Source: a bacterium (GTDB taxonomy: Bacteria > Patescibacteriota > Minisyncoccia > Phycocordibacterales > UBA9973). Taken from it: 64,000 nt of DNA. Below are positions 1 through 64,000 of the stretch, piece by piece. Made by a program: the position numbers and the translations under genes. Location of the stretch: positions 9,074-73,073 of the forward strand of contig JAKAKW010000011.1 of NCBI GenBank assembly GCA_021824345.1. Direction: 5' to 3'. The notes below the pieces were generated by a model, which saw only the letters and a program-made list of their open reading frames with translations, was not told where the DNA came from and did not search any database. How positions within the stretch are numbered: the first letter of the stretch is position 1; every line of letters starts with the position of its first letter.

Positions 1-252
1 CTCCCCTTCCTCTTTTTCCGGTTCGTCCATGCGGGCGATCGTTTCGTCCACCACTATTTTCACTTGGAAGAATTGCACTTCGCCCGTATCCGGATCAAAC
101 TTGGCTCGGACGATCTGTCCGCGCTTGCCGTAATCTTTTTTGTAGGCGGCAGCCATAGCCTGCTCGATGGCGTCCAGAATTTTTTCTTTCGGAATTTTTC
201 TTTCCGTCTCCAATTGTTCCAACGCACTCTTGAATGTCTTTATGTCCAACAT
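1..252 (-). CDS. nusA: Transcription termination/antitermination factor NusA, N-terminal part (gene runs off the window edge)
   Basis: Reverse-strand translation from ATG (250-252) gives MLDIKTFKSALEQLETERKIPKEKILDAIEQAMAAAYKKDYGKRGQIVRAKFDPDTGEVQFFQVKIVVDE..., which matches the conserved NusA N-terminal domain (B. subtilis LEKEKGISKEIIIEAIEAALISAYKRNF..VRV..DVVDEV, recalled from memory); absent from the ORF track because no stop lies within the window. The track ORFs 64..429(+) and 95..394(-) are in other frames. Confidence 0.75.
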   Translation of the reverse strand, partial: MLDIKTFKSALEQLETERKIPKEKILDAIEQAMAAAYKKDYGKRGQIVRAKFDPDTGEVQFFQVKIVVDETIARMDEPEKEEGE

Positions 253-292
253 AATATTTTATTGTGCTTACTATTAAATTGTTCAGTCTATC

Positions 293-326
293 GGGCGGCT
301 CCCCGATATGCATCGGGGAGCCGCCC
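293..326. repeat. Perfect GC-rich hairpin (15-bp stem gggcggctccccgat / atcggggagccgccc, 4-nt loop atgc) in the divergent nusA / CTD-gene spacer
   Basis: Read directly from sequence; same style as the palindrome families elsewhere but a different sequence. Confidence 0.6.
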
Positions 327-564
327 TTCCCGCCCCGGCTTTTCACTAAAAAAAGCCCCGGCAGGACAGGACTTTGATGAAAAAAGCATAGCACGGAATG
401 TATTTATTCGCAACAGGCCCATATTTTAAACGAAACGCCATAAATATCGGATATATTAGTTGTATTTCGCGAACCGGCATGTGTGGAAAAACCCTCAATT
501 TTGTATTATATGCTTATTTAGCAATACATTTTTAAAATTCTTTTCCACAGCATATCCATATTCC

Positions 565-594
565 TTGACAAACCGTTTTAAAATGTTGTACAAT
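565..594 (+). promoter_or_regulatory. Sigma70-like promoter candidate (TTGACA 565-570, 18-nt spacer, TACAAT 589-594) upstream of the 713 gene
   Basis: Consensus -35 and near-consensus -10 hexamers at canonical spacing; followed by an AAAGGAG RBS before the ATG at 713. Confidence 0.4.
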
Positions 595-712
595 ACAACA
601 AAATACGCACTTTGTCAAAAATTTATTTTGGTTAGTTAATAAAGGGCATGAGTCGAAGCTCGCGCGCTTTAGTAGCTAACTAAAAATAAATAATAAAAAG
701 AAAGGAGCTAAA

Positions 713-1540
713 ATGAAAGCTCTTATAACTATTACGTTTTTTATTTTCCTGATGGCTGAAGTATCAGCTCAGGAAAAGTGGGAAATAATCAATTATGGAA
801 TTCCCATAATTGATTATCCGAATTGTACGGTATCGTACAATTCTGACGGGTCAGTATCGTTTAAGACATATTTGACCACTCCTGATCCACCACTAGATCC
901 AAAGCTGGTGGTTTACTGGAAGTCCACTCTTACAGTTCCAACAACTGTAAGAAACTTAATCTCTGGCAACTTCTCCTTGTTGGGAGATAGTACATTATTG
1001 GGAGTCCAGATCGGGTTTGGAATATCCCATGACGGAGAAAATTGGGCGTTTGTTTTTGGAACAAGCAAAGGAGATACAATGTTCCCCGGACAAAGCACAT
1101 ACTTGACGTGGGATATGACTAATCTCACTAAATATGGCGTCTCGTTGGATAGTGTGAAGGCGATAACAATCATTATCCAGTTGTTGACATCAAAGCCCGA
1201 ATATACTTGGGCGACAGTCAAGATGTGGAATTTGGGATATTCTAGTGTGACTGGAATAAAAAATCCTCACAAGAGGGAGGATTTTCAACTGAGTCAGAAT
1301 TTTCCTAATCCATTCAATCCGACAACTACGATACAATACCAGTTGCCCAAAGCTGGTAATGTAACTATAAGGGTTTATGATATTTTGGGCAATGAAGTAG
1401 CAACACTTGTTAATGGAGAAAAGCCTGCCGGCGTTTACGAAACGAAATTCAACGCTAGCAATCTTTCTTCCGGTCTGTACATCTACCAGCTCAAGGCTGG
1501 AAATTTTATGCAGACAAAAAAGATGATGCTATTGAAATAA
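713..1540 (+). CDS. Secreted protein with a T9SS-type C-terminal sorting domain (Por_Secre_tail-like)
   Basis: N-terminal signal peptide MKALITITFFIFLMAEVSAQE. The C-terminal ~80 aa FQLSQNFPNPFNPTTTIQYQLPKAGNVTIRVYDILGNEVATLVNGEKPAGVYETKFNASNLSSGLYIYQLKAGNFMQTKKMMLLK is a near-textbook T9SS CTD (NPFNP..T.I.F.LP....V.L.VYD..GR.V..L........G.Y....D.S.L.SGVYFY.L.AG.F..TKKM.LLK). RBS aaaggag precedes the ATG. The gene and its flanks are markedly AT-richer than neighbours. Confidence 0.8.
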   Translation: MKALITITFFIFLMAEVSAQEKWEIINYGIPIIDYPNCTVSYNSDGSVSFKTYLTTPDPPLDPKLVVYWKSTLTVPTTVRNLISGNFSLLGDSTLLGVQIGFGISHDGENWAFVFGTSKGDTMFPGQSTYLTWDMTNLTKYGVSLDSVKAITIIIQLLTSKPEYTWATVKMWNLGYSSVTGIKNPHKREDFQLSQNFPNPFNPTTTIQYQLPKAGNVTIRVYDILGNEVATLVNGEKPAGVYETKFNASNLSSGLYIYQLKAGNFMQTKKMMLLK

Positions 1541-1581
1541 AAAAATAAAGAAAGGAGTTATACATTGGAACAAAATTACCC

Positions 1582-1646
1582 GGCCTTACTTTTCATTTCA
1601 ACAATATATCAATATATATTGGAAAAGTAAGGCCTTTCTCGTTTTT
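1582..1646 (+). terminator. Rho-independent terminator candidate after the CTD gene
   Basis: 13-bp stem ggccttacttttc (1582-1594) / gaaaagtaaggcc (1622-1634) with an AT-rich loop, followed by tttctcgttttt. Confidence 0.55.
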
Positions 1647-1771
1647 AACCGTTTTTTATAAATATGGGGTTTTCCACACGCAAATGGCGTATTTTTAATG
1701 CTTATAAAGGTATAATAAAGACTATTAATGGAAAAGAAAGACAAACAACCTGTCTAAATCAAACTATATTT

Positions 1772-4700
1772 ATGCGTAAAAAAATTTGGATAATTTTACT
1801 GGGAGTGCTTGCTGTGGCTATCGGTTCGTTTCTGCTGTACGGTAAAATCTTCGCGGCCCTGCCTCCCGGACCGTTAATCTCAATTACCACTTCCGTGCCG
1901 GCCAATGTGGACCAAGGTTCTACAGTTTATATAGGATATACCGTGGATCCGAGAGGGTATACCACCACCTGTCAATGGAACAATCTGGGCGGGAGTCAAT
2001 CAATTACAAGTATCGGCCCGTCTCTTGTCTACACGGACAACAAGATGCCACTTTATGGCTTTAGCTCTAGCAATTCAACGGCATCAATCACTTGTCAAAA
2101 TGCGCAGGGAACCAATACGCGCACTATGGCTTTTAGTGTATGGAATAAAGTTTCCTTTAACGTTATAAGTGGCGTGCAACAGTACGTCGTGCCTTCGGGA
2201 GTAAGCACAATTGGAATTGCGGTGAAAGGCGCCGGAGGCGGACAAGGGGGCGGTGAAGGCGGAAGCAATAGTTATCCGGGCGCAAATGGAGGCAAGGGCG
2301 GAGTGACCGTTCAGTTTGTGAATGTTACCGCGGGAAGCGCTATAAATATAGTTGCGGGAGGAAAGGGACATGGCGGAGGATACAACTCGGGTGGCGGGGG
2401 CGGAGGAGCATCTGCGGCTTACTATCCATCTGACGGTTCCAGCTTTAAGATAATAGCTGGCGGAGGCGGAGGGGGAGGGGCTGATGCATGGGACGGCAAC
2501 AAAATTTATGGCGGGGTAGGCGGTATGGGCGGTACTACAACCGGCGGTGGCGGAGGCGGAGGAGCCGGCAACGGAGCCGGAACCACGCTGGTTGACAACA
2601 ATTCTTATGCCCAAGGAGGAATAGCAGGAGGCGGAGGAGGAGGAAGCGGTTATTACCCCGGAGGTACCAGTAGCGCTACTGGCGGTTACGGGGGAGTAGC
2701 TATCGGAATCTTTTCGGCCGGGCAGAACGCAACCAGTTCTTCCGGATGCGGATTATATGGGAAGGGAGGCAATGGCGGAAGTTTGCTTGACGCAGCCGGA
2801 GGAGTTTGTAACAGAGCCTCTCCTACCGCGGGAGGAGACGGGCTTTATTCTGTTACGGGCAGTGCCATAACTACCAATCTCTCCAATGCGTTTTCATATG
2901 GCAGTGCCTCAAGCGGAGGAAGCGGGGGATTGCAGGTGGGAAATGACGGTTCCGACGGGGCAGTCTATATCTTTACACCTTCTCCCACCCCTCCACCGCC
3001 AGCGCCCATAATTGAACTTTCCGCGCAGAATGTGACGATGAATACGAATTCTACCGCTTATTCTAAAATAACTGCGTTGACTACAAATGTTTCTAGGCTT
3101 GATTGTTCAGTTATTGCTCTTCCAAGCTTCTTATCTTCTCCTTCTGCCGATTGTGCTCAAGTAGCCATTAAATCTGGTTCTACTGCTACAAGTCCGAATA
3201 GCCCAGCACAAGTGTCAATTCTCGCAAAAGGATATGATTTAAATGGTAATGCTATTACTAGTTCCTCATCTTGTTTAGGTACTGCTGTATGGAATGGTCA
3301 GCTCGGAGGTTGTCTAGCCACTTTTGACGTTACAGTCGTCTCCACTCCATCTTGCACTACAACATCCCAAGCTTCTAATCTAACTTCCACGTCTGCCACC
3401 GCAGGCGGAAATATTTCTGACACTGGCGGGGTTCCCATAATTAATCATGGGGTGTGTTACTCTACAAGCGTTGGCAGTATCCAGAGCAATTGTCCGTCTG
3501 ACACCTCTTCTGTCTCTACCGGCTCTTTCGCAGAGTCTTTATCTAACCTCTCTCCCGGTACTTCTTATTATTATCAAGCATTCGCCCAAAATTCCGTTGG
3601 TACTACATATTGTACCAATATGGGTTCGTTTACTACGCCACAGTCAACCTCTTATCTCCCAGATCTTACGCCCGACCCTAATTATCCCGGGGTTACGTTT
3701 CCCACTCCCGTAGTTGCCGGGAGTTCTACAACGTTTTCCCAAAGGATAACAAACATAGGCTCGGCGTCTTCCGGCCCGTTTTATACCCTTGTCCGCTTTG
3801 ACAATGACGCCAACCATGCCACATACAATACGTCTCTCTCAAAAGAAATTTTCTATCCAAATAATTTGGTCCCGACAGGCATAGCGACTATCTCCGCTTC
3901 TCAGACACTTCCCTCTGCCGGCACCTGGTATGTTCAAGCGTGCGCTGACATAAGCAACGAATCTACCATGACCGGTACGATTTCCGAATCAAATGAGGGT
4001 AATAATTGCGGGAATTGGACGCAGATCACGGTGACATCAGCTCCGGCCGTTCCCACTTGTACTTCTCCTGTTGTTACTAACATTACTGACACCTCGGCCA
4101 CCGTAGGTGGTACCATTACTTCAGACGGAGGCGCTACGATCACTTCCCGAGGAGTGGCTGTTAAAAGCAGTACCGGTTCTTATATATACACCGATTTGGG
4201 CGGAACAACAGGTCCGGTTACGAGAGATATTATCAATCTTACGCCCGGTGCTACATACTATTTCCAAGCATGGGCGAATAATAGCGTAGGGAGAGGATAT
4301 TGCCCAGAAACTTCTTTTACCGCGTTAAGAAATACCACGATCAACGGTGTTTGTGCCCCTGTCCACTATAACTGCGCCGCGGGAACAAGTAGCAGTAATG
4401 CGCTATCTTTTAGCGGTCTTAACAGTGTTTATTCATGGGGTTGTCTTGGTTCTAACGGAGGAGTTCCCGCATCCCCTTCATGTTCAGAAACATTGTCTAT
4501 GTCCGGCACTCTTACATCCGATGCCCCTTCCTGTGTAATTCAATCCGGCCAGAGCAGTTGTAATGTTACTTTGACATGGGGTACTACAAATCCTCAAGGA
4601 GTTTCCTCTGTTACGAGTCCGACAGACAGCACAGGAGCCTCGGTGTCTACTAGGGTGGGGACGGGGGATTCCGGTAGCCAGTTGGTTTCTATACCCTATC

Positions 4701-7399
4701 CAGGCAGGACTTTCTTCCTTTACAACAATACCAAATCACTTGTTCCGACTTCTGAATCTCCTACCGGCTCTGGATTGCGAATTACTGCGACTAATAGTGC
4801 TCCTTCCGCCCCCGATCTAATCGCTGCAACGGTTTCCCCCACGGCGGCTAATACCGGGGTCTCCACCACCTTCTCCGCCACTATCACCAACCAAGGCACG
4901 GCCGCGACCGGCACCAGCTTCTACAACTTCTTCCAGAAAGCCACCGGTTCCGGAGGAACAGGGACGGTAACTGATCTCACCGCAACCCAAATGTCTGCCC
5001 TGGCGGCGGGAGGGACCGGCACGGCATCCGTCTCCACTTCCTTCCCCCCCGCAGGCACCTACTCCATGCGCGCCTGCGCGGACAAGAGTTCTTCTTCCAA
5101 TACCGGCACCATCACCGAATCAAATGAAAACAACAACTGCGGACCCTGGACGGATATTACGGTGACGACGCCGACAACGGTAGCTCCCGACCTCGTCGCC
5201 GGAGCGGTTGCCCCGACCACAGCCATCGCGGGTGACATCCAGCCTCTTTCTTCCGTGATCTCCAACCAAGGCAGTCTCTCCACTAATTCAAGTTTCTCCG
5301 TCAAGTTCAGCGTCTCCGCTTCTCCCAGCGGTACCGGGGCTTCCACTATCAACACAACCACCATGGCGGCCTTAAACAGCGGAACCAGCGCCACCGCCAC
5401 TGTCTCATATACCTTCCCTTCGGCCGGCACCTACTATGTCCAGGCCTGCGCTGATTCAACTAACGTAATCACCGAATCAAATGAGAACAACAATTGCGGG
5501 CCGTTGACGACTATTGCTGTATCGGTGCCCCTCCCCGTCTGTTCCGCTCCCTCCGTCAGCACCGGTACCTCCGCCTCCAACATTACTTCCAGTTCCGCCA
5601 CCGGTACCGGATATATCACTTCGGACGGCGGGTGCGCGGTAATCGTGAGCGGAGGCGTATGGAGCGTGTCTCATATCCCGACTACGGCGGATCCCGCTAC
5701 TTTAAGTCATACCACCGACGGCTGGGCAAGCGGGGGACCGTACAACATCAATATGACCAGCTTGTCTCCAAGCACTCCGTATTATTATCGCGCCTATGCC
5801 ACCAACTCGGCCGGCAAGACGGGATACGGGTCTGAAACACCCTTCACTACTTTGTCCATAATTCCGCCGACCTGTTCCGCTCCCTCCGTCAGCACCACTT
5901 CTCCGGCCGCGAGTATTACCCAATCATCGGCGGTCGGCGGAGGAACCATCTCTTCGGACGGCGGGTGTGCCGTCTCTGTGAGCGGAGTGGTATGGGGAAC
6001 TTCCAACAATCCGACATTCAACCCGAATTCCGGCCCGCTCACCGGTTCTACGGGCCAGACGACCGACGGCTGGGCCTCGGGCGGACCCTGGACCGACAAT
6101 ATGACCGGTCTTTCTCCGAGCACCCCATACTACTATCGCGCCTACGCGGAGAATAGCGCCGGTATCGCCTATGGCAACAATGTGTCTTTCACTACCTTGT
6201 CCGCCGCTTGTTCCGTTCCTTCCGTTACCACCGGTTATCCTCTGAGCAATATCGGCTACAATTCCGCTACTGGATCCGGAGCCGTAACCTGGTTTGCCGG
6301 CGACTGCCCGGCGACTGTGAGCGGGGTGGTATGGAGTACCGCGAGCGATCCGACATACAATCCCAATGCGGGCGCGTTTTCCGGTTCTTCCGGCCAAACC
6401 ACGGACGGAACGACGGCTCTTGGATCTTCTTGGTATGACACCATGACCGGTTTGTCTCCCGTCGCCAATTACCATTATCGCGCCTACGCGGTGAACAGCG
6501 CCGGAGTCGGATATGGCAACGATGTGGCTTTTTCCACCACCGTGGCGCCGCCGAATGCCATGACCGGGACTCTCTCCCCGAGCGCGAATTCCTGCGTCAT
6601 CAGCCAAAACGGCAACTCTTGTTATATAAACCTTTCCTGGAACACGACCAATCCGGCGGCGACGTCGGCTGTCACCTCATCGTATCCGAGCGCCAACACT
6701 GTTTTATTCAGCGGCAATTCCGGGACGAATGAGCTGGTTTGGATTCCATACAACTCCAGAGACTTGTATCTGTACAATAACGGCACTCTTTTGGACAGCA
6801 AGAACATAACATCTTCTTGCGCTCCCGGCACGACCTGGAACAACAGCGCTTGTATTCCCTCAGGCAGTCCGGTTTCCGTTTCCATTACCGCGGATTCTAC
6901 CCAGATAGCCTTGGGCGGTTCAACCACCTTGCGCTGGACATCCGCGGGCGCTTCTTCCTGTTCCGTCACTTCCACCCCTCCGGGATTTTCTTCCAATCTC
7001 ACCGCCGGAAGCGCCACTATCCAGCCTTCCGCTACTACCACCTATACGGCGCATTGCGGCGATAACCTTGGAAATTCCGCGAGCGATTCGGTCACTGTGC
7101 GGGTTTCTCTCTCCGCTCCATCGGTTACTCTGACCGCGAATCCGGCCGCTGTCGCGCAAGGGAGCCCCTCCACTCTTTCCTGGACTTCCGCCAACGCCAG
7201 TTACTGTTACGGGTCCAACTTCAATGTTCCCGCAAGCGGCCCCAGCACTTCCGGCTCCGTATCGGTGAGCCCGGCCGCCACCACAACCTATACCATCATT
7301 TGCGTGGCGCCGGACGGCACCCAAGTGACCGGTTCGGCTACCGTTACCGTTTTGCCTCCGGGTAATGGAGGAAAAGCGCCTGTATATAAGGAAAAGTAA
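1772..7399 (+). CDS. Giant (about 1875 aa) secreted/cell-surface protein with a glycine-rich region, three CARDB-like domains and several FN3-like tandem domains (putative adhesin)
   Basis: The ORF opens at 1664, but the first plausible start is the ATG at 1772 (MRKKIWIILLGVLAVAIGSFLLYG signal/TM). Residues about 190-360 are Gly-rich (GAGGGQGGGEGG...GGGGGGGAD...GGGGGGSGYYPGG). Three domains end in the CARDB signature ESNE[GN]NNCG[NP]W (about nt 3660-4030, 4800-5160, 5180-5520). Repeated ...LSP.T.YYYRAYA.NS.G..YG FN3-like modules follow. Clean rho-independent terminator downstream. Internal minus-strand track ORFs (2084..2614, 5924..6607, 6920..7414 etc.) are GC-rich frame artefacts. Confidence 0.8.
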   Translation: MRKKIWIILLGVLAVAIGSFLLYGKIFAALPPGPLISITTSVPANVDQGSTVYIGYTVDPRGYTTTCQWNNLGGSQSITSIGPSLVYTDNKMPLYGFSSSNSTASITCQNAQGTNTRTMAFSVWNKVSFNVISGVQQYVVPSGVSTIGIAVKGAGGGQGGGEGGSNSYPGANGGKGGVTVQFVNVTAGSAINIVAGGKGHGGGYNSGGGGGGASAAYYPSDGSSFKIIAGGGGGGGADAWDGNKIYGGVGGMGGTTTGGGGGGGAGNGAGTTLVDNNSYAQGGIAGGGGGGSGYYPGGTSSATGGYGGVAIGIFSAGQNATSSSGCGLYGKGGNGGSLLDAAGGVCNRASPTAGGDGLYSVTGSAITTNLSNAFSYGSASSGGSGGLQVGNDGSDGAVYIFTPSPTPPPPAPIIELSAQNVTMNTNSTAYSKITALTTNVSRLDCSVIALPSFLSSPSADCAQVAIKSGSTATSPNSPAQVSILAKGYDLNGNAITSSSSCLGTAVWNGQLGGCLATFDVTVVSTPSCTTTSQASNLTSTSATAGGNISDTGGVPIINHGVCYSTSVGSIQSNCPSDTSSVSTGSFAESLSNLSPGTSYYYQAFAQNSVGTTYCTNMGSFTTPQSTSYLPDLTPDPNYPGVTFPTPVVAGSSTTFSQRITNIGSASSGPFYTLVRFDNDANHATYNTSLSKEIFYPNNLVPTGIATISASQTLPSAGTWYVQACADISNESTMTGTISESNEGNNCGNWTQITVTSAPAVPTCTSPVVTNITDTSATVGGTITSDGGATITSRGVAVKSSTGSYIYTDLGGTTGPVTRDIINLTPGATYYFQAWANNSVGRGYCPETSFTALRNTTINGVCAPVHYNCAAGTSSSNALSFSGLNSVYSWGCLGSNGGVPASPSCSETLSMSGTLTSDAPSCVIQSGQSSCNVTLTWGTTNPQGVSSVTSPTDSTGASVSTRVGTGDSGSQLVSIPYPGRTFFLYNNTKSLVPTSESPTGSGLRITATNSAPSAPDLIAATVSPTAANTGVSTTFSATITNQGTAATGTSFYNFFQKATGSGGTGTVTDLTATQMSALAAGGTGTASVSTSFPPAGTYSMRACADKSSSSNTGTITESNENNNCGPWTDITVTTPTTVAPDLVAGAVAPTTAIAGDIQPLSSVISNQGSLSTNSSFSVKFSVSASPSGTGASTINTTTMAALNSGTSATATVSYTFPSAGTYYVQACADSTNVITESNENNNCGPLTTIAVSVPLPVCSAPSVSTGTSASNITSSSATGTGYITSDGGCAVIVSGGVWSVSHIPTTADPATLSHTTDGWASGGPYNINMTSLSPSTPYYYRAYATNSAGKTGYGSETPFTTLSIIPPTCSAPSVSTTSPAASITQSSAVGGGTISSDGGCAVSVSGVVWGTSNNPTFNPNSGPLTGSTGQTTDGWASGGPWTDNMTGLSPSTPYYYRAYAENSAGIAYGNNVSFTTLSAACSVPSVTTGYPLSNIGYNSATGSGAVTWFAGDCPATVSGVVWSTASDPTYNPNAGAFSGSSGQTTDGTTALGSSWYDTMTGLSPVANYHYRAYAVNSAGVGYGNDVAFSTTVAPPNAMTGTLSPSANSCVISQNGNSCYINLSWNTTNPAATSAVTSSYPSANTVLFSGNSGTNELVWIPYNSRDLYLYNNGTLLDSKNITSSCAPGTTWNNSACIPSGSPVSVSITADSTQIALGGSTTLRWTSAGASSCSVTSTPPGFSSNLTAGSATIQPSATTTYTAHCGDNLGNSASDSVTVRVSLSAPSVTLTANPAAVAQGSPSTLSWTSANASYCYGSNFNVPASGPSTSGSVSVSPAATTTYTIICVAPDGTQVTGSATVTVLPPGNGGKAPVYKEK
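5527..6545 (+). repeat. Three tandem ~340-bp repeats encoding FN3-like domains inside the giant surface protein
   Basis: Protein-level repeats CSAPSVST..SDGGCAV.VSGVVW......DGWASGGP....MT.LSPSTPYYYRAYA.NSAG..YG appear three times and are visibly similar at DNA level (cctccgtcagcacc...). Confidence 0.6.
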
Positions 7400-7412
7400 T
7401 ACGGCGAAAAAC

Positions 7413-7446
7413 AAAAATCCTCCGGACTTTTCCGGAGGATTTTTGG
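7413..7446 (+). terminator. Rho-independent terminator of the giant surface-protein gene
   Basis: aaaaatcctccgga cttt tccggaggatttttgg: 10-bp GC-rich stem, 4-nt loop, T-run. Confidence 0.75.
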
Positions 7447-7458
7447 TATACTGTATTT

Positions 7459-8259
7459 ATGGCAAAAAGAACATTGATCGCCGGAAACTGGAAGATGAAT
7501 CCTCCATCCGTCCGGGAAGCGGAAAAAATTTTGAAGGGGGTAATGGCGCGAACGGCGGGACTCCGCAAGACAGAGATAGTGATATTTCCGCCCTCCGTTT
7601 TTATCGAAAGGCTGGTGAAAATTGCGGGCCGGAGCAAAATACGGCTGGGAGCGCAGGATGTATCGGTCCAATCAGGCTCGGGAGCCTTCACCGGCGAGGT
7701 TTCCGCGGATATGTTCTATGATTCCCGGGCCAGATATGCGATAGCGGGACACTCGGAACGCAGAAATCCGTCCGCAGGCAGAGGGGAAAGCAATCACGAG
7801 ATCAATTTTAAAATAAAAGCGGCGCTTGCCGCGGGCCTTTCTCCGGTGTTGTGCGTGGGGGAAAGGGAAAGAGACCGCGACCATGCGTACTTGCAGCTCA
7901 TCAAATCGCAGGTGGAGGAATGCTTGAAGGGAATATCCAAAAAATCTATGGAAAAGATGATAATCGCTTACGAGCCCGTCTGGGCCATAGGCAGGAATGC
8001 CGTCCGCGAAGCCGTGCCGGAAGAATTCCAAGAAATGAAAATCTTCATTAAAAAAATACTGGCCGACAAGTTCGGTATAGTTCCGGCGGATACCGTACGC
8101 ATATTGTATGGAGGATCCGTATCGCCGAAAAATGCTGAAGGATTTCTGCGCGAAGGCGAGGCGGACGGTTTTTTGGTCGGAAGAGACAGTCTGTCCCCGG
8201 ACAAATTCGGGCGGATAGCAAAAATCGCGGAAGACGCGGGGCAGTGGCGCCTTTCCTGA
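7459..8259 (+). CDS. tpiA: Triosephosphate isomerase
   Basis: MAKRTLIAGNWKMN...AIAGHSERR...VLCVGE...ILYGGSV: canonical TIM motifs. Confidence 0.9.
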   Translation: MAKRTLIAGNWKMNPPSVREAEKILKGVMARTAGLRKTEIVIFPPSVFIERLVKIAGRSKIRLGAQDVSVQSGSGAFTGEVSADMFYDSRARYAIAGHSERRNPSAGRGESNHEINFKIKAALAAGLSPVLCVGERERDRDHAYLQLIKSQVEECLKGISKKSMEKMIIAYEPVWAIGRNAVREAVPEEFQEMKIFIKKILADKFGIVPADTVRILYGGSVSPKNAEGFLREGEADGFLVGRDSLSPDKFGRIAKIAEDAGQWRLS

Positions 8260-8287
8260 GTAATTCACAAAAATTTTTTGAAGTTTT

Positions 8288-9424
8288 ATGAAATCAATAA
8301 TCAAATTGAAAAATCTGAAAGGAGAAACGGCGCTTTTGCGCGCCGGTTTTGACGTTCCCATCAAGAACGGCCGGGTTGCCGATTTCAGAAGAATCAAAGC
8401 CGTTTTGCCGACAATAGAATTTTTGATGAAAAGGGGATCGGTGGTGATAATGGCGCATCAGGGCCGGCCGGGCGGAAAAACAGACGCGCGCTTTTCCCAG
8501 AAACCGGTGGCGCTCGCTTTGGAAAAACTCTTGAAAAAGAAGGTTAAATTCTCGGATGATTGCGTCGGCCCGTCTGCGGAAAGAGCGGTGAAATCCCTTA
8601 AAAAAGGCGAAGTCCTGCTTTTGGAAAATCTTAGATTCCATCCCGGAGAAGAAAAGAACAGTCCGGCTTTCGCCAGGGCGCTTTCCAGGCTGGGGGATGT
8701 CTATGTGGACGATTCATTCCCGGACGCGCATCGCGAGCATGCTTCCATCGTGGGCGTCCCGAAATATTTGCCGGCTTACGCCGGCTTCCGGCTTCTGGAC
8801 GAAATAAAATATTTGTCGGCCTTGTCCAAAGATACCAAGCATCCTTTCCTGTTCATCTTGGGAGGGGCGAAGTTTGAGACCAAATTGCCGGTATTGAAGA
8901 AGTTTTTGAAAAAGGCGGACAGCGTCGCCATATGCGGAGCCTTGGCCAATCAGGTTTTCAAGGAAGAAGGATATGAGACGGGGCTTTCCCTCGTCGAGGA
9001 CAAGAAATACGGATTGTCATCCCTGGCGCGAAATGGAAGAATAATCCTTCCGGTTGACGTCGTGGCGGAGAGTTCAAAGGGGAAAAAAATTAAATCGCCC
9101 TATGAGATTTCTAAAAATGAAAATATGGTGGACACGGGTCCCCAAACGGCGGATATTTTGGAAAAGGAAATAAAAAAGGCAAAAATGATCCTATGGAACG
9201 GACCGCTCGGAAAATCATCAGCGGGTCATCCCGGAAGCACCAAAGACATAATCAAAGCAATCGCCAAAAGCGGAGCGGTTTCGGTCATCGGCGGAGGAGA
9301 TACCATTGACCTCATCGCGGGAATGAAAATGGAAAAGAAATTCACCTTCATTTCCACCGGCGGAGGAGCCATGCTGGATTTCCTGGCCAAAGGGACTCTT
9401 CCGGGCCTGGAAGCTCTCAAGTAG
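8288..9424 (+). CDS. pgk: Phosphoglycerate kinase
   Basis: 378-aa protein with PGK hallmarks (RAGFDVP N-terminus, NGPLG, GGGD/TGGGA C-terminal motifs); directly downstream of tpiA. Confidence 0.9.
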   Translation: MKSIIKLKNLKGETALLRAGFDVPIKNGRVADFRRIKAVLPTIEFLMKRGSVVIMAHQGRPGGKTDARFSQKPVALALEKLLKKKVKFSDDCVGPSAERAVKSLKKGEVLLLENLRFHPGEEKNSPAFARALSRLGDVYVDDSFPDAHREHASIVGVPKYLPAYAGFRLLDEIKYLSALSKDTKHPFLFILGGAKFETKLPVLKKFLKKADSVAICGALANQVFKEEGYETGLSLVEDKKYGLSSLARNGRIILPVDVVAESSKGKKIKSPYEISKNENMVDTGPQTADILEKEIKKAKMILWNGPLGKSSAGHPGSTKDIIKAIAKSGAVSVIGGGDTIDLIAGMKMEKKFTFISTGGGAMLDFLAKGTLPGLEALK

Positions 9425-9444
9425 CCGCCGATTTCCAGACGGGG

Positions 9445-9473
9445 GAAGGGCGGAGGGTTACCCTCCGCCCTTC
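9445..9473. repeat. Family-A palindromic repeat (gaagggcggagggtTaccctccgcccttc, perfect 29-bp palindrome) between convergent pgk and HIT genes; likely bidirectional terminator
   Basis: Read from sequence. The same element recurs at 14454-14482 and 26628-26656. Confidence 0.7.
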
Positions 9474-9493
9474 CTTGCGATGGTTTCGGCCTG

Positions 9494-9904
9494 TCAAAGC
9501 GCTTGGCTGATCTTTTTTGCCACTTCTTTCGCTTCTCCATCGGCATAGTCTCTTCGGCCGTGCCATGGGCCGAAGCCGTCGCTTGAGAGGCGCGGTATCA
9601 CGTGCACATGAGTATGAAATATGACTTGTCCAGCCGCAGAATCGTTGTTCATGGTTACGTTTATTCCGTCCGCCTTGAGCTCTTTTTTGACTGCCATGCT
9701 GATCTTCTTTGCCGCTCGTATCAGCTTGCAAGCAATTTCCTCCGGAGTTTCATATATGTTTTTGAAATGTTCTTTGGGAATGATGAGGGTGTGTCCGATA
9801 TTTACCGGCTTAATGTCCAGAAAAGCAAGAGTATGTTCATCCTCATACACCTTTTCACTGGGTATTTCTCCCTTCACTATTTTACAAAAAATGCAGTCAT
9901 CCAT
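9494..9904 (-). CDS. HIT-family (histidine triad) nucleotide hydrolase
   Basis: Protein MDDCIFCKIVKGEIPSEKVYEDEHTLAFLDIKP...IFHTHVHVIPR contains the HxHxHxx triad. Only the 3' 411 nt of track ORF 9494..10927 is real; the rest overlaps recJ on the other strand. Confidence 0.85.
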   Translation of the reverse strand: MDDCIFCKIVKGEIPSEKVYEDEHTLAFLDIKPVNIGHTLIIPKEHFKNIYETPEEIACKLIRAAKKISMAVKKELKADGINVTMNNDSAAGQVIFHTHVHVIPRLSSDGFGPWHGRRDYADGEAKEVAKKISQAL

Positions 9905-9929
9905 GGGCAAATTATAACACATATTCCAA

Positions 9930-9959
9930 CGTGGGAGGCCTTGCCTCCCACGTTTTTTT
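9930..9959. repeat. Family-B palindromic repeat (cgtgggaggccttgcctcccacg) followed by a T-run, in the divergent HIT / recJ spacer
   Basis: 9-bp stem gtgggaggc / gcctcccac with 3-nt loop, then ttttttt; copies at 25130, 31360, 31422, 37581, 37602. Confidence 0.65.
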
Positions 9960-10018
9960 ATGTGGTCAAATAAAGGCGCGTTCAACGGATTTGCCTTATT
10001 CGTGATAAAATCAACTTT

Positions 10019-11689
10019 ATGCAAAAGTACGGCGAATTGCTGAGAACCCTGCTTGAAAAAAGGGGAATTATGGATCCGGAACAGGCGGAAATATTCTTGA
10101 ATCCGGATTACGAACGGGATCTCTATGATCCCTTTCTGATGAAAGACATGGAAAAGGCGTGCCGGCGCATTTTTGATGCAATACAGAAGGGCGAAAGAAC
10201 GGTGATTTACGCCGACTATGACTGCGATGGAATGCCCGGAGCGGTCATTCTGGAAGATTTTTTTAAGAAAATCGGGTTTGGAAATTACGAGGTGTACATT
10301 CCCGAGCGAAATTCGGAAGGATACGGATTGAACAAGGAAGCCATAGAAAAATTCGCCGAAAAAGGCGCGAGCCTTCTCCTTGCGGTGGACCTCGGTATTA
10401 CTGCGGTGGAAGAAATAGCCTTTGCCAAAGAAAAAGGCATGAATACCATTATAGTGGACCACCACCTTCCGCCGGAAAAACTTCCCGAGGCTTACGCCAT
10501 TCTGAATCCGAAAATAGACGGCTATCCGGAGAAAATGCTTTGCGCCGCGGGAGTGGCTTTCAAGCTGGTGCAGGGGCTTCTTGCCGCCGCGGAAAAAATT
10601 GACACGTTTCCGAAAATCCCCGCGGGATGGGAAAAATGGCTCATGGACATGGCCGGAATCGCCACTCTTTCTGACATGGTTCCGCTTTTGGGCGAGAATC
10701 GGGCCTTGGCGCATTTCGGAATGAAAGTCTTGCGCAAATCTCCCCGGCCGGGACTGCAGAAGCTTCTGCAGAAAATGAGGGTGGAACAGCGCTTTCTTTC
10801 CCCGGACGATATCGCATTTATGGTCGTGCCGAAAATAAATGCGGCCAGCCGGATGGATGATCCGCGCAGAGCTTACGAGCTTCTTTCCACTGATGATCCG
10901 GCTGAGGCCGGAGCGCTTGCGGACCATCTGACCAAGATAAACGACGAAAGGAAAACAATCGTAACGGGCATAATGCGGGAAGTGAACCGAAATTTTGAGA
11001 AAAGGAACACGGAGGAAAGCCTTCGGGAGGTGATAGTGGTTGGCAATCCGAATTGGAAAATAGGGGTTCTGGGCCTGGTGGCCGGCCGGCTTTCGGAAGC
11101 TTATGAACGGCCGGTTTTCGTATGGGGGGCGGACGAAAACGACTGTATCCGCGGGTCCTGCCGTTCCGACGGCTCGGTGTCAGTGGTGGAACTTATGCAC
11201 GAAACAAAGGAGTATTTTACCGAATTCGGAGGACACGAGCTGGCCGGAGGGTTTGCCGCGGAAAGGACCAAGATTCATTTTTTGGAAGACGCTCTGCTTT
11301 CTTCTTTCGCCAAAGTGAAGAGAGAAAAGCCGGAAGCGGCCGCCGATTATGATTTGAAGCTCGGCTTGTCCGATGTGACTATGAAAAACTGGAAGGAACT
11401 CCAGAAAATGGAACCGTTCGGATCGGGAAATCCGAAGCCGGTGTTCTTATTTGAAAATGTGAAGACTGAAAGCGTGAAAAAATTCGGAAAGAATGGCGGA
11501 GAGCATATTGAGATAACTTTCTCGGACGCCGGCGGACGCAAAATTAAAGCCGTTTCTTTTTTTTCCGGCGAAGATTCGTTCAAGGCGCACGTCTTTCCCG
11601 GCTCGTACGCCAATCTCCTGGCCAGCTTCGACCTGTCCCGATTCCGGGGAAGGGAGGAGCTCCGTCTGCGTATTGAGGATATATATTAG
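10019..11689 (+). CDS. recJ: Single-stranded-DNA-specific exonuclease RecJ (short form)
   Basis: DHH family motifs: VIYADYDCDGM, LLAVDLG, IIVDHHLPP, plus the RecJ-type DHHA1 region. Confidence 0.85.
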   Translation: MQKYGELLRTLLEKRGIMDPEQAEIFLNPDYERDLYDPFLMKDMEKACRRIFDAIQKGERTVIYADYDCDGMPGAVILEDFFKKIGFGNYEVYIPERNSEGYGLNKEAIEKFAEKGASLLLAVDLGITAVEEIAFAKEKGMNTIIVDHHLPPEKLPEAYAILNPKIDGYPEKMLCAAGVAFKLVQGLLAAAEKIDTFPKIPAGWEKWLMDMAGIATLSDMVPLLGENRALAHFGMKVLRKSPRPGLQKLLQKMRVEQRFLSPDDIAFMVVPKINAASRMDDPRRAYELLSTDDPAEAGALADHLTKINDERKTIVTGIMREVNRNFEKRNTEESLREVIVVGNPNWKIGVLGLVAGRLSEAYERPVFVWGADENDCIRGSCRSDGSVSVVELMHETKEYFTEFGGHELAGGFAAERTKIHFLEDALLSSFAKVKREKPEAAADYDLKLGLSDVTMKNWKELQKMEPFGSGNPKPVFLFENVKTESVKKFGKNGGEHIEITFSDAGGRKIKAVSFFSGEDSFKAHVFPGSYANLLASFDLSRFRGREELRLRIEDIY

Positions 11690-11750
11690 GATTATATGAG
11701 GGATTTTACCCTTGTATTTTATATATCATATACGATATACACAGTTTTCT

Positions 11751-11780
11751 TTGACATGCTGGAAATGGGCGTAGTAAAAT
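11751..11780 (+). promoter_or_regulatory. Sigma70-like promoter candidate (TTGACA 11751-56, 18-nt spacer, TAAAAT 11775-80)
   Basis: Consensus -35 with good -10 at canonical spacing in the 230-bp recJ-rnhA spacer. Confidence 0.4.
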
Positions 11781-11851
11781 ATGTGCAGAGCCGTTCAGTT
11801 CCTTCAAAACATAATAAAATCCTATCATTATAGATAGGTACAAACTAACTG

Positions 11852-11892
11852 AATGGCCATATTTTTTAATTAATATGGTCATTTCTTTTTTT
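11852..11892 (+). terminator. Terminator/attenuator-like hairpin plus T-run about 100 nt downstream of the promoter candidate and just upstream of rnhA
   Basis: aatggccatat (11852-62) pairs with atatggtcatt (11873-83) with one mismatch, then tcttttttt. Confidence 0.35.
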
Positions 11893-11918
11893 AGTAGAGC
11901 TTTTTATTTTTTTATACT

Positions 11919-12467
11919 ATGATAGTGGATATGCCGAAAGGAAAAATGATTATATACACTGACGGAGCGGCGCGGGGAAATCCCGGACCGGCCGGCTGGG
12001 GCGCGGTGGTTTTGATACAAGAGCCGAAAGTGCTCGGCAAGGGGCCGGAGGTTCTTCATCGCGGCAACCAAAAGCCGAAGCGCGAAGTTGCGGCGGAACT
12101 GGGCGGAGGGGAAAAGCATGCCACCAACAACCAGATGGAGCTTACGGCTGCCATTGAGGCTTTGAAATACGCGAAGGCAAAAAAATCCGATATGCCCCTT
12201 GAAATATACGCGGATTCAAAATACGTGCTTTTGGGCGTGACTGAATGGATAAAGAAATGGGTGTCCAATGGGTGGAGAACGGCCAATAAAAAGCCGGTGC
12301 TGAATGAAAAGATGTGGCGCGAACTGCACGCTCTGTCGGAGGAATTGCGGCCGTCCTGGTTTTATGTGGAAGGGCACAGCGGGGATACTTATAACGAACG
12401 AGCGGATGAGATCGCCACGGCTTTTGCCGACGGAAGGGAAGGCGAGATTAATTTGAAAAAACCGTGA
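11919..12467 (+). CDS. rnhA: Ribonuclease HI
   Basis: IIYTDGAARGNPGPAGWGAVV...NNQMELTAAIEAL...IYADSKYV...EGHSGDTYNERADEIA. True start may be an internal ATG (11931 or 11946). Confidence 0.85.
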   Translation: MIVDMPKGKMIIYTDGAARGNPGPAGWGAVVLIQEPKVLGKGPEVLHRGNQKPKREVAAELGGGEKHATNNQMELTAAIEALKYAKAKKSDMPLEIYADSKYVLLGVTEWIKKWVSNGWRTANKKPVLNEKMWRELHALSEELRPSWFYVEGHSGDTYNERADEIATAFADGREGEINLKKP

Positions 12468-12471
12468 GAAA

Positions 12472-13761
12472 ATGAGAGAAAAAATATTTTATATAGTTTG
12501 CTTCGGATTTCTTTTAGGAACGCTCGCGCGTTCCTTTCTTTTTGTTCCCGCCCTCGCGCCGGATATTCCGGAAGGAACATTTGAGGGCATGGTGGAGGAA
12601 GAACCGGATGCCGGGGAGAATAATCAAAAACTGGTTGTGAAAACCGAAGGAATGAAAGTTCTGGTTACAACGGGGCTGGAGCAATATTTTCGTTATGGGG
12701 ACGAAGTGCGCTTGTCCGGCAAGCCTAAACTGCCGGAAAATTTTGTTACCGACCAGGGCAAGGTTTTTGATTATGTGAATTACCTTCGCAAGGATGGAAT
12801 CAGGTATGTCGTAAGCTATCCGAAAATTGAGATTCTCTCGCGAGGGCGCGGAAGTTTTTTGCGGAATGCGCTTTTCTTTGCCAAAGAAAAGTTCATGGAT
12901 GCTCTCAAAGTTTCCATCCCCAGTCCCGAATCAAAACTTTTGGGCGGACTCATCCTCGGAGACCGTTCTTCTTTCAGTTCGGATATGCGGCAACAATTTG
13001 TGGATACCGGCACTATTCATATCGTGGCTCTGTCCGGGTATAACGTGACTATCGTCGCGGAATGGATCATGAAAATATTTTCGTTTCTGCCTCGCCTGGC
13101 CGGGTTCGGGGCCGGCATCCTGGGCATCATACTTTTTGTAATCATGTCCGGCGGGACGTCCACGGCCGTGCGGGCCGGGATAATGGCGGTATTGGGCATT
13201 CTGGCCAGGGTGCTTGGCCGGCCGTATGAAGCAGGGCGGGGCCTTATTCTGGCCGCCGCGGCCATGTGCCTGGCGAACCCGCTGATCATTGCCTACGACG
13301 CGTCTTTTCAGCTGTCGTTTTTGGCCACGGCGGCCGTTATTTTCGTCCCGCCTCGCATAGAGAAGCATTTTTATTGGATTAAATGGAAATGGCTGCGTGA
13401 AATCACGGTCACCACTTCCTCCGCGTATGTTTGCGTCGCTCCATACATATTTTGGCAGATGGGCAATCTTTCCCTGGTCGCCATTCCGGCCAACCTCCTC
13501 GTTCTGCCGGCCATCCCCCTCACCATGCTCCTCGGGTTCGCCGCCGGTTTCACCGGGCTTCTTTCCCCGATTCTTTCCGCGCCCTTCGGGTATTTTTCAT
13601 ACGCGCTTCTTCATTACGAATTATGGATAATAGGCGCCATATCAAAAATCCCGTTCGCTTCCATAAGCGTCGGGGATTTTCCGCCGGTATCCATCGTTCT
13701 GATCTACGCTTTCCTTATTTTGTGGCTTCTACGAAGTTCTTTTCAATCTCCTCCCAGTTAA
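12472..13761 (+). CDS. comEC: ComEC/Rec2 DNA-uptake channel, N-terminal DUF4131 + competence (TM) domains only
   Basis: Periplasmic OB-like N-terminal region followed by the multi-TM competence domain (GTIHIVALSGYNVTIVAEW...); lacks the C-terminal lactamase domain, which is encoded separately at 14409..15353. Confidence 0.75.
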   Translation: MREKIFYIVCFGFLLGTLARSFLFVPALAPDIPEGTFEGMVEEEPDAGENNQKLVVKTEGMKVLVTTGLEQYFRYGDEVRLSGKPKLPENFVTDQGKVFDYVNYLRKDGIRYVVSYPKIEILSRGRGSFLRNALFFAKEKFMDALKVSIPSPESKLLGGLILGDRSSFSSDMRQQFVDTGTIHIVALSGYNVTIVAEWIMKIFSFLPRLAGFGAGILGIILFVIMSGGTSTAVRAGIMAVLGILARVLGRPYEAGRGLILAAAAMCLANPLIIAYDASFQLSFLATAAVIFVPPRIEKHFYWIKWKWLREITVTTSSAYVCVAPYIFWQMGNLSLVAIPANLLVLPAIPLTMLLGFAAGFTGLLSPILSAPFGYFSYALLHYELWIIGAISKIPFASISVGDFPPVSIVLIYAFLILWLLRSSFQSPPS

Positions 13762-14311
13762 GATTCTGAAAAAACGTGTCAATGTATTTTTTCTTTTCCG
13801 AAGAAGCATAATCGTAAATATATGAGTGTTCCCACATATCCAGGGCCAGAATCCATTTGGCGCCGTTTAATTGTCCAAGATGCTGTTCGTCTATCCAGCT
13901 CGTTACCAGCTGGCCGGTGGCCTGGTCCCAGGCCATTACAGCCCAGCCTATTCCGCGAGTGGCGGCCATTTGCTTGAACGCTTCGATAAATACATCCATG
14001 GGCACATCTTTTTCCAGCTCGGCTTTCAATTTAGAATTTGCGGGCAATGGTTTGGCTCCTCCGGAAAGGGATTGGAAATAATATTCATGATTGCGTACTC
14101 CGTTGAACTCAAAGGCGAAGCGCCGGTGCAGTTCCCCGATCAAGAAAGCGTTGCCCGCAGGATCCTCTTGATAAAGTTTGCCCAGCTTTTCCCGCACCAG
14201 GTTGGCGTTTTTTACGTATCCTGAATACAGTTTCAAATGTTCTTCAATGTTTTTGGCGGAGATCCCCGAGAGTTCTCCGATGTTGAATTTTTTTTCTTCA
14301 AATATTTTCAT
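13715..14311 (-). CDS. sodA: Fe/Mn superoxide dismutase
   Basis: ...HHRFAFEFNGVRNHEYYFQSL...ALDMWEHSYIYDY: both Fe/Mn-SOD signature regions. 3' end overlaps the comEC fragment by 47 nt on the opposite strand. Confidence 0.9.
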   Translation of the reverse strand: MKIFEEKKFNIGELSGISAKNIEEHLKLYSGYVKNANLVREKLGKLYQEDPAGNAFLIGELHRRFAFEFNGVRNHEYYFQSLSGGAKPLPANSKLKAELEKDVPMDVFIEAFKQMAATRGIGWAVMAWDQATGQLVTSWIDEQHLGQLNGAKWILALDMWEHSYIYDYASSEKKKYIDTFFQNLNWEEIEKNFVEATK

Positions 14312-14408
14312 GGTTCTTTAATAGTTATTTATAAAGCATGCATATACTGCTTGTACGGAGCAATACGGCTCCATATTTCAAGCCATTTGCATATCAGCGC
14401 ATTATACC

Positions 14409-15353
14409 ATGAATTCCAAAGCACTTATAAAAAATGAAAAGAAACCGCTTGCCGAAGGGCGGAGGGTAACCCTCCGCCCTTCGGCGCCCCAGAAACCCGT
14501 AAAAATTTTCCCCCTATATGCCGTTTTTGCGCTTCTAGCAATGGCTATTTTCCTGTTTTCGCTTGATTTGCGGAATTCTCGCCGAGGGCTAACTTTTGCC
14601 ATGCTTGACGTGGGCCAAGGAGACGCGCTTTTTATAGAATCTCCGACCGGCACTCGGATTCTGGTGGACGCCGGGCCTCCGCGGAAAATATTGGGACAAA
14701 TGGCAAGGGTAATGCCCGCCCTTGACCGCACTTTGGATGCGGTGATAATCACTCATCCGGATGCCGATCATATTTCCGGATTCGCGGACATTTTGGAAAA
14801 TTATAAAGTAAAAGAAATTTTTGATCCCGGCATCGCGGATGATTCCGCGCTGTATCAGAACATAAAAAAAATTGCGGAAGAAAAATCCGTGCAGAACATT
14901 CCCGCCAGGCGAGGCATGCGGTTAAATATTGGCGGCGGCGCGGTTATTGATATTTTGTTTCCCGACGCTGATGTTCGCGACTGGGAAACAAATGCAGGCT
15001 CCGTGGTGGCGCGCCTCTCTTATGGCGATACCTCCATACTGCTTGCCGGCGACTCTCCGATAGATACCGAAAAAATCATTTTGGCGCAAACACAGAGGAC
15101 GCTTCTCAAAAGTACGGCGCTGAAAGTGGGCCATCACGGTTCCAAAAATTCCAGTTCGGCCGAGTTCATTGAAGCGGTCGCGCCCAAGTATGCTCTCATT
15201 TCCGCGGGCAAAGAAAACAGATACGGCCATCCGGATCCCGCGGTACTGGACATCTTTGAAAAGTCCGGGATACAAGCGTTCCGCACGGACGAACACGGAA
15301 CCATTCTCATGCGCTCCGACGGCAAGACTGAAGCCTTTTCTTTTTATAAATAG
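14409..15353 (+). CDS. comEC: ComEC C-terminal metallo-beta-lactamase domain protein (separate ORF)
   Basis: TM helix then MLDVGQGDALFIESPTGTRILVDAGPP...IITHPDADHISG...GHHGSKNSSS: ComEC-type MBL domain. The start is uncertain: the family-A palindrome lies inside the first 25 codons, so the true start is probably downstream, e.g. the ATG at 14541. Confidence 0.7.
   Translation: MNSKALIKNEKKPLAEGRRVTLRPSAPQKPVKIFPLYAVFALLAMAIFLFSLDLRNSRRGLTFAMLDVGQGDALFIESPTGTRILVDAGPPRKILGQMARVMPALDRTLDAVIITHPDADHISGFADILENYKVKEIFDPGIADDSALYQNIKKIAEEKSVQNIPARRGMRLNIGGGAVIDILFPDADVRDWETNAGSVVARLSYGDTSILLAGDSPIDTEKIILAQTQRTLLKSTALKVGHHGSKNSSSAEFIEAVAPKYALISAGKENRYGHPDPAVLDIFEKSGIQAFRTDEHGTILMRSDGKTEAFSFYK
14454..14482. 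repeat. Family-A palindromic repeat copy (gaagggcggagggtAaccctccgcccttc)
   Basis: Identical to 9445-9473 apart from the central base; lies 45 nt inside the track ORF starting at 14409. Confidence 0.7.
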
Positions 15354-15361
15354 CACTATTA

Positions 15362-15479
15362 AGCAAAACTTCCGGTACTCTCTTCGGAGGGGGTTTGGCG
15401 AGCGGCGGCGAGCCAACTTCAGGGATTTTTAAGCTTCAAAAATCCCGTACCCGGAGAGGAGAGTACCGGAAGTTTTGCT
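15362..15479. repeat. Structured intergenic element: 21-bp perfect inverted repeats flanking an inner hairpin
   Basis: agcaaaacttccggtactctc (15362-82) and gagagtaccggaagttttgct (15459-79) are perfect inverted repeats about 76 nt apart. The spacer contains the hairpin gggatttttaagcttcaaaaatccc (15422-46). Located between the comEC-lactamase stop and the glyA start. Confidence 0.6.
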
Positions 15480-15497
15480 ATATGCTAGAATGGTCAT

Positions 15498-16679
15498 ATG
15501 AAAGATAAACAAGTAGAAAATCTGATCAAAGCCGAAGAAAAAAGGCAAAAAAAGGTCATCAATCTAATCCCGTCGGAGAACTACGTATCCAAAGACGTAC
15601 TCATAGCCCTCGGCTCTATTTTTGACAATAAATACGCCGAAGGATATCCGCACGCCAGATATTACGGAGGCCAGACGAATACGGACAAGCTGGAAGAGCT
15701 CTGCAAGGCAAGGGCCCTCAAGCTTTTCAAACTCTCTCCAAAAGAATGGGCGGTGAATGTCCAACCGCTTTCCGGCGCTCCGGCAAACCTGGCGGTATAT
15801 TTGGGATTGGTTTTGCCCGGAGAAAAAATAATGGGAATGACTCTCACCGCGGGAGGGCACTTGAGCCACGGGCAGAAAGTTTCCATTACCGGAAAAGTCT
15901 GGCAGCAAGTTCCCTATGGCGTAGACCCCAAAACGGAGACGCTTAATTACGACGAATTGAAAAAGCTTGCGATGGAAGAGAAGCCGGCGCTCATTGTGGC
16001 GGGTTACACCGCCTACCCTCGGGTAGTGGACTTCAAAAAATTCAGGGAAATCGCCGATGCTTGCGGAGCATATCTCATGGTGGACATGTCCCACTTCGCA
16101 GGGCTGGTGGCCGGCGGAGCGTATCCGACTCCTTTCAAATATGCCGATGTGGTAACCAGTACCACGCACAAGACCTTGCGCGGTCCGCGCGGGGCTTTGA
16201 TTTTTTCGAAAAAAGATGACAGGAAGCTGGACAAAAAAATTGACAAGGCGATCTTTCCGGGACTTCAAGGCGGTCCGCACATGGGCCAGATCGCCGGCAT
16301 TGCCGTGGCTCTGAAGGAAGACACGGCTCCGGCTTTTAAAACTTACGCAAAGCAAATAGTGAAAAATGCCCGGGCGCTTGCCGGGGAGCTGGAAAAGCTA
16401 GGTTGGCGGATTATTTCCGGAGGAACCGATTCGCACCTGATCCTGATGGACACTTGGATGGAAGGCAAGGGCCTGCCCGGCAAAGACGCCGAGGCTCTGC
16501 TTGAAAAAAACGGCATCATCTGCAACAAGAACACCATTCCCGGAGAGACCCGTTCCCCGTTTGATCCTTCCGGCATCCGCATGGGCACTCCCGCCGAAAC
16601 CACCCGCGGCCGCAAGGAAAAAGATTTTCTGGCTATCGCCCGCAAAATCGACAAGATATTGAGAGCAGGGAAAAAATAA
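15498..16679 (+). CDS. glyA: Serine hydroxymethyltransferase
   Basis: ...VTSTTHKTLRGPRGA... PLP-lysine motif and overall SHMT architecture. Confidence 0.9.
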   Translation: MKDKQVENLIKAEEKRQKKVINLIPSENYVSKDVLIALGSIFDNKYAEGYPHARYYGGQTNTDKLEELCKARALKLFKLSPKEWAVNVQPLSGAPANLAVYLGLVLPGEKIMGMTLTAGGHLSHGQKVSITGKVWQQVPYGVDPKTETLNYDELKKLAMEEKPALIVAGYTAYPRVVDFKKFREIADACGAYLMVDMSHFAGLVAGGAYPTPFKYADVVTSTTHKTLRGPRGALIFSKKDDRKLDKKIDKAIFPGLQGGPHMGQIAGIAVALKEDTAPAFKTYAKQIVKNARALAGELEKLGWRIISGGTDSHLILMDTWMEGKGLPGKDAEALLEKNGIICNKNTIPGETRSPFDPSGIRMGTPAETTRGRKEKDFLAIARKIDKILRAGKK

Positions 16680-16688
16680 GAAAAGAAC

Positions 16689-17426
16689 ATGGATCAAAAA
16701 GGCAGAACAATTTTAATCACGGGCTCTTCCTCTGGCATAGGGGAAGCAACAGCCAAACTTGCCAAAAAATACGGATGGAATCCGATTTTGCACGGAAAAG
16801 ACGAAAGCGAGAAACTCAAAAAACTTGCAAAAGAACTTGAAGCTGAATATATTTTCTGCGATGTATCTAAGAAAGAACAATGCGAAGAGGTTGTAAAGAA
16901 ACTGTTGGAGAAAACTCCCAGAATAGACGCTCTTATAAATTCTGCCGGAATTGCAGCGCAGGAATCTTTTCTGGAAAGTACTGACGACGAATGGATGAAT
17001 ATGTTTAAAGTTAATCTGCTTGGTACGGTGCATCTCTGCCAACTGATAATTCCGGTGATGCAGAAAAAAAAATATGGCAGGGTAGTGAATCTAGCTTCAA
17101 TACGCGGACATTCCTTCACTGCCAGCAAGGAAGGTCTGATTTACTCTGCAACAAAGGCAGCAGTGATGACACTGTCTGCTAGTTTGGCTAAAAGATATGC
17201 GCCAGAAATTTTGGTGAATTCAGTATCGCCCGGTTTCACACAGACACCGATAAGCAAAGAATGGTCGGAAACAGGATGGAGGAAGAGCACAGAAAATCTT
17301 CTCGGCAGGGTGCTTCAGCCCGAAGAAATAGCGGAAGTAATACTGTTTCTCGCAAGCGATAAGAATACCGCCATTACCGGCCAGGATATTCTGGTAGACG
17401 GCGGATACGGAGCGTTTGATAAATGA
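16689..17426 (+). CDS. Short-chain dehydrogenase/reductase (SDR) family oxidoreductase
   Basis: ILITGSSSGIGEATA (TGxxxGxG), NSAG, and YSATKAA (YxxxK) motifs. Confidence 0.8.
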   Translation: MDQKGRTILITGSSSGIGEATAKLAKKYGWNPILHGKDESEKLKKLAKELEAEYIFCDVSKKEQCEEVVKKLLEKTPRIDALINSAGIAAQESFLESTDDEWMNMFKVNLLGTVHLCQLIIPVMQKKKYGRVVNLASIRGHSFTASKEGLIYSATKAAVMTLSASLAKRYAPEILVNSVSPGFTQTPISKEWSETGWRKSTENLLGRVLQPEEIAEVILFLASDKNTAITGQDILVDGGYGAFDK

Positions 17427-17895
17427 AATGCCGCATATTCATGAAAAAATAGATTTTTGTGTTGAAGTATTCATCGTACACAGGGACAAAGTGCTGTTGC
17501 GAATGCACGATAAGCATCACATATGGCTATCGGTCGGCAGACATATTGAACTTGACGAAGACCCCATTCAAGCGGCGGTTCGCGAAGTAAAAGAAGAAGT
17601 CGGCCTTAATGTTAAAATATTCGGCCAAGTGTCGGATACAAAAAAAGAGGCGGATTACCAGCCTCTTCCCGCTCCGGCATTTCTAGGTTGCCATGAAGTG
17701 AATAGCACGCATAAACACGTGGTACTTGTGTATTTTGCCACCGCTAGTTCAAACAAAATATCGGAAGCGGTGATGAAACACGAACGCACTGATATAATTT
17801 GGGCGACAAAAAAGGACCTTCTGAAAATGGATCTCAGACCCAATGTGAGATTCTATGCCGAACAGGCTTTAAGGGTATTGGGAAAAAATAAATGA
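17416..17895 (+). CDS. NUDIX hydrolase
   Basis: Nudix box GGHIELDEDPIQAAVREVKEEVGL. Confidence 0.8.
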   Translation: MINEMPHIHEKIDFCVEVFIVHRDKVLLRMHDKHHIWLSVGRHIELDEDPIQAAVREVKEEVGLNVKIFGQVSDTKKEADYQPLPAPAFLGCHEVNSTHKHVVLVYFATASSNKISEAVMKHERTDIIWATKKDLLKMDLRPNVRFYAEQALRVLGKNK

Positions 17896-17959
17896 ACCTG
17901 CAAGTCGGAGCCGATGGACAAATACTTCAAGGAAGTTTTAGAAAAAATGCAACAATAAT

Positions 17960-18397
17960 ATGGAAAATGAAACGGATAATCAAAGACCGAAAATCGGCAT
18001 AGGCGTAATGATATGGAAAAACAATAAGGTGCTTATTGGCCGCAGAAAAAATCGTCACGGAGATGGAGAATATTCTTTCACCGGAGGACACCTGGAATAT
18101 TCACAGTCATTTGAGAACTGTGCCAAGCAGGAAACTCTTGAAGAAGCTGGAATACATATAAGGAACATAAAGTTTCTATGCGTAGCCAATGGTACGCAGT
18201 ACGCGCCCAGGCATGATGTCTTGGTGGGGCTCTCCGCAGAATGGGAATCCGGAGAACCAAGAACGAACCCGGAAGAACGGATTGGGGATTGGAAGTGGTA
18301 CGATCTTGATGAGTTGCCCCAGCCTCTTTTTGCCTTCGCGGGGATAATGGTAAAAGCATATAAAAGCGGCCAAAATTATTTTGATATAGAAAAATAA
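17960..18397 (+). CDS. NUDIX hydrolase (MutT-like)
   Basis: Nudix box GGHLEYSQSFENCAKQETLEEAGI. Confidence 0.8.
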   Translation: MENETDNQRPKIGIGVMIWKNNKVLIGRRKNRHGDGEYSFTGGHLEYSQSFENCAKQETLEEAGIHIRNIKFLCVANGTQYAPRHDVLVGLSAEWESGEPRTNPEERIGDWKWYDLDELPQPLFAFAGIMVKAYKSGQNYFDIEK

Positions 18398-18421
18398 GAT
18401 ATTTTCTGCTATATTTTCCCT

Positions 18422-19123
18422 ATGGCAAAAACTAAAAGGAAAGGGAAATTCATTGTGTTTGACGGAACGGACGGCAGCGGAAAGGCCACGCAAGTGGCGC
18501 TTTTGGCGAAACGCTTGAAGAGGGAAGGCAGAAAAGTGGCGGTGCTGGATTTTCCGGAATACTACAAAAATTTTTTCGGCGGGTTCATCGGCCACTGCCT
18601 CTCCGAGCAATACTACAATTGGACCAATATTCATCCGAAAATCGCCGCAATAGCATACGCGGCGGATCGCTGGGAATCTTCCGAAAAAGTGCGCAAACTT
18701 CTTGCCGAAGGGTATATCGTGCTTTCCAACCGGTACATGAGCGCCAATCAGATCCATCAGGGAGGAAAGATAAAGAATGCCGCCAAGCGGGCGGCATTTA
18801 TCAAATGGCTGGACAAGATGGAATATGGCACTTTCAAGATTCCAAGACCGGACAAGATTTTCTATCTTAGCGTGCCCATTCCGACCATCCTACGGCTGAT
18901 CAAAGAGAGGGACGGAAAAAAGCGCCGGGCATATACCGGCAAAAAGAAAGATATAGTGGAAGGGGATATCAATTATCTGACCAATTCGCAAAAGACCGCC
19001 GAATGGCTGGCCGAGCGGGAGAAGAATTGGATAAAGATAGACTGCACGGAAGGCAACAAGCTTTTTTCACAGGAATCCATTCACCAAAAAATATATGCTA
19101 AGATAAAAGGCATTATAAAGTAA
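18422..19123 (+). CDS. tmk: Thymidylate kinase
   Basis: FIVFDGTDGSGKATQ P-loop and dTMP-kinase layout. Confidence 0.85.
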   Translation: MAKTKRKGKFIVFDGTDGSGKATQVALLAKRLKREGRKVAVLDFPEYYKNFFGGFIGHCLSEQYYNWTNIHPKIAAIAYAADRWESSEKVRKLLAEGYIVLSNRYMSANQIHQGGKIKNAAKRAAFIKWLDKMEYGTFKIPRPDKIFYLSVPIPTILRLIKERDGKKRRAYTGKKKDIVEGDINYLTNSQKTAEWLAEREKNWIKIDCTEGNKLFSQESIHQKIYAKIKGIIK

Positions 19124-19155
19124 CAGAACTCCAAGAGAGCCATAAATGATTTTTT

Positions 19156-19476
19156 ATGGTTCAAATCAGGGTTCGGTATGTAAGCGATTCCATTCAAGAT
19201 TTTATTAAATCCTTAGACAAGCGTACTCGCATTGCGTGCCGCGAAGCTGTCGCCGCGCTTGCAATCTATGGCAATGAACTGACAATGCCTTTATCAAAAA
19301 ATATTGGCAATGGTCTTTTTGAGCTTAGGGTAAAAGAAATAGCAAACATTAGAATTATATATACTTTTTATCTTAATTCTGCGTGGATCCTCCATGTGTT
19401 TGAAAAGACGAGCAATAGAATTTCAAAAAACGACATGGCTATATGTTTGAAAAGAAAAAGGATGTTGCTTGCATAA
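19156..19476 (+). CDS. Type II toxin, RelE/ParE superfamily (HigB / phage Gp49-like)
   Basis: ...SKNIGNGLFELRVKEIANIRIIYTFYLNSAWILHVFEKTSN... matches the Gp49/HigB pattern (..LFELRI....YRVLYFF......LLHAF.KK.). An HTH gene follows immediately. Confidence 0.6.
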   Translation: MVQIRVRYVSDSIQDFIKSLDKRTRIACREAVAALAIYGNELTMPLSKNIGNGLFELRVKEIANIRIIYTFYLNSAWILHVFEKTSNRISKNDMAICLKRKRMLLA

Positions 19477-19504
19477 TATTACATATATGTGATATTATTA
19501 CTTT

Positions 19505-19846
19505 ATGGAAAATATGAAGAAAAAAATTAAAAAAAGAAATGGCACTTACGACGAAATAAAAGAAATAAGGCCGGTTGATTTTGAGGACGATTTGGCGGAG
19601 GAGCTGAAAGACCCCGAGTTCAAAAAAGAATTTCAAAAACTGGGCCCAAAATACGCTCTCTATGCCGCCGTCGTAGAAAGCAGGCACCAGAAAAATATTT
19701 CTCAAAAAACTCTTGCCAAGCGCCTCGGCACCGGCCAGTCGGCAATTTCCCGTCTTGAATCCGGCAAATACAACCCTACCTTTGAATTCATGCAAAAACT
19801 TGCAAAAGCCCTGGAAACCGACATTACTATAACTTTCAGCAAATGA
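19505..19846 (+). CDS. HTH XRE-family antitoxin (HigA-like)
   Basis: ...ISQKTLAKRLGTGQSAISRLESGKYNPTFEFMQKLAKAL: classic Cro/C1-type HTH. Toxin-then-antitoxin order as in higBA. Confidence 0.6.
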   Translation: MENMKKKIKKRNGTYDEIKEIRPVDFEDDLAEELKDPEFKKEFQKLGPKYALYAAVVESRHQKNISQKTLAKRLGTGQSAISRLESGKYNPTFEFMQKLAKALETDITITFSK

Positions 19847-20265
19847 AAATCAAAGTTAAAAAACTGAAGGAAGATGCGAAATTGCCGAAGTATGCCCATC
19901 CCGGAGATGTCGGCATGGATTTGTTTTCCATGGAAACAGTGACTATTGCGCCGGGAGAACATCACCGGTTCTGGCACGGATTTGCCCTGGAATTTCCCGT
20001 CGGCCACGCGGCCATCATAAAAGACAAGTCCAGCATTTCCAAGGCCGGTTTGCATACCATGGGCGGAGTTTTTGACGCCGGTTTTCGCGGGGAATATAAC
20101 ACTCATTTGGTAAATCTGTCCGACGAACCGTATTCAGTGGAGAAAGGGGACAAGGTTGCCCAGCTTTTGATTGTTCCCGTGGAAATTGTAGAATTAGAAG
20201 AGTCGGACGAGCTTGCCGATTCCTCCCGCGGCACGGGGGCCTTCGGATCTACCGGCAGGAAATAA
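19843..20265 (+). CDS. dut: dUTP diphosphatase
   Basis: AHPGDVGMDLFS...RSSISKAGL..GVFDAGFRGE...: dUTPase motifs. 4-nt overlap with the upstream gene. Confidence 0.9.
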   Translation: MKIKVKKLKEDAKLPKYAHPGDVGMDLFSMETVTIAPGEHHRFWHGFALEFPVGHAAIIKDKSSISKAGLHTMGGVFDAGFRGEYNTHLVNLSDEPYSVEKGDKVAQLLIVPVEIVELEESDELADSSRGTGAFGSTGRK

Positions 20266-21926
20266 TGAAGGAAAAGATAAAAAAATTAGTGAGCGAAGCG
20301 CTGGCCGAATTGAATTTGGGCGAGGTTTATTTTACCGTTGAACATCCGGATGATTCTGTAAACGGTGATTACTCCACGAACGTCGCGCTGGTTTTGTCCA
20401 AAAAGCTTAAACAGAATCCCAGGGAGGTGGCGGAAAAAATAATATCCGGCATCAAAAAACCGCCTGAGATTTCTGCGATAAAGCCGGCGGGCCCGGGCTT
20501 TATCAATTTCCATCTTTCACGAAAATTCTTCGCCGACACCATCGACGAAATTCTGGAGAAAAAAGAAAACTACGGCAAGAATAAAAATCTGGCGGGACAG
20601 AAGGTAATAGTGGAATACACCGATCCAAACCCGCTCAAAGAGTTTCATATCGGCCACTTAATGAGCAACACCATCGGCGAAGCCATTTCCCGGGTCGTTG
20701 AAGCCAGCGGCGCGGAAGTTAAGCGGGCCTGCTATCAAGGCGATGTCGGAATGCACGCCGCCAAGGCAGTGTGGGGATATTTGCACGAAAAAAATTGGAA
20801 GACCGCCTACGCATTCGGATCCAAGGCGTACGAAAAGGACGACAAAGTGAAGGAAGAGGTGCTTGCGGTCAACAAAAAACTGTATGAACGATCCGACCCG
20901 GAGCTAAACGCTATCTATGACCAAGGCAGAAAAGCTTCCCTGGAAAGTTTTGAAGAAATATATCGGAAGCTCGGCACCTCTTTCAATTACTATTTCTTTG
21001 AAAGCGAAACGGGCAAGCTTGGGAAGGAAATCGTGGAAGAAAACACCGGCAGCGTTTTTGAAAATGGAGATAAAGGCGCGATCGTATTTCATGCGGAAAA
21101 GTTCAATAAGAAACTGCATACCCGCGTCTTCATAAATTCCGAAGGCTTGCCCACTTATGAGGCGAAAGAACTGGGACTGGCGAAAATCAAATACGGCAAG
21201 TTTCCATACGACAAATCCATTGTTGTCACCGGCAATGAAATCAACCAGTATTTCCAAGTGCTTTTGGAGGCCATGAAGCGGGTGTTCCCGGAGCTCGCGG
21301 AGAAAACCAGACATATTTCCCACGGCATGCTCCGCCTTCCCACCGGCAAGATGTCTTCCAGGACAGGTGATGTAATCACCGGCGAATCGCTCATATCTTT
21401 GATTTCGGAAAAAGTGGTTGAAAAAGTGAAAGAAACCAATCGCGGAGAAATGACCGAAGAATTCATAAACCAAGTGGCCGTGGCGGCCCTGAAGTATTCC
21501 ATTCTGAAGCAGTCTATCGGCTCGGACATCATTTACGACTTTGATAAGTCCATTTCCTTTGAAGGAGATTCCGGTCCGTACTTGCAGTATTCATACGCCC
21601 GGGCCAAATCCGTGGCGGAAAAAGCGGAAAAAGAAGAAATTTTTATGAACGTGGAAAATCCGCCCGAGGAAATTTCCGCTCCCGAGCGTTTGCTTTATAT
21701 TTTCCCGGAAATTGTGGAAAGATCCGCCAGGGAATTCCAACCGCACCACATAGCGAATTATCTGATTGAGCTGGCCCGCGCCTTCAACGCATATTATGGG
21801 AATAATCGCATCGCGGACAAGAACGATGAAAGCTCCCCGTACAAAGTGGCCCTGGCCAGCGCCTTTGCCATTGTGATAAAAAACGGCCTGCGATTTCTCG
21901 GCATCCAGGCCCCGGAGAAGATGTAA
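20265..21926 (+). CDS. argS: Arginine--tRNA ligase
   Basis: Class I HIGH region (EFHIGHLMSNTIGEAISR) and ArgRS anticodon-binding C-terminus; TAATG overlap with dut. Confidence 0.9.
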   Translation: MKEKIKKLVSEALAELNLGEVYFTVEHPDDSVNGDYSTNVALVLSKKLKQNPREVAEKIISGIKKPPEISAIKPAGPGFINFHLSRKFFADTIDEILEKKENYGKNKNLAGQKVIVEYTDPNPLKEFHIGHLMSNTIGEAISRVVEASGAEVKRACYQGDVGMHAAKAVWGYLHEKNWKTAYAFGSKAYEKDDKVKEEVLAVNKKLYERSDPELNAIYDQGRKASLESFEEIYRKLGTSFNYYFFESETGKLGKEIVEENTGSVFENGDKGAIVFHAEKFNKKLHTRVFINSEGLPTYEAKELGLAKIKYGKFPYDKSIVVTGNEINQYFQVLLEAMKRVFPELAEKTRHISHGMLRLPTGKMSSRTGDVITGESLISLISEKVVEKVKETNRGEMTEEFINQVAVAALKYSILKQSIGSDIIYDFDKSISFEGDSGPYLQYSYARAKSVAEKAEKEEIFMNVENPPEEISAPERLLYIFPEIVERSAREFQPHHIANYLIELARAFNAYYGNNRIADKNDESSPYKVALASAFAIVIKNGLRFLGIQAPEKM

Positions 21927-22346
21927 CTAAGGAAAATAGGGATCTTTATTCTTCAGCACCAATTTTTTTGCTTCTTCAGCTAGGCGTTTGAATTTTTCTT
22001 CATCCTCATCCGTGAGCGAGTTTAATTTTTCAAATATTTCATTGAGCTTAGCTGTTCTTTTGGGATACTTTTCGATTCCGTTTTTCATTCTCTTATATTC
22101 AACAGCATCATCCCCGAACTTATTTTTTACTTCTCCCAACAATTTTTCCATTGTAGGAAAAAGATTTTCTTTTATTTCTTTATTAACCTCTGCAAATTTC
22201 CCATTCTGTTTTCTTAATTCCCTTACAAAATATGTGAGTGTAATTAAACATTCCTCAAAACCCAGGTTGTCAGGCACAGTCGTTAGATCTTCCTTCCCAG
22301 CATTCGTTTTTTCCATCTCGTTTCCATTCATATCAATATTGTACAT
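21927..22346 (-). CDS. Hypothetical K/E-rich coiled-coil protein (antisense to flanking genes)
   Basis: 139-aa ORF with no recognisable domain; AT-richer than flanks. Confidence 0.4.
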   Translation of the reverse strand: MYNIDMNGNEMEKTNAGKEDLTTVPDNLGFEECLITLTYFVRELRKQNGKFAEVNKEIKENLFPTMEKLLGEVKNKFGDDAVEYKRMKNGIEKYPKRTAKLNEIFEKLNSLTDEDEEKFKRLAEEAKKLVLKNKDPYFP

Positions 22347-22398
22347 TTTTTATATCAAGATGTAAAAACAAGGCCTTTATGATAGAATCATTTCCATA

Positions 22399-25300
22399 AT
22401 GGCTTCCGGTGAAGAATCTAAAAAATCCGAATCTGCTCGGCGCGAAGAGCGGATTTTGGAGTTCTGGAAGGAGAATAAAATTTTTGAAAAAACTCTGGGA
22501 AAGCCGTCCCCCAAGGGGGAATTCGTTTTCTACGAAGGTCCGCCTACGGCCAATGGCAAACCTCACATAGGGCACTTTGAGGCGCGTTCTTTCAAGGATG
22601 CCGTTCCCAGGTACAAGACCATGCGCGGATACCATGTGCGTCGGAAAGGCGGATGGGACACCCACGGCCTGCCTGTGGAGCTTGCGGTGGAGAAAAAACT
22701 CGGGCTTAGTTCCAAAAAGGGGATAGAGGAATACGGAATTGCCAAGTTCAACGAGCAATGCAAGGAAAGCGTATGGGAATATGTGAACCTATGGGAAAAG
22801 TTCACCGAGCGCGTGGGATACTGGGTGGATCAGAAGGATGCCTACGTCACTTACCATAACGATTACATTGAATCTCTTTGGAATATCGTAAAAAAAATAG
22901 ATGAACAAGAACTGCTTTACAAGGATTACAAAGTGGTTCCGTGGTGTCCGCGCTGCGGGACGGCCCTTTCCTCGCACGAATTGGCGCAGGGATATGAGGA
23001 TGTGAAGGATCTGTCGGTGTATGTGAAATTCCGCGTGAAATCTTCGCCTGACGCTTTTGCGAAGGTCCTCGGTTCCCCTCGCACAAAGCTTGCTCCTTCG
23101 GAGCTGGAAGCTCGGCCAGACCATTCGCAAAAGCATTCAGTCGAGGATTTCACATATATTCTGGCATGGACCACTACCCCCTGGACTTTGCCGGGCAACG
23201 TTGCTTTAGCGGTAGGAAAAGATATTGATTACACCGCTTTGCGCGTAAAAGGGGTTTCCGAATTGTATATTCTCGCAAGCGATAGGGTAAAGAGTGTCTT
23301 TGAAGGGCAGGAAATTGAAATTGTGCATGACAACATAAAAGGATCAGATCTTGTCGGCCTGGAATACGAACCCTTGTATCCGTATTTCGCGAACACTCTT
23401 CCTGAGAGCGAAAAGTCCAAACTTCCAAAAGCATACAAGGTTTACGAAGCGGATTTTGTGACAACCGTTGACGGCACGGGCGTGGTGCATACCGCCGTGA
23501 TGTACGGACAAGACGACTTCGTGCTGGGCACCGCTATCGGTTTGCCCAAGCACCATCTCGTGGGTCTGGACGGGAAATTCCTGGCCGGCACTGATTTTCT
23601 TGAAGGAAGATTCGTGCGAGACGAAGATGTGGCAGTGGACATTATCAAAGACCTTGCGCACCGGAACCTTTTGCTAAAGAAAGAAAAGTACGAACACTCA
23701 TATCCTTTCTGCTGGCGCTGCCATACCGCGCTCATATATTACGCGCGGGACTCGTGGTACATAAAAGTTTCAGATCCGCGGATTAAGGAAAAGATGATTT
23801 CTGAGAATGAGAAGATAAACTGGGAGCCGGCGCACATTCGGGACGGGCGTTTCGGAGAATGGCTGCGCGATATCAAGGACTGGGCGATTTCCCGCGAGCG
23901 GTACTGGGGAACTCCGCTTCCGGTGTGGACATGCGAGAAATGCAACCAGAGGATTACCATCGGAAGCATTGAGGAACTGAAAAAGCATACGAAGAAATCC
24001 GGCAATCGGTACTTCTTTATGCGGCATGGAGAAGCAGAGAGCAATGTTAAGGGTATGGTGGCTTGCAGAGTGGAGGATAACGATAATTTAATCGAGGCCG
24101 GGAAACAACAAGTATTGTCTTCGGCAAAACAACTAAAAGAAAAGAATATTGATCTTATTTTCTCCTCGGATATTTTGAGGACGAAAGAGACAGCTGAAAT
24201 TGTTAAAAAAGAAATTAGTACTGAAAAAGAAATAATTTTTGACAAGCGCCTGCGCGAGTGGAACGTAGGAAAATTTGACGGAAAAACATGGCACGAATAT
24301 AAAAAATTTGCGCGCCAACACGATGATTGGTACAGTTTTATCCCTGAGGGAGGCGAATCATTCAAAGATATAAAGATTAGAGTTTTTGATTTCATTTACG
24401 AATTGGAGAATAAATACCAAGGGAAAAATATCTTGATCGTCACTCACCAGGCTCCGATTGTAGTTATTCTTAAGGGTTTAGATAAACTTAATGATGAAGA
24501 TACAAAGGCAGGTGATAGCGATGTGAACTTAAGATTCAAGGGAGGAGAGTTTAAAGAGATAGATTTTACCTTACTTCCCCACAACAAAAACTACGAGCTG
24601 GATTTGCACCGGCCATACATAGACGAGGTTCCGCTGGTCTGCGATTGCGGAGGAAAACTTTCTCGTACACCGGAGGTTATGGACGTCTGGTTTGATTCCG
24701 GTTCCATGCCGTTTGCCCAGGATCATTATCCTTTTGAGAACAAAGACTGGATTGACGATCACGGATATCCGGCTGATTTCATATCGGAGGCCATAGATCA
24801 GACTCGCGGATGGTTCTATACCCTGCACGCCGTGGGAGCGCTTGTGGGGAAGGGCAGGGCATACAAAAATGTAATCTGTCTCGGACACCTGATGGATGCC
24901 GAGGGAAAGAAAATGTCAAAACATATCGGCAACGTAGTGGACCCCTGGGAGATGATAGAGAAATACGGGGCGGATACTTTGCGATTATGGATGTACTCCA
25001 TAAACCAGCCGGGCGAGTCCAAGAATTTTGATGAAAAAACGGTGGTGCTTCTCCACCGGCAAATGTTCGGTCTGCTTTACAATGTGCTTTCTTTCTACGA
25101 GCTTTACCGCGACAAAGAGCTTGAGACGATGGGAGGCAAGGCCTCCCACCGGCCTGCCTCGGAAAATATTCTGGATAAGTGGATAATTACGCGATTAAAC
25201 GAGCTGGAGATTCTGTGCACGGAAAATCTTGAGAAATATAAATTATTGGAACCCGTGCGGGCCATGCGCGATTTCATCGACGATCTGTCCACTTGGTATT

Positions 25301-26016
25301 TGCGCCGATCCAGGGAGCGCATTAAGGACGGGGACAAGGATGCCAAGCGCACTTTGTACTTTGTGTTGAAAAATCTTGCCAAGCTTCTGGCCCCGTTCGC
25401 TCCTTTTGCCACCGAGGATATATGGCAAAAGCTTAAAAGCGATGAGGACCCTGCAAGCGTTCATTTGTCCGAGTGGCCGTACAAGGACCAATCCCTTTTG
25501 CAAAAGCTTTTCGGAAAGAAAGAAAAAGTGGATTACTCAGTGCTGGAAAATATGCGCCGAGCCAGGCAGATTGTGACAATGGGCTTGGAAGCTCGGCAGA
25601 AAGCGGGCATAAAGGTGCGCCAACCGCTCGGACTTTTGAGGATAAAGGATCGGAATCTTTCATCGGAGTATGAAGAGCTCATCAAGGACGAGCTCAATGT
25701 TAAAGAAATTGCCAAAGATGCCGGCCTAGAAGGAGAAGTGTTGCTTAATACTGAAATTACTCCTGAACTTAAAGAAGAAGGCGACTATCGCGAACTGGTT
25801 CGCGCTATTCAGGATATGCGCAAAGAGGCGGGGCTCTTACCGAGCGACATGGTAACGCTTCTTTTGGATACTGATGAATCTGGCGAAAAGCTGGCCAAAA
25901 AATTTGAAGAAGATCTGAAGAAAACTGTTAGCGCCGAAAAAATTGAATTCACGGAAAGCGACGGTCCGGAAATCAAAATCGGCAATTCAGCGTTTAAGAT
26001 AAAAATTCAAAAATAG
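22399..26016 (+). CDS. ileS: Isoleucine--tRNA ligase (type 2) carrying three insertions
   Basis: HIGH (PTANGKPHIGH), CP1 editing (WTTTPWTLPGN), KMSKS (KMSKHIGN). 1205 aa is about 150-200 aa longer than typical type-2 IleS. Insertions at 23062-23128, 24001-24570 and 25130-25148 are annotated separately. Confidence 0.9.
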   Translation: MASGEESKKSESARREERILEFWKENKIFEKTLGKPSPKGEFVFYEGPPTANGKPHIGHFEARSFKDAVPRYKTMRGYHVRRKGGWDTHGLPVELAVEKKLGLSSKKGIEEYGIAKFNEQCKESVWEYVNLWEKFTERVGYWVDQKDAYVTYHNDYIESLWNIVKKIDEQELLYKDYKVVPWCPRCGTALSSHELAQGYEDVKDLSVYVKFRVKSSPDAFAKVLGSPRTKLAPSELEARPDHSQKHSVEDFTYILAWTTTPWTLPGNVALAVGKDIDYTALRVKGVSELYILASDRVKSVFEGQEIEIVHDNIKGSDLVGLEYEPLYPYFANTLPESEKSKLPKAYKVYEADFVTTVDGTGVVHTAVMYGQDDFVLGTAIGLPKHHLVGLDGKFLAGTDFLEGRFVRDEDVAVDIIKDLAHRNLLLKKEKYEHSYPFCWRCHTALIYYARDSWYIKVSDPRIKEKMISENEKINWEPAHIRDGRFGEWLRDIKDWAISRERYWGTPLPVWTCEKCNQRITIGSIEELKKHTKKSGNRYFFMRHGEAESNVKGMVACRVEDNDNLIEAGKQQVLSSAKQLKEKNIDLIFSSDILRTKETAEIVKKEISTEKEIIFDKRLREWNVGKFDGKTWHEYKKFARQHDDWYSFIPEGGESFKDIKIRVFDFIYELENKYQGKNILIVTHQAPIVVILKGLDKLNDEDTKAGDSDVNLRFKGGEFKEIDFTLLPHNKNYELDLHRPYIDEVPLVCDCGGKLSRTPEVMDVWFDSGSMPFAQDHYPFENKDWIDDHGYPADFISEAIDQTRGWFYTLHAVGALVGKGRAYKNVICLGHLMDAEGKKMSKHIGNVVDPWEMIEKYGADTLRLWMYSINQPGESKNFDEKTVVLLHRQMFGLLYNVLSFYELYRDKELETMGGKASHRPASENILDKWIITRLNELEILCTENLEKYKLLEPVRAMRDFIDDLSTWYLRRSRERIKDGDKDAKRTLYFVLKNLAKLLAPFAPFATEDIWQKLKSDEDPASVHLSEWPYKDQSLLQKLFGKKEKVDYSVLENMRRARQIVTMGLEARQKAGIKVRQPLGLLRIKDRNLSSEYEELIKDELNVKEIAKDAGLEGEVLLNTEITPELKEEGDYRELVRAIQDMRKEAGLLPSDMVTLLLDTDESGEKLAKKFEEDLKKTVSAEKIEFTESDGPEIKIGNSAFKIKIQK
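23062..23128 (+). repeat. About 66-nt repeat element inserted in-frame in ileS (encodes roughly AKVLGSPRTKLAPSELEARPDHSQ); second copy at 36154-36215
   Basis: aggtcctcggttcccctcgc...agctggaagctcggccagaccat has a 23-nt identical core and about 75-80% identity over 70 nt with the tatD-rpsF spacer copy. From a remembered T. thermophilus IleS alignment, this IleS has about 28 extra residues between VKFRVK and WTTTPWTLPGN. Confidence 0.65.
24001..24570 (+). other. Inserted histidine-phosphatase (phosphoglycerate-mutase-like) domain within ileS
   Basis: FFMRHGEAESN (RHG catalytic motif), IFSSDILRTKETAEIV, DKRLREWNVG, IPEGGES, IVTHQAPI match the PhoE/GpmB-type histidine phosphatase fold. The insert lies between the conserved PVWTCEKC...ELKKH and DLHRPYIDEV...VMDVWFDSG IleS segments and is AT-richer than the flanking ileS sequence. 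Confidence 0.7.
25130..25148. repeat. Family-B palindrome copy (tgggaggcaaggcctccca) in-frame inside ileS, encoding GGKASH
   Basis: Exact match to the intergenic family-B element (31422-31440); translates as MGGKASH within a variable IleS linker. Confidence 0.6.
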
Positions 26017-26017
26017 A

Positions 26018-26602
26018 ATGGAAATTCCTAAGCCGAAATCCAAACAGCCGATCCCGGAGAATGCGAAATGCGTGTTTCATGGAGAAATTTTTGATGTGTA
26101 TCAATGGGAGCAAAAAATGTATGACGGAAGTACTGCGACCTTTGAAAAACTGAAGCGGCCGGACACAGTAGTAATTTTCCCGATATTGCCTGACGGGAAA
26201 ATTCTTCTTGTTGAACAAGAACAACCCGGGAAAGATCCTTTCATAGGGACTCCTGGGGGCAGGGTGGACCTAGGAGAAGATATACTGGAAGCCGCCAAGC
26301 GGGAGTTACTGGAAGAGACCGGCTATGAAGCGAAAAAATTTATTTTATGGGATGCTCAACAGCCGGTAAGCAAGATTGAGTGGTCTGTGTATACCTTTGT
26401 CGCCAAGGGTTTGAAAAAAGTAGCGGATATGAATTTGGATGCGGGAGAAAAGATAGAACTGAAACCAGTGACATTCAATGAATTTATGGAAATAAGTGTA
26501 AAACGAAATTTCAGCGAGCGGGAAATTGTATTGAAAATAATGGAAGCAAGATTAATTTCCGAGAAAAGAAAGGAACTTCAAAAGTTATTCTCTCCGGAAT
26601 AG
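26018..26602 (+). CDS. NUDIX hydrolase (ADP-ribose pyrophosphatase-like)
   Basis: Nudix box GGRVDLGEDILEAAKRELLEETG. Confidence 0.8.
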   Translation: MEIPKPKSKQPIPENAKCVFHGEIFDVYQWEQKMYDGSTATFEKLKRPDTVVIFPILPDGKILLVEQEQPGKDPFIGTPGGRVDLGEDILEAAKRELLEETGYEAKKFILWDAQQPVSKIEWSVYTFVAKGLKKVADMNLDAGEKIELKPVTFNEFMEISVKRNFSEREIVLKIMEARLISEKRKELQKLFSPE

Positions 26603-26627
26603 TTCGACGTGGCAGGTCGGAATTTTT

Positions 26628-26656
26628 CCAGGGCGGAGGGTTACCCTCCGCCCTAG
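26628..26656. repeat. Family-A palindromic repeat copy (core gggcggagggttaccctccgccc)
   Basis: Same core as 9445 and 14454; outer arms slightly degenerate. Sits after the NUDIX gene and before a TATAAT-containing promoter region for the next gene. Confidence 0.65.
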
Positions 26657-26717
26657 ACAGCATTGTATATTTATAGCAGTGAAATTTTTAATATTTTCGG
26701 TGGTATAATATAGTGAT

Positions 26718-27362
26718 ATGAAAATCACAAAGCTTGGGCATTGTTGCCTCATTATTGAAGAAAACGGAAAGAGGATTATGACTGATCCGGGTTCTTTTAC
26801 CGCGGAAGAGCAGAAGAAAGAGAAAGATATCGATGTCATTCTTTTTACCCACGAGCACGGCGACCACTACCACCTTGAATCGCTGAAGGAAATTCTGAAG
26901 AACAGTCCGAATGCGAAAATAATCACAAATGCCGGCGTGGGGAAGCTTCTGGACGAAGCCGGCATAAAGTATGAAATCATGCCGGACAAAACTTCCAAGG
27001 AAGTTTTGTCCGGCATAGAACTGGAAGCGCATGACTGCAAGCATGGGGAAATTTTTGAAGAATACGGCCAGGTGCCGAACACCGGCTTCTTTATCGGCAA
27101 GCGCCTATTTTATCCTGGAGACTCATATTACAATCCCGGCAAGCCAGTGGAAATCCTTGCGCTTCCCGTGGCCGGCCCGTGGGCGAAGGTGGCGGACTTT
27201 ATGCGCTATGCATTGGATGTAAAACCGAAAGTATGTTGTCCGGTGCATGATGGCATGCTGGGAAAATATTCCGGGCTTGCGTATTGGGTGCCAGAAAAAG
27301 TGCTTCCTGAGAATGGGATTTCTTTCAAGATTCTTGAAAAAGGCAAAACGGAGGAATTTTAG
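26718..27362 (+). CDS. MBL-fold metal-dependent hydrolase
   Basis: HEHGDHYH (HxHxDH) motif and UPF0173-like layout. Confidence 0.8.
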   Translation: MKITKLGHCCLIIEENGKRIMTDPGSFTAEEQKKEKDIDVILFTHEHGDHYHLESLKEILKNSPNAKIITNAGVGKLLDEAGIKYEIMPDKTSKEVLSGIELEAHDCKHGEIFEEYGQVPNTGFFIGKRLFYPGDSYYNPGKPVEILALPVAGPWAKVADFMRYALDVKPKVCCPVHDGMLGKYSGLAYWVPEKVLPENGISFKILEKGKTEEF

Positions 27363-27370
27363 TTTCTAAA

Positions 27371-27961
27371 ATGCACCACATATACCATACTGAAGGGATT
27401 ATTTTGGGAAGCCGAAACTACGGCGAGTCCGGGAAATATTATTATCTCTTTACTCGCGATTTGGGAATGATAACGGCGGCCGCCCGCGGGGTGCGCAAGA
27501 TGCCTTCCAAATTGCGTTATATTTTAAGTGATTTTTCCTACATTAAAACAGACCTGGTGCGGGGAAAAGATTTTTGGCGGATCACCAGCGCGTCCAAAAC
27601 CAATACATTGGAAAAAATTTCCAAGCATCCCGAAACTCTGAGGATTTTTGCCGGTATTTCCCGCCTGCTTAGGAAACTGTTGGCCGGCGAAGAGCCCAAT
27701 ACTGAACTCTTTGACGACCTATTAAAAGGCCTGGAAGCGCTTGAAAAATGTTCCGATGACGGGGAGCTTCGCGACATCGAAGCGGTGGTGGTGCTTCGGG
27801 TCCTGTACAAGCTCGGATATGTGGGCGCAGACGAATCCGTGGAAAGCCTCGCGCGCTCTCCTTTTGCGGGGGACATGGCATACCGCGCGGCTTCCCAAAG
27901 AAAAAAAATTCTCTCCGAAATCAACAAGGCTCTGCGGGAAAGCATGCTATATGGCGCGTAA
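27371..27961 (+). CDS. recO: DNA repair protein RecO (short form)
   Basis: N-terminal OB-fold segment TEGIILGSRNYGESGKYYYLFTRDLGMITAAARGVRK matches RecO (EGIVL.S..YGE.D.I..LLT...G......G.R). Confidence 0.7.
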   Translation: MHHIYHTEGIILGSRNYGESGKYYYLFTRDLGMITAAARGVRKMPSKLRYILSDFSYIKTDLVRGKDFWRITSASKTNTLEKISKHPETLRIFAGISRLLRKLLAGEEPNTELFDDLLKGLEALEKCSDDGELRDIEAVVVLRVLYKLGYVGADESVESLARSPFAGDMAYRAASQRKKILSEINKALRESMLYGA

Positions 27962-28048
27962 AGCGCCTTATAACAGCCAGCAAGGGCGCCGAACAAATAC
28001 CCTTCGGGCATTTGTTTCCGTCCTCGCTTGTTGTTATAATTACAAATT

Positions 28049-29974
28049 ATGGCAGGAGACTCAGACAAATTAAATCGGCTGGAAGAATTAAAAACAAAGC
28101 TTTCCGGGAAAAATTATCGAATGAAAATCGGCAACCGAGAAGACTTTGTCCATCCATACAAAAGCGAGATATCTGATTCATGGGGAGGAAAAGAAAAAGA
28201 GAAGGAATCATTTTCGGACAAATTTTTTACCCAGACCTCCGCTTTCAAAAAATTTTTCATTTTTTCCATAATATTTTTCATACTTGCGGCCGGGTTCGCC
28301 GCTTTCACTTTTTTCTTCAAGGGCAATACCATTTCCAACAGCAATATCGGAATATCCGTGCTGGGCAATCCATTTGCGGCCGGCGGGGAGCCGCTTTCTC
28401 TGCAAATAGAAATTACGAACAAAAACAGTTCGCCTCTCGAGCTGGCCGATCTTTTGGTGGAGTATCCGAAAAGCGCTTCGGACAGCCTGGCTTCAAACGC
28501 TGAAAGGCAAAGAATAAACATCGGCACCGTTCCCGCCGGCGGGGTGCGGGATGAGAATGTAACCGTGGTGCTTTATGGCGAACAAGGAAGCGTGAAGCCG
28601 GTGAAAATAACTCTGGAATATCGAGTGGAAGGATCCAACGCCATCTTTGTGAAAGAGAAGGACTATCAAGTTTCCATCAACTCCACTCCTTTGTCTCTTT
28701 CCATTGATGTCCCTCCGAACGTCAGTCCGAATCAGAATGTTACCTTGAACATAAAAACCACATTGAATTCCACCATACCCGCAAAGAACATATTGGTCAG
28801 CGCGGACTACCCGGTGGGATTCCAGTTTGTATCGGCCAATCCCGCTCCGTCTTTCGGGAACAATGTCTGGACCCTTGGAGATCTGGCGCCCGGAGTGGAA
28901 AGGGATATTTCCGTTACCGGAAAAATAATAGGGGCGGCCAGCGGAGAGGACAAGACTTTTCACATATACAGCGGTTCGGAGAGCGATACCGATCAGTCAA
29001 AAATAGGCATAATTTTCAATTCACTTTCTCAGACGATAGCCGTGGAGAAGCCTTTCATTGCCGCCATGCTCTACCTCAACGGATCATATCAGGATCAGTA
29101 TGCGGTAGACGAAAGCACTCCTTTGGTGGGGGAGATACATTGGGCCAACAATCTTGATACCCAAGTAAACGATATGCGAATTACCGCCAAGATTTCCGGC
29201 AACGCCATGGATCCCGCTCAGATATCTTCCCAAGACGGGTTCTACGATTCCACCAAGGATTCCATCGTCTGGGATAAAAATTCGGACAGCGATCTTTCAC
29301 AGGTGGCTCCGGGCGGATCCGGGGTGGTGAAATTTACCATGTCTCCGCTGCCTCTCTACGGATCAAACGGACTCCTGTCCAATCCTTCCATCCGCATAGA
29401 TGTGTCGGTCTCGGGGAAACAGCCTCTTTCGGGCAATGCCTCCACCGATTTGCAAAATTCAGAATCAAAAACAGTTAAAATAATTTCGGATGTGGGATTG
29501 TCCGCCCAGGCCTTCTATTCTTCCGGACCATTTCAGAATTCCGGACCGGTTCCGCCGAAAGTCGGACAGAAAACCACTTACACTGTCACCTGGTCCGTGA
29601 CCAATACGGCCAACAATATATCCAAGGCGCAGGTAAAATCTTCTTTGCCTCCATGGATAGATTACGCCGGGATAGTTTCTCCCCCTTCAGAGGATTTCAG
29701 CTATAATCCTTCCACCAAGCAATTGGTTTGGAATGTCGGAAACATCGCCAAAGGGACGGGTATCACCGGCGGCAGCCGGCAAGTGAGCTTCCAAATAGAG
29801 TTCACGCCGTCGCTCTCCCAAGTCGGGGCCGCTCCCACCCTGGTGAACGACGCCGTTTTGACCGGGCATGATGATTTTGCTAATGTAGACGTGACGGTGA
29901 ACAAGACCGCCTTGAGCACCAGGCTCGGCAGTGATCCGAATTTCCCGGCCAGCGGAGAAAGGGTAGTGCAGTAG
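28049..29974 (+). CDS. Hypothetical membrane-anchored extracellular repeat protein
   Basis: Short charged N-terminus, one TM helix (FFIFSIIFFILAAGFAAFTFFF), then about 550 aa of beta-rich Ig/CARDB-like repeats; no catalytic motifs. Confidence 0.65.
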   Translation: MAGDSDKLNRLEELKTKLSGKNYRMKIGNREDFVHPYKSEISDSWGGKEKEKESFSDKFFTQTSAFKKFFIFSIIFFILAAGFAAFTFFFKGNTISNSNIGISVLGNPFAAGGEPLSLQIEITNKNSSPLELADLLVEYPKSASDSLASNAERQRINIGTVPAGGVRDENVTVVLYGEQGSVKPVKITLEYRVEGSNAIFVKEKDYQVSINSTPLSLSIDVPPNVSPNQNVTLNIKTTLNSTIPAKNILVSADYPVGFQFVSANPAPSFGNNVWTLGDLAPGVERDISVTGKIIGAASGEDKTFHIYSGSESDTDQSKIGIIFNSLSQTIAVEKPFIAAMLYLNGSYQDQYAVDESTPLVGEIHWANNLDTQVNDMRITAKISGNAMDPAQISSQDGFYDSTKDSIVWDKNSDSDLSQVAPGGSGVVKFTMSPLPLYGSNGLLSNPSIRIDVSVSGKQPLSGNASTDLQNSESKTVKIISDVGLSAQAFYSSGPFQNSGPVPPKVGQKTTYTVTWSVTNTANNISKAQVKSSLPPWIDYAGIVSPPSEDFSYNPSTKQLVWNVGNIAKGTGITGGSRQVSFQIEFTPSLSQVGAAPTLVNDAVLTGHDDFANVDVTVNKTALSTRLGSDPNFPASGERVVQ

Positions 29975-29983
29975 AAAGAAAAA

Positions 29984-31327
29984 ATGAGCAAAGAAAAAAA
30001 ATCGGAAGAGAACAATTTGATGGAAAAAATCGTGTCGCTCTCTAAGCGGCGGGGGTTCATTTTCCAAGGATCGGAAATATACGGAGGCTTGGCCGGCACC
30101 TGGGATTACGGCCCCTTGGGACTGGCCCTGAAGAAAAATATAGAAAGCCTGTGGTGGAACCGCTTTGTGGATTCGCGGGAGGATATGTACGGCATCGACT
30201 CCGCGATACTGATGAATCCGCGAGTGTGGGAGGCGAGCGGGCATGTGTCCGGTTTTTCCGATCCTCTGGTGCAGTGTGAAAAATGCAAGCGCCGTTTCCG
30301 GGCGGATCATTTGGAAAACGCTTCAAAATGCCCGGATTGCGGAGGAAAACTCGGGGAACCCAGGCAATTCAATATGATGTTCAGAACCTCCGTCGGTTCG
30401 GTGGACGGTTCGGATATGGCGGTATATTTGCGTCCGGAAACGGCGCAGGGAATGTTCGTGAATTTCAAAAATATTATTGATTCATATCATCCCAGAATGC
30501 CTTTCGGCATAGCCCAAATCGGCCGGGCTTTTCGGAACGAAATCGCTCCCCGCGATTTTATCTTCCGGGTAAGAGAGTTGGAAATCATGGAATTTGAATA
30601 TTTTGTTCGGGAAGATGAGTGGAAGGGCATTTTTGAGTATTGGCGCAAAGAAATGCTTTCCTGGTTTTTATCGCTCGGTTTTGAAGAAAGCGACATAAAG
30701 GAAGTGGAAATACCGGAGGAAGATCGAGCGCACTATTCCAAGCGCACCGTAGATTTTCATTTCAATTTCCCCCATAAATTTGATGAAATTGCCGGCCTCG
30801 CTTATCGCACCGGTTTCGATCTGGAGAACCACATCAGGGAGAGCGGATCGGATTTGTCGTATTTGGATCCGGTGTCCGGCGAAAGATTCGTCCCTCACGC
30901 GCTTGAGCCCACTTTCGGCCTCGGCCGGCATCTTTTGGCCGTTCTATCCAAGGCTTATACCGAAGACAATCTCGGCGGAGAAACAAGAGTTTTTCTAAAA
31001 TTCCCCGCAAGGCTGGCACCGATCAAAGCGGCCGTGTTTCCTTTGCTCAAAAACAAGCCGGAATTGGTAAAAAAAGCGAGAGATATATATGAGACCCTGA
31101 AGAAAGAAGTGCCTCAGACTGAATTTGACGACAACGGCAACATCGGCAAGCGCTATCGCCGGCAGGATGAAATCGGCACTCCCTGGTGCATTGTGGCGGA
31201 TTTCGACACCTTGGAAGACGACACGGTTACAGTTCGCGACAGGGATACCGGAAAACAGGAGAGGATGAAAATTGCGGAACTGTCCGGATATATTAAAGAA
31301 AAGCTGGCGGCAGGAAGTTTGCGATAG
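29984..31327 (+). CDS. glyQS: Glycine--tRNA ligase (alpha2 dimeric type)
   Basis: RRGFIFQGSEIYGGLAGTWDYGPLG..., class II motifs, insertion domain with the C..C pair. Confidence 0.9.
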   Translation: MSKEKKSEENNLMEKIVSLSKRRGFIFQGSEIYGGLAGTWDYGPLGLALKKNIESLWWNRFVDSREDMYGIDSAILMNPRVWEASGHVSGFSDPLVQCEKCKRRFRADHLENASKCPDCGGKLGEPRQFNMMFRTSVGSVDGSDMAVYLRPETAQGMFVNFKNIIDSYHPRMPFGIAQIGRAFRNEIAPRDFIFRVRELEIMEFEYFVREDEWKGIFEYWRKEMLSWFLSLGFEESDIKEVEIPEEDRAHYSKRTVDFHFNFPHKFDEIAGLAYRTGFDLENHIRESGSDLSYLDPVSGERFVPHALEPTFGLGRHLLAVLSKAYTEDNLGGETRVFLKFPARLAPIKAAVFPLLKNKPELVKKARDIYETLKKEVPQTEFDDNGNIGKRYRRQDEIGTPWCIVADFDTLEDDTVTVRDRDTGKQERMKIAELSGYIKEKLAAGSLR

Positions 31328-31352
31328 GAAAACAGCGGGTGCACGGCAGCAG

Positions 31353-31446
31353 CGGGAGAGTGGGAGGCCTTGCCTCCCACTTTTTAATATGTGTCCTGCC
31401 AGGCCACGACTTCTAGGAGTGGGAGGCAAGGCCTCCCACTCTCCCG
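31353..31446. repeat. Pair of family-B palindromes in inverted orientation with extended 28-bp arms, flanking a 37-nt spacer
   Basis: cgggagagtgggaggccttgcctcccac (31353-80) ... agtgggaggcaaggcctcccactctcccg (31418-46); MITE-like or nested-hairpin architecture between glyQS and the M16 peptidase gene. Confidence 0.65.
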
Positions 31447-31487
31447 CCGGGCTTCCTACAAGCTTTTGATTATGGTATGTTTTATGG

Positions 31488-32756
31488 ATGAAAATCTCCA
31501 AGAAAATTCTTTCCAACGGCCTTCGGGTGGTGGCCATACCGATGAAAGACAATCCGACTGTTACCGTGCTGGTGCTGGTGGAAGCGGGATCCAAGTACGA
31601 ACCCGCCCGGCAGAACGGCATCTCCCATTTTTTGGAGCATATGTGCTGGAAAGGCACCCTGAAGCGTCCGGGGTCCGTGGATATTTCCCGGGAACTGGAC
31701 GAGCTCGGCAGTTCATACAACGCTTTTACTTCCCACGAATTCACCGGATACTACGCCAAGTCCGACGGCCGGCACTTCCGGAAAATTTTTGAATTGCTGT
31801 CGGATATTTATCTGCACCCTGTTTTTCCTGAAGCGGAAATAGAGAAGGAAAAAGGAGTGATCATGGAGGAAATGAACATGTACCGCGATATTCCGCAGCG
31901 GCACATTGACGATCTGTTTATGAAGCTTCTTTACGGGCCTTCTCCGGCCGGGCGAGGCATCTTAGGCTCCCGGGAGAGCGTTTCCGGGCTCAAACAAAGA
32001 GATCTTTTGCGCTATCACTCCATGCATTATCTGCCGGAATCCACCGTAATTGCGGTGGCGGGAAAAGTTTCCGAGAGGGAAGTGATGGAAGAAGCGAGGA
32101 AGATATTCGGGAATGTGAAGCGCGGAAGAAAGGCCGGCAAGCCGAAGGTGCGGGAAAGCCAGAAAAAACCCGCCGTTTTGATTGAATACAAAAAAACCGA
32201 CCAGGCGCATTTCATGCTCGGAGTCAGAACTTACAGCATGTTTGACAAGCGGTCGCCGGCTCTTGCCCTTCTTTCCTCGGTGCTTACCGGAGGAATGAGT
32301 TCCCGCTTGTTTATAAAATTGAGAGAAGAAATGGGAGCGGGATACTACGTGCGTTCCGACAATGATACTTTTACCGACCACGGATTCTTCCAGATTTCCG
32401 CCGGAGTGGACAAGAAGAGGATAAAAGAAGCGCTTCGGGCGGTGCTGGCCGAATGCCGGAAGCTGGCGGAAAAAGAAGTTTCCAAAAGGGAACTGGACAA
32501 GGCGAAAGAGATCTTGATAAGCGGAATGAAATTCTCTCTGGAATCCAGCGACGACATCGCCGATTTTTACGGAGGACAGGAAGTGCTAAAAAGGAAGATG
32601 GTTTCTTCCGAAGAGAAAGCCAGAAGGATCAGGGCCGTCACTCCCGCCCTGCTTCGCAAAACAGCCGAGGAAATTTTCAAAGACGGGAGCCTGAATCTGG
32701 CCCTGATCGGCCCTTTCCGGCAGAAGGGAGAATTTTTGAAAATGCTCAAATTCTGA
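31488..32756 (+). CDS. M16-family zinc peptidase (pitrilysin/insulinase-like)
   Basis: HFLEHMCWKGT inverted zinc-binding HxxEH motif with the downstream E. Confidence 0.85.
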   Translation: MKISKKILSNGLRVVAIPMKDNPTVTVLVLVEAGSKYEPARQNGISHFLEHMCWKGTLKRPGSVDISRELDELGSSYNAFTSHEFTGYYAKSDGRHFRKIFELLSDIYLHPVFPEAEIEKEKGVIMEEMNMYRDIPQRHIDDLFMKLLYGPSPAGRGILGSRESVSGLKQRDLLRYHSMHYLPESTVIAVAGKVSEREVMEEARKIFGNVKRGRKAGKPKVRESQKKPAVLIEYKKTDQAHFMLGVRTYSMFDKRSPALALLSSVLTGGMSSRLFIKLREEMGAGYYVRSDNDTFTDHGFFQISAGVDKKRIKEALRAVLAECRKLAEKEVSKRELDKAKEILISGMKFSLESSDDIADFYGGQEVLKRKMVSSEEKARRIRAVTPALLRKTAEEIFKDGSLNLALIGPFRQKGEFLKMLKF

Positions 32757-32768
32757 TATTATATCAGT

Positions 32769-33851
32769 ATGTCCGACGGGAAGAACAAACTCTCCATCTC
32801 CATATCCACCGACACCATGCTTCGGGCGGTTTTGGTGGCGCTCGGGGTGTTTCTCATTTGGCGCCTGCACGATCTGGTAATGGTTATTCTGACCGCAATC
32901 GTGGTCGCTTCCTTTGTGGAATCCGCCATTCCCCACCTTCAAAAGCTGCGGCTGGGAAGGGTCGCGGGGGTTGTCATACTTTACATTATTACCCTGCTTA
33001 TTCTCGGGGGGCTGTTTTATATCTTCGTCCCTCTTCTGATCGCGGAGATCTACAATATTTCAAGCGTTCTTTCCAACTACATTCCAAATGTGGCATTTCT
33101 CGACGCCCTCAAGGCCGGCTTTTCCGGAGCTCAAAATATCGTGTCCAGCCTGCCGTCCGGCAACATCACTTTTTCTTCCTTGCTTTCCACGTCCAGCGCC
33201 TTTATCGGGAATCTTTCGGGCGGATTTTTCCAGACTTTATCTCTTGCCTTCGGCAGTATCGTGAACGTGGTGCTTATCATCCTCATTTCTTTCTATCTTT
33301 CCATTCAGAAAAACGGCATAGAGAATTTTTTGCAGATAATCTTTCCGGCCCAGTACGAAGAGTATGTGCTTGACCTATGGCGCAGAACCAGGAGAAAAAT
33401 CGCCTTTTGGATGAGGGGACAGATGCTCCTCGGAGTGATCATCGGGGTGCTGACTTATCTGGTCCTGACTCTGCTCGGAAGCGAATATTCACTGCTCTTG
33501 GCCATCATCTCCGGCATCACCGAGCTCATTCCTTACGGCATTCTTATCGCCCTCATTCCCGCCGTGTCTTTTTCATACATTTCCGGCGGAATTTCCATGG
33601 CCCTCTTGGTGGCCGGCGCGTATTTGATAATTCACCAGTTTGAAGCGTATCTCTTTACTCCGCTTATCATGCAGAAAGTGGTGGGGCTTTCGCCTTTAGT
33701 GGTAATCCTGGCCGCCTTGGTGGGACTCGAGCTCGGCGGATTCTGGGGCCTGGTGCTGGCCATCCCGGGCGCGGTGTTTATCATGGAACTGGTAGGCGAT
33801 TTGGAAAAAAGAAAAGCTTTCCGAAAAGAAAATCCCCGCTCGGAATCGTGA
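32769..33851 (+). CDS. AI-2E family (PerM/UPF0118) transporter
   Basis: 8-TM layout with a conserved C-terminal region (LIPYG...HQFEAYLFTPLIM). Confidence 0.8.
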   Translation: MSDGKNKLSISISTDTMLRAVLVALGVFLIWRLHDLVMVILTAIVVASFVESAIPHLQKLRLGRVAGVVILYIITLLILGGLFYIFVPLLIAEIYNISSVLSNYIPNVAFLDALKAGFSGAQNIVSSLPSGNITFSSLLSTSSAFIGNLSGGFFQTLSLAFGSIVNVVLIILISFYLSIQKNGIENFLQIIFPAQYEEYVLDLWRRTRRKIAFWMRGQMLLGVIIGVLTYLVLTLLGSEYSLLLAIISGITELIPYGILIALIPAVSFSYISGGISMALLVAGAYLIIHQFEAYLFTPLIMQKVVGLSPLVVILAALVGLELGGFWGLVLAIPGAVFIMELVGDLEKRKAFRKENPRSES

Positions 33852-35305
33852 AAAATTTCTATATTACAACCACTCTTCCTTATGTAAACGCGCCCCTGCA
33901 CATGGGACACGCCCTTGAGTTCGTGCGGGCGGACGCCGTAGCCAGATACAAGAAATTGATCGGCTTTGAAGTATTCTTCAATACCGGCACCGACGAGCAT
34001 GGAATGAAAATTTTCGAGCGGGCGGAGGACGAAGGCATGAGCCCCCAGAAATTCGTGGATGAGAGCTACGCCAAATTCCGCGAGTCGGTGAAAATTTTCG
34101 GCATCATGCCGGAGGCGCATTTTATCCGCACCACGGAAGAGAGGCATATAAAGGCGGCCCGGGAATTCTGGCAAAGATGCAAGGATGGCAAGGATGAAAA
34201 CGGGCAGTCGTATATATACAAGAAGAACTACAAGGCGAAATATTGCGTCGGCTGCGAAGAAGAAAAATCCGATTCGGAGCTGGAGAACGGAGAATGCCCG
34301 CTCCATCCCGGCCGCCCGCTTGAGGTCATTGAAGAGGAAAATTATTTCTTCCGATACAGCTCGCTTCAGAATAAATTGCTCAAGTTTTATGAAGACAACC
34401 CCGATTTTGTCGTTCCCGATTTTCGCTTCAATGAAGTAAAACAATTCGTCTCCGGAGGACTGCGGGACTTTTCCATTTCGCGTTTGAAAGAAAAGATGCC
34501 CTGGGGCATTCCGGTGCCCGGGGACCCTGACCATGTGATGTATGTGTGGTTTGACGCTCTAACCAACTATATTTCCACTCTCGGCTGGCCGGAGGACGAA
34601 GACGGGCTCTTTGAAAAATTCTGGGCGAACGGAACGCCCGTTCAATATTGCGGAAAGGACAATACCCGCTTCCAGGCGGCCATGTGGCAGGCCATGCTCA
34701 TGGCGGCCGGCGCGCCCAATTCGCACAAGGTAATAGTGGACGGCTTTATCACCGGCGAAGGAGGAGTGCGCATGTCCAAAACCATCGGCAATGTGGTGGA
34801 CCCGAAGGATATCGCCGAAGAATACGGCACCGATGCCCTGCGATATTTCCTTCTCGGGGAGGTATCAAGTTTTGAAGACAGCCCGTTTACCATGGAGCGA
34901 TTCAAAAACGCATACAACGCCAAACTGGCGAACGGATTGGGAAACCTTGCTTCGCGCATCCTCACTCTTTCCGAAAAATATTTGGAAAAGTGTCCGGAAA
35001 TACCGGAAAAATCCATACCGCAGGAATTTTTTGATTATTTTGAAAAGTTTGACATGCAGAAGGCGGTTGAATTCGCATGGAACAAAATCCAGGCGCTGGA
35101 TAAAAGAATCCAGGAAGAACAGCCGTTCAAAGTAGTGAAGACCGACGAGGAGAAAGGGAAGGAGATAATAAAAGAGCTGGTGCTGGAGCTCTATGCCGTT
35201 GCCCGGATGCTCAATCCTCTTCTGCCCGAGACGAACGTGAAGCTTAAAAAACTGATTCGCGAAAACAAAAAGCCCGAAACTCCGCTTTTTCCCCGCAAAG
35301 ATTAG
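33848..35305 (+). CDS. metG: Methionine--tRNA ligase (core, no C-terminal dimerisation domain)
   Basis: LPYVNAPLHMGHALE (HIGH-type), KMSKTIGNVVDP (KMSKS), CxxC...CP zinc knuckle. Confidence 0.9.
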   Translation: MKNFYITTTLPYVNAPLHMGHALEFVRADAVARYKKLIGFEVFFNTGTDEHGMKIFERAEDEGMSPQKFVDESYAKFRESVKIFGIMPEAHFIRTTEERHIKAAREFWQRCKDGKDENGQSYIYKKNYKAKYCVGCEEEKSDSELENGECPLHPGRPLEVIEEENYFFRYSSLQNKLLKFYEDNPDFVVPDFRFNEVKQFVSGGLRDFSISRLKEKMPWGIPVPGDPDHVMYVWFDALTNYISTLGWPEDEDGLFEKFWANGTPVQYCGKDNTRFQAAMWQAMLMAAGAPNSHKVIVDGFITGEGGVRMSKTIGNVVDPKDIAEEYGTDALRYFLLGEVSSFEDSPFTMERFKNAYNAKLANGLGNLASRILTLSEKYLEKCPEIPEKSIPQEFFDYFEKFDMQKAVEFAWNKIQALDKRIQEEQPFKVVKTDEEKGKEIIKELVLELYAVARMLNPLLPETNVKLKKLIRENKKPETPLFPRKD

Positions 35306-35307
35306 CC

Positions 35308-36123
35308 ATGCCGAAATACATAGATATACATTGCCATACGAACTTTCAGGTGTTCAAAGAAGATTATAAAGACGTTATAAAGCGGGCGCTCCGGGGCGAT
35401 ACCTGGCTCATAAATGTCGGCACCCAGGCGGATACTTCCCAAAGGGCCATAGAAATCGCCCGTGAATATCCGGAAGGAGTTTATGCTTCCATCGGCCTGC
35501 ATCCCATTCATACCGGCAAGTCATATCACGACGAGAAGGAGCTCGGGGAGGGAGGCGCGGAATTCACTTCCCGGGGAGAGGTTTTTGACCATGATACGTA
35601 TCTTGCCTTGGCGAAAGATCCGAAGACGGTTGCAATAGGGGAATGCGGCCTTGATTACTATCGCACCGAACCCGAATCCATTGAAAAGCAAAAGCAGGCG
35701 TTCATCGCGCAGATAGAATTGGCCAATGAAGTTGGCAAGCCTCTCATGCTTCATGTGCGCGACGCTTACGAAGATACTCTGGAAATTTTAAAAAAGTATG
35801 CCAAAGTAAAGGGAGCGGTGCATTTTTTTGTCGGCACGCCCGCGCAGGCGAAAAATTTTCTGGATTTTGGTTTTATGCTTTCCTTTACCGGAGTGCTGAC
35901 TTTCACTCATGATTATGATGAGGTTGTAAAAGCCGCTCCGCTTGATATGATTTTGAACGACACTGATTCGCCTTATGTGGCTCCCGTGCCGCACAGGGGA
36001 AAACAAAACGAGCCGGCGTACATACGGGAAGTGACAAAGAGAATCGCCGAGCTGAAAGGAATATCTGAAGAAGAAGCGGCCTCCGCCATCATGGCAAACG
36101 CCCGGCGGCTGTTCAAGATCTAG
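35308..36123 (+). CDS. tatD: TatD-family metal-dependent hydrolase
   Basis: IDIHCHTNF (HxH) start and the TatD conserved His/Glu/Asp pattern. Confidence 0.85.
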   Translation: MPKYIDIHCHTNFQVFKEDYKDVIKRALRGDTWLINVGTQADTSQRAIEIAREYPEGVYASIGLHPIHTGKSYHDEKELGEGGAEFTSRGEVFDHDTYLALAKDPKTVAIGECGLDYYRTEPESIEKQKQAFIAQIELANEVGKPLMLHVRDAYEDTLEILKKYAKVKGAVHFFVGTPAQAKNFLDFGFMLSFTGVLTFTHDYDEVVKAAPLDMILNDTDSPYVAPVPHRGKQNEPAYIREVTKRIAELKGISEEEAASAIMANARRLFKI

Positions 36124-36127
36124 AAGG

Positions 36128-36241
36128 GCCGGGGAACGCACAGGAGTTCTGCTAGGTCCTCGTTCTCCTCGCTTTAGGTCCGCTTCTACGAAGCTGGAAG
36201 CTCGGCCAGACCATCGCAGAGCTCCTGTGCGTTCCCCGGCC
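36128..36241. repeat. MITE/RPE-like element: 26-bp inverted repeats flanking a 62-nt core shared with ileS
   Basis: ggccggggaacgcacaggagttctgc (36128-53) pairs with gcagagctcctgtgcgttccccggcc (36216-41) with one mismatch. The core 36154-36215 matches ileS 23062-23128. Confidence 0.65.
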
Positions 36242-36294
36242 TATTCATATTCCTTTCGGCCTGAAATTGGACTTTTAAAGCCCTTTCTGTTAAT

Positions 36295-36849
36295 ATGCAG
36301 CATATGTCAGAGACGGAAAACGATGACAAAAAATCCGCAGAAATCGCGGAAAATAAAGACACGGCCGAATCGGCAAAATCCGCCGGGAAGCAGATATACG
36401 AGCTCGGCTATCTTTTGGTGCCCACCATTGCTGAGGAAAACGCCCCTGCGTTGTTCGGCAACCTGAAAGAATTAGTGGTTTCTTTCGGCGGAGAGATAAT
36501 TTCCAGCGAAATGCCCAGAATGATCCGCCTTGCTTATGTAATGGCCAAAACCATTGATAACGTAAAAAACAAGTTTGATACGGCATATTTCGGATGGATA
36601 AAGTTTGAGGCGGAAAAGAGCGCCGTCGCTGAAATAAAGAAGAAGCTTGACGCAAACACCGACCTTATCCGCTTCCTGATCACCAAAACCGTCCGGGAAA
36701 ACACTCTTGCTCCGAAGAAGTTCAGCGGAGGCGGTTCAAGCAGGTATCGCGGATCCGCCGAACACAAGGAGGAAAAAGAGCCCTCCGCTCCCATGGATGA
36801 AGAGAAAGTGGACAAGGAAATAGAAGCCCTGGTAACCGAGGCGGCTTAA
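36295..36849 (+). CDS. rpsF: 30S ribosomal protein S6 with N- and C-terminal extensions
   Basis: Core IYELGYLLVPTIAEENAPALFGNLKELV...RLAYVM...DLIRFLITKT matches S6; rpsF-ssb-rpsR operon context. Start could be 36295 or 36304. Long charged C-terminal tail. Confidence 0.7.
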   Translation: MQHMSETENDDKKSAEIAENKDTAESAKSAGKQIYELGYLLVPTIAEENAPALFGNLKELVVSFGGEIISSEMPRMIRLAYVMAKTIDNVKNKFDTAYFGWIKFEAEKSAVAEIKKKLDANTDLIRFLITKTVRENTLAPKKFSGGGSSRYRGSAEHKEEKEPSAPMDEEKVDKEIEALVTEAA

Positions 36850-36891
36850 TTATCATTAACCAGCCGCGGAGATGGCGCTTATAAAAATAAC

Positions 36892-37344
36892 ATGTATCTA
36901 AACAAAGTCATTCTAATAGGAAATCTTACTCGCGATCCGGAGCTGCGCTCTCTGCCTTCAGGAATAAAAGTTTGCTCTTTCTCCATAGCCACTAACAGGG
37001 TATGGAAGGACAAGAACGGTTCCCGCCAGGAAGCGGCCGATTATCATAATGTGGTTGTGTTCGGCAGGCAAGCGGAAAACGTGGCCCAGTATATGAAGAA
37101 AGGAAATTCCATGCTGGTGGAAGGCAGAATGCAAACCCGCAGCTGGGAAGACAAGCAGAGCGGAGAAAAAAAATATCGGACGGAGGTGATCGCCGATCGC
37201 ACTCAATTCGGACCGAAAGGCGGCGGCGGAGGAGGAAGCGCCGGAGCTTCTCAAGGGGCCAAAGGCAAGCAGGAAGAATCCGGAGAAGTTGATTCCATAG
37301 AATATCCGGAAGAAGACATTAACCCGGAAGACATACCATTTTAA
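36892..37344 (+). CDS. ssb: Single-stranded DNA-binding protein
   Basis: MYLNKVILIGNLTRDPELR OB-fold start, Gly-rich linker, acidic C-terminal ...EEDINPEDIPF tip. Confidence 0.9.
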   Translation: MYLNKVILIGNLTRDPELRSLPSGIKVCSFSIATNRVWKDKNGSRQEAADYHNVVVFGRQAENVAQYMKKGNSMLVEGRMQTRSWEDKQSGEKKYRTEVIADRTQFGPKGGGGGGSAGASQGAKGKQEESGEVDSIEYPEEDINPEDIPF

Positions 37345-37355
37345 TTTAAAGAAAT

Positions 37356-37556
37356 ATGAAGCAAGATTATTTTTCAGCCAACAATATCAAATACATAGAT
37401 TACAAAGACGTGGAAATCCTGAAGCGCTTTCTGAACGCCAACGGCAAAATTGTGAACCACAAGCGTTCCGGAATCACTTCCAAAAACCAGCGCAAGCTGG
37501 CGACCGCCATAAAGAATGCCCGCTTTATGGGGCTTCTGCCTTTCGTGGCGAAATAG
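37356..37556 (+). CDS. rpsR: 30S ribosomal protein S18
   Basis: 66-aa protein, ...YKDVEILKRFLNANGKIV..R.SGITSKNQRKLATAIKNARFMGLLPF. Confidence 0.9.
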   Translation: MKQDYFSANNIKYIDYKDVEILKRFLNANGKIVNHKRSGITSKNQRKLATAIKNARFMGLLPFVAK

Positions 37557-37578
37557 CGAATTTTATAAGTTTTAATGA

Positions 37579-37630
37579 AGGTGGGAGGCCTTGCCTCCCT
37601 AAAGGAGGCAAGGCCTCCCACCTTTTCTTT
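37579..37630 (+). terminator. Terminator of the rpsF-ssb-rpsR operon built from two abutting family-B palindromes
   Basis: ggtgggaggccttgcctccc taaa ggaggcaaggcctcccacc followed by ttttctttat. Confidence 0.7.
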
Positions 37631-37635
37631 ATATT

Positions 37636-38208
37636 ATGCTTGCATACAACGAAATTCGGGAAAAGAAAATAATCATTTACAACGGAGAACCATGCGAAGT
37701 GGTGGATTCCCATGTGGCCCGCACCCAGCAAAGGAAGCCCCAGAACCAGGTGAAATTAAAAAGCCTGATTTCCGGCAAGACCATAGCCGCCACTTTCCAT
37801 GTATCGGACTCCGCGGATGAGGCGGAAATAGACCGGAAGGAAGTAAAATTTTTATACCAAAACCGCGGGGAGTATTGGTTCTGCGAACCAAGCGATCCCA
37901 GCAAGCGCTTCAAGCTCGATGATTCTCTGATCGGCGCGTCGGGAAAATTCCTGAAGGCGAACGAGAATGTTTCCGTCATGGTATGGGACGACGAGGGAGA
38001 AGAAAAAACCATCAAGCTGGATCTGCCCATCAAAATGGAATTCAAGGTAAAAACGGCTCCTCCCGCGGTAAAAGGCAACACCGCCCAGGGCGGAAGCAAA
38101 GTAATCACTCTTGAAAACGGCACTACCATTAACGCTCCGATGTTCATCAGCGAAGGGGATACCATCCGGGTAAATACCGAGACGGGGGAATACGTGGAGC
38201 GAGCGTAA
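37636..38208 (+). CDS. efp: Elongation factor P
   Basis: 190 aa with three OB/KOW-like domains; ...KPQNQVKLKSL..GKT... region and overall EF-P length. Confidence 0.85.
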   Translation: MLAYNEIREKKIIIYNGEPCEVVDSHVARTQQRKPQNQVKLKSLISGKTIAATFHVSDSADEAEIDRKEVKFLYQNRGEYWFCEPSDPSKRFKLDDSLIGASGKFLKANENVSVMVWDDEGEEKTIKLDLPIKMEFKVKTAPPAVKGNTAQGGSKVITLENGTTINAPMFISEGDTIRVNTETGEYVERA

Positions 38209-38213
38209 TATTC

Positions 38214-40415
38214 TTAACCGCCCGCCTGTTCCGAGAACTTTTTTCGGATATCCTTCAAAATCTGGCCCGCGATTTTCGGATTTTCTTTCAAAAATGTCCG
38301 AGTGGAATCGTAGCCCCGTCCGAGCTTCACTTCCTCTTCGCCATCCGGCTTGCCCGCCTGCCCGGTTGGCTTGTATGAATACGAACTGCCGGACTTTTCC
38401 AAGATCTTAAACTTTTCTCCGAGGGCGATGAGTTCGCCTTCTTTGGAGATGCCTTCGTTATAAATGATGTCGAATTCCGTCTGCTTGAACGGCGCGGCTA
38501 CTTTGTTTTTTACCACTTTCACTCGTGTTCGCGATCCCACCACTTCTTCTCCTTTCTTTATTTGGGCGATGCGCCGGATGTCCATTCGAACACTTGTGTA
38601 AAACTTAAGAGCCTTGCCTCCGGGCGTTGTTTCCGGCGAGTTGCTGACCAGGCAGCCATCCGCAAAATAATTGTGGTTATCAGCGACGCTTATATCAAAT
38701 CTTTGCCGGCTTATCCTCTGGCCATCATGGTACGGCGTACGGGTTCTGATTTCTTTTATTATCATCGGGCGCAATATCTGGCTTTGCTTTGATTGTTGAG
38801 GATCCGTCTGATGATAGCGCCCGCGGTATTTTTCAGGAAGCTTGTATTCCATGGACTTAGGAACGAAAGGGGATATCAGTTCAAAGAATTTATCCGACTC
38901 TGCGGCACTAAAACCCAGCACTTGATATTCTCCGCATTTCCTCCATTTGGGCGCAATATCATAGCGGGCGAATATCCGGTTGATTCTGTCAACGCTCTCC
39001 GGCTGATTTCCGAAGGCGTTGGCGTACAGCCCGGCTCTCGGCCGCCGCGCGTACCATTTTCCTTTCCATTCTGAAAGTCCGGTCTGCATTGTTCCGTCTC
39101 CGCAGTACCATAAAGCTATCATGCGAGGAGTAATTTGCTCCACCAAAAACTCCGGCACGATCTTTTTTTGTTGCGGATAAAACAGTCCGTGTAGGTCTCC
39201 GATGCGCAGAAGATGTTTGGTTTCCACAATGGCATTTCCCCTAGAATTTTCCATTACGACATTGCTGGCGATATCGCCCAATTCCTCTGCGAGCCATGAC
39301 ACGTATTGGGATTGTTCTGCTCCATGTTCCTCCCTGAAATATGCGGTTTGTTCGTTAAATTTCTTAATGTTTCCATCTCCCAGCAAAGAGCCGATGATAA
39401 TCTCCTCTTGTTCCGGGGAGAGGTCTATATTATTTATATTCACTGATATCTCATCTCCGGCTTTCAGTTCCTTGGCCTTTTTCCAGCCAGCCGGCGTATA
39501 TATTTTGTGGTCGGGAGTGCAGGAAAATCCTCTTCGTCCGTTTCCCGTATGGTTTTGAACAAAAAACTGCAAGAATGAATCCGTTTCTCCGTTTATGTGC
39601 CAGTCAGTTATGAACTTTGCTTCTACGCATTTCTTTTCAAAATTATAAGAAAGCACCTTCACTTTTTTAGTTTGATTGACAATTTTCCCGATTTTTTCTT
39701 TCGTTCCGTCGGCCAGCAGCACTTTCGTATCGTAGGAAAAACATCCGAACATCACCCCGATCTGCATTCTGATTTGGTTTATGAAAATCACTACGGTCTT
39801 GCTTCGCGCCACGATTGCCGTGAGCTTGCGCAGAGCTTGGGACATAAGCCGGGCCTGCTTGCCCACATGATATGCTCCCATATCTCCCTCGATTTCATCT
39901 TTTGGAGTAAGGGCTGCCACCGAGTCCACCACCACCACGTCAATCTTGCCGGTGCGCACAAGCGATTCCACTATTTCCAGCGCCTGTTCTCCGGTATCCG
40001 GCTGGGAAATCAGGAGTTCGTTTATGTTGACGCCGAGACGTTTGGAATATTCCGGATCCATGGCATGCTCCGCGTCAATGTACGCGCATATTCCGCCTTT
40101 CTTTTGCGCCTCCGCCACTATATGCAGGGACAGGGTAGTCTTCCCGCTGGACTCCGGGCCGAAAATTTCGATAATCCTTCCGCGGGGAATGCCTCCGACC
40201 CCCAAGGCCATATCCAGGCCGATTGAGCCCGTGGGTATTACGTTCACATCCACCTTCGGGGTATCCCCGAATTTCATAATAGTGCCTTCGCCAAACTTGG
40301 TCTGCAGGGCTTTCAGGGTGTCTTCCAATCCTGAAGCGTTTCCGCCTTTTCCGGCGGAACCCTTTTTTTCTTCACTTATTTCCTTCTGGGGGTCGGTTTT
40401 TGTTTTTTTAGGCAT
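38214..40415 (-). CDS. recA: Recombinase RecA interrupted by a 368-aa intein
   Basis: N-extein has Walker [10 protein letters not shown] and ...[11 protein letters not shown]-extein resumes [23 protein letters not shown].... Between them is a Cys1...VSN intein with LAGLIDADG motifs. Confidence 0.9.
38640..39743 (-). mobile_element. RecA intein with LAGLIDADG homing-endonuclease domain
   Basis: Starts [14 protein letters not shown] (block A, Cys1), ends [11 protein letters not shown]|S (terminal Asn, +1 Ser). Internal [11 protein letters not shown] and [18 protein letters not shown] motifs. 1104 nt = 368 codons, in frame, at the MFG|SPETT site. Confidence 0.85.
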
Positions 40416-40420
40416 AGCTA

Positions 40421-40765
40421 TTAAAACGTTAATTTATAATACTTTTCATCCTTATGGCCGAATTTGTCTTCGGCTTGGATTACCATCATATTATACCCCG
40501 GAAGCAGGGCCACCGTATCTTCAAAATTACCCTTTTCATCTATAGGTATTTCCCGTCCGTCCAGGTACAGTTTCAAGGCATTTTCCGCGCTTCCTTTTAC
40601 TTTCATTATCCCGTCCCGGGTCTGGTCTCGTTCTGCGATGTTTACGTCTTGTATCTTCACCCCGAAGACCAAAGCCTTGGTCCGATAGAAAGCGTACAAT
40701 ACTATTAATAAAGAAAAGATAAAGAAAATGGAGATCTTCAGCAGTTTCTTCGCGTCAGTGGTCAT
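40421..40765 (-). CDS. Small hypothetical membrane-anchored protein between ftsK and recA
   Basis: 114 aa, N-terminal TM helix, 4-nt overlap with the ftsK stop; no recognisable domain. Confidence 0.5.
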
Positions 40766-43014
40766 GGCATATTCTCGCCGTTCTCATCGCGGGTGATTTT
40801 TTCAAGCACTTCCCGGGGCTTTGCGCCTTCGCCCGGTCCCACCACTCCGTGTTCCTCCAGCTGATCCATAAGGCGCGCCGCCCGAGCGTAGCCGAGCTTT
40901 AGCTTTCTCTGCAAGAATGAAGTGGAAGCCTTGCCCGCTTCTATTACGCACTGGCGAGCTTCCTCGTACATTTCATCTTCTTCCTCTCCGCCGTCCAAAG
41001 TGCTCTCAAAAATGCTCTTGTCGGGAGATATGGAACCCTCGGAGAGGGAAATTTCATCACCAAGCTCCTCTTTATACGCATCTGAGAGGAATTTAACCAC
41101 TTTCTTTACTTCGCCTTCGGAAATGAAGGCGCTCTGCAAGCGTTCTATGGAAGAAACTCCGGAAGCGTAAAGCATATCGCCTGCGCCCAAGAGCTTTTCT
41201 GCCCCGCCGGCGTCAAGAATGGTGCGAGAGTCTATTTGAGAAGAAACTTTCAGGGCGACTCTTGCCGGAATGTTTGCCTTGATAAGTCCGGTGATTACGT
41301 TCACTTCCGGCCGCTGGGTGGAAAGCACCAAATGGATGCCGACCGCCCTAGACATTTGGGCCAGACGCACTATGGCCGCTTCCAATTCGCGGGGATAGGC
41401 GCTCATAATATCCGCCAACTCATCGATGATAATCACTATGTAGGGCATGCGATCTTCCCCGGATTCTTCCATGATTTCACCTTCGTCATCCGTTTTCTGC
41501 TTTTTTTGCTTTTTGCCCCAAACATTCTGGTGGTACGACTCAATATCGCGCACTGATTCGGCCTCCAGGATATCATAACGGCGATCCATTTCCTTGGCAG
41601 CCCATTTAAGCGCCAAAATGGCTTTCTTTGCGTCGGTTATCACCGGCGTAAGCAAATGGGGAATGTTCTTATATAGAGTGAGCTCCACTCTTTTCGGATC
41701 TACCATTATGAATTTAAGGTCTTCCGGGCTATTGCGATAGAGGAGGGAAACGATCATGGCATGAATAGTGACAGATTTTCCCGCTCCCGTCGCTCCAGCC
41801 ACCAAAATATGGGGCATTTTTGCCAAATTTCCGAATACCGCCCGGCCCGCAATAGAACGGCCCAGGGCAATGGTCAGGGGCTTCGCAGATTTCTGGAATT
41901 TTTCGTCTGACAGCATATTCGCCAGTCCCACGATAGATTTCGCCTTGTTCGGTATTTCAATTCCAACCAAAGATTGTCCCGGGATGGGGGCTTCTATGCG
42001 GATGGGGTGGGCGGCCAGGGCAAGGGAAAGGTCGTTCTGCAGAGCGACAATGCGGGAAAGCTTCACTCCCTCGGCCGGTTTCAAAGCATAGCGGGTTACG
42101 GTGGGCCCGATGGTAATCTCGTCCATCTCCACTTCAATTCCGAAGTTCTGGAGCGTTCGCTTTATTATCACAGAATTCGCTTTCACATCGCCGGTGTTCG
42201 GCTTGCCCATGTCTCCCTCCAAGAGGGAAAGGGGCAGGCCGGAATACCCGACAGCCACGGCCCGGCGTTTCGGAGAAATCTTTTTGAAAAATCCGGCCTC
42301 CTCTTCCTCTTCTCCCTTCTTTGTTCCGGTTTCGCTTTTCTTTTCGTTCCTGCCGGCATTTTCCGCGGCTTCCATTTTCTTTTCTTCCGCGCTCTCGGCC
42401 AAGGGAAGAATGACCGTATCCGATTCTTCGTCGTCTCCGCTTTCGATTGATTCCAATTTTTGATCAAGAGCTCTCTTGTTGCTGGTCATCGCCTGCCAGA
42501 GCTTTTTGAAAGTCGGCGCCAGGTTGGGCTTTGCGTCAAACATGGCCAAAATGGAAACGATAACTATGGCTCCCAAAAAGACAATGCTTGCATATACATC
42601 AAACAGGGAAACAAATGGAACCCCCAGAACTTCCCCCAGCACTCCGCCCGCATGATTGCGGGAGACCGCGTCGATTATTCCGAGCCCGGCAAGTATGAAC
42701 AATACGGAAGCGAACATTTGCATAATGCCGAAGCGGGAATCTTCTTCTTTTAAAAAAGAAACTCCCAGAAGCACGAACAAAATCGGGATGATGATGTATC
42801 CCACTCCCACCAGATAATGCAAAGCGTCGTAAGCGGCCGAGCCGGCCTTCCCGGCCAGGTTAAAGAGAGACATCAGAAAAAAAACTGCCAGCGCGAAGAA
42901 GATGATTGCCGCGATGCCGTGTTTAGTTTCTGATTTCAGACGGGCTCCGCCGCCGCTTCCTTGACGATTTTTTGCGGAAGCGGACCTGTTTTTCTTCTTG
43001 CTGTTTTTTGCCAT
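40762..43014 (-). CDS. ftsK: DNA translocase FtsK/SpoIIIE
   Basis: N-terminal TM segments, linker, motor domain with Walker A GATGAGKSV, C-terminal gamma wHTH domain (LGYARAARLMDQLEEHGVVGP). Confidence 0.85.
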   Translation of the reverse strand: MAKNSKKKNRSASAKNRQGSGGGARLKSETKHGIAAIIFFALAVFFLMSLFNLAGKAGSAAYDALHYLVGVGYIIIPILFVLLGVSFLKEEDSRFGIMQMFASVLFILAGLGIIDAVSRNHAGGVLGEVLGVPFVSLFDVYASIVFLGAIVIVSILAMFDAKPNLAPTFKKLWQAMTSNKRALDQKLESIESGDDEESDTVILPLAESAEEKKMEAAENAGRNEKKSETGTKKGEEEEEAGFFKKISPKRRAVAVGYSGLPLSLLEGDMGKPNTGDVKANSVIIKRTLQNFGIEVEMDEITIGPTVTRYALKPAEGVKLSRIVALQNDLSLALAAHPIRIEAPIPGQSLVGIEIPNKAKSIVGLANMLSDEKFQKSAKPLTIALGRSIAGRAVFGNLAKMPHILVAGATGAGKSVTIHAMIVSLLYRNSPEDLKFIMVDPKRVELTLYKNIPHLLTPVITDAKKAILALKWAAKEMDRRYDILEAESVRDIESYHQNVWGKKQKKQKTDDEGEIMEESGEDRMPYIVIIIDELADIMSAYPRELEAAIVRLAQMSRAVGIHLVLSTQRPEVNVITGLIKANIPARVALKVSSQIDSRTILDAGGAEKLLGAGDMLYASGVSSIERLQSAFISEGEVKKVVKFLSDAYKEELGDEISLSEGSISPDKSIFESTLDGGEEEDEMYEEARQCVIEAGKASTSFLQRKLKLGYARAARLMDQLEEHGVVGPGEGAKPREVLEKITRDENGENMP

Positions 43015-43175
43015 GTTGATTACATTTTATCACAGTTTGAAGTTGTCATAAAGATGGAATGAATATCAGCCTGCGTCCGCCTGTCTTCCGAAAGCGAGCG
43101 AGAATTGTTTGGAAGGGGGTTGAAAATAGCTCTCCGCGAATCATTGCGCAGGAGTCTATCAGAGATACTGATTGG

Positions 43176-43195
43176 AAAGGCAAATATTTGCCTTT
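43176..43195. promoter_or_regulatory. 20-bp perfect palindrome aaaggcaaatatttgccttt (operator candidate 1)
   Basis: Exact self-complementary sequence; near-identical second copy about 125 bp downstream. Confidence 0.5.
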
Positions 43196-43303
43196 GAGCG
43201 GGTTGCAAGCCCGAGCGGGCACGGTTCGAGTCCGCTGGCAAGCGGACGAGAGAGCGAGGGCAAGACCCCTGAGCCGCCTCGCTGGGGTGGCGAGGAAAGC
43301 GAG

Positions 43304-43322
43304 AAGGCAGAATATTTGCCTT
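43304..43322. promoter_or_regulatory. Palindrome aaggcagaatatttgcctt (operator candidate 2, one base off copy 1), about 45 bp upstream of the 43367 ATG
   Basis: Read from sequence; followed by tatataat immediately before the ATG. Confidence 0.5.
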
Positions 43323-43366
43323 TCCTTACTTGTAGAGCCATTGCTTTTTTCCTTGTCCTATATATA

Positions 43367-44215
43367 ATGGACAACATGCAAGGCGAGGGAGACAACATAA
43401 AGGACACTCTCAAGGACTCCTTAAAGGACACGAATTCCGCGCCTATTTCTATTGATTTTTCTCCCATTTCAGTTGGCACATACAACAAGACTGGCAAGCT
43501 TATTGCGGCTCTCTATATGGTAACAGACATAATGGACAGGGAAGAGCCCATAAGGGGCAGATTGAGAGCCTTGGGTTCGTCCATCTTATCGGACGCGTAT
43601 TTGCTCGCCACTCCGTATAGGACAGGTTCTCTTCCCAAATCATCCGATGTCCTTGAGATAGAGAGAAAAGTAATGGAGCTTGTTTCATTCCTTGAAATTT
43701 CTTCTTCCGTCGGAATGATTTCCGAGATGAACTCAAATATCTTAAAAACCGAGTTTCTTGAATTGAAACAGTCTTTAAAGGTTTTGGATACCGATCTCGA
43801 GTGGTTGCAGAAATTCTTTGATAAGAACCATAATCATTCTTCGGAAGAAATATCCGGCACCTCTGCCAATCGCCGGTTTAGTTACCTTCCAAATCGCGCT
43901 CAATCTGAACAAAATGACTCTCAAAATGTCCAAAAGAAAAATACCGAAATTCCTGAAAAAATGTCCGATAGGAACAATGGAAATTCCGTAAAGGACATGG
44001 AGGTTCTTAAAGGACAAAGAAGGGAAGGAATTATAAAAATCGTTAAAAATATGCCGGAAGGAGCCACTATAACGGACATTCGATCAAAGGCGACAGGTTC
44101 CTTGCTTTCCTGCGGGGAGAAGACCCTCCAGAGGGAGCTCTCAGCCATGGTAAGCGACGGTGTCCTTAAGAAAGAGGGGGAGAAGAGGTGGAGCCGCTAT
44201 TATATCAATAATTGA
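43367..44215 (+). CDS. Hypothetical protein with a C-terminal winged-helix-like domain
   Basis: The ORF is open from 43172, but the upstream part covers the palindromes and hairpins; ATG at 43367 (or 43376) is the likely start. The C-terminal ~60 aa (ITDIRSKATGSLLSCGEKTLQRELSAMVSDGVLKKEGEKRWSRYYI) resembles a wHTH DNA-binding domain; the rest is unassigned. Confidence 0.5.
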   Translation: MDNMQGEGDNIKDTLKDSLKDTNSAPISIDFSPISVGTYNKTGKLIAALYMVTDIMDREEPIRGRLRALGSSILSDAYLLATPYRTGSLPKSSDVLEIERKVMELVSFLEISSSVGMISEMNSNILKTEFLELKQSLKVLDTDLEWLQKFFDKNHNHSSEEISGTSANRRFSYLPNRAQSEQNDSQNVQKKNTEIPEKMSDRNNGNSVKDMEVLKGQRREGIIKIVKNMPEGATITDIRSKATGSLLSCGEKTLQRELSAMVSDGVLKKEGEKRWSRYYINN

Positions 44216-44657
44216 CAACGTATTTTCTCGTGTTCTAAATATGGGCGAAGGTAACATTTAAAGGCCGGATTTCGTCATATATGTCAGATTGCAGATTTCC
44301 AAAAAATATGCAATCATGTGTAAGCCTTGTGGATAAGGCTTATTTATCCACATAATATATTGCCGTATAGTCGCGTGCAGTATATTATATTGTTACTGCA
44401 AATTATGGACGAAAAAAGGCGTGCGAAAGCGCGCTGATTTGGGTCCACAATTTGCGTTTAGTTTTAATCTGTCCATTGTTTCTCGGTCCGCCTAGGCGGG
44501 GAAACAATGAAAGATAGAGACATGCGCTTTTAGTTTTGTCCTCTCATATTAAAAATGTCAGGACAAGTCGAAACTAAATTAATGGCGCATAACCCCTGTG
44601 GAGGTTTCTTAAAAATTATAAGTTTAGGAAACGGCCTCGGGATTAATAATTAACATT

Positions 44658-46823
44658 ATGAGTAATTTATCAAAATCAAAAGTCCTCTTGGGATTGGCGA
44701 TCGCGGTTGCAGTTCTTGTTGTCGGAGGTACCTTCGTCAGCGCTGCTTACACCCAGACTGTCACTCTTAAGCAGGGCATGACCAGCCCTCAAGTTTTGAG
44801 CCTTCAACAGACTCTTAACGCCAATGGCTATCTGATCGCCACCACCGGCGCGGGATCTCCTGGAATGGAGACCTCTTACTTTGGTTCTAAGACCAAGTCC
44901 GCTGTTATGGCTTTCCAGACCGCTAAGGGCCTGACTGCAGACGGAGTTGTCGGTCCTCAGACCGGCGCCGCTTTGGCTGCTTTGACTGGAACCACGTCTT
45001 CCTCCGGACTTCCGGCTGGATGCACCTCTGCCACCGGTTATAGCGCCACCACGGGCCAGCCTTGCACTTCCACTTCCAGTTCTTCGACTCTTCCGGCCGG
45101 TTGTACTTCAACCTCCGGTTACAGTCCTACCACTGGCGTAAAGTGCGACAGCACCACGTCTACGACTCTTCCGGCCGGTTGTACTTCAACCTCCGGTTAC
45201 AGTTCTACGACCGGTGCGAAGTGTGATGGAACTTCAACCCCCACCACTACTTCCGGAACCAGCGGTTATCTGTCCAATATAGTCAATGATTCTGCCAATC
45301 GTGTTTCCACGGTGTACGAATCTCAGACTGATCAAGTAGTGGGCGGATTCCAGGCTACGGCCAGCTTGGCTGACCAGACGGTGACCCGCGTTCGTGTTAC
45401 TTTCAATAACACTGACACCGTGTCTTCCGCTGACCTTGCTAAGTACATTTCCAGCGCTTCTCTGTGGTACGGTTCTACCAAGATCGCGACCATGCCTGTT
45501 TCTCAGGCTGACCGCTCCAATGCCGATGTCTTTACTTTTAACTTCACCGGCTTGAGCGCGAAGATCCCTGCGGAGCAGATCGGACACTTCTACGTTTCCG
45601 TTAGCGCCAATGGTTCAATTGACACCAACGACACTTCTGCCGCTTGGACGGTTAAGTTCGTGGCTTCTGGCGTGAGCGCTACGTCTCCTGATGGAACTTA
45701 CGACACTTATCCTTCTTCTGACCTTACCGCTCAGACCAGCCTTGGATTCGGCAAATTTGCCGCTCAGGGCGTAAAGGCTACTGTCAACCTGTCTTCCAGC
45801 AATCCTGCTGCCAGTTCAGTTGCAGTATCCAGCTCGGCTTCCACCACGGATGTCCCGCTGTTGGCCTTCACCATTCAGGCGACCAACTCTGATCTGACCT
45901 TGAGAAAGGTTCCGATCCAGGTTGTGGCCAGCGCGGACGGAGTAGGAAAGATCATCAGCACCTTGAAGCTGTATAAGGATGGAACAGTAGTTGATTCCGT
46001 TGACGCCACCAGTGGCGAGTACACTGTTACCAGCGGAGCCATCACTTCCACCAATGCAGCCAGCGCTACTGCTACCACTGCGGGTTACTTCTTCAGCAAC
46101 ATTTCGTCTCCTTACAACGTAATCAAGGCCGGTACTACCGCCGAATTCGTCATTAAGGCTGACGTTAAGTCTCAGAGCAGTAACTACACCGCGGGCGATA
46201 CGCTTACCGCTTCCTTCACCAATGCTGACGCTATCACCACGAACTTCTCTGTTCTGGATGGCAGCGGCAATCAGCTTACCACCGGCTCCACCTATCGCGT
46301 AGGTTCGGCTGTGGGTAATGTTCAGACTCTTCTGATTAACGGCGTGAACGTTGTGATGGGTACGGCTACTATGAGTCAGCCTACTTACAGCGGAAGCGGT
46401 GCTACCAAGACCGCCAGCGCTTCCTGGACGATTCCGGTCACCGTGACCGCCTTCGGACAGACCTTGTATGTCGGTCAGACCGTTCAGTTGGCTTCTACCG
46501 CGACGGCTTCCAATGCCTTCGCAGTGACCTTCTTTGACGGAGCTACCCCGACTACGGCTGACACTACGTCTTCAGCTACCTTGTCTATGACCACTTCTGA
46601 TGCTACCTTGGAGAGCAATGGTTATCGTTTGGATAGCGGAACGGCTAAGCACTTCACTTTGACCGTGCTTATGACCGCTCCTGCTACCGCCGATCACCAG
46701 TATGGAGCATGGATTCAGCAGATTCGCACTTTCACCTCTTCCGATATCGGAACTGGTGCTGCGAACCAGAGCTTGGTTCCTGCAACTTCCTTCAAGACCG
46801 GCATTCAGAAAGTCCACAGCTAA
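44658..46823 (+). CDS. Thr/Ser/Ala-rich cell-surface (S-layer-like) protein with N-terminal peptidoglycan-binding domain
   Basis: Signal/TM (VLLGLAIAVAVLVVGGTF), PG_binding_1-like domain (LKQGMTSPQVLSLQQTLNANGYL...MAFQTAKGLTADGVVGPQTGAAL), three ~26-aa LPAGCTS.SGYS.TTG..C repeats, then about 520 aa beta-rich and extremely T/S/A-rich. Strong terminator downstream; biased codon usage suggests high expression. Confidence 0.8.
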   Translation: MSNLSKSKVLLGLAIAVAVLVVGGTFVSAAYTQTVTLKQGMTSPQVLSLQQTLNANGYLIATTGAGSPGMETSYFGSKTKSAVMAFQTAKGLTADGVVGPQTGAALAALTGTTSSSGLPAGCTSATGYSATTGQPCTSTSSSSTLPAGCTSTSGYSPTTGVKCDSTTSTTLPAGCTSTSGYSSTTGAKCDGTSTPTTTSGTSGYLSNIVNDSANRVSTVYESQTDQVVGGFQATASLADQTVTRVRVTFNNTDTVSSADLAKYISSASLWYGSTKIATMPVSQADRSNADVFTFNFTGLSAKIPAEQIGHFYVSVSANGSIDTNDTSAAWTVKFVASGVSATSPDGTYDTYPSSDLTAQTSLGFGKFAAQGVKATVNLSSSNPAASSVAVSSSASTTDVPLLAFTIQATNSDLTLRKVPIQVVASADGVGKIISTLKLYKDGTVVDSVDATSGEYTVTSGAITSTNAASATATTAGYFFSNISSPYNVIKAGTTAEFVIKADVKSQSSNYTAGDTLTASFTNADAITTNFSVLDGSGNQLTTGSTYRVGSAVGNVQTLLINGVNVVMGTATMSQPTYSGSGATKTASASWTIPVTVTAFGQTLYVGQTVQLASTATASNAFAVTFFDGATPTTADTTSSATLSMTTSDATLESNGYRLDSGTAKHFTLTVLMTAPATADHQYGAWIQQIRTFTSSDIGTGAANQSLVPATSFKTGIQKVHS
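45009..45236 (+). repeat. Three tandem 78-81-nt repeats (LPAGCTS[AT][ST]GYS.TTG..C units) in the surface-protein gene
   Basis: Units start at 45009, 45090, 45168 (cttccggc[ct]gg...), highly similar at DNA level. Confidence 0.7.
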
Positions 46824-46861
46824 TCTAGCTTTGGCATAGGTCCAGTACAATAAAAGTACGC

Positions 46862-46893
46862 AAAAAACCGCCTTCGGGCGGTTTTTTGTTTTT
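46862..46893 (+). terminator. Rho-independent terminator of the surface-protein gene
   Basis: aaaaaaccgcc ttcg ggcggttttttgtttttg. Confidence 0.8.
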
Positions 46894-46926
46894 GTGTTTC
46901 AACTGTTTTATTTGTATAATGTACGA

Positions 46927-48951
46927 ATGAATTTAAAAGACAAGGTTCTCAAATATGCCAGTTTCATTCTTGTACTCCTTATTCCCGTCGTATATTTCGG
47001 AGGAGCGGCATATCCGAGCATCGCGCCTAAGATTTTTTTCTTTTACGGAGCAGTTGAATTGATGGCCGCCTTTTGGATATATGCTTTACTCACCGATCCG
47101 GAGTATCGATTAACAAAGAAAACTCTCCTTTATTTTATCCCCATATTTGCCTTTGTGGCATGGATGACCGTTTCAGGCGTCATGGCGGTCAATCCGCGTT
47201 TGGCGTTCTGGGGTACCCTGGCTCGAGGAACCGGCCTTATTGTTCTTTATCACGCCTTCATTTTTTCCGTTATAATGGCGTCTCTGTTTAAGAAGTTCGG
47301 AAAGGAATATTTGTACAGGCTGATGAAATGGTTTGTGGCGGGAGGGTTTTTGCTTTCAATAACCATATGGTTTGGGGCGTCAGGTTTCAAATTGCCGTAT
47401 CAGTGGTCTCAAACCGACGGGGGAGGAGGATTGACCGGCAATTCGTCTCTTGCGGCCGCCTACCTTCTCTTTGCCATTGCTTTTGGAATAATTTTGTTGC
47501 TTTCACGCTCAGTTTCTAAGAAAGAGAAATGGCTTACTGTGGGCGCCCTTACTGTTACAATCTTTTCTCCTCTTTTTATAAACTTGGTTTTCTGGATGTT
47601 CTCCGGCCAAGGTTTGATGGGGAATGCCCGCGGAGCAACAATAGGGATGTTTTCCGGAGTGGCTGCAGCTCTTGTAATTTATGCTATTTTTTCCGGTAAA
47701 AAAACTTGGCGAGCAATTGGCATTATCCTTGTTATCGCAGGGATTGCCAGCTTTTCATATCTATGGAATCGGTTAGTTACGCCCGGCACCTCTCTTCATG
47801 AGACATTTGTCCAAGATGCTACTGGTACCCGTTTCATATTTTGGAATGTGGGAAGCGAAGTTTTACAGGATAGTCCATGGTTTGGCTACGGGCCTGAAAA
47901 TTACATGATTGCTTTCCAAAGGCATTTTGATTACCGAATGCTTGAGGCAAAATATAACCATGAGGTATGGAACGATCGGGCCCATAACATCTATTATCAG
48001 ACCGGAACGGATGGCGGATATCCTGCCATTGTTTTATACGCGCTGTTTCTGGCAGGCATTCTATTTGCATTGTATAAAGCATACAAAAAAGAACGCCTGA
48101 GTCTGAAAGAGGCGTGCATCCTTGCCGGCTTGATCGTCGGATATGTTATCCAAAATTTGGTTTATTTCGATTCCACCATATCACTCATGGCTCTTTTCCT
48201 TGTGGCAGGAACAGCATACGGATTTCAATTTGACACCGCAAAACAAAATGAGGAAGTGTGGAAACTAAAGTCTATTCCAATCCAAAAGATCACATCCGTT
48301 ATCATCTTCATATTTTTTGCCCTTGCTTTCATTGTTTTCGCCTGGAATCCTTTTATGAAAGACATAGCGTATGTAAACGCCTTTGAACATCCGTCCGAAC
48401 AATCCTTCAAAGCCCTTGAAGACGGATCTTCCATTGGGGAAGATTGGGATGTCAGCGGATTTGCCAATGATATGTATAAGTTCTATGCTTCCCATTCCTT
48501 GTCCATAAAAAGCGACAAAGCCAGAAATGAACGTGCTATTCAAAGTATTTCATACACCCTTAACTATCTTGAATGGCTGGCTCCGAGAGAGCCGTATGAT
48601 TTTCGCCTTTATGCGAGCATGGTACTTCTATACAATACCAGGACTTTCCTTTCAAATGCTTCATATGATTCCGCGCAAGCGGAACACTTGCTTGCGCTTC
48701 TGGCTCATGCGGAAAAGCTGTCTCCCGGGGACCCAGAGATGTATTGGAATGAGGCCCAGATAATGGCCTGGAAGGGCGATTTGCAAGCTGCGGCAAACGC
48801 GTATGAAAAGGCGATAGAGGTTGCGCCAAAATTGTCCGTATCGCATGAACTGCTCATTAAGTTCGCACGGGCTCTGGGCGACAAAAATCTGTATAACTTT
48901 GCGGTAGATCAGGCAAAAAAGTATGTTCCCAATTTTGTAATTCCCAATTAG
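46927..48951 (+). CDS. Wzy_C (O-antigen ligase/polymerase superfamily) membrane protein with C-terminal TPR-like domain
   Basis: Multi-TM protein with the Wzy_C signature region ...WNDRAHNIYYQTGTDGGYPAIVLY... and a periplasmic C-terminal TPR-like region. Start placed at ATG 46927 (MNLKD...) because the ATG at 46894 abuts the upstream terminator and a TATAAT lies at 46913-18. Confidence 0.8.
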   Translation: MNLKDKVLKYASFILVLLIPVVYFGGAAYPSIAPKIFFFYGAVELMAAFWIYALLTDPEYRLTKKTLLYFIPIFAFVAWMTVSGVMAVNPRLAFWGTLARGTGLIVLYHAFIFSVIMASLFKKFGKEYLYRLMKWFVAGGFLLSITIWFGASGFKLPYQWSQTDGGGGLTGNSSLAAAYLLFAIAFGIILLLSRSVSKKEKWLTVGALTVTIFSPLFINLVFWMFSGQGLMGNARGATIGMFSGVAAALVIYAIFSGKKTWRAIGIILVIAGIASFSYLWNRLVTPGTSLHETFVQDATGTRFIFWNVGSEVLQDSPWFGYGPENYMIAFQRHFDYRMLEAKYNHEVWNDRAHNIYYQTGTDGGYPAIVLYALFLAGILFALYKAYKKERLSLKEACILAGLIVGYVIQNLVYFDSTISLMALFLVAGTAYGFQFDTAKQNEEVWKLKSIPIQKITSVIIFIFFALAFIVFAWNPFMKDIAYVNAFEHPSEQSFKALEDGSSIGEDWDVSGFANDMYKFYASHSLSIKSDKARNERAIQSISYTLNYLEWLAPREPYDFRLYASMVLLYNTRTFLSNASYDSAQAEHLLALLAHAEKLSPGDPEMYWNEAQIMAWKGDLQAAANAYEKAIEVAPKLSVSHELLIKFARALGDKNLYNFAVDQAKKYVPNFVIPN

Positions 48952-48974
48952 CAGTGTTTTGACGCCATTTTCAA

Positions 48975-49880
48975 ATGAAAAAAATTGTGATAACCGGAGG
49001 GGCAGGCTTTATCGGATCCCACATTGCGGATGCGCTGATTGAGAAAGGATATGAAGTCCATGTGGTGGACAATCTTTCCGCCGGGAAGAAAGAGAATGTG
49101 AATTCCAAAGCCATTTTGCACGTCGCGGATATACGCAATGGCATGGAAATGCTTAAGATATTTGAGGGAGCGGAATATGTTTTTCACGAAGCCGCTTTTC
49201 CGAGGGTGCAATATTCCATTGAAAATCCGGTGGAAACGCATGACATAAACGTAAACGGAACTTTGAATGTGCTGGAAGCGGCGCGGCTGTCCGGAGCAAA
49301 AAAAGTGATCTTCGCTTCCTCCTGCGCGGTATATGGCAATCCGACAAAATTACCAGTGGATGAAACTGGCGAGATTTCTCCCATGTCTCCCTATGCGGTG
49401 CACAAATGGATGGGGGAAAAGTATTGCCGAATGTATTCGGATCTGTACGGCCTTAAAACTGTCTGTCTCAGGTACTTTAACGTATACGGTCCGCGTATGG
49501 ATCCGGAGGGAGCTTATCCAATGGCGATCGGTAATTTCATCAAGATGCGTAAAATAGGCAAGCCTCTTCCCATAACCGGCGACGGAACGCAGACCAGAGA
49601 TTTTGTGAATGTAAAAGATGTGGTAAAGGCCAATCTTCTTGCGTTGGAATCAGACAAGATTGAAAAAGGAGAGGTGGTGAATATAGGCAGCGGCGTAAAA
49701 ACTTCCGTCAATCGCCTCGCCGAGCTTATCGGTGGACCTGTGGAGCGCATTTCTGCGCGACATGAACCGCACGATGTGCAATCTGATGTTTCATTGGCTG
49801 AAAAACTTTTAAGCTGGAAAGCGTCGGTAGTTATCGAGGAAGGACTTGCGGAATTAAAAAAAGAAAATAGTATAGCTTGA
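48975..49880 (+). CDS. NAD-dependent sugar-nucleotide epimerase (GalE-like extended SDR)
   Basis: ITGGAGFIGSH Rossmann motif, SS.AVYG, YAVHK (YxxxK). Confidence 0.8.
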   Translation: MKKIVITGGAGFIGSHIADALIEKGYEVHVVDNLSAGKKENVNSKAILHVADIRNGMEMLKIFEGAEYVFHEAAFPRVQYSIENPVETHDINVNGTLNVLEAARLSGAKKVIFASSCAVYGNPTKLPVDETGEISPMSPYAVHKWMGEKYCRMYSDLYGLKTVCLRYFNVYGPRMDPEGAYPMAIGNFIKMRKIGKPLPITGDGTQTRDFVNVKDVVKANLLALESDKIEKGEVVNIGSGVKTSVNRLAELIGGPVERISARHEPHDVQSDVSLAEKLLSWKASVVIEEGLAELKKENSIA

Positions 49881-49884
49881 GCGA

Positions 49885-50829
49885 CTACTGGCTCACAACG
49901 CTTTTGAAATACTCAATGGTTTTCTTTAGGCCTTCTTCCAGGGGAATCTTCGGTTCCCATTTTAATTTTTCTTTTGCGAGGGTTATATCCGGCTTCCGGC
50001 GGCGGGGGTCATCTTCAGGCAAGCCCTTGAAGACTATTTTTGATTTTGATTCTGACAAGTTTAATATCTTTTCTGCGATATCAAGCACGGTTCTCTCATC
50101 CGGATTGCCCAAGTTAACTGGTCCGGTAAAATCGCTGTTCATAAGCTTAACGAGTCCTAAGACCATATCTGAAACATAACAGAAAGATCGTGTTTGCCGT
50201 CCGTCGCCGTATACCGTCAAATCTTTTCCTTCAATTGCCTGCACAATAAAATTAGAAACCACTCTTCCGTCGTCTGCATTCATGCCGGGTCCGTAAGTGT
50301 TGAAGATTCTGGCAACACGTATCTTTGTTCCATACTTTCTCTGAAAATCAAAAAAAAGAGTCTCCGCTATTCTTTTTCCTTCGTCATAGCAGGATCTTAT
50401 GCCGATAGGGTTTACGTTTCCTTTATATTTTTCATTTTGCGGACTTTCCAAAGGGTCACCATAGATTTCGGATGTTGAGGATTGGAGAATTTTTGCATTA
50501 TTTGCTCTTGCCAGTTCCAGGACATTAAGCACGCCTATGGTGTTTGTCTGAATGGTGTGCACGGGATCAAGTTGGTAGTGTACGGGAGACGCGGGACAAG
50601 CAAGATTGTATATTTCGTCTATTTTCTGTTTTGGAAATTCTGCATTAATAATGTCTTTCTTTATGAATGTAAAGCGTTTTTCTTCCAAGAGGTGCCGGAG
50701 ATTTTCCATGCTTCCAGTCAATAAATTATCAACCCCGATGATTCTATAGTTTTCATTTTCAAGAAGATAACGGGAAAGATTGCTACCGATAAATCCTGCG
50801 CAACCCGTTATCATAATTGTTTTTGTCAT
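49885..50829 (-). CDS. UDP-glucuronate decarboxylase (UDP-xylose synthase)-like extended SDR
   Basis: IMITGCAGFIGSNL...VDNLLTGS...YGDPL.SPQ.E.Y.GNVNPIGIRSCYDEGKR... is characteristic of UXS/ArnA-decarboxylase enzymes. The track ORF begins at a TTG at 50868; the ATG at 50829 (MTKTIMITG) is the likely start. Confidence 0.75.
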   Translation of the reverse strand: MTKTIMITGCAGFIGSNLSRYLLENENYRIIGVDNLLTGSMENLRHLLEEKRFTFIKKDIINAEFPKQKIDEIYNLACPASPVHYQLDPVHTIQTNTIGVLNVLELARANNAKILQSSTSEIYGDPLESPQNEKYKGNVNPIGIRSCYDEGKRIAETLFFDFQRKYGTKIRVARIFNTYGPGMNADDGRVVSNFIVQAIEGKDLTVYGDGRQTRSFCYVSDMVLGLVKLMNSDFTGPVNLGNPDERTVLDIAEKILNLSESKSKIVFKGLPEDDPRRRKPDITLAKEKLKWEPKIPLEEGLKKTIEYFKSVVSQ

Positions 50830-50983
50830 GTCGGTCTTTATACTAACACCCGTTGTATTTAGTGGCAATATGTCTTAGTATAATTAAATTAATTGGGCGG
50901 AAAATGCAGGCGCGCAGAAAATGGTATAATATGAATGATCTAAAGGCAATTTTCCGAAAGTAAAAATAATAACATAAATCAAT

Positions 50984-52072
50984 ATGACAAAAAAATTTAA
51001 TAAAAGAAATCAAAAAGTAAACAAACGAGCGCTAATAATAGGCATAACGGGCCAAGACGGCTCGTATTTGGCTGAATTCCTGCTCTCTCGCGGATACGAG
51101 GTGCACGGCCTTATACGGCGCTCTTCCAGCTTCAACACGGGCCGTTTGGACGATATTTACCAGGATCCGCATGAAAGCCACCGCAGGCTCTATTTGCACT
51201 ATGGCGACCTAATTGATTCTCACAGCCTATTAAATATCATCAGCGAAAGCCAGCCGGACGAAATTTACAATCTCGGGGCGCAGAGCCATGTGCGCGTCAG
51301 CTTTGACATTCCGGAATATACCGCCGACGTGGATGCGCTGGGAACCACCCGCCTTTTGGATGCGGTGCGGGCGAGTAAACTGCCTGCAAAAATTTATCAA
51401 GCAGGATCCAGCGAGATGTTCGGGAAAGTATTGGAAACTCCGCAAAAAGAAAACACTCCATTCAACCCTCAAAGCCCCTATGCATGCGCCAAAGTATTCT
51501 CGCACTTCATTTGTAAAAATTACCGCGATTCATACGGAATGTTCATCGCCAACGGCATACTTTTCAATCATGAATCTCCCCGGCGGGGAAAAACTTTTGT
51601 GACCAAGAAAATAACCGAAGGCCTTGCGGACATAAGACTGGGGAAGAAAGACAGAATATATCTTGGGAATCTGGACGCCAAGCGCGATTGGGGATACGCG
51701 CCGGACTACGTGGAAGCAATGTGGCAGATGCTCCAGGAGGAAAAGCCGAATGATTACGTAATATCTACAGGGGAAACTCATTCAGTGCGCGAATTTGCCG
51801 AGGAAGCGGCACGTCTCATAGACATGGATCTGCAATGGAAGGGAAGCGGGCTTGAGGAGGAAGGCATAGACGCAAAGACGGGCCAAACAATCATCAGCAT
51901 TGATCCAAAGTATTACCGCCCTAGCGAGGTGGATGCCCTTCTCGGCGATAGTTCCAAGGCAAAGAAGAATCTTGGCTGGGAACCAAAAGTTAAATTCAAG
52001 GAGTTAGTGAAAATTATGATGGTAGGAGAGTTTGAAGAGAGAAAATTGGACAGTTCCGCATATTTGTCTTGA
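50984..52072 (+). CDS. gmd: GDP-mannose 4,6-dehydratase
   Basis: [34 protein letters not shown]..., GMD family. Confidence 0.9.
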
Positions 52073-53007
52073 TCATGGAAAAGAACTCCAAAATATACGT
52101 TGCCGGACATACCGGACTTGTCGGTTCGGCGATTGTACGAGAACTTAAAAAACAGGGATATGAGAATCTAATATTTAGGACTAGCAAAGAGCTAGACTTG
52201 CGCTCGCAATCAGACACCTTAGATTTTTTTAAGAAAGAACAGCCCGAGTATGTCTTTCTTGCCGCCGCCAAAGTTGGCGGTATAGGGGCAAATGATAAAT
52301 ATTCGGCGGATTTCATTAGGGACAACCTAGAGATAGAAGACAACGTAATTGACGGCAGCCACCAAGGGGGAGCAAAGAAACTGCTTTTTTTGGGCAGTTC
52401 ATGTATATATCCAAAGCTTGCTCCCCAGCCTTTAAAAGAAGAATACTTGCTCACCGGTCCGCTTGAAGAGACAAATAAAGCGTATGCGGTAGCAAAAATA
52501 GCCGGAATCACCATGTGCCAGATGTATGATAAACAGTATGGCACGAATTTTATTAGCGCCATGCCTACTAATTTGTATGGTCCCGGGGACAATTTTGATC
52601 TTGAAACTTCGCATGTTCTGCCCGCGATGATTCGGAAGTTTCATGAAGCAAAAGAAAGCGGGGCTAAAGAAGTGACACTGTGGGGCACGGGCAATCCTAA
52701 ACGAGAATTTCTGCATGTGGATGACTTGGCAAGCGCATGCGTTTTCCTTATGGAAAAGTACGATAGTCCGGAGATAATAAACGTGGGAACAGGGGAAGAT
52801 GTTTCAATAATGGAGCTGGCAGACAAAGTAAAAAAAATAATAGGGTGTTCCGGTAAAATTGTATGGGATTCAGACAAGCCCGACGGAACGCCGCGTAAGC
52901 TGCTGGATACTTCAAAAATCAATGCTCTCGGCTGGAGACCGTTAATTTCCATGGACGAAGGTATAAAATCTACATACGAGTGGTTTTTGGATAAATATGG
53001 AAAATAA
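52069..53007 (+). CDS. fcl: GDP-L-fucose synthase (GDP-4-keto-6-deoxymannose 3,5-epimerase/4-reductase)
   Basis: [15 protein letters not shown].., [14 protein letters not shown]. 4-nt overlap with gmd. Confidence 0.9.
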
Positions 53008-55015
53008 ATATGACATTGTAATAGTCGGCGCCGGAATTTCCGGCGCTACTCTGGCAGAGCGGTACGCTTCTTTAGGAAAAAAAGTGCTGGTGATAGAATC
53101 TCGGGACCATATCGGAGGAAACTGTTACGATTTCATTAATGAAGACGGAATCTTGGTGGCAAAATACGGGCCGCACTATTTTCATACGAATTATGAAGAC
53201 GTGTGGAGATATGTGAACCGTTTTTCTGAATGGGTCCCTTTTGAGGCTCGAGCCGTCAGTCATATTGACGGGAAAAAGGTTTCTTTACCCATAAACATAA
53301 AGACAATAAATCAGGTCTTTGGCTTGGAGATTAAAGAAAAAGAAGAAATGGAGAAGTGGGTAAAAGAAAATACTGAACCAAAAAGGCACCCCAGAAATTC
53401 TGAAGATGCGGCAATAGGCCGGGTAGGCAAAATCCTATATGAAAAGGTATTCAAGGAGTACACTCGAAAACAATGGGATAAGGATCCCAAGGAGCTTGAC
53501 CCTGAAGTGACAAACAGGATACCGATTCGCCTAAACGATGACGACAGGTATTTTACCGATGTCCATCAAGCCATACCAAGGGAAGGATACGCCAAGCTTT
53601 TTAAAAATATGTTAAGCAATGAAAATATAGAAGTTCGCCTCAATACCAAGTGGGAAGATGAAAAAGACAGGATTACTTACCGGGAGAAACTTTTTTTTAC
53701 GGGGAGGATTGATTCATATTTTAAAAAGAAATTCGGCCTGTTGGAATATCGCTCGCTTAAGTTTGAGTTTGAGACTTTTAACCGCGAATATTTTCAGGAA
53801 TACGTGCAGGAGAATTACCCGTCACTTAAAGTTCCCTTTACCCGAATTGTTGAATACAAGCATATGACCGGTCAGAAACATCCAAAAACGACCGTTTCCC
53901 GCGAATATCCTACTTGGGAGGGGGAGCCGTATTATCCGGTTCCTTCGACAAAAAACAGGAAGATATACGTAAAATATCAGCATGAGGCGAAAAGGTTGGA
54001 GAAGAAAAACATTTATTTTGTCGGCCGACTGGCCAATTACAAATACTTTAATATGGATCAGGCGTTCAAGAACGCCCTGGATTTGTTCTATAGGCTGGAA
54101 GGAAAGAAAGAACGCGGATCGGGGATGACGGTAAGACTCGCCGGGGGAATGGGAAACCAGATGTTTCAATACGCACTTGGCCGGAAGCTTTCAATAAAAA
54201 ACAACGTACCCTTGTATCTTGATTTGACGTTTTTAAATCACAGAGTCAAACTACCGGAGTTTTTGCGCCCTCATTTCGTTTTTCATGATTTGAAACTTGA
54301 TGTGTTTAATATCAAGGCTGACATCGCGAATCCCGCCCAAATTGGTTTTTGGAACCGTCCCTTTTTATCTGGAAAGATCATGATATTGATTGACGCGATT
54401 TTGCGCAAGCTCGCGCTCTTCCCAGGATGGGAAAAGTCATTTTCTTTTAACAAGAAAATCCTTGATTTAGGTCCTGGCACGTACCTGGAGGGATATTGGC
54501 AAAGCGAAAAATATTTCAAGGATATAAGCGAAACGCTTCGGAAAGATTTTTCCTTGAAAGCGCCCTTGTCCGGCAAGGCAGCGGAACTTTATAAAGAAAT
54601 AAGAAACTGCGCGTCCTTATGTATATTTGTGCGCAGGAAAGACATGGCAGATAAATCTTTTCACGGCACCGTGCCCATTGAGTATTACCGTGCCGGCATA
54701 GAATACATAAAGAAGCGTCAACCTATTGAAAAAATATACGTGTTTTCAGATGACAATGAATGGTGCCGGCAGAATCTGAAGTTTGAATATCCCACCTTGA
54801 TCGCCGAAAAGGAATGTTCCGGCAAGAAATGGGAAGGGCATCTTATTTTAATGAGTGCGGGCCGGAATTTCATAATCGCCAACAGTACTTTTTCCTGGTG
54901 GTCGGCATGGCTTTCAGATAACCCGAACAAGATAGTCGTTGCCCCTAAACAATGGTTTGGGAACAATAGGCTGGACGATTCCGATTTAATACCCGAAAGC
55001 TGGGTAAGATTATAA
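52997..55015 (+). CDS. Fusion ORF: UDP-galactopyranose mutase (N-terminal ~375 aa) plus GT11 alpha-1,2-fucosyltransferase (C-terminal ~295 aa)
   Basis: N-terminal [18 protein letters not shown]...[15 protein letters not shown] (Glf FAD-binding) through ...[12 protein letters not shown]. The C-terminal part begins at the internal Met of [18 protein letters not shown] (GT11 motif I) and contains VRRKD, YVFSDD and [12 protein letters not shown] motifs. Continuous frame with no stop. 11-nt overlap with fcl. Confidence 0.75.
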
Positions 55016-55090
55016 ATCTTTCATTTTAAGGATATTTATCAATTCTGATTTGTTGTTTTTATTCTTAATATAGCTTAGTATTATTTACAT

Positions 55091-55930
55091 ATGGCAAAAA
55101 AGAAACTCCGCATAGGATTTATCGGACAAGGATATATCGGGAAGAATTATGCGGATGATTTTGAACGCAGAGGATATAAAGTTACCCGATATTCAAAAGA
55201 GCGTCCTTATATCAAAAACAAAGAAGAAATCAAAGAGTGCGACGTAATATTCATAGCGGTTCCGACCCCTACGCGCCACGGATCCTTTTATGACGGAGTA
55301 TTGAGAGAAGTTATTCCTCTGGCCGGCCGAAATAAGGTTGTGGTCATCAAGTCCACTGTGAGCCCAGGCCTCACCCGCATCTTGCAAAATAAATTCAAAG
55401 ACCGCCTCATTATTCACAGTCCTGAATTTTTGAGCGAGGATACCGCCGCCAATGATGCAAGCAATCCTTTTTTTAATATTGTCGGTATAAAAAAGAATTC
55501 CCGAAAGCATAAAAAGGCGGCCTCGCTCCTTCTAACCATACTTCCTCCTTCTCCGTTTTTCTCCATAGTTTCATACGAAGAAGCCGAGCTCATAAAATAT
55601 ATTCATAATTCTATGGCCTTTACCCAAATTGTTTTTTTTAATCTTATGTATGATTTGGCCCTAAAATTTGGCGCCGATTGGGCCAATATCAACAGAGCCA
55701 TAAAAGCGGATCCGTTAATACCCAACAGGTACTCCGAACCTGTGCATAAGAGCGGAAGGGGTGCGGGCGGGCATTGTTTCATAAAGGATTTTGCAGTCAT
55801 ATCCCAGGCCTATGAAAAAGCAGTAAAGGATCCAAAAGGAATTGATGTATTGAAAAGCCTGGAAATAAAAAACATAGATCTTCTTAGAAAGAGCAAGAAG
55901 GATCTTGAATTGCTTCGTGAGATTTATTAA
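55091..55930 (+). CDS. UDP-glucose/GDP-mannose dehydrogenase-family protein, short (279 aa; C-terminal UDP-binding domain missing)
   Basis: IGFIGQGYIG (NAD-binding), VIFIAVPTPT, VVIKSTVSPG, IIHSPEFLSED, GAGGHCFIKD (catalytic Cys), as in Ugd; the ORF ends about 50 aa after the catalytic Cys. Confidence 0.55.
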   Translation: MAKKKLRIGFIGQGYIGKNYADDFERRGYKVTRYSKERPYIKNKEEIKECDVIFIAVPTPTRHGSFYDGVLREVIPLAGRNKVVVIKSTVSPGLTRILQNKFKDRLIIHSPEFLSEDTAANDASNPFFNIVGIKKNSRKHKKAASLLLTILPPSPFFSIVSYEEAELIKYIHNSMAFTQIVFFNLMYDLALKFGADWANINRAIKADPLIPNRYSEPVHKSGRGAGGHCFIKDFAVISQAYEKAVKDPKGIDVLKSLEIKNIDLLRKSKKDLELLREIY

Positions 55931-55939
55931 ATTTCCTAT

Positions 55940-56860
55940 ATGAAAAAAAACGCGGTTTCAGAAAAAATTTCGGCGGTTGTGGTAACGCATAATAGAAAAG
56001 AACTCTTAAGGAATTGTTTGAATGGAATTTTGCGGCAAACTGTCCCTGTCAACCATATCTTTATAATTGACAACGATTCTAAAGATGGTACGGAGGATAT
56101 GATCCGGGACAAATTTGGAGATAATCAGCTTGTAGAATATAGAAATCTCGGTAAAAATACCGGAAGCGCCGGTGGCTTTCATGAGGGTGTGAAGATGGCC
56201 TACGAGCGTGGATCGGAATGGATCTGGCTTATGGATGATGACGTAACACCTCGCCCTGATTGTCTGGAAAAAATGAAAAGCTACGGGCATATATCAAAAT
56301 GTATCAATGCAAACAAAGTTGATCCATCAAACAAGGAATATGAGTTCATGTTTGAAGTTATATTTGATCCTTCAATATGCAGAATGACTTTTATGAATAA
56401 TATCTCCTTTAAAAACGGCAAAGATTTTGCTTTTGTCAATGTCGGATGTTTTGAGGGAATGCTTATTCACCGAGATATTGTTGCCCAAATAGGTTTTCCT
56501 GACAAGCGATTTTTCATTTATAGCGATGATACCACTTATGGATTTATCGCTTCTCTGTATACAAATGTTATTTTTGTGAGAGATGCGTATTTTGATAAAA
56601 AAGTTTCCTTTAAAAATACTGCCACGCCGATTTTTTCATATTACGCGATTCGAAACCAATTCTTACTTAAGGAATACCTAAAGAAATACGGCATTTATAA
56701 TGCGCGCCTGTTTTATCTTGGAATAGCATTATTCGCCGGTCTGGCTGCCACCAAGCAGGCGGTTAGAAGCAGAGACATCAAGATACCATGGTATGTTCTT
56801 CGGGGATTATTTGACGGCTTAAGGGGAAAGTTTTATCAGATTGGGACACACAGAAAATGA
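55940..56860 (+). CDS. Family 2 glycosyltransferase
   Basis: ISAVVVTHNRKELL...IFIIDNDSKDGT (DxD) ...WIWLMDDD, GT-A fold GT2 motifs. Confidence 0.8.
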   Translation: MKKNAVSEKISAVVVTHNRKELLRNCLNGILRQTVPVNHIFIIDNDSKDGTEDMIRDKFGDNQLVEYRNLGKNTGSAGGFHEGVKMAYERGSEWIWLMDDDVTPRPDCLEKMKSYGHISKCINANKVDPSNKEYEFMFEVIFDPSICRMTFMNNISFKNGKDFAFVNVGCFEGMLIHRDIVAQIGFPDKRFFIYSDDTTYGFIASLYTNVIFVRDAYFDKKVSFKNTATPIFSYYAIRNQFLLKEYLKKYGIYNARLFYLGIALFAGLAATKQAVRSRDIKIPWYVLRGLFDGLRGKFYQIGTHRK

Positions 56861-59019
56861 ATCTTTCCTGGGAAAAGATAAACAAGGGACTTTTACTTCT
56901 TGGACTTGTTGCCCTGCTATATAGGGAAGGGAACTTTGCCGGCACGTTTATACCAAAGCCCTTTGAAATAATATTTGTGATCTTGTGTGTTTCCACAGCT
57001 CTTTTCATGTTAAAGGGCTCAAAAATGAAGGATTTTTTCGCATCAATACCGAGAAAAATATTAATTGCCGTATGTGTAATGTTGGGGTCAGTATTTCTGG
57101 GATGGATTTCGGCTTCATTGTCCGGCATGAAGCCCAATTTCAATATGATTTTGGAGCTAGGAACTTTTTTAATCGGAATTGGCATTTTTCTTTTGATTCT
57201 TTTTTATGCTCAGGGGAACAAAGCGTATGCGCGATATTGCTTATATGCCATGCTGGTTCCGGCGATATATGCTTTTTTTATTTTCCTGTATCCCGGCACA
57301 TATCTTGGCATAAATTTAAAAATACATTTCCTGGGTTTTACGATAAATCCGAATACCATTTCAAAGATCTTATTGATCCCGGCAATGTTTTTTGTTTCTT
57401 ATTCATTATTCGAGCATCGGAACAAATGGATAAAGGCTCTGTATATTTTCTTGTCCGCTTCCATGGTTTCTCTAATATTCTGGACGGGGTCAAGAGGGTC
57501 TTTGGTAAGCCTTATAATAGGAATGGGTTTCATTTTAGTCGTATACATATTTCATGAATTCACCTGGAAAAAAATCTTCTTCGGTTCCGGAGTAATCTTA
57601 GCTATACTTATTTTGGGTCAGGGGATGTTGCCCATAGATCGACAGGAGGCATTCGTGCACAGAGTGGTCCTCACTTTTATTCATCAGCCGAATATAGTTT
57701 CCACCTTGCGAGAATATACTACTGGGGTAGTTATATATCAGAATAAAGAGGAAGAATTGGAAGGAACGATTGACATAAAACTCGTTGAGCCTAGGCTCAT
57801 TGCGTGGCCGTTCTATTTGAAATATGTGCTTCTTCATCCCCTTGGCATAGGTCCGGATACGCACAAAGATTTCGGACTTGTAGATAAAAAAGGCAATCCA
57901 ATAAATTCAGGTCCTCATAACACCTATCTTGAAATATGGCTGTGGGGAGGCATACTAGGCATCCTAAGTTTCATATACTTATTGTATTGCGCTTTTAAAA
58001 ACTTAACGGAAAGGATCAAATCTTCCTTCAGCCTGACAAATATTGCGCTACTGGCGATTCTTTTTGCTTTATCCGTATCTATTTTCTTTGATGACAGTCT
58101 TTCATTTTATTGGTTTTTCATAATCTTGGCGTTTGCCTTAATTGAAAAGGAGACTATTGCGGTCAGCATGCATATGGGAAAAGAAGAGCTAGATATTTTT
58201 GCAAAGCTGAGTTGGAACTTCAAAACGGTTTTTGATGTTGGTTCAAGAGACGATATTGATTATTTTAAGATAAAAAACGACTGCGAGTATCATTTGTTCG
58301 AACCTAATACGGAGGCTATTGCCTCAATAAAACGGAAAATTTCGAATTTAGGCGAGCACAATATAATTCTCAATGAATTCGGACTATCAGACGCCGACAA
58401 AGACAACTGCGTTTATTACAAGAACGTTCAGTCATTTATCCCGCATTGGAGTTTAGCCTCTTTTGACACTGGCGAACGTTTTTCTCTGCGTAAAATGGAT
58501 GATTATGTGGAAAATCACGGCATATCCTTCATTGATTTTCTGAAAATAGACGTTGAAGGAATGGATTATCAAGTAATACTCGGGGGCATAAATACTATTA
58601 AGCGGAACAACAAAGTATCTTTTATCCAGCTGGAATGTTCCGGTGGCAGCAGGCAATATATCGAGCTTCTGGATAATTTTGATTTTTACTTAATTATGGA
58701 TCCTAGTCTGCTGAAAGTGATCAATACTTTAAACAGAACAGGCATCGACTTCAACAAGCAATTGATCAAGATGGATGAGGATGTAATAATTTTTTTGGAT
58801 AAGACTATGGCTGAAACTGGCGCCGCGGCTTGTATTTTAGGAGTGAATAAAAACATTGATTTTTCTTTAATAATTCAAGAAAGAAAACTGGCATACAGCA
58901 TAGTTTCCGTGAACAAATCGTACAGTGGAATGGCTCTGGATTATTTTAAGATCTTATACGGTATCAAAAGGCGCTTGCGGAAAATAAGGAAGACGGTCAA
59001 AAATTTCCTCTTTACTTGA
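56857..59019 (+). CDS. Fusion ORF: Wzy_C (O-antigen ligase/polymerase-like) membrane domain plus C-terminal FkbM-family methyltransferase domain
   Basis: About 430 aa with 10 or more TM helices and the Wzy_C region (GSRGSLVSL...SGPHNTYLEIWLWGGILG). From about residue 440, FkbM-type MTase motifs (FDVGSRDDIDYF...FEPN......KIDVEGMDYQVILG). No stop between the two parts. Confidence 0.7.
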   Translation: MNLSWEKINKGLLLLGLVALLYREGNFAGTFIPKPFEIIFVILCVSTALFMLKGSKMKDFFASIPRKILIAVCVMLGSVFLGWISASLSGMKPNFNMILELGTFLIGIGIFLLILFYAQGNKAYARYCLYAMLVPAIYAFFIFLYPGTYLGINLKIHFLGFTINPNTISKILLIPAMFFVSYSLFEHRNKWIKALYIFLSASMVSLIFWTGSRGSLVSLIIGMGFILVVYIFHEFTWKKIFFGSGVILAILILGQGMLPIDRQEAFVHRVVLTFIHQPNIVSTLREYTTGVVIYQNKEEELEGTIDIKLVEPRLIAWPFYLKYVLLHPLGIGPDTHKDFGLVDKKGNPINSGPHNTYLEIWLWGGILGILSFIYLLYCAFKNLTERIKSSFSLTNIALLAILFALSVSIFFDDSLSFYWFFIILAFALIEKETIAVSMHMGKEELDIFAKLSWNFKTVFDVGSRDDIDYFKIKNDCEYHLFEPNTEAIASIKRKISNLGEHNIILNEFGLSDADKDNCVYYKNVQSFIPHWSLASFDTGERFSLRKMDDYVENHGISFIDFLKIDVEGMDYQVILGGINTIKRNNKVSFIQLECSGGSRQYIELLDNFDFYLIMDPSLLKVINTLNRTGIDFNKQLIKMDEDVIIFLDKTMAETGAAACILGVNKNIDFSLIIQERKLAYSIVSVNKSYSGMALDYFKILYGIKRRLRKIRKTVKNFLFT

Positions 59020-60931
59020 AAAGCTTCCGGTATTTATCCTTGTTTTTCAAAACGTAGTCCGGCAAATCTGATTCGTCGGTCCAGTATTTGAATTTTCGGC
59101 CTCGATAATCCACGTTTTTATTCACTCTATCTTCTAAAGTTTCCAGCCAGTCTGCATAGGCTGGGTGCCGCCATTCCGCCATTTTTCTTTTTGCTCCTTC
59201 CACTCCTCCCATAAATCCGAAATGCCATCCGCCATCGTTAACCTCGGCATATCTAGTCTTTTTTCTGGTACGCAGATCATTCAGGCAATTTTCTTTTATA
59301 GTTTTGTATTGAACGGCAATTGTCCCCGTCCAACCGTTTACTTCGTTACAACGATTGTTTAAATAGTAATAGTATGCAAGCTGCTTTGGGCGGATTATCT
59401 CGCTTTTTGAAAAATCGGTAAGCCCTTTTAATTTTATTGGGTTCCATATTTCATCCAAGTCGGACACAAATACCACGTCCGTGTCATTCAGATTAAGCTT
59501 CGCAAGTGCTTTTTTCGCGCTTTCTTTCTGATAGAATTCCCGTACCCAGTAATGCTCTCCGGCGCCTACGTTGCTGTTATTCTTTGCCATTTCAAACAAG
59601 GAAGTGTCTTTAGGAAAATCATTCACCACGTAATAGGTTATCTTGTCTTTCCATTTTGCGAACCGCTCCTTGTGTTTCTCGTATTGCAGTTCATGGGGCA
59701 TTCCGGAAAAAGTTTCCGTGCTCTCCACGATCACGAATTGGTCCACGTAATCGTTCAATATATTAAGCCTGATTTCCAGGAGATCAAGTTCATTGAGCAG
59801 ATAAAACAGGTCGTATACCTTGATCCTTTTCTTATATTCGTCCAGTTCTATTTTTGATACCCAGGCCTTTTGCCTGACTTTTTCTTTTTTCAGTTCAAGG
59901 GAAGTTCTTACGAAGTTTTTTGCGCTCTGCATCTTGTAAATCACCGCCCTGGCGGCCCTTCTGGCGCTTTTCGGAAGCAATTGTTTGGCTTTTGCCTTCA
60001 TGCCTTTTGGGGCCGGCATGAAAACGGGAGCCTGATTTTGATAATAATCTTTATGTCTTTCCATATACGCCTTCAGTTCCTTTAAGCATGTATCATAATC
60101 GTTGAGATTCCCTTCCCGGTCCAGGTAATTCCACCCTTTCGTAATGTTGTATCCCAGGCTCCAGTATCCGTCCGAAACGTTGTGCCTGCCCCAATATTTC
60201 GGTGCAATGCAGAATTTTAGACTCTCGCTAAGCCAGGCGGGAAACCAAGCGAAGCTGGAATTGGACATGATGAGATAATGGGCGTTTTTAACCACGACAT
60301 AATCCTTTGCAATACTGAAATGAAATACCCCGAAATCCGGGAAGAATTTTTTGGCTGTTGAAACATCTTCGGTAATTACAATGAATCGGAAATTCGGATT
60401 GATTTTTCGCATATGCCTTACGGCATCTTCCCAATATTCTTTTCTCAAAAAAAATTCCGGATGCCTGACATACTCTCCGCCCCGGAAATTTATGACGCAG
60501 GTGTTGTCATCGGCGTAGTCATAGCATTCATATTCTTCCTTCACCTGGAGCCATTTTTTTATTTCATCCTTTCGGTGAAAAATATATTGCTCGTCTTGCA
60601 TTAATCCGTCTATTTTTGTGCCATCTTTAATGTTTACCAGATTTTTGTCATATGTTCTGATGTCTGCTCCGGAAAATGGGTGGATGATTTTTCTTTCAGT
60701 GTAATAATACTGCATGCCTTCGGGCAAGGTTTTGGGCGGTCCGCCCTCCGGGCCTTTTCCGCCTGTCACCTTACATCCGAAATCAAGATTCATAAAATTT
60801 CCCGCCTTAAATTTTTCAGGGGATTTGATACCAAAATCATATCCATTATCTAAGGAAAAAACTCTCGTTGCCACATAGCAGGCAAGCTGGTTGCCCAGTC
60901 CTTGGCCGTTGTATAACTCTGTAATTATCAT
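59012..60931 (-). CDS. Two-domain glycosyltransferase: N-terminal GT11-like domain plus C-terminal GT17-like (MGAT3-type) domain
   Basis: N-terminal GQGLGNQLACYV, FRGGEYV, MSNSSFAWFPAWL mirror GT11 motifs I/II/IV. C-terminal FYLLNELDLLEIRLNILNDYVDQFVIVESTETFSG..., TDVVFVSDLDEIW, GGWHFGFMGG, PDYVLKNKDKY parallel Glyco_transf_17 blocks (NHEFDLLDVRF..VVDAFVVCESNFT, DDVFIIDDADEIP, GWHCSWCF, PKYLLKNYDRF, recalled from memory). Confidence 0.7.
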   Translation of the reverse strand: MIITELYNGQGLGNQLACYVATRVFSLDNGYDFGIKSPEKFKAGNFMNLDFGCKVTGGKGPEGGPPKTLPEGMQYYYTERKIIHPFSGADIRTYDKNLVNIKDGTKIDGLMQDEQYIFHRKDEIKKWLQVKEEYECYDYADDNTCVINFRGGEYVRHPEFFLRKEYWEDAVRHMRKINPNFRFIVITEDVSTAKKFFPDFGVFHFSIAKDYVVVKNAHYLIMSNSSFAWFPAWLSESLKFCIAPKYWGRHNVSDGYWSLGYNITKGWNYLDREGNLNDYDTCLKELKAYMERHKDYYQNQAPVFMPAPKGMKAKAKQLLPKSARRAARAVIYKMQSAKNFVRTSLELKKEKVRQKAWVSKIELDEYKKRIKVYDLFYLLNELDLLEIRLNILNDYVDQFVIVESTETFSGMPHELQYEKHKERFAKWKDKITYYVVNDFPKDTSLFEMAKNNSNVGAGEHYWVREFYQKESAKKALAKLNLNDTDVVFVSDLDEIWNPIKLKGLTDFSKSEIIRPKQLAYYYYLNNRCNEVNGWTGTIAVQYKTIKENCLNDLRTRKKTRYAEVNDGGWHFGFMGGVEGAKRKMAEWRHPAYADWLETLEDRVNKNVDYRGRKFKYWTDESDLPDYVLKNKDKYRKLFK

Positions 60932-61554
60932 AAGTAATCCTTCGGGATATAAACTCCTGCCTCTTTAACGTAATCGTCTACATTATTGGGCACCACATCC
61001 GGGCGCGTTCTTTTTGCCAACTCAAACATAGTCTTGCGGCCGGTTCCCAAATACTCCAGCGAGCTGGTTTTTCTGTCCCATTCTTTTACTCTTTTGGCCA
61101 GAAGTTCGGCAATCACATCCACATAATCTCCTTGGGTATATTGATCAATGTAAGCCATAGGGAAAGGGAAAGGATTCGGTTTGAACAACGTGCGCAAAAT
61201 AAGGTGCCGGGGATGCGCCTCTACTATCTCCTCGGCCAGCTTTTTACTTAAAGCGTATACGCTGAACGGATATTTTGCAGACTCGCTGGAAACGTATATG
61301 AAAGGCGTGTTTTTGTAGTGGCTTATCAGATTAAAAGTGCCATAAACGTTTACCATAAAACATTTTTCTTTATCTTCATGCTCGGCCCTGCGCACGTCCG
61401 TGTACGCGCCCGCATGCACAATCAGATCATATTCCGCTTCCGGTATTTTCCCGGTAAAGTCAAAGTCTTCTGTTCCGACATAGTGCCCCGCAAGATGTTT
61501 TTGCAGTTCTTTGCCCAGCCGGCCGGTTCCTCCCGTGATTAATATTTTATTCAT
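60928..61554 (-). CDS. NAD(P)-binding short epimerase/reductase-like protein (RmlD-like)
   Basis: ILITGGTGRLG Rossmann start and a YALSK (YxxxK) motif; 208 aa. Confidence 0.55.
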   Translation of the reverse strand: MNKILITGGTGRLGKELQKHLAGHYVGTEDFDFTGKIPEAEYDLIVHAGAYTDVRRAEHEDKEKCFMVNVYGTFNLISHYKNTPFIYVSSESAKYPFSVYALSKKLAEEIVEAHPRHLILRTLFKPNPFPFPMAYIDQYTQGDYVDVIAELLAKRVKEWDRKTSSLEYLGTGRKTMFELAKRTRPDVVPNNVDDYVKEAGVYIPKDYL

Positions 61555-62233
61555 GATATTTTTTCTTCATATATTTAATTTCTTTCCTTTTTTCCCAAAA
61601 GCCTAAATGTTTGGTTGTCTGGTGCTTTCCAAGCCCGATGATAACGTTTATGTTGTTTAAAACGGTCGGCTCTCCATATTTTTCATAAAGTCTTTGGTAA
61701 TAATCGCAATCCAGCACCCAGGTCAAATTTTCATTAAACCATAAAGGATTTTCATTTGTAATGGCAAGCACCGAAGGGCTCCCTATGGTATTTTCCCCCA
61801 TTTTTAACTTATTATTGAAAGATGGGAAATGCGGTTTCATTATTTTGCCATTTTTTTCACTGTGCGCGCAGGCGGTAACCAACCAATGGCCCTTGAAATT
61901 ATCCACAACCTCCTTTAAAGAATTTTCTCCGCTCAAAAAATCGTCCATATATAATATTTTTATCAATTTTCCGGAGGCGGCCCTTATTGCTTCGTTGGTG
62001 TTTGCCGATATTCCTTTTCTCGGATTCTTGGAGTATTTAATATTTAACGAAGCATATTCCGGCCTCTCGCAGAAATTCTTTATGTCATCATTATCGGAAT
62101 TATCGGAAACTACTACTTCAAAATCTTTGAATGTCTGCTTTTTAAGCATATCAAAGCTCCTGGAGAGCAATTCAATGGCTCTACCATGCGCCTCAAAAGT
62201 CGGTATGCATACGCTTACGGCCGTTGTTCCCAT
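61547..62233 (-). CDS. Family 2 glycosyltransferase
   Basis: VSVCIPTFEAHGRAIELL...FEVVVSDNSDNDD...ILYMDDF: GT2 DxD pattern. Confidence 0.8.
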   Translation of the reverse strand: MGTTAVSVCIPTFEAHGRAIELLSRSFDMLKKQTFKDFEVVVSDNSDNDDIKNFCERPEYASLNIKYSKNPRKGISANTNEAIRAASGKLIKILYMDDFLSGENSLKEVVDNFKGHWLVTACAHSEKNGKIMKPHFPSFNNKLKMGENTIGSPSVLAITNENPLWFNENLTWVLDCDYYQRLYEKYGEPTVLNNINVIIGLGKHQTTKHLGFWEKRKEIKYMKKKYHE

Positions 62234-62291
62234 GAGAAAATATTATCATGTATTTACCTTATATGCATTCGTAGGATATAATTGACGGGTT

Positions 62292-63182
62292 ATGGTCCAA
62301 AAAACTTTACGGGAAAGAATTTCCTACGGCATAAGGTTTAGACTACAGAGCATGTTTTTGAGGTGCTTCGCCATTTTTAATTATTTAAGGTCTAATGGCA
62401 ATGTGTATGATGAACCGTCGGTGTGCGCTTTCTATCAATGCTACAAGAGGCCCAAATGTGTCATTACTGTCCTTGATTCATTCAGGAAGGTATATCCCTC
62501 AGGCACAGTTCATTTGTTTTGCGATCAGGGGGACGATATGAGCCATATAGCCGCGCATTTCAATTGCAAGTATGAGTACATGACCAACAGATCCGGAAAC
62601 GGCACCACGCTTTTTTTCTTATCCAAAGAGCGGTTGATGTCTTATCTGGATAGATTGCTGTATGCCGCGCAAAATTCAAAAGAGGATTTTATGATGATTC
62701 TGGAAGACGACTCTTTGGTTCTTGGGAAAATAAGGAAGCTGAAATTCGATTGGAATTGCATCAAATCAAACCACCATTACAGCGGGGGAGGGGTAACTTC
62801 AATATTAAGGATCCGAAACAAATCCATCCCTTGGTATGTTCGGAATATGTACTTTGCCGGCTGGGGAGGAGTGATGCTCAATAGGGCTTTTTTTGTTGAG
62901 CACTTTTCTGACAAGGAAAAGCTTTCGGATGCGATTGACATATTATCTCCGCAGATACAGATGCAGTGGGAGGGAGCGTTGCCTATGGACGCCATCGTAA
63001 CCGCTCTCATTATTTATTTCGGCGGTACGGTTGGGTGGTATCCGGGTTTTGCCGAAACCCAATATTGGAGATATAAGCTCAGACCTCTCTTTGGAAAGAT
63101 TGACGTTGTGCACAATGCAAAAAGCTTTTACAATTCTCCGATGTCAATAGAAGAAGAAAAAATATTTTATGGCAATCAATGA
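62292..63182 (+). CDS. Hypothetical protein (possible nucleotide-diphospho-sugar transferase)
   Basis: 296-aa ORF in a glycosyltransferase neighbourhood with a DDS motif (ILEDDS); no confident family assignment. Confidence 0.45.
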   Translation: MVQKTLRERISYGIRFRLQSMFLRCFAIFNYLRSNGNVYDEPSVCAFYQCYKRPKCVITVLDSFRKVYPSGTVHLFCDQGDDMSHIAAHFNCKYEYMTNRSGNGTTLFFLSKERLMSYLDRLLYAAQNSKEDFMMILEDDSLVLGKIRKLKFDWNCIKSNHHYSGGGVTSILRIRNKSIPWYVRNMYFAGWGGVMLNRAFFVEHFSDKEKLSDAIDILSPQIQMQWEGALPMDAIVTALIIYFGGTVGWYPGFAETQYWRYKLRPLFGKIDVVHNAKSFYNSPMSIEEEKIFYGNQ

Positions 63183-63850
63183 TAGTCTGTGGTATATTCT
63201 CCATTATTCTTTAAGTCAATCCTTATACGTGCTGCTGCTCTTAAAATACTATATGGAATTTCCTGTTTTTTCACATCTCCTTTTTTCGAATAGTTTAGCA
63301 ATCTTTCCGCTTCTGCCACAAGACGCTTTCTCGTATCTAGATCATCCATGTCTAATGGTTCGTCAGCTGGGCAGTTTATGTATTTGATCTCCGGGTGTTG
63401 TTCTTGAAAAGTGGCCCAAGCCCTGCGCTGGTGAATAGGGCGGGAAACTATGATAATCTGCTTTGGATCTATGCCGTTTTTCCTTATGAAAGGAATAGCT
63501 TCTCTCGCCTCTACTAGAGTGTTATCCGAAATGCTTTCTGTCAAGATGGCCTCAGGAGGCACTTTCAGCTTTTCTAATACTTCTTTGTACTTCTCATTTT
63601 CAGGGACCTCCCAGTCTTTGTTGCTGAATGATCCTTTTGTGGCAATAGCGACTACATGCTCGGAATACCCCTTCTTGTATAGTTCAGCCCCCTTCTCCGC
63701 TGGACCGACGGTAGATCCGCCAAATAGGAAGATTGCATCTGATCTTTCAGGTTTATCTTCTACTTTTAAATACTCAAAGAATGTCTGCATCGCCTTTTTC
63801 AGCTCCTCTTTTTTTTCGCTTTCATTTTTGTTGCTTATTTCTTCATTCAT
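63176..63850 (-). CDS. DUF218 (YdcF/ElyC/SanA-like) protein
   Basis: ...SDAIFLFGGSTVGPAEKGAELYKKGYSEHVVAIATKG...IIIVSRPIHQRRA... matches the DUF218 pattern. Confidence 0.65.
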   Translation of the reverse strand: MNEEISNKNESEKKEELKKAMQTFFEYLKVEDKPERSDAIFLFGGSTVGPAEKGAELYKKGYSEHVVAIATKGSFSNKDWEVPENEKYKEVLEKLKVPPEAILTESISDNTLVEAREAIPFIRKNGIDPKQIIIVSRPIHQRRAWATFQEQHPEIKYINCPADEPLDMDDLDTRKRLVAEAERLLNYSKKGDVKKQEIPYSILRAAARIRIDLKNNGEYTTDYH

Positions 63851-64000
63851 ATTATTTTTGATTTATCAATATTTTTGAAGATCTTTATATTGTAATAATA
63901 ATCGTTTGAAAAATCTCCATATTCATCTATATGTTTGTATATATCCCTGACGATATCCTCTATGCCGTATCTTGGGGCATATTCAAGGACTGATTCGGCT
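63851..64000 (-). CDS. Partial CDS (C-terminal 49 aa; stop TGA overlaps the DUF218 start as ATGA), unknown function
   Basis: Reverse-strand frame ...AESVLEYAPRYGIEDIVRDIYKHIDEYGDFSNDYYYNIKIFKNIDKSKII* runs in from the window edge. Confidence 0.35.

What the first reader, a model, noticed from the sequence alone, without database searches (positions are those of the whole stretch)
430..1770. AT-rich island carrying a gene with a Bacteroidota-type T9SS C-terminal sorting domain
The 713..1540 protein ends in an almost consensus Por_Secre_tail CTD (NPFNP..T.I.Y.LP..G.V.I.VYD.LG.EVATLVN.....G.Y...F.AS.LSSGLY.Y.L.AG.F..TKKM.LLK) and has a Sec signal peptide. The gene and its about 280-bp and about 230-bp flanks are conspicuously AT-richer than the nusA side and the GC-rich giant gene that follows. 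It has its own strong promoter and terminator. T9SS is an outer-membrane machine of the FCB lineage. No T9SS component is evident in this window, and the rest of the contig looks like a minimal-genome, possibly monoderm organism. This suggests a horizontally acquired gene, an unrecognised role of the CTD fold as a surface-display tag, or a misbinned/chimeric contig.
Basis: partly seen in the sequence, partly recalled or inferred. Interest (0 to 1): 0.55.

Follow-up and report, generated by a model that had tools for sequence, protein, structure and literature searches.

The report
T9SS-type sorting domain in a CPR bacterium
A small secreted protein in a Paceibacterota (CPR) genome carries a well-conserved Bacteroidota-style type IX secretion sorting domain, and it is a resident, conserved gene, not a foreign island or an assembly error, which is odd because these bacteria are thought to lack the outer membrane that this domain normally serves.

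Summary
The gene (713..1540, 275 aa) is real. Its last ~80 residues pass the curated cut-offs for the T9SS type A sorting domain (PF18962 48.2 bits against 27; TIGR04183 47.3 against 23). It also has a signal peptide, a near-consensus promoter and a strong terminator hairpin.

The "AT-rich island" reading does not hold. The gene's GC ranks 6th lowest of 54 genes (z -1.35), its flanks resemble other spacers, and 7.6% of equal-sized windows deviate as much in tetranucleotides. Chimerism is rejected: 13 contigs carry the exact protein, and two per-run assemblies match both junctions 100%.

The host is a Paceibacterota/Patescibacteria bacterium (NusA 77-85% identical to named relatives). Two related genomes hold full-length homologues at the same nusA / giant-CARDB-gene / tpiA-pgk locus, and one of those MAGs has a second, unrelated sorting-domain protein. 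Within the family the sorting domain is 51-73% identical, while the orphan N-terminal domain is only 14-27%. So the sorting domain is the constrained part.

Most likely it is a long-resident, Sec-exported surface protein whose sorting domain came from an Ignavibacteria-like donor and now does something other than outer-membrane translocation. Absence of T9SS genes was checked over only about 81 kb.

The parts
1..252 (-). 5' end of nusA, the divergent neighbour and the taxonomic anchor of the locus
   Evidence: Full NusA (424 aa) on L001 carries NusA_N, S1 and KH domains. Its best named relatives, at 77-85% identity, are all Paceibacterota, Parcubacteria, Nomurabacteria or Minisyncoccia.
565..594 (+). 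Sigma-70-type promoter-like site, TTGACA-18 nt-TACAAT
   Evidence: Matches 11 of 12 positions. It overlaps a minus-strand promoter-like site at 618->590 that could serve nusA. This is a prediction only. The number of such sites in the region (7) is not above the shuffled expectation (5.6).
701..707 (+). Ribosome-binding site AAAGGAG, 5 nt upstream of the ATG
   Evidence: Read directly from the sequence.
713..769 (+). Signal peptide (residues 1-19); predicted cleavage VSA|Q leaves Gln at position +1
   Evidence: By inspection: an n-region (MK), a hydrophobic h-region and a VSA cleavage motif. The model shows a helix at residues 2-17. No dedicated signal-peptide predictor was available.
770..1300 (+). 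N-terminal all-beta domain (residues 20-196), an orphan outside a tiny family
   Evidence: The indexed search found only the protein itself. The exhaustive HMMER search of 1.84 billion representatives found only P0246 (E 2e-10) and a likely spurious repeat protein, P0247. With sorting domains removed it is related to L089_284, L091_296 and P0003/P0004. AlphaFold pLDDT is about 50, all beta-strands. No Pfam hit.
1301..1540 (+). T9SS type A C-terminal sorting domain (residues 197-275) plus stop codon
   Evidence: PF18962 48.2 bits against 27. TIGR04183 47.3 bits against 23. All 14 invariant columns are kept. The domain-only model has pLDDT 88 and seven strands. Foldseek top hits include T9SS cargo sorting domains 8glk_D and 8qb1_A.
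1582..1646 (+). Intrinsic-terminator-like hairpin (13-bp perfect stem, 27-nt loop with an inner stem) followed by a T-run
   Evidence: Inverted repeat I6. Fold -28.5 kcal/mol, z-score -4.85, and 0 of 200 shuffles fold as well. The simple scanner missed it because the loop is long.
1772..7399 (+). Neighbouring giant surface-protein gene (about 1875 aa from the ATG at 1772; the ORF as called starts at 1664), linked to the small gene by synteny
   Evidence: Three CARDB stretches, 115.8 bits, plus sub-threshold fn3-like hits. A giant CARDB gene sits at the same locus in L089, L090 and L095.

Best explanation
The gene is a genuine, long-resident gene of a Paceibacterota (CPR/Patescibacteria; NCBI phylum Minisyncoccota) genome. 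It encodes a Sec-exported protein of about 255 mature residues with two parts. The first is a fast-evolving all-beta N-terminal domain known only from this small family. The second is a strongly conserved C-terminal beta-sandwich that is a bona fide member of the T9SS type A sorting-domain family.

The gene belongs to a variable surface-protein locus: nusA | small secreted protein(s) plus a giant CARDB/fn3 protein | tpiA-pgk. Full-length homologues with the same two-domain architecture occupy this locus in at least two other Paceibacterota genomes.

The sorting-domain module, and possibly the whole cargo-style architecture, was acquired from an FCB-group (Ignavibacteria-like) donor in an ancestor of these genomes, not recently.

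Inferred mechanism: the host presumably has no outer membrane and no T9SS. After Sec export and signal-peptide cleavage, the protein ends up on or outside the cell surface. The sorting domain is the most constrained part of the protein. It is retained as a folded binding or anchoring handle, not as an outer-membrane translocation signal. The variable N-terminal domain supplies specificity.

Shown: the ORF, domain membership, fold, conservation pattern, synteny, host taxonomy and reproducibility of the assembly. Inferred: export, absence of T9SS from the whole genome, the direction and age of the transfer, and what the sorting domain does.
For: - Domain membership.
- Host identity: NusA relatives. 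CPR-type gene content with no outer-membrane or T9SS families across about 81 kb. My sorting-domain HMM finds only this one domain in that stretch.
- Not an artefact: 13 contigs carry the exact protein, and two Logan assemblies are 100% identical across both junctions.
- Not an island.
- Synteny and homology: L089 has nusA | CARDB 1563 aa | Por_Secre_tail 284 aa | TIM | PGK. L091 has a Por_Secre_tail 296-aa gene divergent from nusA. win275 against L089_284 is 33.6% identical over the full length, E 2e-39.
- The N-terminal domains alone are still related: win275-L089 1e-7, L089-L091 1e-6, win275-P0246 6e-16 locally and 2e-10 against 1.84 billion proteins.
- Constraint: sorting domains are 51-73% identical against 14-27% for the N-terminal domains, and every CPR member passes the PF18962 cut-off at 42-47 bits.
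- Long residence: the gene's GC equals the host-contig mean in L088, L089 and L091.
- Donor type: the closest sorting domains among named proteins and 80 genome loci are almost all Ignavibacteria, Bacteroidota, Kryptoniota, Calditrichaeota or Balneolaceae.
- A second, unrelated sorting-domain protein (P0086, NCBI HEU0085896.1) sits in CPR context in the same MAG as L091.
- Literature: absence of an outer membrane is proposed for Patescibacteria (PMC12102498). T9SS is described as specific to Bacteroidetes or the FCB superphylum (PMC11611037, PMC12398890, PMC9170169).
Against: - Absence of T9SS and of an outer membrane was checked over only about 81 kb of a genome that is probably several hundred kb or more; the contig alone is 219-327 kb.
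- The function of the sorting domain in this host is pure inference. Conservation could reflect folding constraints alone.
- The N-terminal domain model is low-confidence, so its binding role is a guess.
If they come from FCB genomes, the whole gene may have moved more recently than I argue.
- win275's sorting domain is closer to P0003/P0004 (72-73%) and to FCB domains (mean 67%) than to its syntenic homologues (53-54%). That fits domain exchange or repeated transfer as well as it fits vertical descent.
- Only 3 of 7 related genomes examined carry the gene at this locus.
Confidence: 0.6

Rival explanations
1. Ordinary T9SS cargo. This Paceibacterota lineage encodes a T9SS and an outer membrane elsewhere in its genome, and the protein is exported and surface-attached in the canonical way.
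For: The architecture is exactly cargo-like: a Sec signal peptide plus a type A sorting domain at the extreme C-terminus. The domain is under strong constraint. At least two different sorting-domain proteins occur in one related MAG. Only about 81 kb of the genome was inspected.
Against: No T9SS or outer-membrane Pfam family appears in about 81 kb here, or in the roughly 115 kb of related CPR loci L088-L091 and L093-L095. Absence of an outer membrane is proposed for Patescibacteria (PMC12102498). T9SS is described as confined to the FCB group (PMC12398890, PMC9170169). Only one sorting domain occurs in 81 kb, whereas T9SS organisms typically carry many.
Confidence: 0.07
2. Recent horizontally acquired AT-rich island from an Ignavibacteria-like donor.
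For: The sorting domain is 65-73% identical to Ignavibacteria-type domains. The gene has its own promoter and terminator. Its GC is on the low side of the window. Predicted Gln at +1 after the signal peptide matches the Q-rule reported for Bacteroidetes and Ignavibacterium (PMC5837995). Its distribution among relatives is patchy.
Against: It is not a composition or tetranucleotide outlier. There are no mobility genes, no tRNA and no bordering repeats. Full-length homologues sit at the same locus in relatives whose N-terminal domains have diverged to 17-25% identity from it. GC matches the host contig in three other genomes. No N-terminal-domain homologue was found in any FCB locus or in 1.84 billion representatives apart from family members. 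Gln at +1 also occurs in an unrelated CPR secreted family.
Confidence: 0.1
3. Assembly chimera or mis-binned contig.
For: A hallmark FCB domain on a CPR contig is the classic signature of contamination.
Against: The gene lies internally (position about 133.5 kb) on a 219-kb contig, and on one of up to 327 kb, with CPR housekeeping genes on both sides. Thirteen contigs from several sources carry it. Two per-run Logan assemblies match 100% across both junctions. The same arrangement occurs in independent related genomes.
Confidence: 0.02
4. Inter-species targeting. The CPR cell is an epibiont or parasite of a T9SS-bearing FCB bacterium. It uses sorting-domain-tagged secreted proteins to engage the partner's PorV/SprA machinery or sorting-domain-binding surface components, so the domain works as a signal read by the host, not by the producer.
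For: The domain keeps every residue that is invariant in FCB domains, which is more than a bare fold would require. The closest domains are from Ignavibacteria-type organisms, and gene flow implies contact. CPR bacteria are widely thought to be host-dependent epibionts (PMC12102498 abstract). The locus is a variable surface-protein locus, and in one relative it adjoins type IV pilus-like genes.
Against: There is no evidence of any physical association. T9SS reads sorting domains in the periplasm, which a foreign protein would first have to reach. No co-occurrence data are available here. The idea is entirely inferential.
Confidence: 0.12
5. Decaying relic. The sorting domain was inherited with a transferred gene and has no function in the CPR host.
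For: No cognate machinery was detected nearby. The distribution among relatives is patchy.
Against: The sorting domain is two to three times better conserved than the N-terminal domain across homologues: 51-73% against 14-27%. All CPR copies score 42-47 bits against PF18962. All invariant positions are retained.
Confidence: 0.08

Closest known systems
T9SS type A cargo proteins of Bacteroidota/Ignavibacteriota (C-terminal domain TIGR04183 / PF18962 Por_Secre_tail)
   Same: N-terminal Sec signal peptide plus a C-terminal sorting domain of about 80 residues at the very end of the protein. Above both curated cut-offs. All invariant motif residues are present: QN.PNP.NP.T, G, G, G.Y, KM. Seven-strand beta-sandwich whose top structural matches include the NucA substrate domain bound to the T9SS translocon (8glk_D, TM 0.66/0.74) and the mirolase domain (8qb1_A). 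60-73% identical to Ignavibacteria-type domains.
   Different: The host is a Paceibacterota (CPR) genome with no T9SS or outer-membrane genes in the 81 kb inspected, from a phylum proposed to lack an outer membrane. Only one sorting domain occurs in 81 kb. The N-terminal passenger domain has no relatives in FCB genomes.
NCBI HEU0085896.1 (P0086), annotated 'T9SS type A sorting domain-containing protein [Candidatus Paceibacterota bacterium]'
   Same: A sorting domain 67% identical to this one, in typical CPR gene context, in the same MAG (GCA_035714785.1) that carries the syntenic homologue L091_296. This shows that automatic annotation has already flagged the domain in this phylum.
   Different: It has an unrelated passenger of 449-486 aa with a dockerin-like segment just below the cut-off (22.1 bits against 22.9), and it sits at a different locus.
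FlgD Ig-like domain (PF13860) and generic Ig-like sandwiches
   Same: Same fold class. PF13860 matches residues 206-262 at 24.0 bits. FlgD 3osv, S-layer and macroglobulin domains appear among the Foldseek hits.
   Different: Below the PF13860 gathering score of 27, while the T9SS model scores twice as high. The T9SS-specific N-terminal motif QNFPNPFNP is present.
Type B T9SS C-terminal domain (CHU_C, PF13585)
   Same: A C-terminal sorting domain of FCB bacteria, with a weak match at 19.3 bits.
   Different: Below the gathering score of 27, so this is a type A domain, not type B.

Membership tests
T9SS type A C-terminal sorting domain (PF18962 / TIGR04183) | Profile HMM score above the curated cut-off | tested here: met
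   PF18962 48.2 bits against 27. TIGR04183 47.3 bits against 23. CPR homologues score 42-47 bits.
T9SS type A C-terminal sorting domain (PF18962 / TIGR04183) | The domain lies at the extreme C-terminus of the protein | tested here: met
   Residues 197-272 of 275, covering profile positions 2-74 of 75.
T9SS type A C-terminal sorting domain (PF18962 / TIGR04183) | Ig-like seven-strand beta-sandwich fold resembling solved T9SS sorting domains | tested here: met
   The domain-only AlphaFold model has pLDDT 88.2 and seven strands. Foldseek ranks 2 and 3 are 8glk_D and 8qb1_A, both T9SS cargo domains, but E is only about 2e-3 and generic Ig-like folds score similarly. Sequence similarity to solved 8glj_D is marginal, E 0.1-0.3.
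T9SS type A C-terminal sorting domain (PF18962 / TIGR04183) | Conserved motif residues shared by family members | tested here: met
   All 14 columns invariant across 51 aligned sequences are present, and they are retained in the CPR homologues.
Functional T9SS cargo protein | N-terminal Sec signal peptide | tested here: met
   MKALITITFFIFLMAEVSA|Q by inspection, with a helix at residues 2-17 in the model. No dedicated predictor was available, so the cleavage site is an estimate.
Functional T9SS cargo protein | T9SS machinery (SprA, PorV, PorK/L/M/N, PorU) encoded in the same genome | tested here: inconclusive
   None appears among the precomputed Pfam hits of all called genes across about 81 kb, nor in related CPR loci. 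The rest of the genome could not be reached.
Functional T9SS cargo protein | The producer has an outer membrane | not testable with these tools
   [quoted passage not shown] No Bam, Lpt or Lpx families appear in the inspected loci.
Functional T9SS cargo protein | The sorting domain is cleaved by PorU and the cargo is attached to anionic LPS or released | not testable with these tools
   Needs proteomics or genetics.
Recently acquired genomic island | Composition (GC, GC3, tetranucleotides) deviates from the host | tested here: not met
   GC rank 6 of 54 (z -1.35) and GC3 rank 7 of 54. 7.6% of windows are as deviant. GC equals the host mean in three other genomes.
Recently acquired genomic island | Mobility genes, a tRNA target or flanking direct repeats | tested here: not met
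   No tRNA in the window. No integrase or transposase among the neighbours. Only short, probably chance repeats at the borders.
Recently acquired genomic island | Absent from the same site in close relatives | tested here: inconclusive
   Present at the locus in 3 of 7 related genomes (window, L089, L091). Absent from L090, L094 and L095. L093 is truncated 1.9 kb from nusA.
Assembly chimera | Junctions not reproducible in independent assemblies | tested here: not met
   L002 and L003, per-run Logan assemblies, are 100% identical over window 1-5568. Thirteen contigs carry the exact protein. Read coverage could not be examined.

The most novel reading that the evidence does not exclude
The sorting domain is kept in CPR bacteria because it is read by someone else's machinery. 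A Paceibacterota epibiont would secrete domain-tagged proteins that dock onto, or are processed by, the T9SS/PorV apparatus or domain-binding surface of an Ignavibacteria/Bacteroidota partner. That would make a secretion signal into an inter-species targeting tag. It would also point to FCB bacteria as hosts of this CPR clade. A weaker version is that CPR cells have an unknown surface-attachment system of their own that recognises this domain.
Probability: 0.12. Interest if true: 0.85.

Novelty: new variant of a known kind. Interest (0 to 1): 0.5.

Why it matters
The T9SS C-terminal domain is treated as a diagnostic of FCB-group diderm bacteria and as a signal for crossing an outer membrane. 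Here it is conserved, syntenic and under visible constraint in a CPR lineage that is not expected to have either. There are two possible consequences. Either the domain has a second function (surface handle, partner-binding module, or inter-species tag), or this CPR clade has an envelope or machinery nobody has described. It also gives a concrete, testable clue to gene flow, and perhaps physical association, between Paceibacterota and Ignavibacteria-type bacteria. Hosts of most Paceibacterota are unknown. On the practical side, a Por_Secre_tail hit alone should not be used to call contamination of CPR bins.

Tried and rejected
- The N-terminal domain was searched alone. The indexed 5.8-billion-protein search returned only the protein itself. 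The exhaustive HMMER search returned only P0246 plus a likely spurious beta-propeller-repeat protein, P0247.
- The 'extended' matches in Ignavibacteria loci (L018, L030, L031, L040) disappeared when the sorting domain was removed.
- I considered the three small secreted proteins at the same locus in L090 as homologues lacking the sorting domain. Rejected: hhalign probability 8%, signal peptide only.
- The full-length AlphaFold model has an N-terminal domain at pLDDT about 50. Foldseek on it gave only generic alignments at rmsd around 20 Å, so I discarded them.
- Metagenome scans: the whole-family alignment was too divergent to scan. The P0003/P0004 alignment found nothing. The L089/P0246 alignment found only a copy of L089's own gene on a 2.7-kb contig. 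The genomic origin of P0003, P0004 and P0246 therefore stays unknown.
- Viral-contig scans for the N-terminal domain found nothing, so there is no sign of phage carriage.
- The species-representative genome scan was swamped by the QNFPNPFN motif, and the source genome is not a representative.
- The listing of cluster members gave no organism names for window proteins.
- Literature searches found no paper linking CPR/Patescibacteria to T9SS sorting domains.
- Gln at +1 was tried as an FCB hallmark. It is suggestive but not specific, because another CPR secreted family also shows it.
- Rfam found nothing in the window.
Full report
**What is at the coordinates**

The window has an ORF at 713..1540 on the + strand that encodes 275 residues. 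An AAAGGAG ribosome-binding site lies at 701-707. A near-consensus promoter-like site, TTGACA-18-TACAAT, lies at 565..594 and matches 11 of 12 positions. A 13-bp perfect hairpin at 1582-1594/1622-1634 is followed by TTTCTCGTTTTT. It folds far better than shuffled sequence: z -4.85, with 0 of 200 shuffles as stable.

The last ~80 residues are a T9SS type A sorting domain by both curated models. PF18962 scores 48.2 bits against a gathering score of 27. TIGR04183 scores 47.3 bits against a cut-off of 23. The match covers residues 197-272 and profile positions 2-74 of 75. The type B model (CHU_C, 19.3 bits) and FlgD_ig (24.0 bits) stay below their cut-offs of 27. All 14 columns that are invariant in an alignment with 50 relatives are present.

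A model of the domain alone is confident (pLDDT 88.2, seven strands). Its best structural matches include two solved T9SS cargo domains: 8glk_D, the NucA substrate bound to the translocon (TM 0.66/0.74), and 8qb1_A, the mirolase C-terminal domain. E-values are only about 2e-3, and generic Ig-like sandwiches score nearly as well.

The N-terminus, MKALITITFFIFLMAEVSA|QEKW, looks like a signal-peptidase-I signal peptide. This is by inspection, supported by a modelled helix at residues 2-17. So the descriptive part of the finding is correct.

**The 'AT-rich island' is not a compositional anomaly**

The region is AT-richer than its two immediate neighbours. Judged against the whole window, though, it is ordinary:
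- Gene GC is 0.397, sixth lowest of 54 genes (z -1.35). GC3 is 0.417, seventh lowest.
- The flanks have GC 0.37 and 0.28, inside the 0.19-0.67 range of the other 22 intergenic spacers.
- In tetranucleotide distance to the window, 7.6% of equal-sized windows are at least as deviant, and 18% for the coding part alone.
- The most deviant windows lie inside the giant gene (4.6-6 kb) and a PG_binding_1 gene near 45 kb. Both have very high second-position GC (0.58-0.63), which fits Ser/Thr/Gly-rich proteins. It is the giant neighbour that is unusual, not this gene.
- No tRNA, no integrase or transposase and no convincing bordering repeats mark an insertion.
- Part of the upstream 'flank' is probably the shared divergent control region with nusA.

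**It is not an assembly artefact**

The exact protein is called on 13 contigs from NCBI, ENA and Logan. The longest is 327 kb. In GCA_027428375.1 the gene sits at about 133.5 kb of a 219-kb contig. Two per-run Logan assemblies (SRR13240876 and SRR13299515) are 100% identical to window 1-5568. That stretch spans nusA, the gene and the start of the giant gene.

**Who the host is**

The adjacent NusA is 77-85% identical to proteins that the sources name Candidatus Paceibacterota, Pacebacteria, Parcubacteria, Nomurabacteria, Minisyncoccia or Patescibacteria group. NCBI now places Paceibacterota under phylum Minisyncoccota.

Gene content across the window and its flanks is typical of CPR genomes. 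It comprises dense housekeeping genes, an intein-containing RecA, an H+-pyrophosphatase, NUDIX hydrolases and a large sugar-nucleotide/glycosyltransferase cluster. The precomputed Pfam hits over about 81 kb include no outer-membrane, LPS or T9SS family. A sorting-domain HMM that I built from 112 hits finds only this one domain in that stretch.

For Patescibacteria the absence of an outer membrane is proposed (PMC12102498). T9SS is described as specific to Bacteroidetes or the FCB superphylum (PMC11611037, PMC12398890, PMC9170169). I could not inspect the rest of the genome, so absence of T9SS remains an inference.

**The decisive new evidence: conserved homologues in related CPR genomes**

I looked at the nusA neighbourhood in six related genomes:
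- **L089** (NusA 85% identical): nusA | CARDB giant gene (1563 aa) | Por_Secre_tail protein (284 aa) | TIM | PGK.
- **L091** (NusA 84%, MAG GCA_035714785.1): a 296-aa Por_Secre_tail protein divergent from nusA, exactly as in the window. The contig ends just beyond it.
- **Same MAG as L091:** it also carries a second, unrelated sorting-domain protein in CPR context. This is P0086, NCBI HEU0085896.1, which NCBI already annotates as a T9SS type A sorting domain-containing protein of Candidatus Paceibacterota.
- **L090, L094 and L095:** these have other small secreted proteins at the locus. L093 is truncated 1.9 kb from nusA.

So the locus is a variable surface-protein locus, and the sorting-domain gene is present in 3 of 7 genomes.

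The three proteins are homologous over their full length. win275 against L089_284 is 33.6% identical over residues 1-275, E 2e-39. win275 against L091_296 is 32% identical over residues 68-275. With the sorting domains cut off, the N-terminal domains are still related:
- win275-L089: 1e-7
- L089-L091: 1e-6
- L089-P0246: 8e-10
- win275-P0246: 6e-16 locally, and 2e-10 against 1.84 billion representatives

 P0003 and P0004, from 1-kb ENA contigs, join through L089 (1e-6 and 9e-5). All members pass the PF18962 cut-off at 42-47 bits. The three small proteins in L090 are unrelated (hhalign probability 8%).

**The sorting domain is the constrained part**

Across family members the sorting domains are 51-73% identical. 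The N-terminal domains are only 14-27% identical, apart from the close pair P0003/P0004. The CPR domains are about as similar to FCB domains (means 55-67%) as FCB domains are to each other (63%), and they keep the invariant residues. A functionless relic would not behave this way.

In L088, L089 and L091 the gene's GC equals its host contig's mean (z -0.09, -0.15, +0.17). Taken with the synteny, this argues for long residence, not recent import.

**Where the domain came from**

The closest domains are 60-69% identical. Among named proteins and the 80 best species-representative loci, nearly all are Ignavibacteria, Bacteroidota, Kryptoniota, Calditrichaeota, Balneolaceae or Melioribacter. The N-terminal domain has no relative in any of those loci, in the indexed database, or in the exhaustive search beyond the family itself.

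A second cargo-style feature is a predicted Gln at position +1 after the signal peptide. It appears in every member with an intact N-terminus (VSA|QEKW, TFS|QQKW, VRA|QGNW, IVA|QSWN, LSG|QSIV) and in the extended form of P0086 (LWG|QS). The 'Q-rule' is reported for Bacteroidetes (mean 71%) and Ignavibacterium (77%), with low values elsewhere (PMC5837995). However, my cleavage sites are hand estimates, and an unrelated CPR secreted family also shows FA|Q. I count this as supporting evidence only.

One observation cuts the other way. win275's sorting domain is closer to P0003/P0004 (72-73%) than to its syntenic homologues (53-54%). So exchange of the domain, or repeated transfer, cannot be excluded.

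**How it most likely works**

Shown: a resident, expressed-looking gene for a two-domain protein with a signal peptide, an orphan fast-evolving beta domain, and a conserved T9SS-type sorting domain. It lies in a variable surface-protein locus beside a giant CARDB/fn3 protein.

Inferred: the protein is exported by Sec, and the signal peptide is removed before Gln20. In a cell without an outer membrane the protein reaches the surface directly. The sorting domain cannot then act as an outer-membrane translocation signal for its producer. I think it most likely serves as a stable Ig-like handle that binds a conserved partner, either a component of the cell's own surface or a partner organism's. 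The variable N-terminal domain would provide specificity.

My confidence is about 0.6 in the package 'resident CPR gene, anciently acquired domain, non-canonical role'. It is much lower for any specific role.

**Rivals**

- **Ordinary cargo with an undetected T9SS (0.07).** This needs a whole-genome search to kill.
- **Recent island (0.10).** It is contradicted by composition, synteny and divergence.
- **Chimera (0.02).** It is contradicted by reproducible junctions.
- **Relic domain (0.08).** It is contradicted by the conservation pattern.
- **Inter-species targeting (0.12).** The domain would be read by the T9SS/PorV machinery of an FCB partner. That would explain why T9SS-specific residues are kept, and would nominate FCB bacteria as hosts. 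Nothing here tests it.

**Comparison with what is known, and novelty**

As a domain, this is a clear member of the type A T9SS sorting-domain family. All four domain-level criteria were tested and met. As a functional T9SS cargo, membership is unproven. The machinery criterion is inconclusive, and the outer-membrane and processing criteria are untestable here.

Database annotation already labels at least one Paceibacterota protein this way. I found no paper that discusses the domain in CPR bacteria.

I rate it a new variant of a known kind: a known sorting module, conserved in a lineage where its known mechanism should not operate. Interest is 0.5. The anomaly is real and reproducible and gives testable leads, but one whole-genome search could make it ordinary.

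Noticed in passing
window 293-375 (minus strand, upstream of the nusA start at 252): The nusA 5' leader holds a perfect 15-bp palindrome (293-307/312-326) and a terminator-like hairpin with a T-run (375->352). A minus-strand promoter-like site at 618->590 overlaps the + strand promoter of the sorting-domain gene. This could be a transcription-attenuation leader for nusA and a shared divergent control region.
   Followed up: no
window 482-490 (-), 541-549 (+), 1670-1678 (+): Three of the window's four copies of TTTTCCACA flank the sorting-domain gene; about 1.0 copy is expected in 64 kb, and only 1 of 100 shuffles reached 4. One lies just upstream of the giant gene. It may be a shared regulator-binding motif.
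   Followed up: partly
window 1539-1630: The ribosome-binding region (689-710) is repeated right after the stop codon (1539-1560, 82% identical). The frame that follows reads LEQNYPALLFISTIYQYILEK*. It matches the start of the sorting-domain profile weakly (6.1 bits, E about 0.005 among 12 translated frames). This may be a decayed remnant of a second sorting-domain gene, now overlapped by the terminator hairpin, or it may be chance.
   Followed up: partly
L095:1-9707 (GCA_035402945.1, NusA 79% identical): In this relative, the small secreted protein and the giant CARDB gene next to nusA lie directly upstream of T2SSE and T2SSF ATPase/platform genes. Small proteins with type IV pilin-like N-termini follow (MKHFYQKGILLIEILIVIAIIG...). 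This links the variable surface locus to a pilus cluster.
   Followed up: no
window 38214-40415 (-) and 22399-26016 (+): RecA is interrupted by an intein with a LAGLIDADG endonuclease domain. The 1205-aa isoleucyl-tRNA synthetase-like protein has a His_Phos_1 (histidine phosphatase) domain inserted between its two tRNA-synt_1 segments.
   Followed up: no
window 50000-64000: A large sugar-nucleotide, glycosyltransferase and Wzy-like cluster has GC 0.38-0.43, as AT-rich as or richer than the flagged gene. On composition it is a better candidate for a variable or acquired region.
   Followed up: no
window 19156-19846 and 21927-22346 (-): A Gp49/HTH (HigB/HigA-like) toxin-antitoxin pair has GC 0.37-0.42. 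Similar pairs occur near the ClpP/trigger-factor genes in L090 and L091. A 139-aa ORF with no Pfam hit has the lowest GC in the window, 0.338.
   Followed up: no
L089:13466-14071, L093:5261-5926, L095:13480-14202: A conserved CPR secreted protein with no Pfam hit, encoded after the H+-pyrophosphatase gene, also has a predicted Gln at +1 after its signal peptide (VFA|QS, LFA|QN, SFA|QA). Gln at +1 is therefore not restricted to the sorting-domain family in these genomes.
   Followed up: partly
L087 (ENA ERZ25039603 contig_4700, 767 kb): P0002, the best non-self hit, carries two tandem passenger-plus-sorting-domain units in one 467-aa protein. It lies in an FCB-type neighbourhood (Fib_succ_major, Tricorn protease, multihaem cytochromes) with another small sorting-domain protein nearby.
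   Followed up: partly

Follow-up and report, generated by a model that had tools for sequence, protein, structure and literature searches.

The closest described systems are the REP and REPIN repeats of Enterobacteria and Pseudomonas, repetitive extragenic palindromes that are mobilised by RAYT Y1 transposases (PMC3116915, PMC3337134), and the Rickettsia palindromic elements (RPE), palindromic repeats that occur both between genes and in frame inside genes (PMC10969869). For CPR/Patescibacteria, our full-text literature searches returned no report of REP-like families or of in-frame palindromic insertions. Genomes of this group are about 1 Mb in size, densely packed and regarded as repeat-poor. 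Here we describe a short GC-rich palindrome, termed family A, in a window of 64,000 nucleotides (the whole stretch of DNA under study), which was analysed together with 10 kb on each side, 82.5 kb in all (219-kb contig DAICBP010000002.1, MAG GCA_027428375.1). The homologues of PGK, whose best named matches come from Paceibacterota, Nomurabacteria and Parcubacteria at 60-66% identity, together with those of the ComEC-type lactamase, place the host in CPR/Patescibacteria, a host that differs from those of REP and REPIN. With moderate confidence, we read family A as a REP-like repeat of one Paceibacteria-type CPR species, limited to this lineage and inserted secondarily, and not as an ordinary terminator.

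The GC-rich core of family A, AGGGCGGAGGGT-N-ACCCTCCGCCCT, is found at three sites of the window, and with up to six mismatches allowed it occurs exactly five times in the 82.5 kb and in none of 20 shuffles. A 29-mer pattern, GAAGGGCGGAGGGT-N-ACCCTCCGCCCTTC, is exact at 9445-9473 and 14454-14482 and had no match in 100 dinucleotide-preserving shuffles. Copy 1 (9444-9474, GGAAGGGCGGAGGGT-T-ACCCTCCGCCCTTCC) is a perfect palindrome with 15-bp arms, equidistant, at exactly 19 nt, from the stops of pgk (9424) and HIT (9494). Copy 2 (14451-14485, GCCGAAGGGCGGAGGGT-A-ACCCTCCGCCCTTCGGC), likewise perfect with 17-bp arms, falls within the called Lactamase_B ORF (14409-15353), 42 nt from its start, and is also upstream of the SOD gene, about 44 nt from the extended -10 box of that gene (14401-14409, minus strand). 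Copy 3 (26630-26654, AGGGCGGAGGGT-T-ACCCTCCGCCCT) has 12-bp arms, follows the NUDIX stop (26602) by 27 nt and is in turn followed, after 49 nt, by the TATAAT of TGGTATAAT (26701-26709), the extended -10 box that belongs to the next gene (26718); none of these palindromes is assigned to a strand. The two remaining copies are located upstream on the same contig. One of them, the nusA/PPase copy (GGGGCGGAGGGTTACCCTCCGCCCC, L014 8218-8242, equal to window positions -1070 to -1046), carries two outer differences and lies 23 nt past the nusA stop and 14 nt ahead of the H+-PPase ATG, and the other (L014 6141-6165, window -3147 to -3123), with three mismatches, is a decayed copy 16 nt after the H+-PPase stop, followed by a separate hairpin with T-run about 50 nt further on. 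All five copies fall within 30 kb, with a nearest distance of about 2 kb between them, and the following 46 kb are without a family-A copy. The consensus unit is (A)GGGCGGAGGGT-N-ACCCTCCGCCC(T), or (A)GGGCGGAGGGTNACCCTCCGCCC(T), invariant over 23-25 nt, so that each copy consists of this stem and 0-5 further complementary bp that differ between copies.

An earlier note on this DNA had listed three copies with a common 14-bp stem and near-identical flanks. Its count is right for the window, with the third copy at 26630-26654 and not at 26628-26656; its stem length is borne out by copies 1 and 2, whose arms are even longer, but not by copy 3, in which positions 26628-29 and 26655-56 are off the pattern. 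The gene contexts that it gave are correct, namely copy 1 between the convergent pgk and HIT genes, copy 2 in the 5' end of the Lactamase_B gene (ComEC C-terminal type) and copy 3 after NUDIX. The same is true of the peptide GRRVTLRP, which, read from the sequence, results from one reading frame of the palindrome in either orientation. The flanks, however, are unrelated between copies once the palindrome is left, and no base is conserved in either orientation; the GAA/TTC common to copies 1 and 2 belongs to the stem.

Since the flanks are unrelated, the shared unit is the palindrome alone. Target-site duplications were not consistent: the only instance is a 7-bp direct repeat, AGAAACC, that borders one copy (P = 0.04, uncorrected for the five tests made), the four others having none, and no conserved flanking tetranucleotide was found at the copies. 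A MITE or larger mobile unit was rejected, because the unit comprises only the palindrome, its surroundings are unrelated and target-site duplications are missing at four of the five copies. Solitary half-sites with at most one mismatch are absent from the 82.5 kb, and every occurrence of the exact 10- and 12-nt half-sites, on either strand, is inside a palindrome. Most half-site near-matches stem from a run of GGCGGAGG-containing internal repeats in the gene of a 1911-aa CARDB-containing surface protein (2372-2630), which is unrelated to the palindrome.

These half-site counts bear on the proposal that the arms are DNA uptake sequences in inverted pairs, in the style of Neisseria DUS or Haemophilus USS. 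Such pairs are likewise identical short inverted sequences downstream of genes, and the organism has DNA-uptake genes: the window includes a split ComEC, and relatives encode type IV pilus genes, with T2SSE/T2SSF genes of pilus type adjoining the same locus. Moreover, inverted DUS pairs acting as terminators are known. DUS and USS occur at roughly 1 per kb, however, and the five copies in 82 kb remain far under this density, by about two orders of magnitude, and exact half-sites never stand alone on either strand. We consider uptake sequences extremely improbable, the restriction of exact half-sites to palindromes throughout the 82.5 kb being what rules them out.

Owing to the single central base, each copy is predicted to fold into a hairpin whose stem of 11-16 bp closes on three loop nucleotides (TTA or TAA). 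For the DNA hairpins, the predicted energies are -18, -22.4 and -13.9 kcal/mol for copies 1, 2 and 3, respectively (z -5.5 to -10), and for the RNA hairpins within their spacers about -26 to -38 kcal/mol, with -37.6 kcal/mol for copy 2. The whole pgk-HIT spacer (9425-9493, 69 nt, no strand assigned) forms one long imperfect hairpin around copy 1, with a predicted RNA fold of -44.8 kcal/mol (z -5.1). On the plus strand, four copies have T as their central base and one has A, without a consistent relation to the direction of transcription. A search of the window against Rfam gave no match at gathering thresholds, and a permissive search of 9380-10020 returned sub-threshold generic hairpins only; membership in an Rfam RNA family was thus rejected, as nothing reached the gathering score.

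The outer part of the stem differs copy by copy (GGAA/TTCC, GCCGAA/TTCGGC, A/T and G/C) and is complementary in every case. A variable yet complementary outer stem points to a hairpin rather than a duplex site, and this weighs on the alternative that the palindrome is the double-stranded site of a dimeric protein, be it a regulon operator or a regionally clustered chromosome-organising site like parS, Noc-NBS or matS. A protein site would account for the perfect 11-1-11 dyad symmetry, for the presence of five of five copies inside 30 kb and none in the next 46 kb, and for the distance of exactly 62 nt, shared by two copies, from the palindrome centre to the TATAAT downstream in an identical TGGTATAAT box, with TGATATGnAAAT common after the box. 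Against this, the stem is extended from 12 to 17 bp by copy-specific complementary bases, which fits a hairpin better than a fixed footprint, three of the five copies lie in 3' regions without a nearby promoter, the neighbouring genes (pgk, HIT, nusA, PPase, NUDIX, ComEC-lactamase) are functionally unrelated, and the syntenic sister genome described below has no site. The sequence also presumably bears no resemblance to the conserved parS consensus. Overall, we hold a protein-binding site to be very unlikely.

The window has three extended -10 boxes of the sequence TGGTATAAT. The two boxes at 62 nt (14401-14409, minus strand; 26701-26709, plus strand) are among them, and at both the palindrome is in T-centred orientation, with TGGTATAATnnnnTGATATGnAAAT in common. 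This spacing may be due to chance, to a shared promoter consensus or to a composite module; a repeated unit made up of palindrome, spacer and promoter was rejected, since the intervening spacer does not align, and the spacing is treated as a coincidence or as promoter consensus. In addition, extended -10 boxes of the form TGnTATAAT at 9911-9919 (minus), 26701-26709 (plus) and 28032-28040 (plus), belonging to HIT, the gene at 26718 and the gene at 28049, respectively, end 6-8 nt before the ATG, which suggests that leaderless mRNAs are common in this organism.

Considering their genomic context, four of the five copies lie between genes although gene calls make 94.1% of the DNA coding (P = 5.8e-5); their distances from the stop codons are 16, 23, 19/19 and 27 nt. 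The association with gene 3' ends, which the earlier note had put forward for checking, accordingly holds for four copies, all 16-27 nt after stops, and not for copy 2, which is found in an ORF 5' end instead. Such a placement invites the view that family A represents preferred terminators or insulators, intrinsic or U-tract-independent, whose identity was maintained by selection or gene conversion and did not arise by proliferation. The symmetric position of one copy, 19 nt from each of two convergent stops, speaks for it, as do the extreme stability of the hairpins, the location of the next gene's promoter after copy 3, and the sister pgk-HIT spacer, which also harbours a strong, different palindrome and suggests that a hairpin is apparently wanted there.

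T-runs in the transcribed direction are, however, absent after all five copies, where the downstream sequences read ctaagaggcaga, ggacaagaaaag, ttgcgatggttt / cccgtctggaaa, gccccagaaacc and agacagcattgt, although bona fide canonical terminators with hairpin and T-run exist in the same DNA at 7412-7445, 9928-9961 and 46861-46893. A consensus terminator scan likewise listed neighbouring terminators and none of the five family-A copies. The canonical intrinsic (rho-independent) terminator was therefore rejected, as the hairpin is present and the U-tract missing at five of five copies, and the bidirectional terminator that had been thought likely for copy 1 is not upheld, because neither strand has a U-tract at 9444-9474. 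Furthermore, the 14 nt between the nusA/PPase copy and the ATG contain no -10 box and leave no room for a promoter, so that the PPase gene would have to be transcribed through the hairpin; the H+-PPase gene is probably co-transcribed across this copy, and termination right ahead of a gene that needs read-through would be hard to reconcile with a terminator. Without a U-tract, and with read-through needed at no fewer than one copy, family A is not a canonical intrinsic terminator. Nor does a terminator role of any kind agree well with the H+-PPase 3' end, where the likely true terminator is the separate hairpin with T-run 50 nt on and the family-A copy has decayed, with copy 2, which occupies the 5' end of a coding sequence, is upstream of a divergent promoter and has no obvious termination role, or with the 23 identical nucleotides, which structure alone does not demand. 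Taken together, we regard terminators or insulators as an unlikely explanation. The earlier note would have given up its REP-type family had all copies been found immediately after stop codons and followed by T-runs; with no T-run at any copy and one copy inside an ORF, this proposal survives.

We then consider the REP-like repeat in the light of related genomes. The gene order TIM, PGK, HIT (minus strand), RecJ, RNase H, ComEC-N, SOD (minus strand), Lactamase_B and SHMT is conserved in relatives. Here pgk and HIT are separated by 69 bp, compared with 2 bp on the P0009 contig (by gene calls) and with an overlap of 17 bp in the distant AT-rich relatives L020 (GC 34%) and L022 (GC 39%), although the PGK and HIT protein ends are homologous to those of the relatives; the pgk-HIT spacer is thus extra DNA. 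GC-rich hairpins were found in neither L020 nor L022. A sister genome (GCA_027428395.1, GC 47%) with the same gene order, whose RecJ and IleRS are 76% and 78% identical, respectively, is free of family A over 20.9 kb of syntenic DNA. The sister lactamase has 292 aa, and a spacer of 46 bp separates it from SOD. A different palindrome, with 18-bp arms, occupies the pgk-HIT spacer of the sister, and another, with 20-bp arms, is in frame in a variable loop of its recJ. Absence from the orthologous spacers of both the sister and the distant relatives indicates that the copies are secondary insertions into minimal or overlapping junctions. As far as these comparisons reach, the palindromes appear to be derived, lineage-specific and of fast turnover, and the clade seems to tolerate them inside proteins.

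A scan of 185,579 species-representative genomes yielded ten single matches in unrelated and mostly high-GC genomes, the JGI metagenomes yielded one match and the IMG/VR viral contigs none; the source genome is in none of these collections. Since only isolated matches in unrelated genomes were obtained, the family is specific to the lineage. Compared with the sister contig L027, one assembly of the sister species (L026 1-3885) has an IS481-family transposase (LZ_Tnp_IS481 + rve) in place of the upstream flank of the pgk-HIT palindrome. The two sequences part 36 nt from the palindrome, owing either to a rearrangement or to chimeric assembly at this repeat.

Copy 2 offers a case in which the palindrome seems to have entered a protein. 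The Lactamase_B ORF starts with ATG at 14409 and encodes 314 aa, and the palindrome is in frame and reads LAEGRRVTLRPSA, within the peptide KKPLAEGRRVTLRPSAPQK that covers the palindrome region. Among the 119 listed homologues, 69 are exactly 289 aa long and most measure 286-293 aa. In the 14 closest or named homologues that were aligned, a tail of 2-10 residues precedes the transmembrane helix, and none of them has the extension of about 24 residues; the corresponding 24 or so extra codons (EKKPLAEGRRVTLRPSAPQKPVKI, 14436-14507, plus strand) are part of the N-terminal tail of the Lactamase_B protein and are not in homologues. Between palindrome and transmembrane helix there is no ATG, GTG or TTG, and the next ATG (M45) would split the helix in half. 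The lack of an alternative start before the helix points to in-frame translation of the palindrome, which we consider the most economical reading of copy 2, as a prediction only. In this case, the N-terminal tail of a membrane-anchored ComEC-type lactamase would have taken up copy 2 in frame.

In this locus, ComEC is split into separate genes for DUF4131+Competence (12472-13761, plus strand) and Lactamase_B (14409-15353, plus strand), with a Fe/Mn superoxide dismutase gene on the opposite strand (13715-14311) between the two halves, overlapping the first by 47 bp. The split arrangement is conserved in the relatives L020, L027 and the P0009 contig.

Within the species, Logan and ENA contigs are 100% identical at all three window sites. 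The copies are present in independent assemblies of several runs, and an assembly artefact was ruled out by these assemblies from other sequencing runs. An empty site, as expected for a presence/absence polymorphism, was not found among the strains and assemblies compared, and without strain polymorphism mobility is inferred only from relatives that are about 55-78% identical in the compared proteins. The one diverged strain contig that was informative, L025 (about 95% identical overall), retains copy 1 with intact arms and with the central base changed from T to A; over the surrounding 660 bp it otherwise differs only by three SNPs, which all lie in the flanks within 21 nt of the centre. These SNPs lengthen the helix, shifting the predicted spacer hairpin from -44.8 to -51.4 kcal/mol, and with three SNPs in number they give a hint of selection for pairing or of a template-switch mutational bias, both of which they fit. 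In the same contig, a 340-bp stretch of the TIM gene (7870-8212) is about 20% diverged, compared with 1-2% in the flanking genes, a mosaic pattern that suggests recombination between diverged lineages.

Another ENA contig from an independent assembly (L031, 1048 bp) ends inside copy 2 (14451-14485), which shows that the palindrome is repetitive or hairpin-prone enough to break de Bruijn assembly. Breaks caused by the palindrome may fragment MAGs of this lineage.

Set beside the described systems, family A shares several traits with REPs. It is a short GC-rich palindrome (25-35 nt, compared with 20-40 nt for REPs), repeated extragenically and limited to a lineage; the copies occupy mostly 3' regions between convergent or co-directional genes, form hairpins as single-stranded DNA or mRNA and decay individually. 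Of the traits that define the REP class, both the stem-loop palindrome and the extragenic predominance (four of five copies) are present; as to copy number, REPs reach tens to hundreds per genome, and the 82.5 kb covered here contain five copies of family A. Family A differs from REPs in being perfect with a single central base, whereas REPs are imperfect and oriented, and from REPINs, which are mainly inverted doublets with a spacer, in that all five copies are isolated singletons and lack a GTAG/CTAC-like 5' tetranucleotide such as REPINs use for cleavage. Therefore, of the REP/BIME-type family that had been proposed, the dispersed REP-type repeat, also absent from orthologous sites of relatives, is retained and the BIME mosaic is not.

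REPIN/RAYT systems have a cognate single-copy RAYT gene with REPs on its flanks. In the 82.5 kb no RAYT gene is found: gene calls and Pfam matches of this region contain no Y1/RAYT (IS200/IS605) transposase (PF01797), and it encodes only housekeeping genes and a Gp49/HTH toxin-antitoxin pair. With singleton copies, perfect palindromes without a flanking tetranucleotide and no Y1 transposase in this region, family A is not assigned to the RAYT-mobilised REPIN class. Like RPE, family A would contribute an in-frame peptide in tolerant regions, as in the lactamase N-terminal tail, joined by the palindrome in the sister recJ and a family-B copy (see below) in the IleRS variable loop, and the host genome is small and reduced. 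RPE are, however, about 100-150 bp long with a conserved peptide, compared with the 25-35 bp of the family-A unit, and only a single in-frame family-A case is at hand, the translation of which rests on the lack of an alternative start codon. SPRITE repeats also combine a dispersed repeat with a strong stem-loop core after genes, such that repeat family and terminator-like structure coincide, yet they are longer and their terminator-like hairpin has a T-run, whereas family A has no T-run and nothing outside the stem.

If family A is such a REP-like repeat, each copy would, when transcribed, give rise to an extremely stable 3-nt-loop hairpin. By analogy with REPs in E. coli operons, this hairpin could hold back 3'-exonucleases, or it could cause partial pausing or termination where transcription units end. 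The likeliest role of the retained copies would be that of a hairpin at mRNA 3' ends or between cistrons, which blocks exonucleases or makes transcription pause in part. Spread might proceed via a hairpin or single-strand intermediate, through a Y1/RAYT-like enzyme encoded elsewhere or through template-switch copying; template switching would explain perfect palindromes with copy-specific outer pairs. The decayed copy beside a true T-run terminator is a signature of birth and death. Retention could also be explained by host selection instead of selfish spread, given that four of the five copies are placed where a terminator or RNA-stabilising hairpin is useful. On present evidence, family A does not reveal a new molecular mechanism.

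A lineage-specific repeat of this kind opens spacers of 60-170 bp where the genes of relatives overlap, and it can enter proteins. If the lineage-specific reading is correct, selfish or mutationally generated micro-repeats would be active even in reduced genomes, and the copies would provide a handle on transcription-unit boundaries in organisms that apparently use leaderless mRNAs. In practical terms, the palindrome accounts for recurrent spurious ORFs and peptides containing GRRVTLRP and for MAG contig breaks, and it is usable as a species- or strain-typing marker.

Besides family A, the same DNA contains further palindromes. Family B (GTGGGAGGC-CTT/AAG-GCCTCCCAC) is found in the window at 9928-9954, 25130-25148, 31359-31381, 31417-31441 and 37578-37624, and at 6071-6093 of L014. 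Several of its copies are followed by T-runs and look like real terminators. The copies at 31359 and 31417 (31359-31441) form a REPIN-like inverted doublet with the complementary outer flanks GCGGGAG/CTCCCGC, so that inverted doublets as in REPIN exist in the same genome; the one at 37578-37624 is a nested doublet, and that at 25130-25148 is located in the variable loop of IleRS. A family-B variant in the sister shows the compensatory change GGGAAGC/GCTTCCC and has one copy in frame in recJ (L027 6373-6416). A third palindrome type, GGGCGGCTCCCCGAT-ATGC-ATCGGGGAGCCGCCC, is present at 293-326 in the divergent spacer between nusA and the Por_Secre_tail gene, and its inner stem CCCCGAT/ATCGGGG is shared with the pgk-HIT palindrome of the sister (L027 3921-3960).

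A broader interpretation, possible though in our judgement doubtful, would be that this streamlined CPR lineage carries several families of perfect GC-rich palindromes (A, B and the CCCCGAT type) that spread without RAYT by hairpin or template-switch copying, turn over rapidly between sister genomes and have repeatedly been absorbed in frame into ComEC-lactamase, RecJ and IleRS. Were this true, they would constitute undescribed self-propagating micro-elements that expand intergenic DNA and remodel proteins in genomes regarded as nearly repeat-free.

The palindromes are unevenly distributed along the contig, since neither family A nor family B occurs in the downstream 46 kb (window 38000-64000 and L017 to +9 kb), which has a lower GC content (39-49%) and encodes RecA, FtsK and a large polysaccharide or O-antigen-type cluster. 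The RecA gene there (38214-40415, minus strand) contains an intein with a LAGLIDADG endonuclease domain, and the 1205-aa IleRS further upstream (22399-26016, plus strand) contains an inserted His_Phos_1 (histidine phosphatase) domain, as it does in the sister genome.

Follow-up and report, generated by a model that had tools for sequence, protein, structure and literature searches.

A probable family of hairpin-forming palindromic DNA elements lying in frame in housekeeping genes and between genes of Paceibacteria-like CPR bacteria

Introduction

The closest described counterparts of the elements treated here are the Rickettsia palindromic elements (RPEs), which are said to go back to Ogata et al. 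2000. RPEs are hairpin-capable repeats of ~100 to 150 nt, dispersed in a small reduced genome, that often lie in frame and free of stop codons in unrelated housekeeping genes, also occur between genes, and have no transposase of their own (PMC10969869). MITEs located in frame within bacterial genes include Coxiella QMITE1, intragenic ERIC, and the Anabaena MITEs (PMC10969869, PMC5896051). REP/REPIN hairpin repeats are presumably processed, in the form of single-stranded DNA hairpins, by a domesticated RAYT (Y1/HUH) transposase present in a single copy. Integrases reportedly have sublocation preferences at tRNA 3'-end attachment sites, as Williams is said to have described in 2002, and the stem-loop symmetry of tRNA genes is their usual core site. 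Among the palindromic repeats of organelles are the GC clusters of yeast mitochondria. Palindromic repeats are likewise present in the mitochondria and plastids of Volvox (PMC2670323).

CPR genomes are very small, are known almost exclusively through metagenomes, and are considered to contain few mobile elements. The window, by which we mean the whole 64-kb stretch of DNA analyzed here, was read in a preliminary description as carrying an RPE-like palindromic repeat, in frame in ileS and with an intergenic copy in the tatD-rpsF spacer, in an unrelated lineage; every test that we ran supported this reading. We propose, with a probability of roughly 0.6, that the two sequences represent a single family of non-autonomous palindromic DNA elements, able to form hairpins and carried by Paceibacteria-like CPR bacteria. 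No prior description of such a family was found in the literature.

Results

The 23-mer AGCTGGAAGCTCGGCCAGACCAT reported to be identical in ileS and in the tatD-rpsF spacer is indeed exact at both places; it lies on the + strand at 23102-23124 and again at 36192-36214, and nowhere else in the window. Its chance expectation is 0, as 100 dinucleotide-preserving shuffles yielded no match even with up to 3 mismatches permitted. The surrounding identity, previously put at 75 to 80%, was measured at 79% without gaps across 53 nt (23072-23124 versus 36162-36214), and a gapped alignment with two 1-nt indels spans a common core of ~62 nt, from AGGTCC (23063 and 36154) to CGCA beyond the 23-mer. The unit itself is larger than the ~66-nt element originally proposed, with hairpins of 119 nt at 23035-23153 and 115 nt at 36127-36241 in which the common core forms the apex and the closing arms are unlike each other. 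RNA folding yielded long hairpins for both copies. In the core, none of the six frames contains a stop codon, and the apical hairpin of the spacer copy, GCTTCTACGAAGC, shows a compensatory change from C-G to T-A relative to the ileS copy. By inspection of these two copies only, neither hairpin is flanked by a direct repeat indicative of target-site duplication, and no transposase, reverse transcriptase, or integrase gene is present among the genes of the window. The two copies are also not a template/variable region pair of a DGR, a candidate that was rejected because the mismatches are not A-specific.

The host gene ileS (22399..26016, + strand) encodes 1205 aa and carries the element at the entry of the CP1 editing domain. 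The full hairpin (23035..23153, +) encodes approximately residues 213-252 of IleS (VKSSPDAFAKVLGSPRTKLAPSELEARPDHSQKHSVEDFT), and its outer arms are GTGAAATCTTCGCCTGA and TCAGTCGAGGATTTCAC; the 6 bp at the outer end (GTGAAA/TTTCAC) may belong to ileS itself and not to the insert. Within these arms lie an inner stem, GCTTTTGCGA and TCGCAAAAGC, and the conserved core (together 23049..23135, +), with the core and its extended apex, AGGTCCTCGG...GGCCAGACCAT, occupying 23063..23124 (+) and including both the GCTCCTTCGGAGC hairpin and the 23-mer. The predicted fold of 23030-23158 reaches -57.1 kcal/mol (z -6.0). As previously claimed, the copy reads in frame, as ...AKVLGSPRTKLAPSELEARPDHSQKH..., and its translation is inferred from the intact frame. 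The extra length, however, amounts to 33 residues and not the ~28 first estimated, since DLSV and WTTTPW are separated by 49 aa here, whereas the spacing in empty-site orthologs is 16 aa. In an AlphaFold model of IleS, the sole host protein modelled, insert residues 228-247 form the tip of a beta-hairpin (strands 206-213 and 252-258) with pLDDT values below 50, compared with ~90 for the CP1 domain and a mean of 64.7 for the whole model.

Alignment of IleS orthologs indicates that the insert is lineage specific. The site is empty (minimal) in 51 of 116 orthologs, ~45 others carry many different inserts, and one protein (P0078) retains an 11-aa remnant of a decayed copy. The presence of the peptide in all orthologs, together with the absence of further copies, would have argued against a repeat family, and neither was found. 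Comparison of the ileS arms of the window with those of a related locus (L018) shows at least 3 compensatory double changes, and the core ends are invariant in copies identified by ileS orthology alone. We rejected the notion that the arms are an inverted target-site duplication, as the peptides of both arms are missing from empty-site IleS orthologs. When the 37-aa insert was searched exhaustively against cluster representatives, there were 0 matches, because clustering at 50% identity conceals the insert. Elsewhere in the window, an inverted repeat at 30278-30457, in a class II synthetase gene, was discarded as a candidate hairpin insert, its extra residues being Cys-rich and zinc-ribbon-like.

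The spacer copy (36127..36241, +) is closed by arms at 36127-36152 and 36216-36241, which form 26 bp with 96% complementarity, and encloses an inner stem and core (36141..36227, +), with the core at 36154-36214 and the 23-mer at 36192-36214. Its predicted fold (36120-36250) reaches -78.2 kcal/mol (z -9.0). The hairpin begins 4 nt past the stop codon of the tatD-like gene (35308..36123, +), in which PF01026 TatD_DNase is assigned both in this record and at syntenic loci, and lies upstream of an rpsF promoter-like TTGGAC...TAATAT that was recognized by eye and is absent from the output of a scan. The gene that follows is rpsF (36295..36849, +), the syntenic gene carrying PF01250 Ribosomal_S6 in three loci (L018, L020, and L021). 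The orthologous spacer is occupied by another hairpin family in the first of these and has no long hairpin element in the other two. No T-run follows the hairpin, which led us to reject the spacer copy as a canonical intrinsic terminator.

We used a covariance model, R1, built from 56 unrelated metagenome copies with both window copies left out. Across the 64 kb, R1 detected only 23049-23135 (50 bits, E 9.4e-12, full model length in cmsearch) and 36141-36227 (39.1 bits, E 1.7e-8), with all else at E >0.2. These results bear on the simplest alternative, already raised in the preliminary description, in which a single copying event, without any repeat family, carried a ~66-nt stretch from ileS to the tatD-rpsF spacer or in the opposite direction. 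The presence of only two copies in the window is what such an event would leave; however, the ileS core differs at just 5 of 62 positions from an intergenic copy in another genome (L002, 2847-2908) and yet is only 79% identical to its partner in the window, and at least 120 other stretches, from numerous genes and metagenomes, contain the element. Since both window copies were recovered by a model from which they had been left out, we regard one-off copying as refuted for all practical purposes.

Copies are common across Paceibacteria-like CPR bacteria. Among the at least 120 metagenome stretches with copies, the matches listed comprise 113 unique copies, and 71 of these (63%) lie inside long ORFs, compared with 789 of 1130 random windows from the same loci (70%). 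Three frames dominate these 71 listed copies, (+,1) with 24, (+,2) with 20, and (-,1) with 24, the remainder being (+,0) with 2 and (-,2) with 1, so that both orientations are in use; the frames that are read contain no stop codons in either orientation. That it is translated inside host genes is an inference from these intact frames, and no expression was observed. Those of the listed copies that lie in ORFs fall into 25 distinct host sites in housekeeping genes, the hosts including UvrD-like helicases (uvrD), SMC/RecN, PheT, class I aminoacyl-tRNA synthetases, TsaD (tsaD), KsgA (ksgA), UvrB, UvrC, and LigA (ligA). A single contig of a related genome, JAKALJ010000005.1, holds one copy in uvrC in the ileS frame, one in uvrB in another frame, and one between genes. 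Translational bypass and excision of an intervening sequence were ruled out as explanations, given that frames are always intact and three of them dominate. Applied to 705 kb of fetched loci, R1 returned 72 matches, ~6 of them beyond the copies already ascertained. Copies are thus not densely spaced, the 64 kb of the window having 2.

Both copies in the window are members of a subfamily whose apex is longer, and the identical 23-mer is explained by this shared membership together with a 3' core common to the whole family. An exact 21-mer of the subfamily had 0 matches in JGI metagenomes, which indicates that the subfamily is rare there. Of 16 matches to a 20-mer in a genome collection, 14 were set aside as chance or as a high-GC coding motif, GWKLGQT. 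A census of translated elements in proteins by word-indexed search, using concatenated six-frame peptides and a peptide profile, produced no candidates, and the sole match in viral contigs was a tRNA gene and not an element copy.

Each copy, ~90 to 120 nt in the family at large, has a common anatomy, consisting of an outer stem of ~15 to 25 bp that is different in each copy, a semiconserved T-rich/A-rich inner stem (cTTTTTcTC/TtcgAAAAAg), and a conserved core, AGGTCCTCGGTTC...GGCCAGACCAT, bearing a small covarying apical hairpin. Averaged over all copy pairs, arm identity is 0.475 against a background of 0.50, the level of unrelated sequence. The apparent conservation of the core is inflated because the search pattern fixed 22 of its ~40 positions; in the free core interior, copies at the same site are ~76% identical, versus 68% in their host flanks. 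Across the 56 copies, 87.8% of cells are paired (67.5% in shuffles), both sides have changed in 222 cells (70.6 in shuffles), and the covariation score is 0.444, as opposed to 0.12 for shuffled alignments and 0.08 to 0.14 for slid partners. G-U pairs are very rare in the stems, and sense-strand mismatches of the G.U type number 47 against 78 of the A.C type. The strong covariation of arms and apical stem with almost no G-U points to a palindrome maintained at the DNA level and does not indicate an mRNA function.

The core also resembles the 3' third of a tRNA, from the variable loop through the T arm and acceptor strand to CCA. Its ends are the same as positions 44-56 and 69-77 in a tRNA-Pro(CGG) gene adjoining a serine recombinase gene (L143), a match found with the search pattern itself. 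A separate 13-mer match to a CPR tRNA-Lys(UUU) was equalled by 15 of 5000 shuffles, and ARAGORN found no tRNA in the window.

This likeness could be taken to favor action at the RNA level, with the element serving as a signal for mRNA stability, processing, or translational pausing, as a small RNA gene, or as a tRNA-like tag read by RNase P, RNase Z, or the CCA-adding enzyme. Highly stable predicted folds (z -9.0, -6.0, and -14.9) and the location of the spacer copy where a terminator is expected would be in keeping with such a role. Nevertheless, sense-strand wobble is not enriched, copies lie in both orientations relative to their host genes, no T-run follows the spacer copy, and cleavage of essential mRNAs would be harmful. 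Rfam 15 returned 0 matches for the whole window at the gathering score, and permissive runs on two elements gave either nothing or microRNA-hairpin noise below threshold; the absence of an Rfam match also led us to dismiss a self-cleaving ribozyme. Action through RNA is therefore improbable in our judgment.

Both orientations of the core are present at a single host site in 8 of 16 multimember sites. Copies of the same orientation in related genomes have arms with 0.8 to 0.96 identity, compared with 0.70 to 0.77 in the host flanks, whereas opposite-orientation copies at a shared host site have unrelated arms (~0.45 to 0.55 identity against a background of 0.50). A switch resembling intragenic invertons, in which the arms let the core flip within a population and thereby recode the host loop, would produce both orientations across genomes, and the long, near-perfect inverted repeats formed by the arms as well as the stop-free frames in either orientation would suit it. 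Yet unrelated arms in opposite-orientation copies fit independent insertions better than flipping, and because the arms are not conserved, no site for a site-specific invertase is evident. We thus consider such a switch very unlikely.

As regards movement, 9 pairs of copies have near-identical arms (≥80%) in unrelated flanks, and 3 more pairs have borderline flank identity, from which we infer that whole hairpins enter new sites. Within a host site, vertical inheritance seems to account for many of the copies. Mobility is inferred from distribution only, as near-identical genomes provided no instance of an insertion event. The conservation of core and arms in essential genes could equally be read as host function.

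In that scenario, the copies would not be selfish DNA but functional genomic sites kept by the host, where a conserved protein binds the core on a cruciform or single-stranded DNA hairpin and the arms need only be palindromic; chromosome organization, replication or repair, DNA uptake, and site-specific recombination are possible roles. Compensatory changes that keep the arms complementary with G-U pairs nearly absent, arms better conserved than flanks among same-orientation copies, invariant core ends in the ileS-orthology copies, the small number of copies at recurring sites in housekeeping genes, and a core like a tRNA 3' end, a classic recombinase target, would all be expected. Against this stand the patchy presence of the element, with 51 of 116 IleS proteins empty and orthologous spacers that lack it or hold another family, the replacement of one hairpin family by another at the same site, and decay to short remnants such as the 11 aa in P0078. 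No site is universally conserved, unlike what would be expected of an essential cis-acting site. A host-maintained site is hence rather unlikely, if by no means negligible.

Discussion

Our data favor a family of non-autonomous palindromic elements over these alternatives. Under this hypothesis, the element would enter new sites as a whole hairpin and would persist within genes only if it keeps the frame, introduces no stop codon, and is accommodated in a tolerant surface loop, adding a Gly/Pro/Ser-rich peptide that is probably disordered. Tolerant sites, such as the CP1 entry of IleS and the linker of UvrC, would be hit repeatedly, and apices may be swapped or nested between copies. The complementarity of the arms would be kept up at the DNA level, likely by template-switch/quasi-palindrome repair and/or selection on the single-stranded DNA hairpin; the creation and maintenance of hairpins by template switching are documented (PMC8794818). 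As a matter of speculation, the tRNA-3'-end-like core may be what an unidentified enzyme, acting in trans, recognizes in order to move or maintain the element.

Like RPEs, the CPR elements are hairpin repeats (119 and 115 nt in the window) with both in-frame and intergenic copies, they would, judging from intact frames, add an extra peptide, perhaps in tolerated parts of proteins, and they have no transposase of their own. They differ in that they belong to CPR/Patescibacteria and not to Alphaproteobacteria, with no sequence relationship shown, and in that copies are alike only in the apical core and inner stem, whereas RPE families are alike along the whole element. The likeness of the core to a tRNA 3' end, the lack of depletion from coding DNA (63% versus 70% expected), and the recurrence of copies at hot spots in both orientations set them further apart. 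The CPR family is an independent case of RPE-like in-frame palindromes and apparently a much more widespread one.

With MITEs, the family shares the form of short, non-autonomous inverted-repeat elements able to fuse in frame with host ORFs, but the family-wide terminal inverted repeats that MITEs have from a parent insertion sequence are absent (arm identity 0.475 versus 0.50), and the target-site duplications usual for MITEs were not seen at the two copies inspected. REP/REPIN-RAYT systems are similar in their hairpin repeats, the maintenance of structure, and terminator-like positions such as that of the tatD-rpsF copy. However, REPs are extragenic and conserved in the stem, whereas the CPR family is 63% intragenic and conserved in the apical core. 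The organelle repeats are likewise short selfish palindromes of compact genomes that occasionally lie within protein-coding genes, but they reside in organelles and not in free bacterial genomes, and no conserved tRNA-like core has been described for them. As to attachment sites in tRNA genes, the core ends match 44-56 and 69-77 of the tRNA-Pro(CGG) gene; unlike such sites, the CPR element does not occur as a tRNA gene or tRNA fragment in the usual setting, has long copy-specific arms, and has no integrase adjacent to it.

These comparisons open the way for a further hypothesis, which we advance only tentatively and hold with limited confidence. The family may represent an undescribed class, maybe CPR-wide, in which a core derived from a tRNA 3' end sits at the tip of long, copy-specific DNA palindromes whose complementarity is actively maintained, which lies mostly in essential genes without being depleted from coding DNA, and which is moved or maintained by a dedicated enzyme that recognizes the folded core and not terminal repeats.

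With respect to its consequences, the family would account for many of the lineage-specific, low-complexity inserts in CPR aminoacyl-tRNA synthetases, UvrABC, SMC, and TsaD, and such inserts are relevant to annotation, alignment-based phylogeny, and structure prediction. Copies of the element are also natural markers for tracking strains and lineages. A conserved tRNA-like apex combined with covarying, copy-specific arms is at odds with the transposon logic of conserved ends. If it is true that an enzyme recognizes the core, this would be a mode of mobilization unlike those of MITEs, REPINs, and RPEs, and one that would systematically give CPR proteins new surface loops.

Results

The repeat seen in ileS and in the tatD-rpsF spacer is a genuine feature. 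As the preliminary description had it, an identical 23-mer, AGCTGGAAGCTCGGCCAGACCAT, occurs at both sites (23102-23124 and 36192-36214, + strand in each case), and 100 dinucleotide-preserving shuffles yielded no 23-mer match with 3 mismatches permitted. The similarity previously put at about 75 to 80% over about 70 nt holds in degree (79%), but extends ungapped across only 53 nt; two single-base indels are needed to carry it from AGGTCC (23063 and 36154) to CGCA past the 23-mer. The first copy lies within the 1205-aa ileS ORF (22399-26016, + strand) and is indeed in-frame, reading ...AKVLGSPRTKLAPSELEARPDHSQKH... in the translation, while the second is flanked by a tatD-like gene (35308-36123, + strand) and rpsF (36295-36849, + strand). 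The window core, the conserved apical part of the element, is open in all six frames.

Both shared segments are the apices of far longer hairpins, so that the proposed size of about 66 nt fits the shared segment but not the full unit. Folding, suggested earlier as a check, gave long hairpins for both copies. In the spacer, arms at 36127-36152 and 36216-36241 (26 bp, 96% complementary) enclose the core (-78.2 kcal/mol, z -9.0); in ileS (23035-23153), the arms are GCTTTTGCGA and TCGCAAAAGC and, further out, GTGAAATCTTCGCCTGA and TCAGTCGAGGATTTCAC (-57.1 kcal/mol, z -6.0). The arms of the two copies have no sequence kinship, and the small hairpin within the core, GCTCCTTCGGAGC in ileS versus GCTTCTACGAAGC in the spacer, differs by a compensatory C-G to T-A change. 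A covariance model of the family, built from 56 metagenome copies with the window copies excluded, matches the window at 23049-23135 (50 bits, E 9.4e-12) and 36141-36227 (39.1 bits, E 1.7e-8), with no third significant match over the 64 kb (all others E above 0.2); it has 72 matches in 705 kb of fetched loci. Rfam contains no family matching the element.

The window was traced to contig DAICBP010000002.1 of GCA_027428375.1. The proteins closest to the window IleS are named Candidatus Paceibacterota, Nomurabacteria or Minisyncoccia, and the window bacterium is therefore assigned to the CPR (Patescibacteria). We compared the segment from DLSV to WTTTPW in 116 IleS orthologs. A minimal 16-aa segment (...KFKxKGQENTYILA), an empty site, is present in 51, a 26-aa loop in 14, and 27 to 58 aa of highly diverse sequence in about 45, several inserts having the motif SPDAFxQVLGS...PDHSxKH in common. 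With 51 sites empty and the rest variable, this alignment, also proposed at the outset, indicates that the insert is lineage-specific and its site a hot spot. The extra segment of the window IleS is thus real, but its 49 aa exceed the empty site by 33 residues, not by about 28. Five insert-bearing orthologs examined as DNA agree in basal stem and core ends (AGGTCCTCGG ... CCAGACCAT) and differ in their apices, which measure 22 nt in three of them and 43 nt in the window ileS copy. The ileS copy of L018, a locus from a sister genome, contains two sub-hairpins (-92.3 kcal/mol, z -14.9), and its arms are at least three compensatory double changes apart from those in the window. In an AlphaFold model of IleS residues 1-450, mediocre as a whole (mean pLDDT 64.7), pLDDT falls below 50 in the insert (228-247), which is placed between strands 206-213 and 252-258; the CP1 domain beside it has pLDDT of about 90. 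Separately, a PF00300 histidine-phosphatase domain is inserted in the same protein (22399-26016), around ...NRYFFMRHGEAESN...; it is found in all 120 IleS homologs listed and so is a clade feature, not one specific to the window genome.

Several other palindromes were observed. A second, shorter family, GTGGGAGGCCTTGCCTCCCAC and a variant, has terminator-like intergenic copies (9931-9951, 31360-31381, 31419-31439 and 37578-37624) and one in-frame in ileS (25130-25150), which adds five residues (GGKAS) missing from most IleS orthologs; the ortholog P0002 has another insert there. The same palindrome is included in the arms of a perfect 30-bp inverted repeat with a 36-nt loop (31352-31447, -89.3 kcal/mol, z -10.4), located in a 160-nt spacer between class II synthetase and M16 peptidase genes that is only about 50 nt long in L018. 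A Y-shaped 118-nt hairpin (15362-15479; 24-bp arms, two apical hairpins, z -9.0) fills the Lactamase_B-SHMT gene spacer; since these genes overlap in L018, it looks like an inserted element from another family. Three gene ends carry a copy of a third palindrome family, GAAGGGCGGAGGGTTACCCTCCGCCCTTC (9445-9473, 14454-14482 and 26628-26656). In L018, the tatD-rpsF spacer (22300-22440) is filled by a different hairpin family (...GGGGTCGCTGTCTC...CGACGGCTTGCGAGACACCCC...), which also occupies the IleS hot spot of P0006, P0023, P0026, P0044 and P0046, reading ...GSLSPSxDGALPLGSSACETP...; thus, two families use the same two sites.

Further copies, anticipated in the preliminary description, were found in other genomes. 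Scanning a single genome from each species with a 20-mer retrieved two true relatives on the same contig, JAKALJ010000005.1 (MAG WY5.bin123). One copy on this contig lies in a uvrC-like ORF and shares its frame with the ileS copy (...PRPKFAPSELEARPDHSGKH...), another is intergenic with uvrB downstream and a 28-bp closing stem, and a third is inside uvrB in another frame. The window ileS core differs from the intergenic copy at 5 of 62 positions and is nearer to it than to the spacer copy in its own window. A 30-nt sub-hairpin, TTTTGAAATCTGCCACCCGGCAGATTTCAA, is identical in the uvrC copy (L001, approximately 812-841) and the L018 ileS copy (approximately 10669-10698), nested in both directly 3' of AGGTCC, which suggests nested insertion or exchange between copies. 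High-GC bacteria, too, contain the 20-mer GCTGGAAGCTCGGCCAGACC (L004, L007, L009, L011, L013 and L016); these matches encode a conserved ...GWKLGQT... motif and were ruled out as copies, the surrounding peptides alone suggesting, unchecked, an ABC-type permease.

The core-end pattern (AGGTCCTCGGTTC, 10 to 40 nt, CCAGACCAT) retrieved at least 120 stretches from JGI/ENA metagenomes; the 123 matches listed represent 113 unique copies. Typically, their core is AGGTCCTCGGTTCTCYGGGTCCCTATCCCRGCCAGACCAT (40 nt), flanked by a T-rich/A-rich inner stem, and their outer arms are complementary within each copy and different between copies. Covariation was tested in 56 copies over three helices (outer stem, GGTC/GACC and a 5-bp apical stem). 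Standard pairs fill 87.8% of cells (67.5% in shuffles), 222 cells are changed on both sides (70.6 in shuffles), and the covariation score is 0.444 (0.12 in shuffles, 0.08 to 0.14 with slid partners). These data show that the hairpin is maintained through compensatory change.

Counting a copy as intragenic when well within an ORF of at least 150 aa, 71 of the 113 unique copies (63%) qualify, against 70% of random 40-nt windows from the same loci, and coding DNA is thus essentially not depleted of copies. Far fewer ORFs would be intact if frame and stops were irrelevant, so read-through of the inserts is evident. Three frames predominate: (+,1), with 24 copies reading ...QVLGSPGPxPGQTI... or ...PDHSxKH; (+,2), with 20 reading ...GPRFSGSLSRPDH...; and (-,1), with 24 reading ...NGLAGVGDPENRGPEK.... 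The host ORFs, which form 25 distinct host sites, include UvrD-like helicases (10-11), SMC/RecN (7), PheT (6), class I synthetases, TsaD, KsgA, UvrC, UvrB and class-V aminotransferases (5 each), LigA and the CCA-adding enzyme.

Discussion

The palindrome is most simply regarded as a DNA-level feature, because the aligned stems of the 56 copies contain very few G-U pairs, G.U-type mismatches are not enriched on the mRNA sense strand of intragenic copies (47 versus 78 A.C-type), both orientations relative to the host gene occur, and no T-run was found after the spacer copy. Arm mismatches in about 110 metagenome copies (L023-L142) are asymmetric on the AGGTCC... strand (A.C-type, 80-85; G.T-type, 45-49), and wobble pairs would therefore be commoner on the complementary strand. 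Selection acting on a cruciform or single-stranded DNA hairpin might preserve the palindrome, as might template-switch or quasi-palindrome correction, a documented creator and maintainer of hairpins (PMC8794818).

A tRNA 3' end is a possible origin of the core, a proposal resting on sequence likeness. In viral contigs the core pattern has a single match, rejected as a copy: it covers the 3' third of a tRNA-Pro(CGG) gene (L143, 8711-8787) adjoined by a serine recombinase ORF. Positions 44-56 and 69-77 of this tRNA, itself found with the pattern, correspond to the core ends (AGGTCCTCGGTTCAAATCCGAGTAGCCAGACCA at 44-77, aligned with AGGTCCTCGGTTC---TCCGGGTCCCTATCCCGGCCAGACCA). Independent support comes from a CPR tRNA-Lys(UUU) (L109, 3894-3967), in which the 13-mer AGGTCCTCGGTTC equals positions 44-56, i.e., variable loop, T stem and start of the T loop; only 15 of 5000 core shuffles matched the 65 tRNAs of the loci equally well. 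The tRNA 3' end is a classic integrase target.

Both core orientations occur at 8 of 16 multi-member host sites, and the arms of such opposite copies are unrelated (identity about 0.45-0.55, background 0.50), which points to separate insertion events at one tolerant site. Where copies in related genomes share an orientation, their arms have 0.8-0.96 identity, versus 0.70-0.77 for host flanks. Nine copy pairs, mostly intergenic, have arms at least 80% identical in otherwise unrelated flanks (three more have borderline flank identity), which suggests, from sequence alone, that the whole hairpin would be the moving unit. The main rival explanation is that the elements are DNA sites maintained by the host, but their presence is patchy, other families replace them at the same site, as in the L018 spacer, and decay remnants exist. 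For the inferred mobility, a trans-acting enzyme recognizing the conserved tRNA-like core can only be speculated upon. Among the window genes, none encodes a transposase, reverse transcriptase or integrase, no target-site duplication was seen at the window copies, and no recent insertion event was caught. Other window genes include a 733-aa RecA (38214-40415, - strand) containing an intein with a LAGLIDADG homing endonuclease domain (PF14890, PF03161) and a 1911-aa ORF (1664-7399) that has internal repeats about 330-350 nt long, adjoined by a protein that has a C-terminal sorting domain of the Por secretion system (713-1540).

Rickettsia palindromic elements, as summarized in PMC10969869, are about 150 bp long, comprise ten families, number 44 insertions in R. 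conorii and lie nearly half within ORFs. The likeness to them drawn earlier is upheld as to behavior, in-frame in many unrelated genes and between genes; membership in those families has not been shown, and the CPR element differs in its copy-specific arms around a conserved apical core, in the tRNA-like character of that core and in not being depleted from coding DNA. It satisfies neither the MITE criteria of conserved terminal repeats and, as judged at the two window copies, target-site duplication, nor the REP criteria of an extragenic location and a conserved stem. Our literature search turned up no account of elements of this kind in the CPR.

In conclusion, we have shown that the window sequences belong to one widespread family of hairpin elements, with copies in-frame in many unrelated essential genes as well as between genes. 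We infer that these elements are, or formerly were, mobile as whole hairpins, that they are translated into tolerated, disordered loops, and that tolerance, perhaps combined with targeting, accounts for their hot spots.
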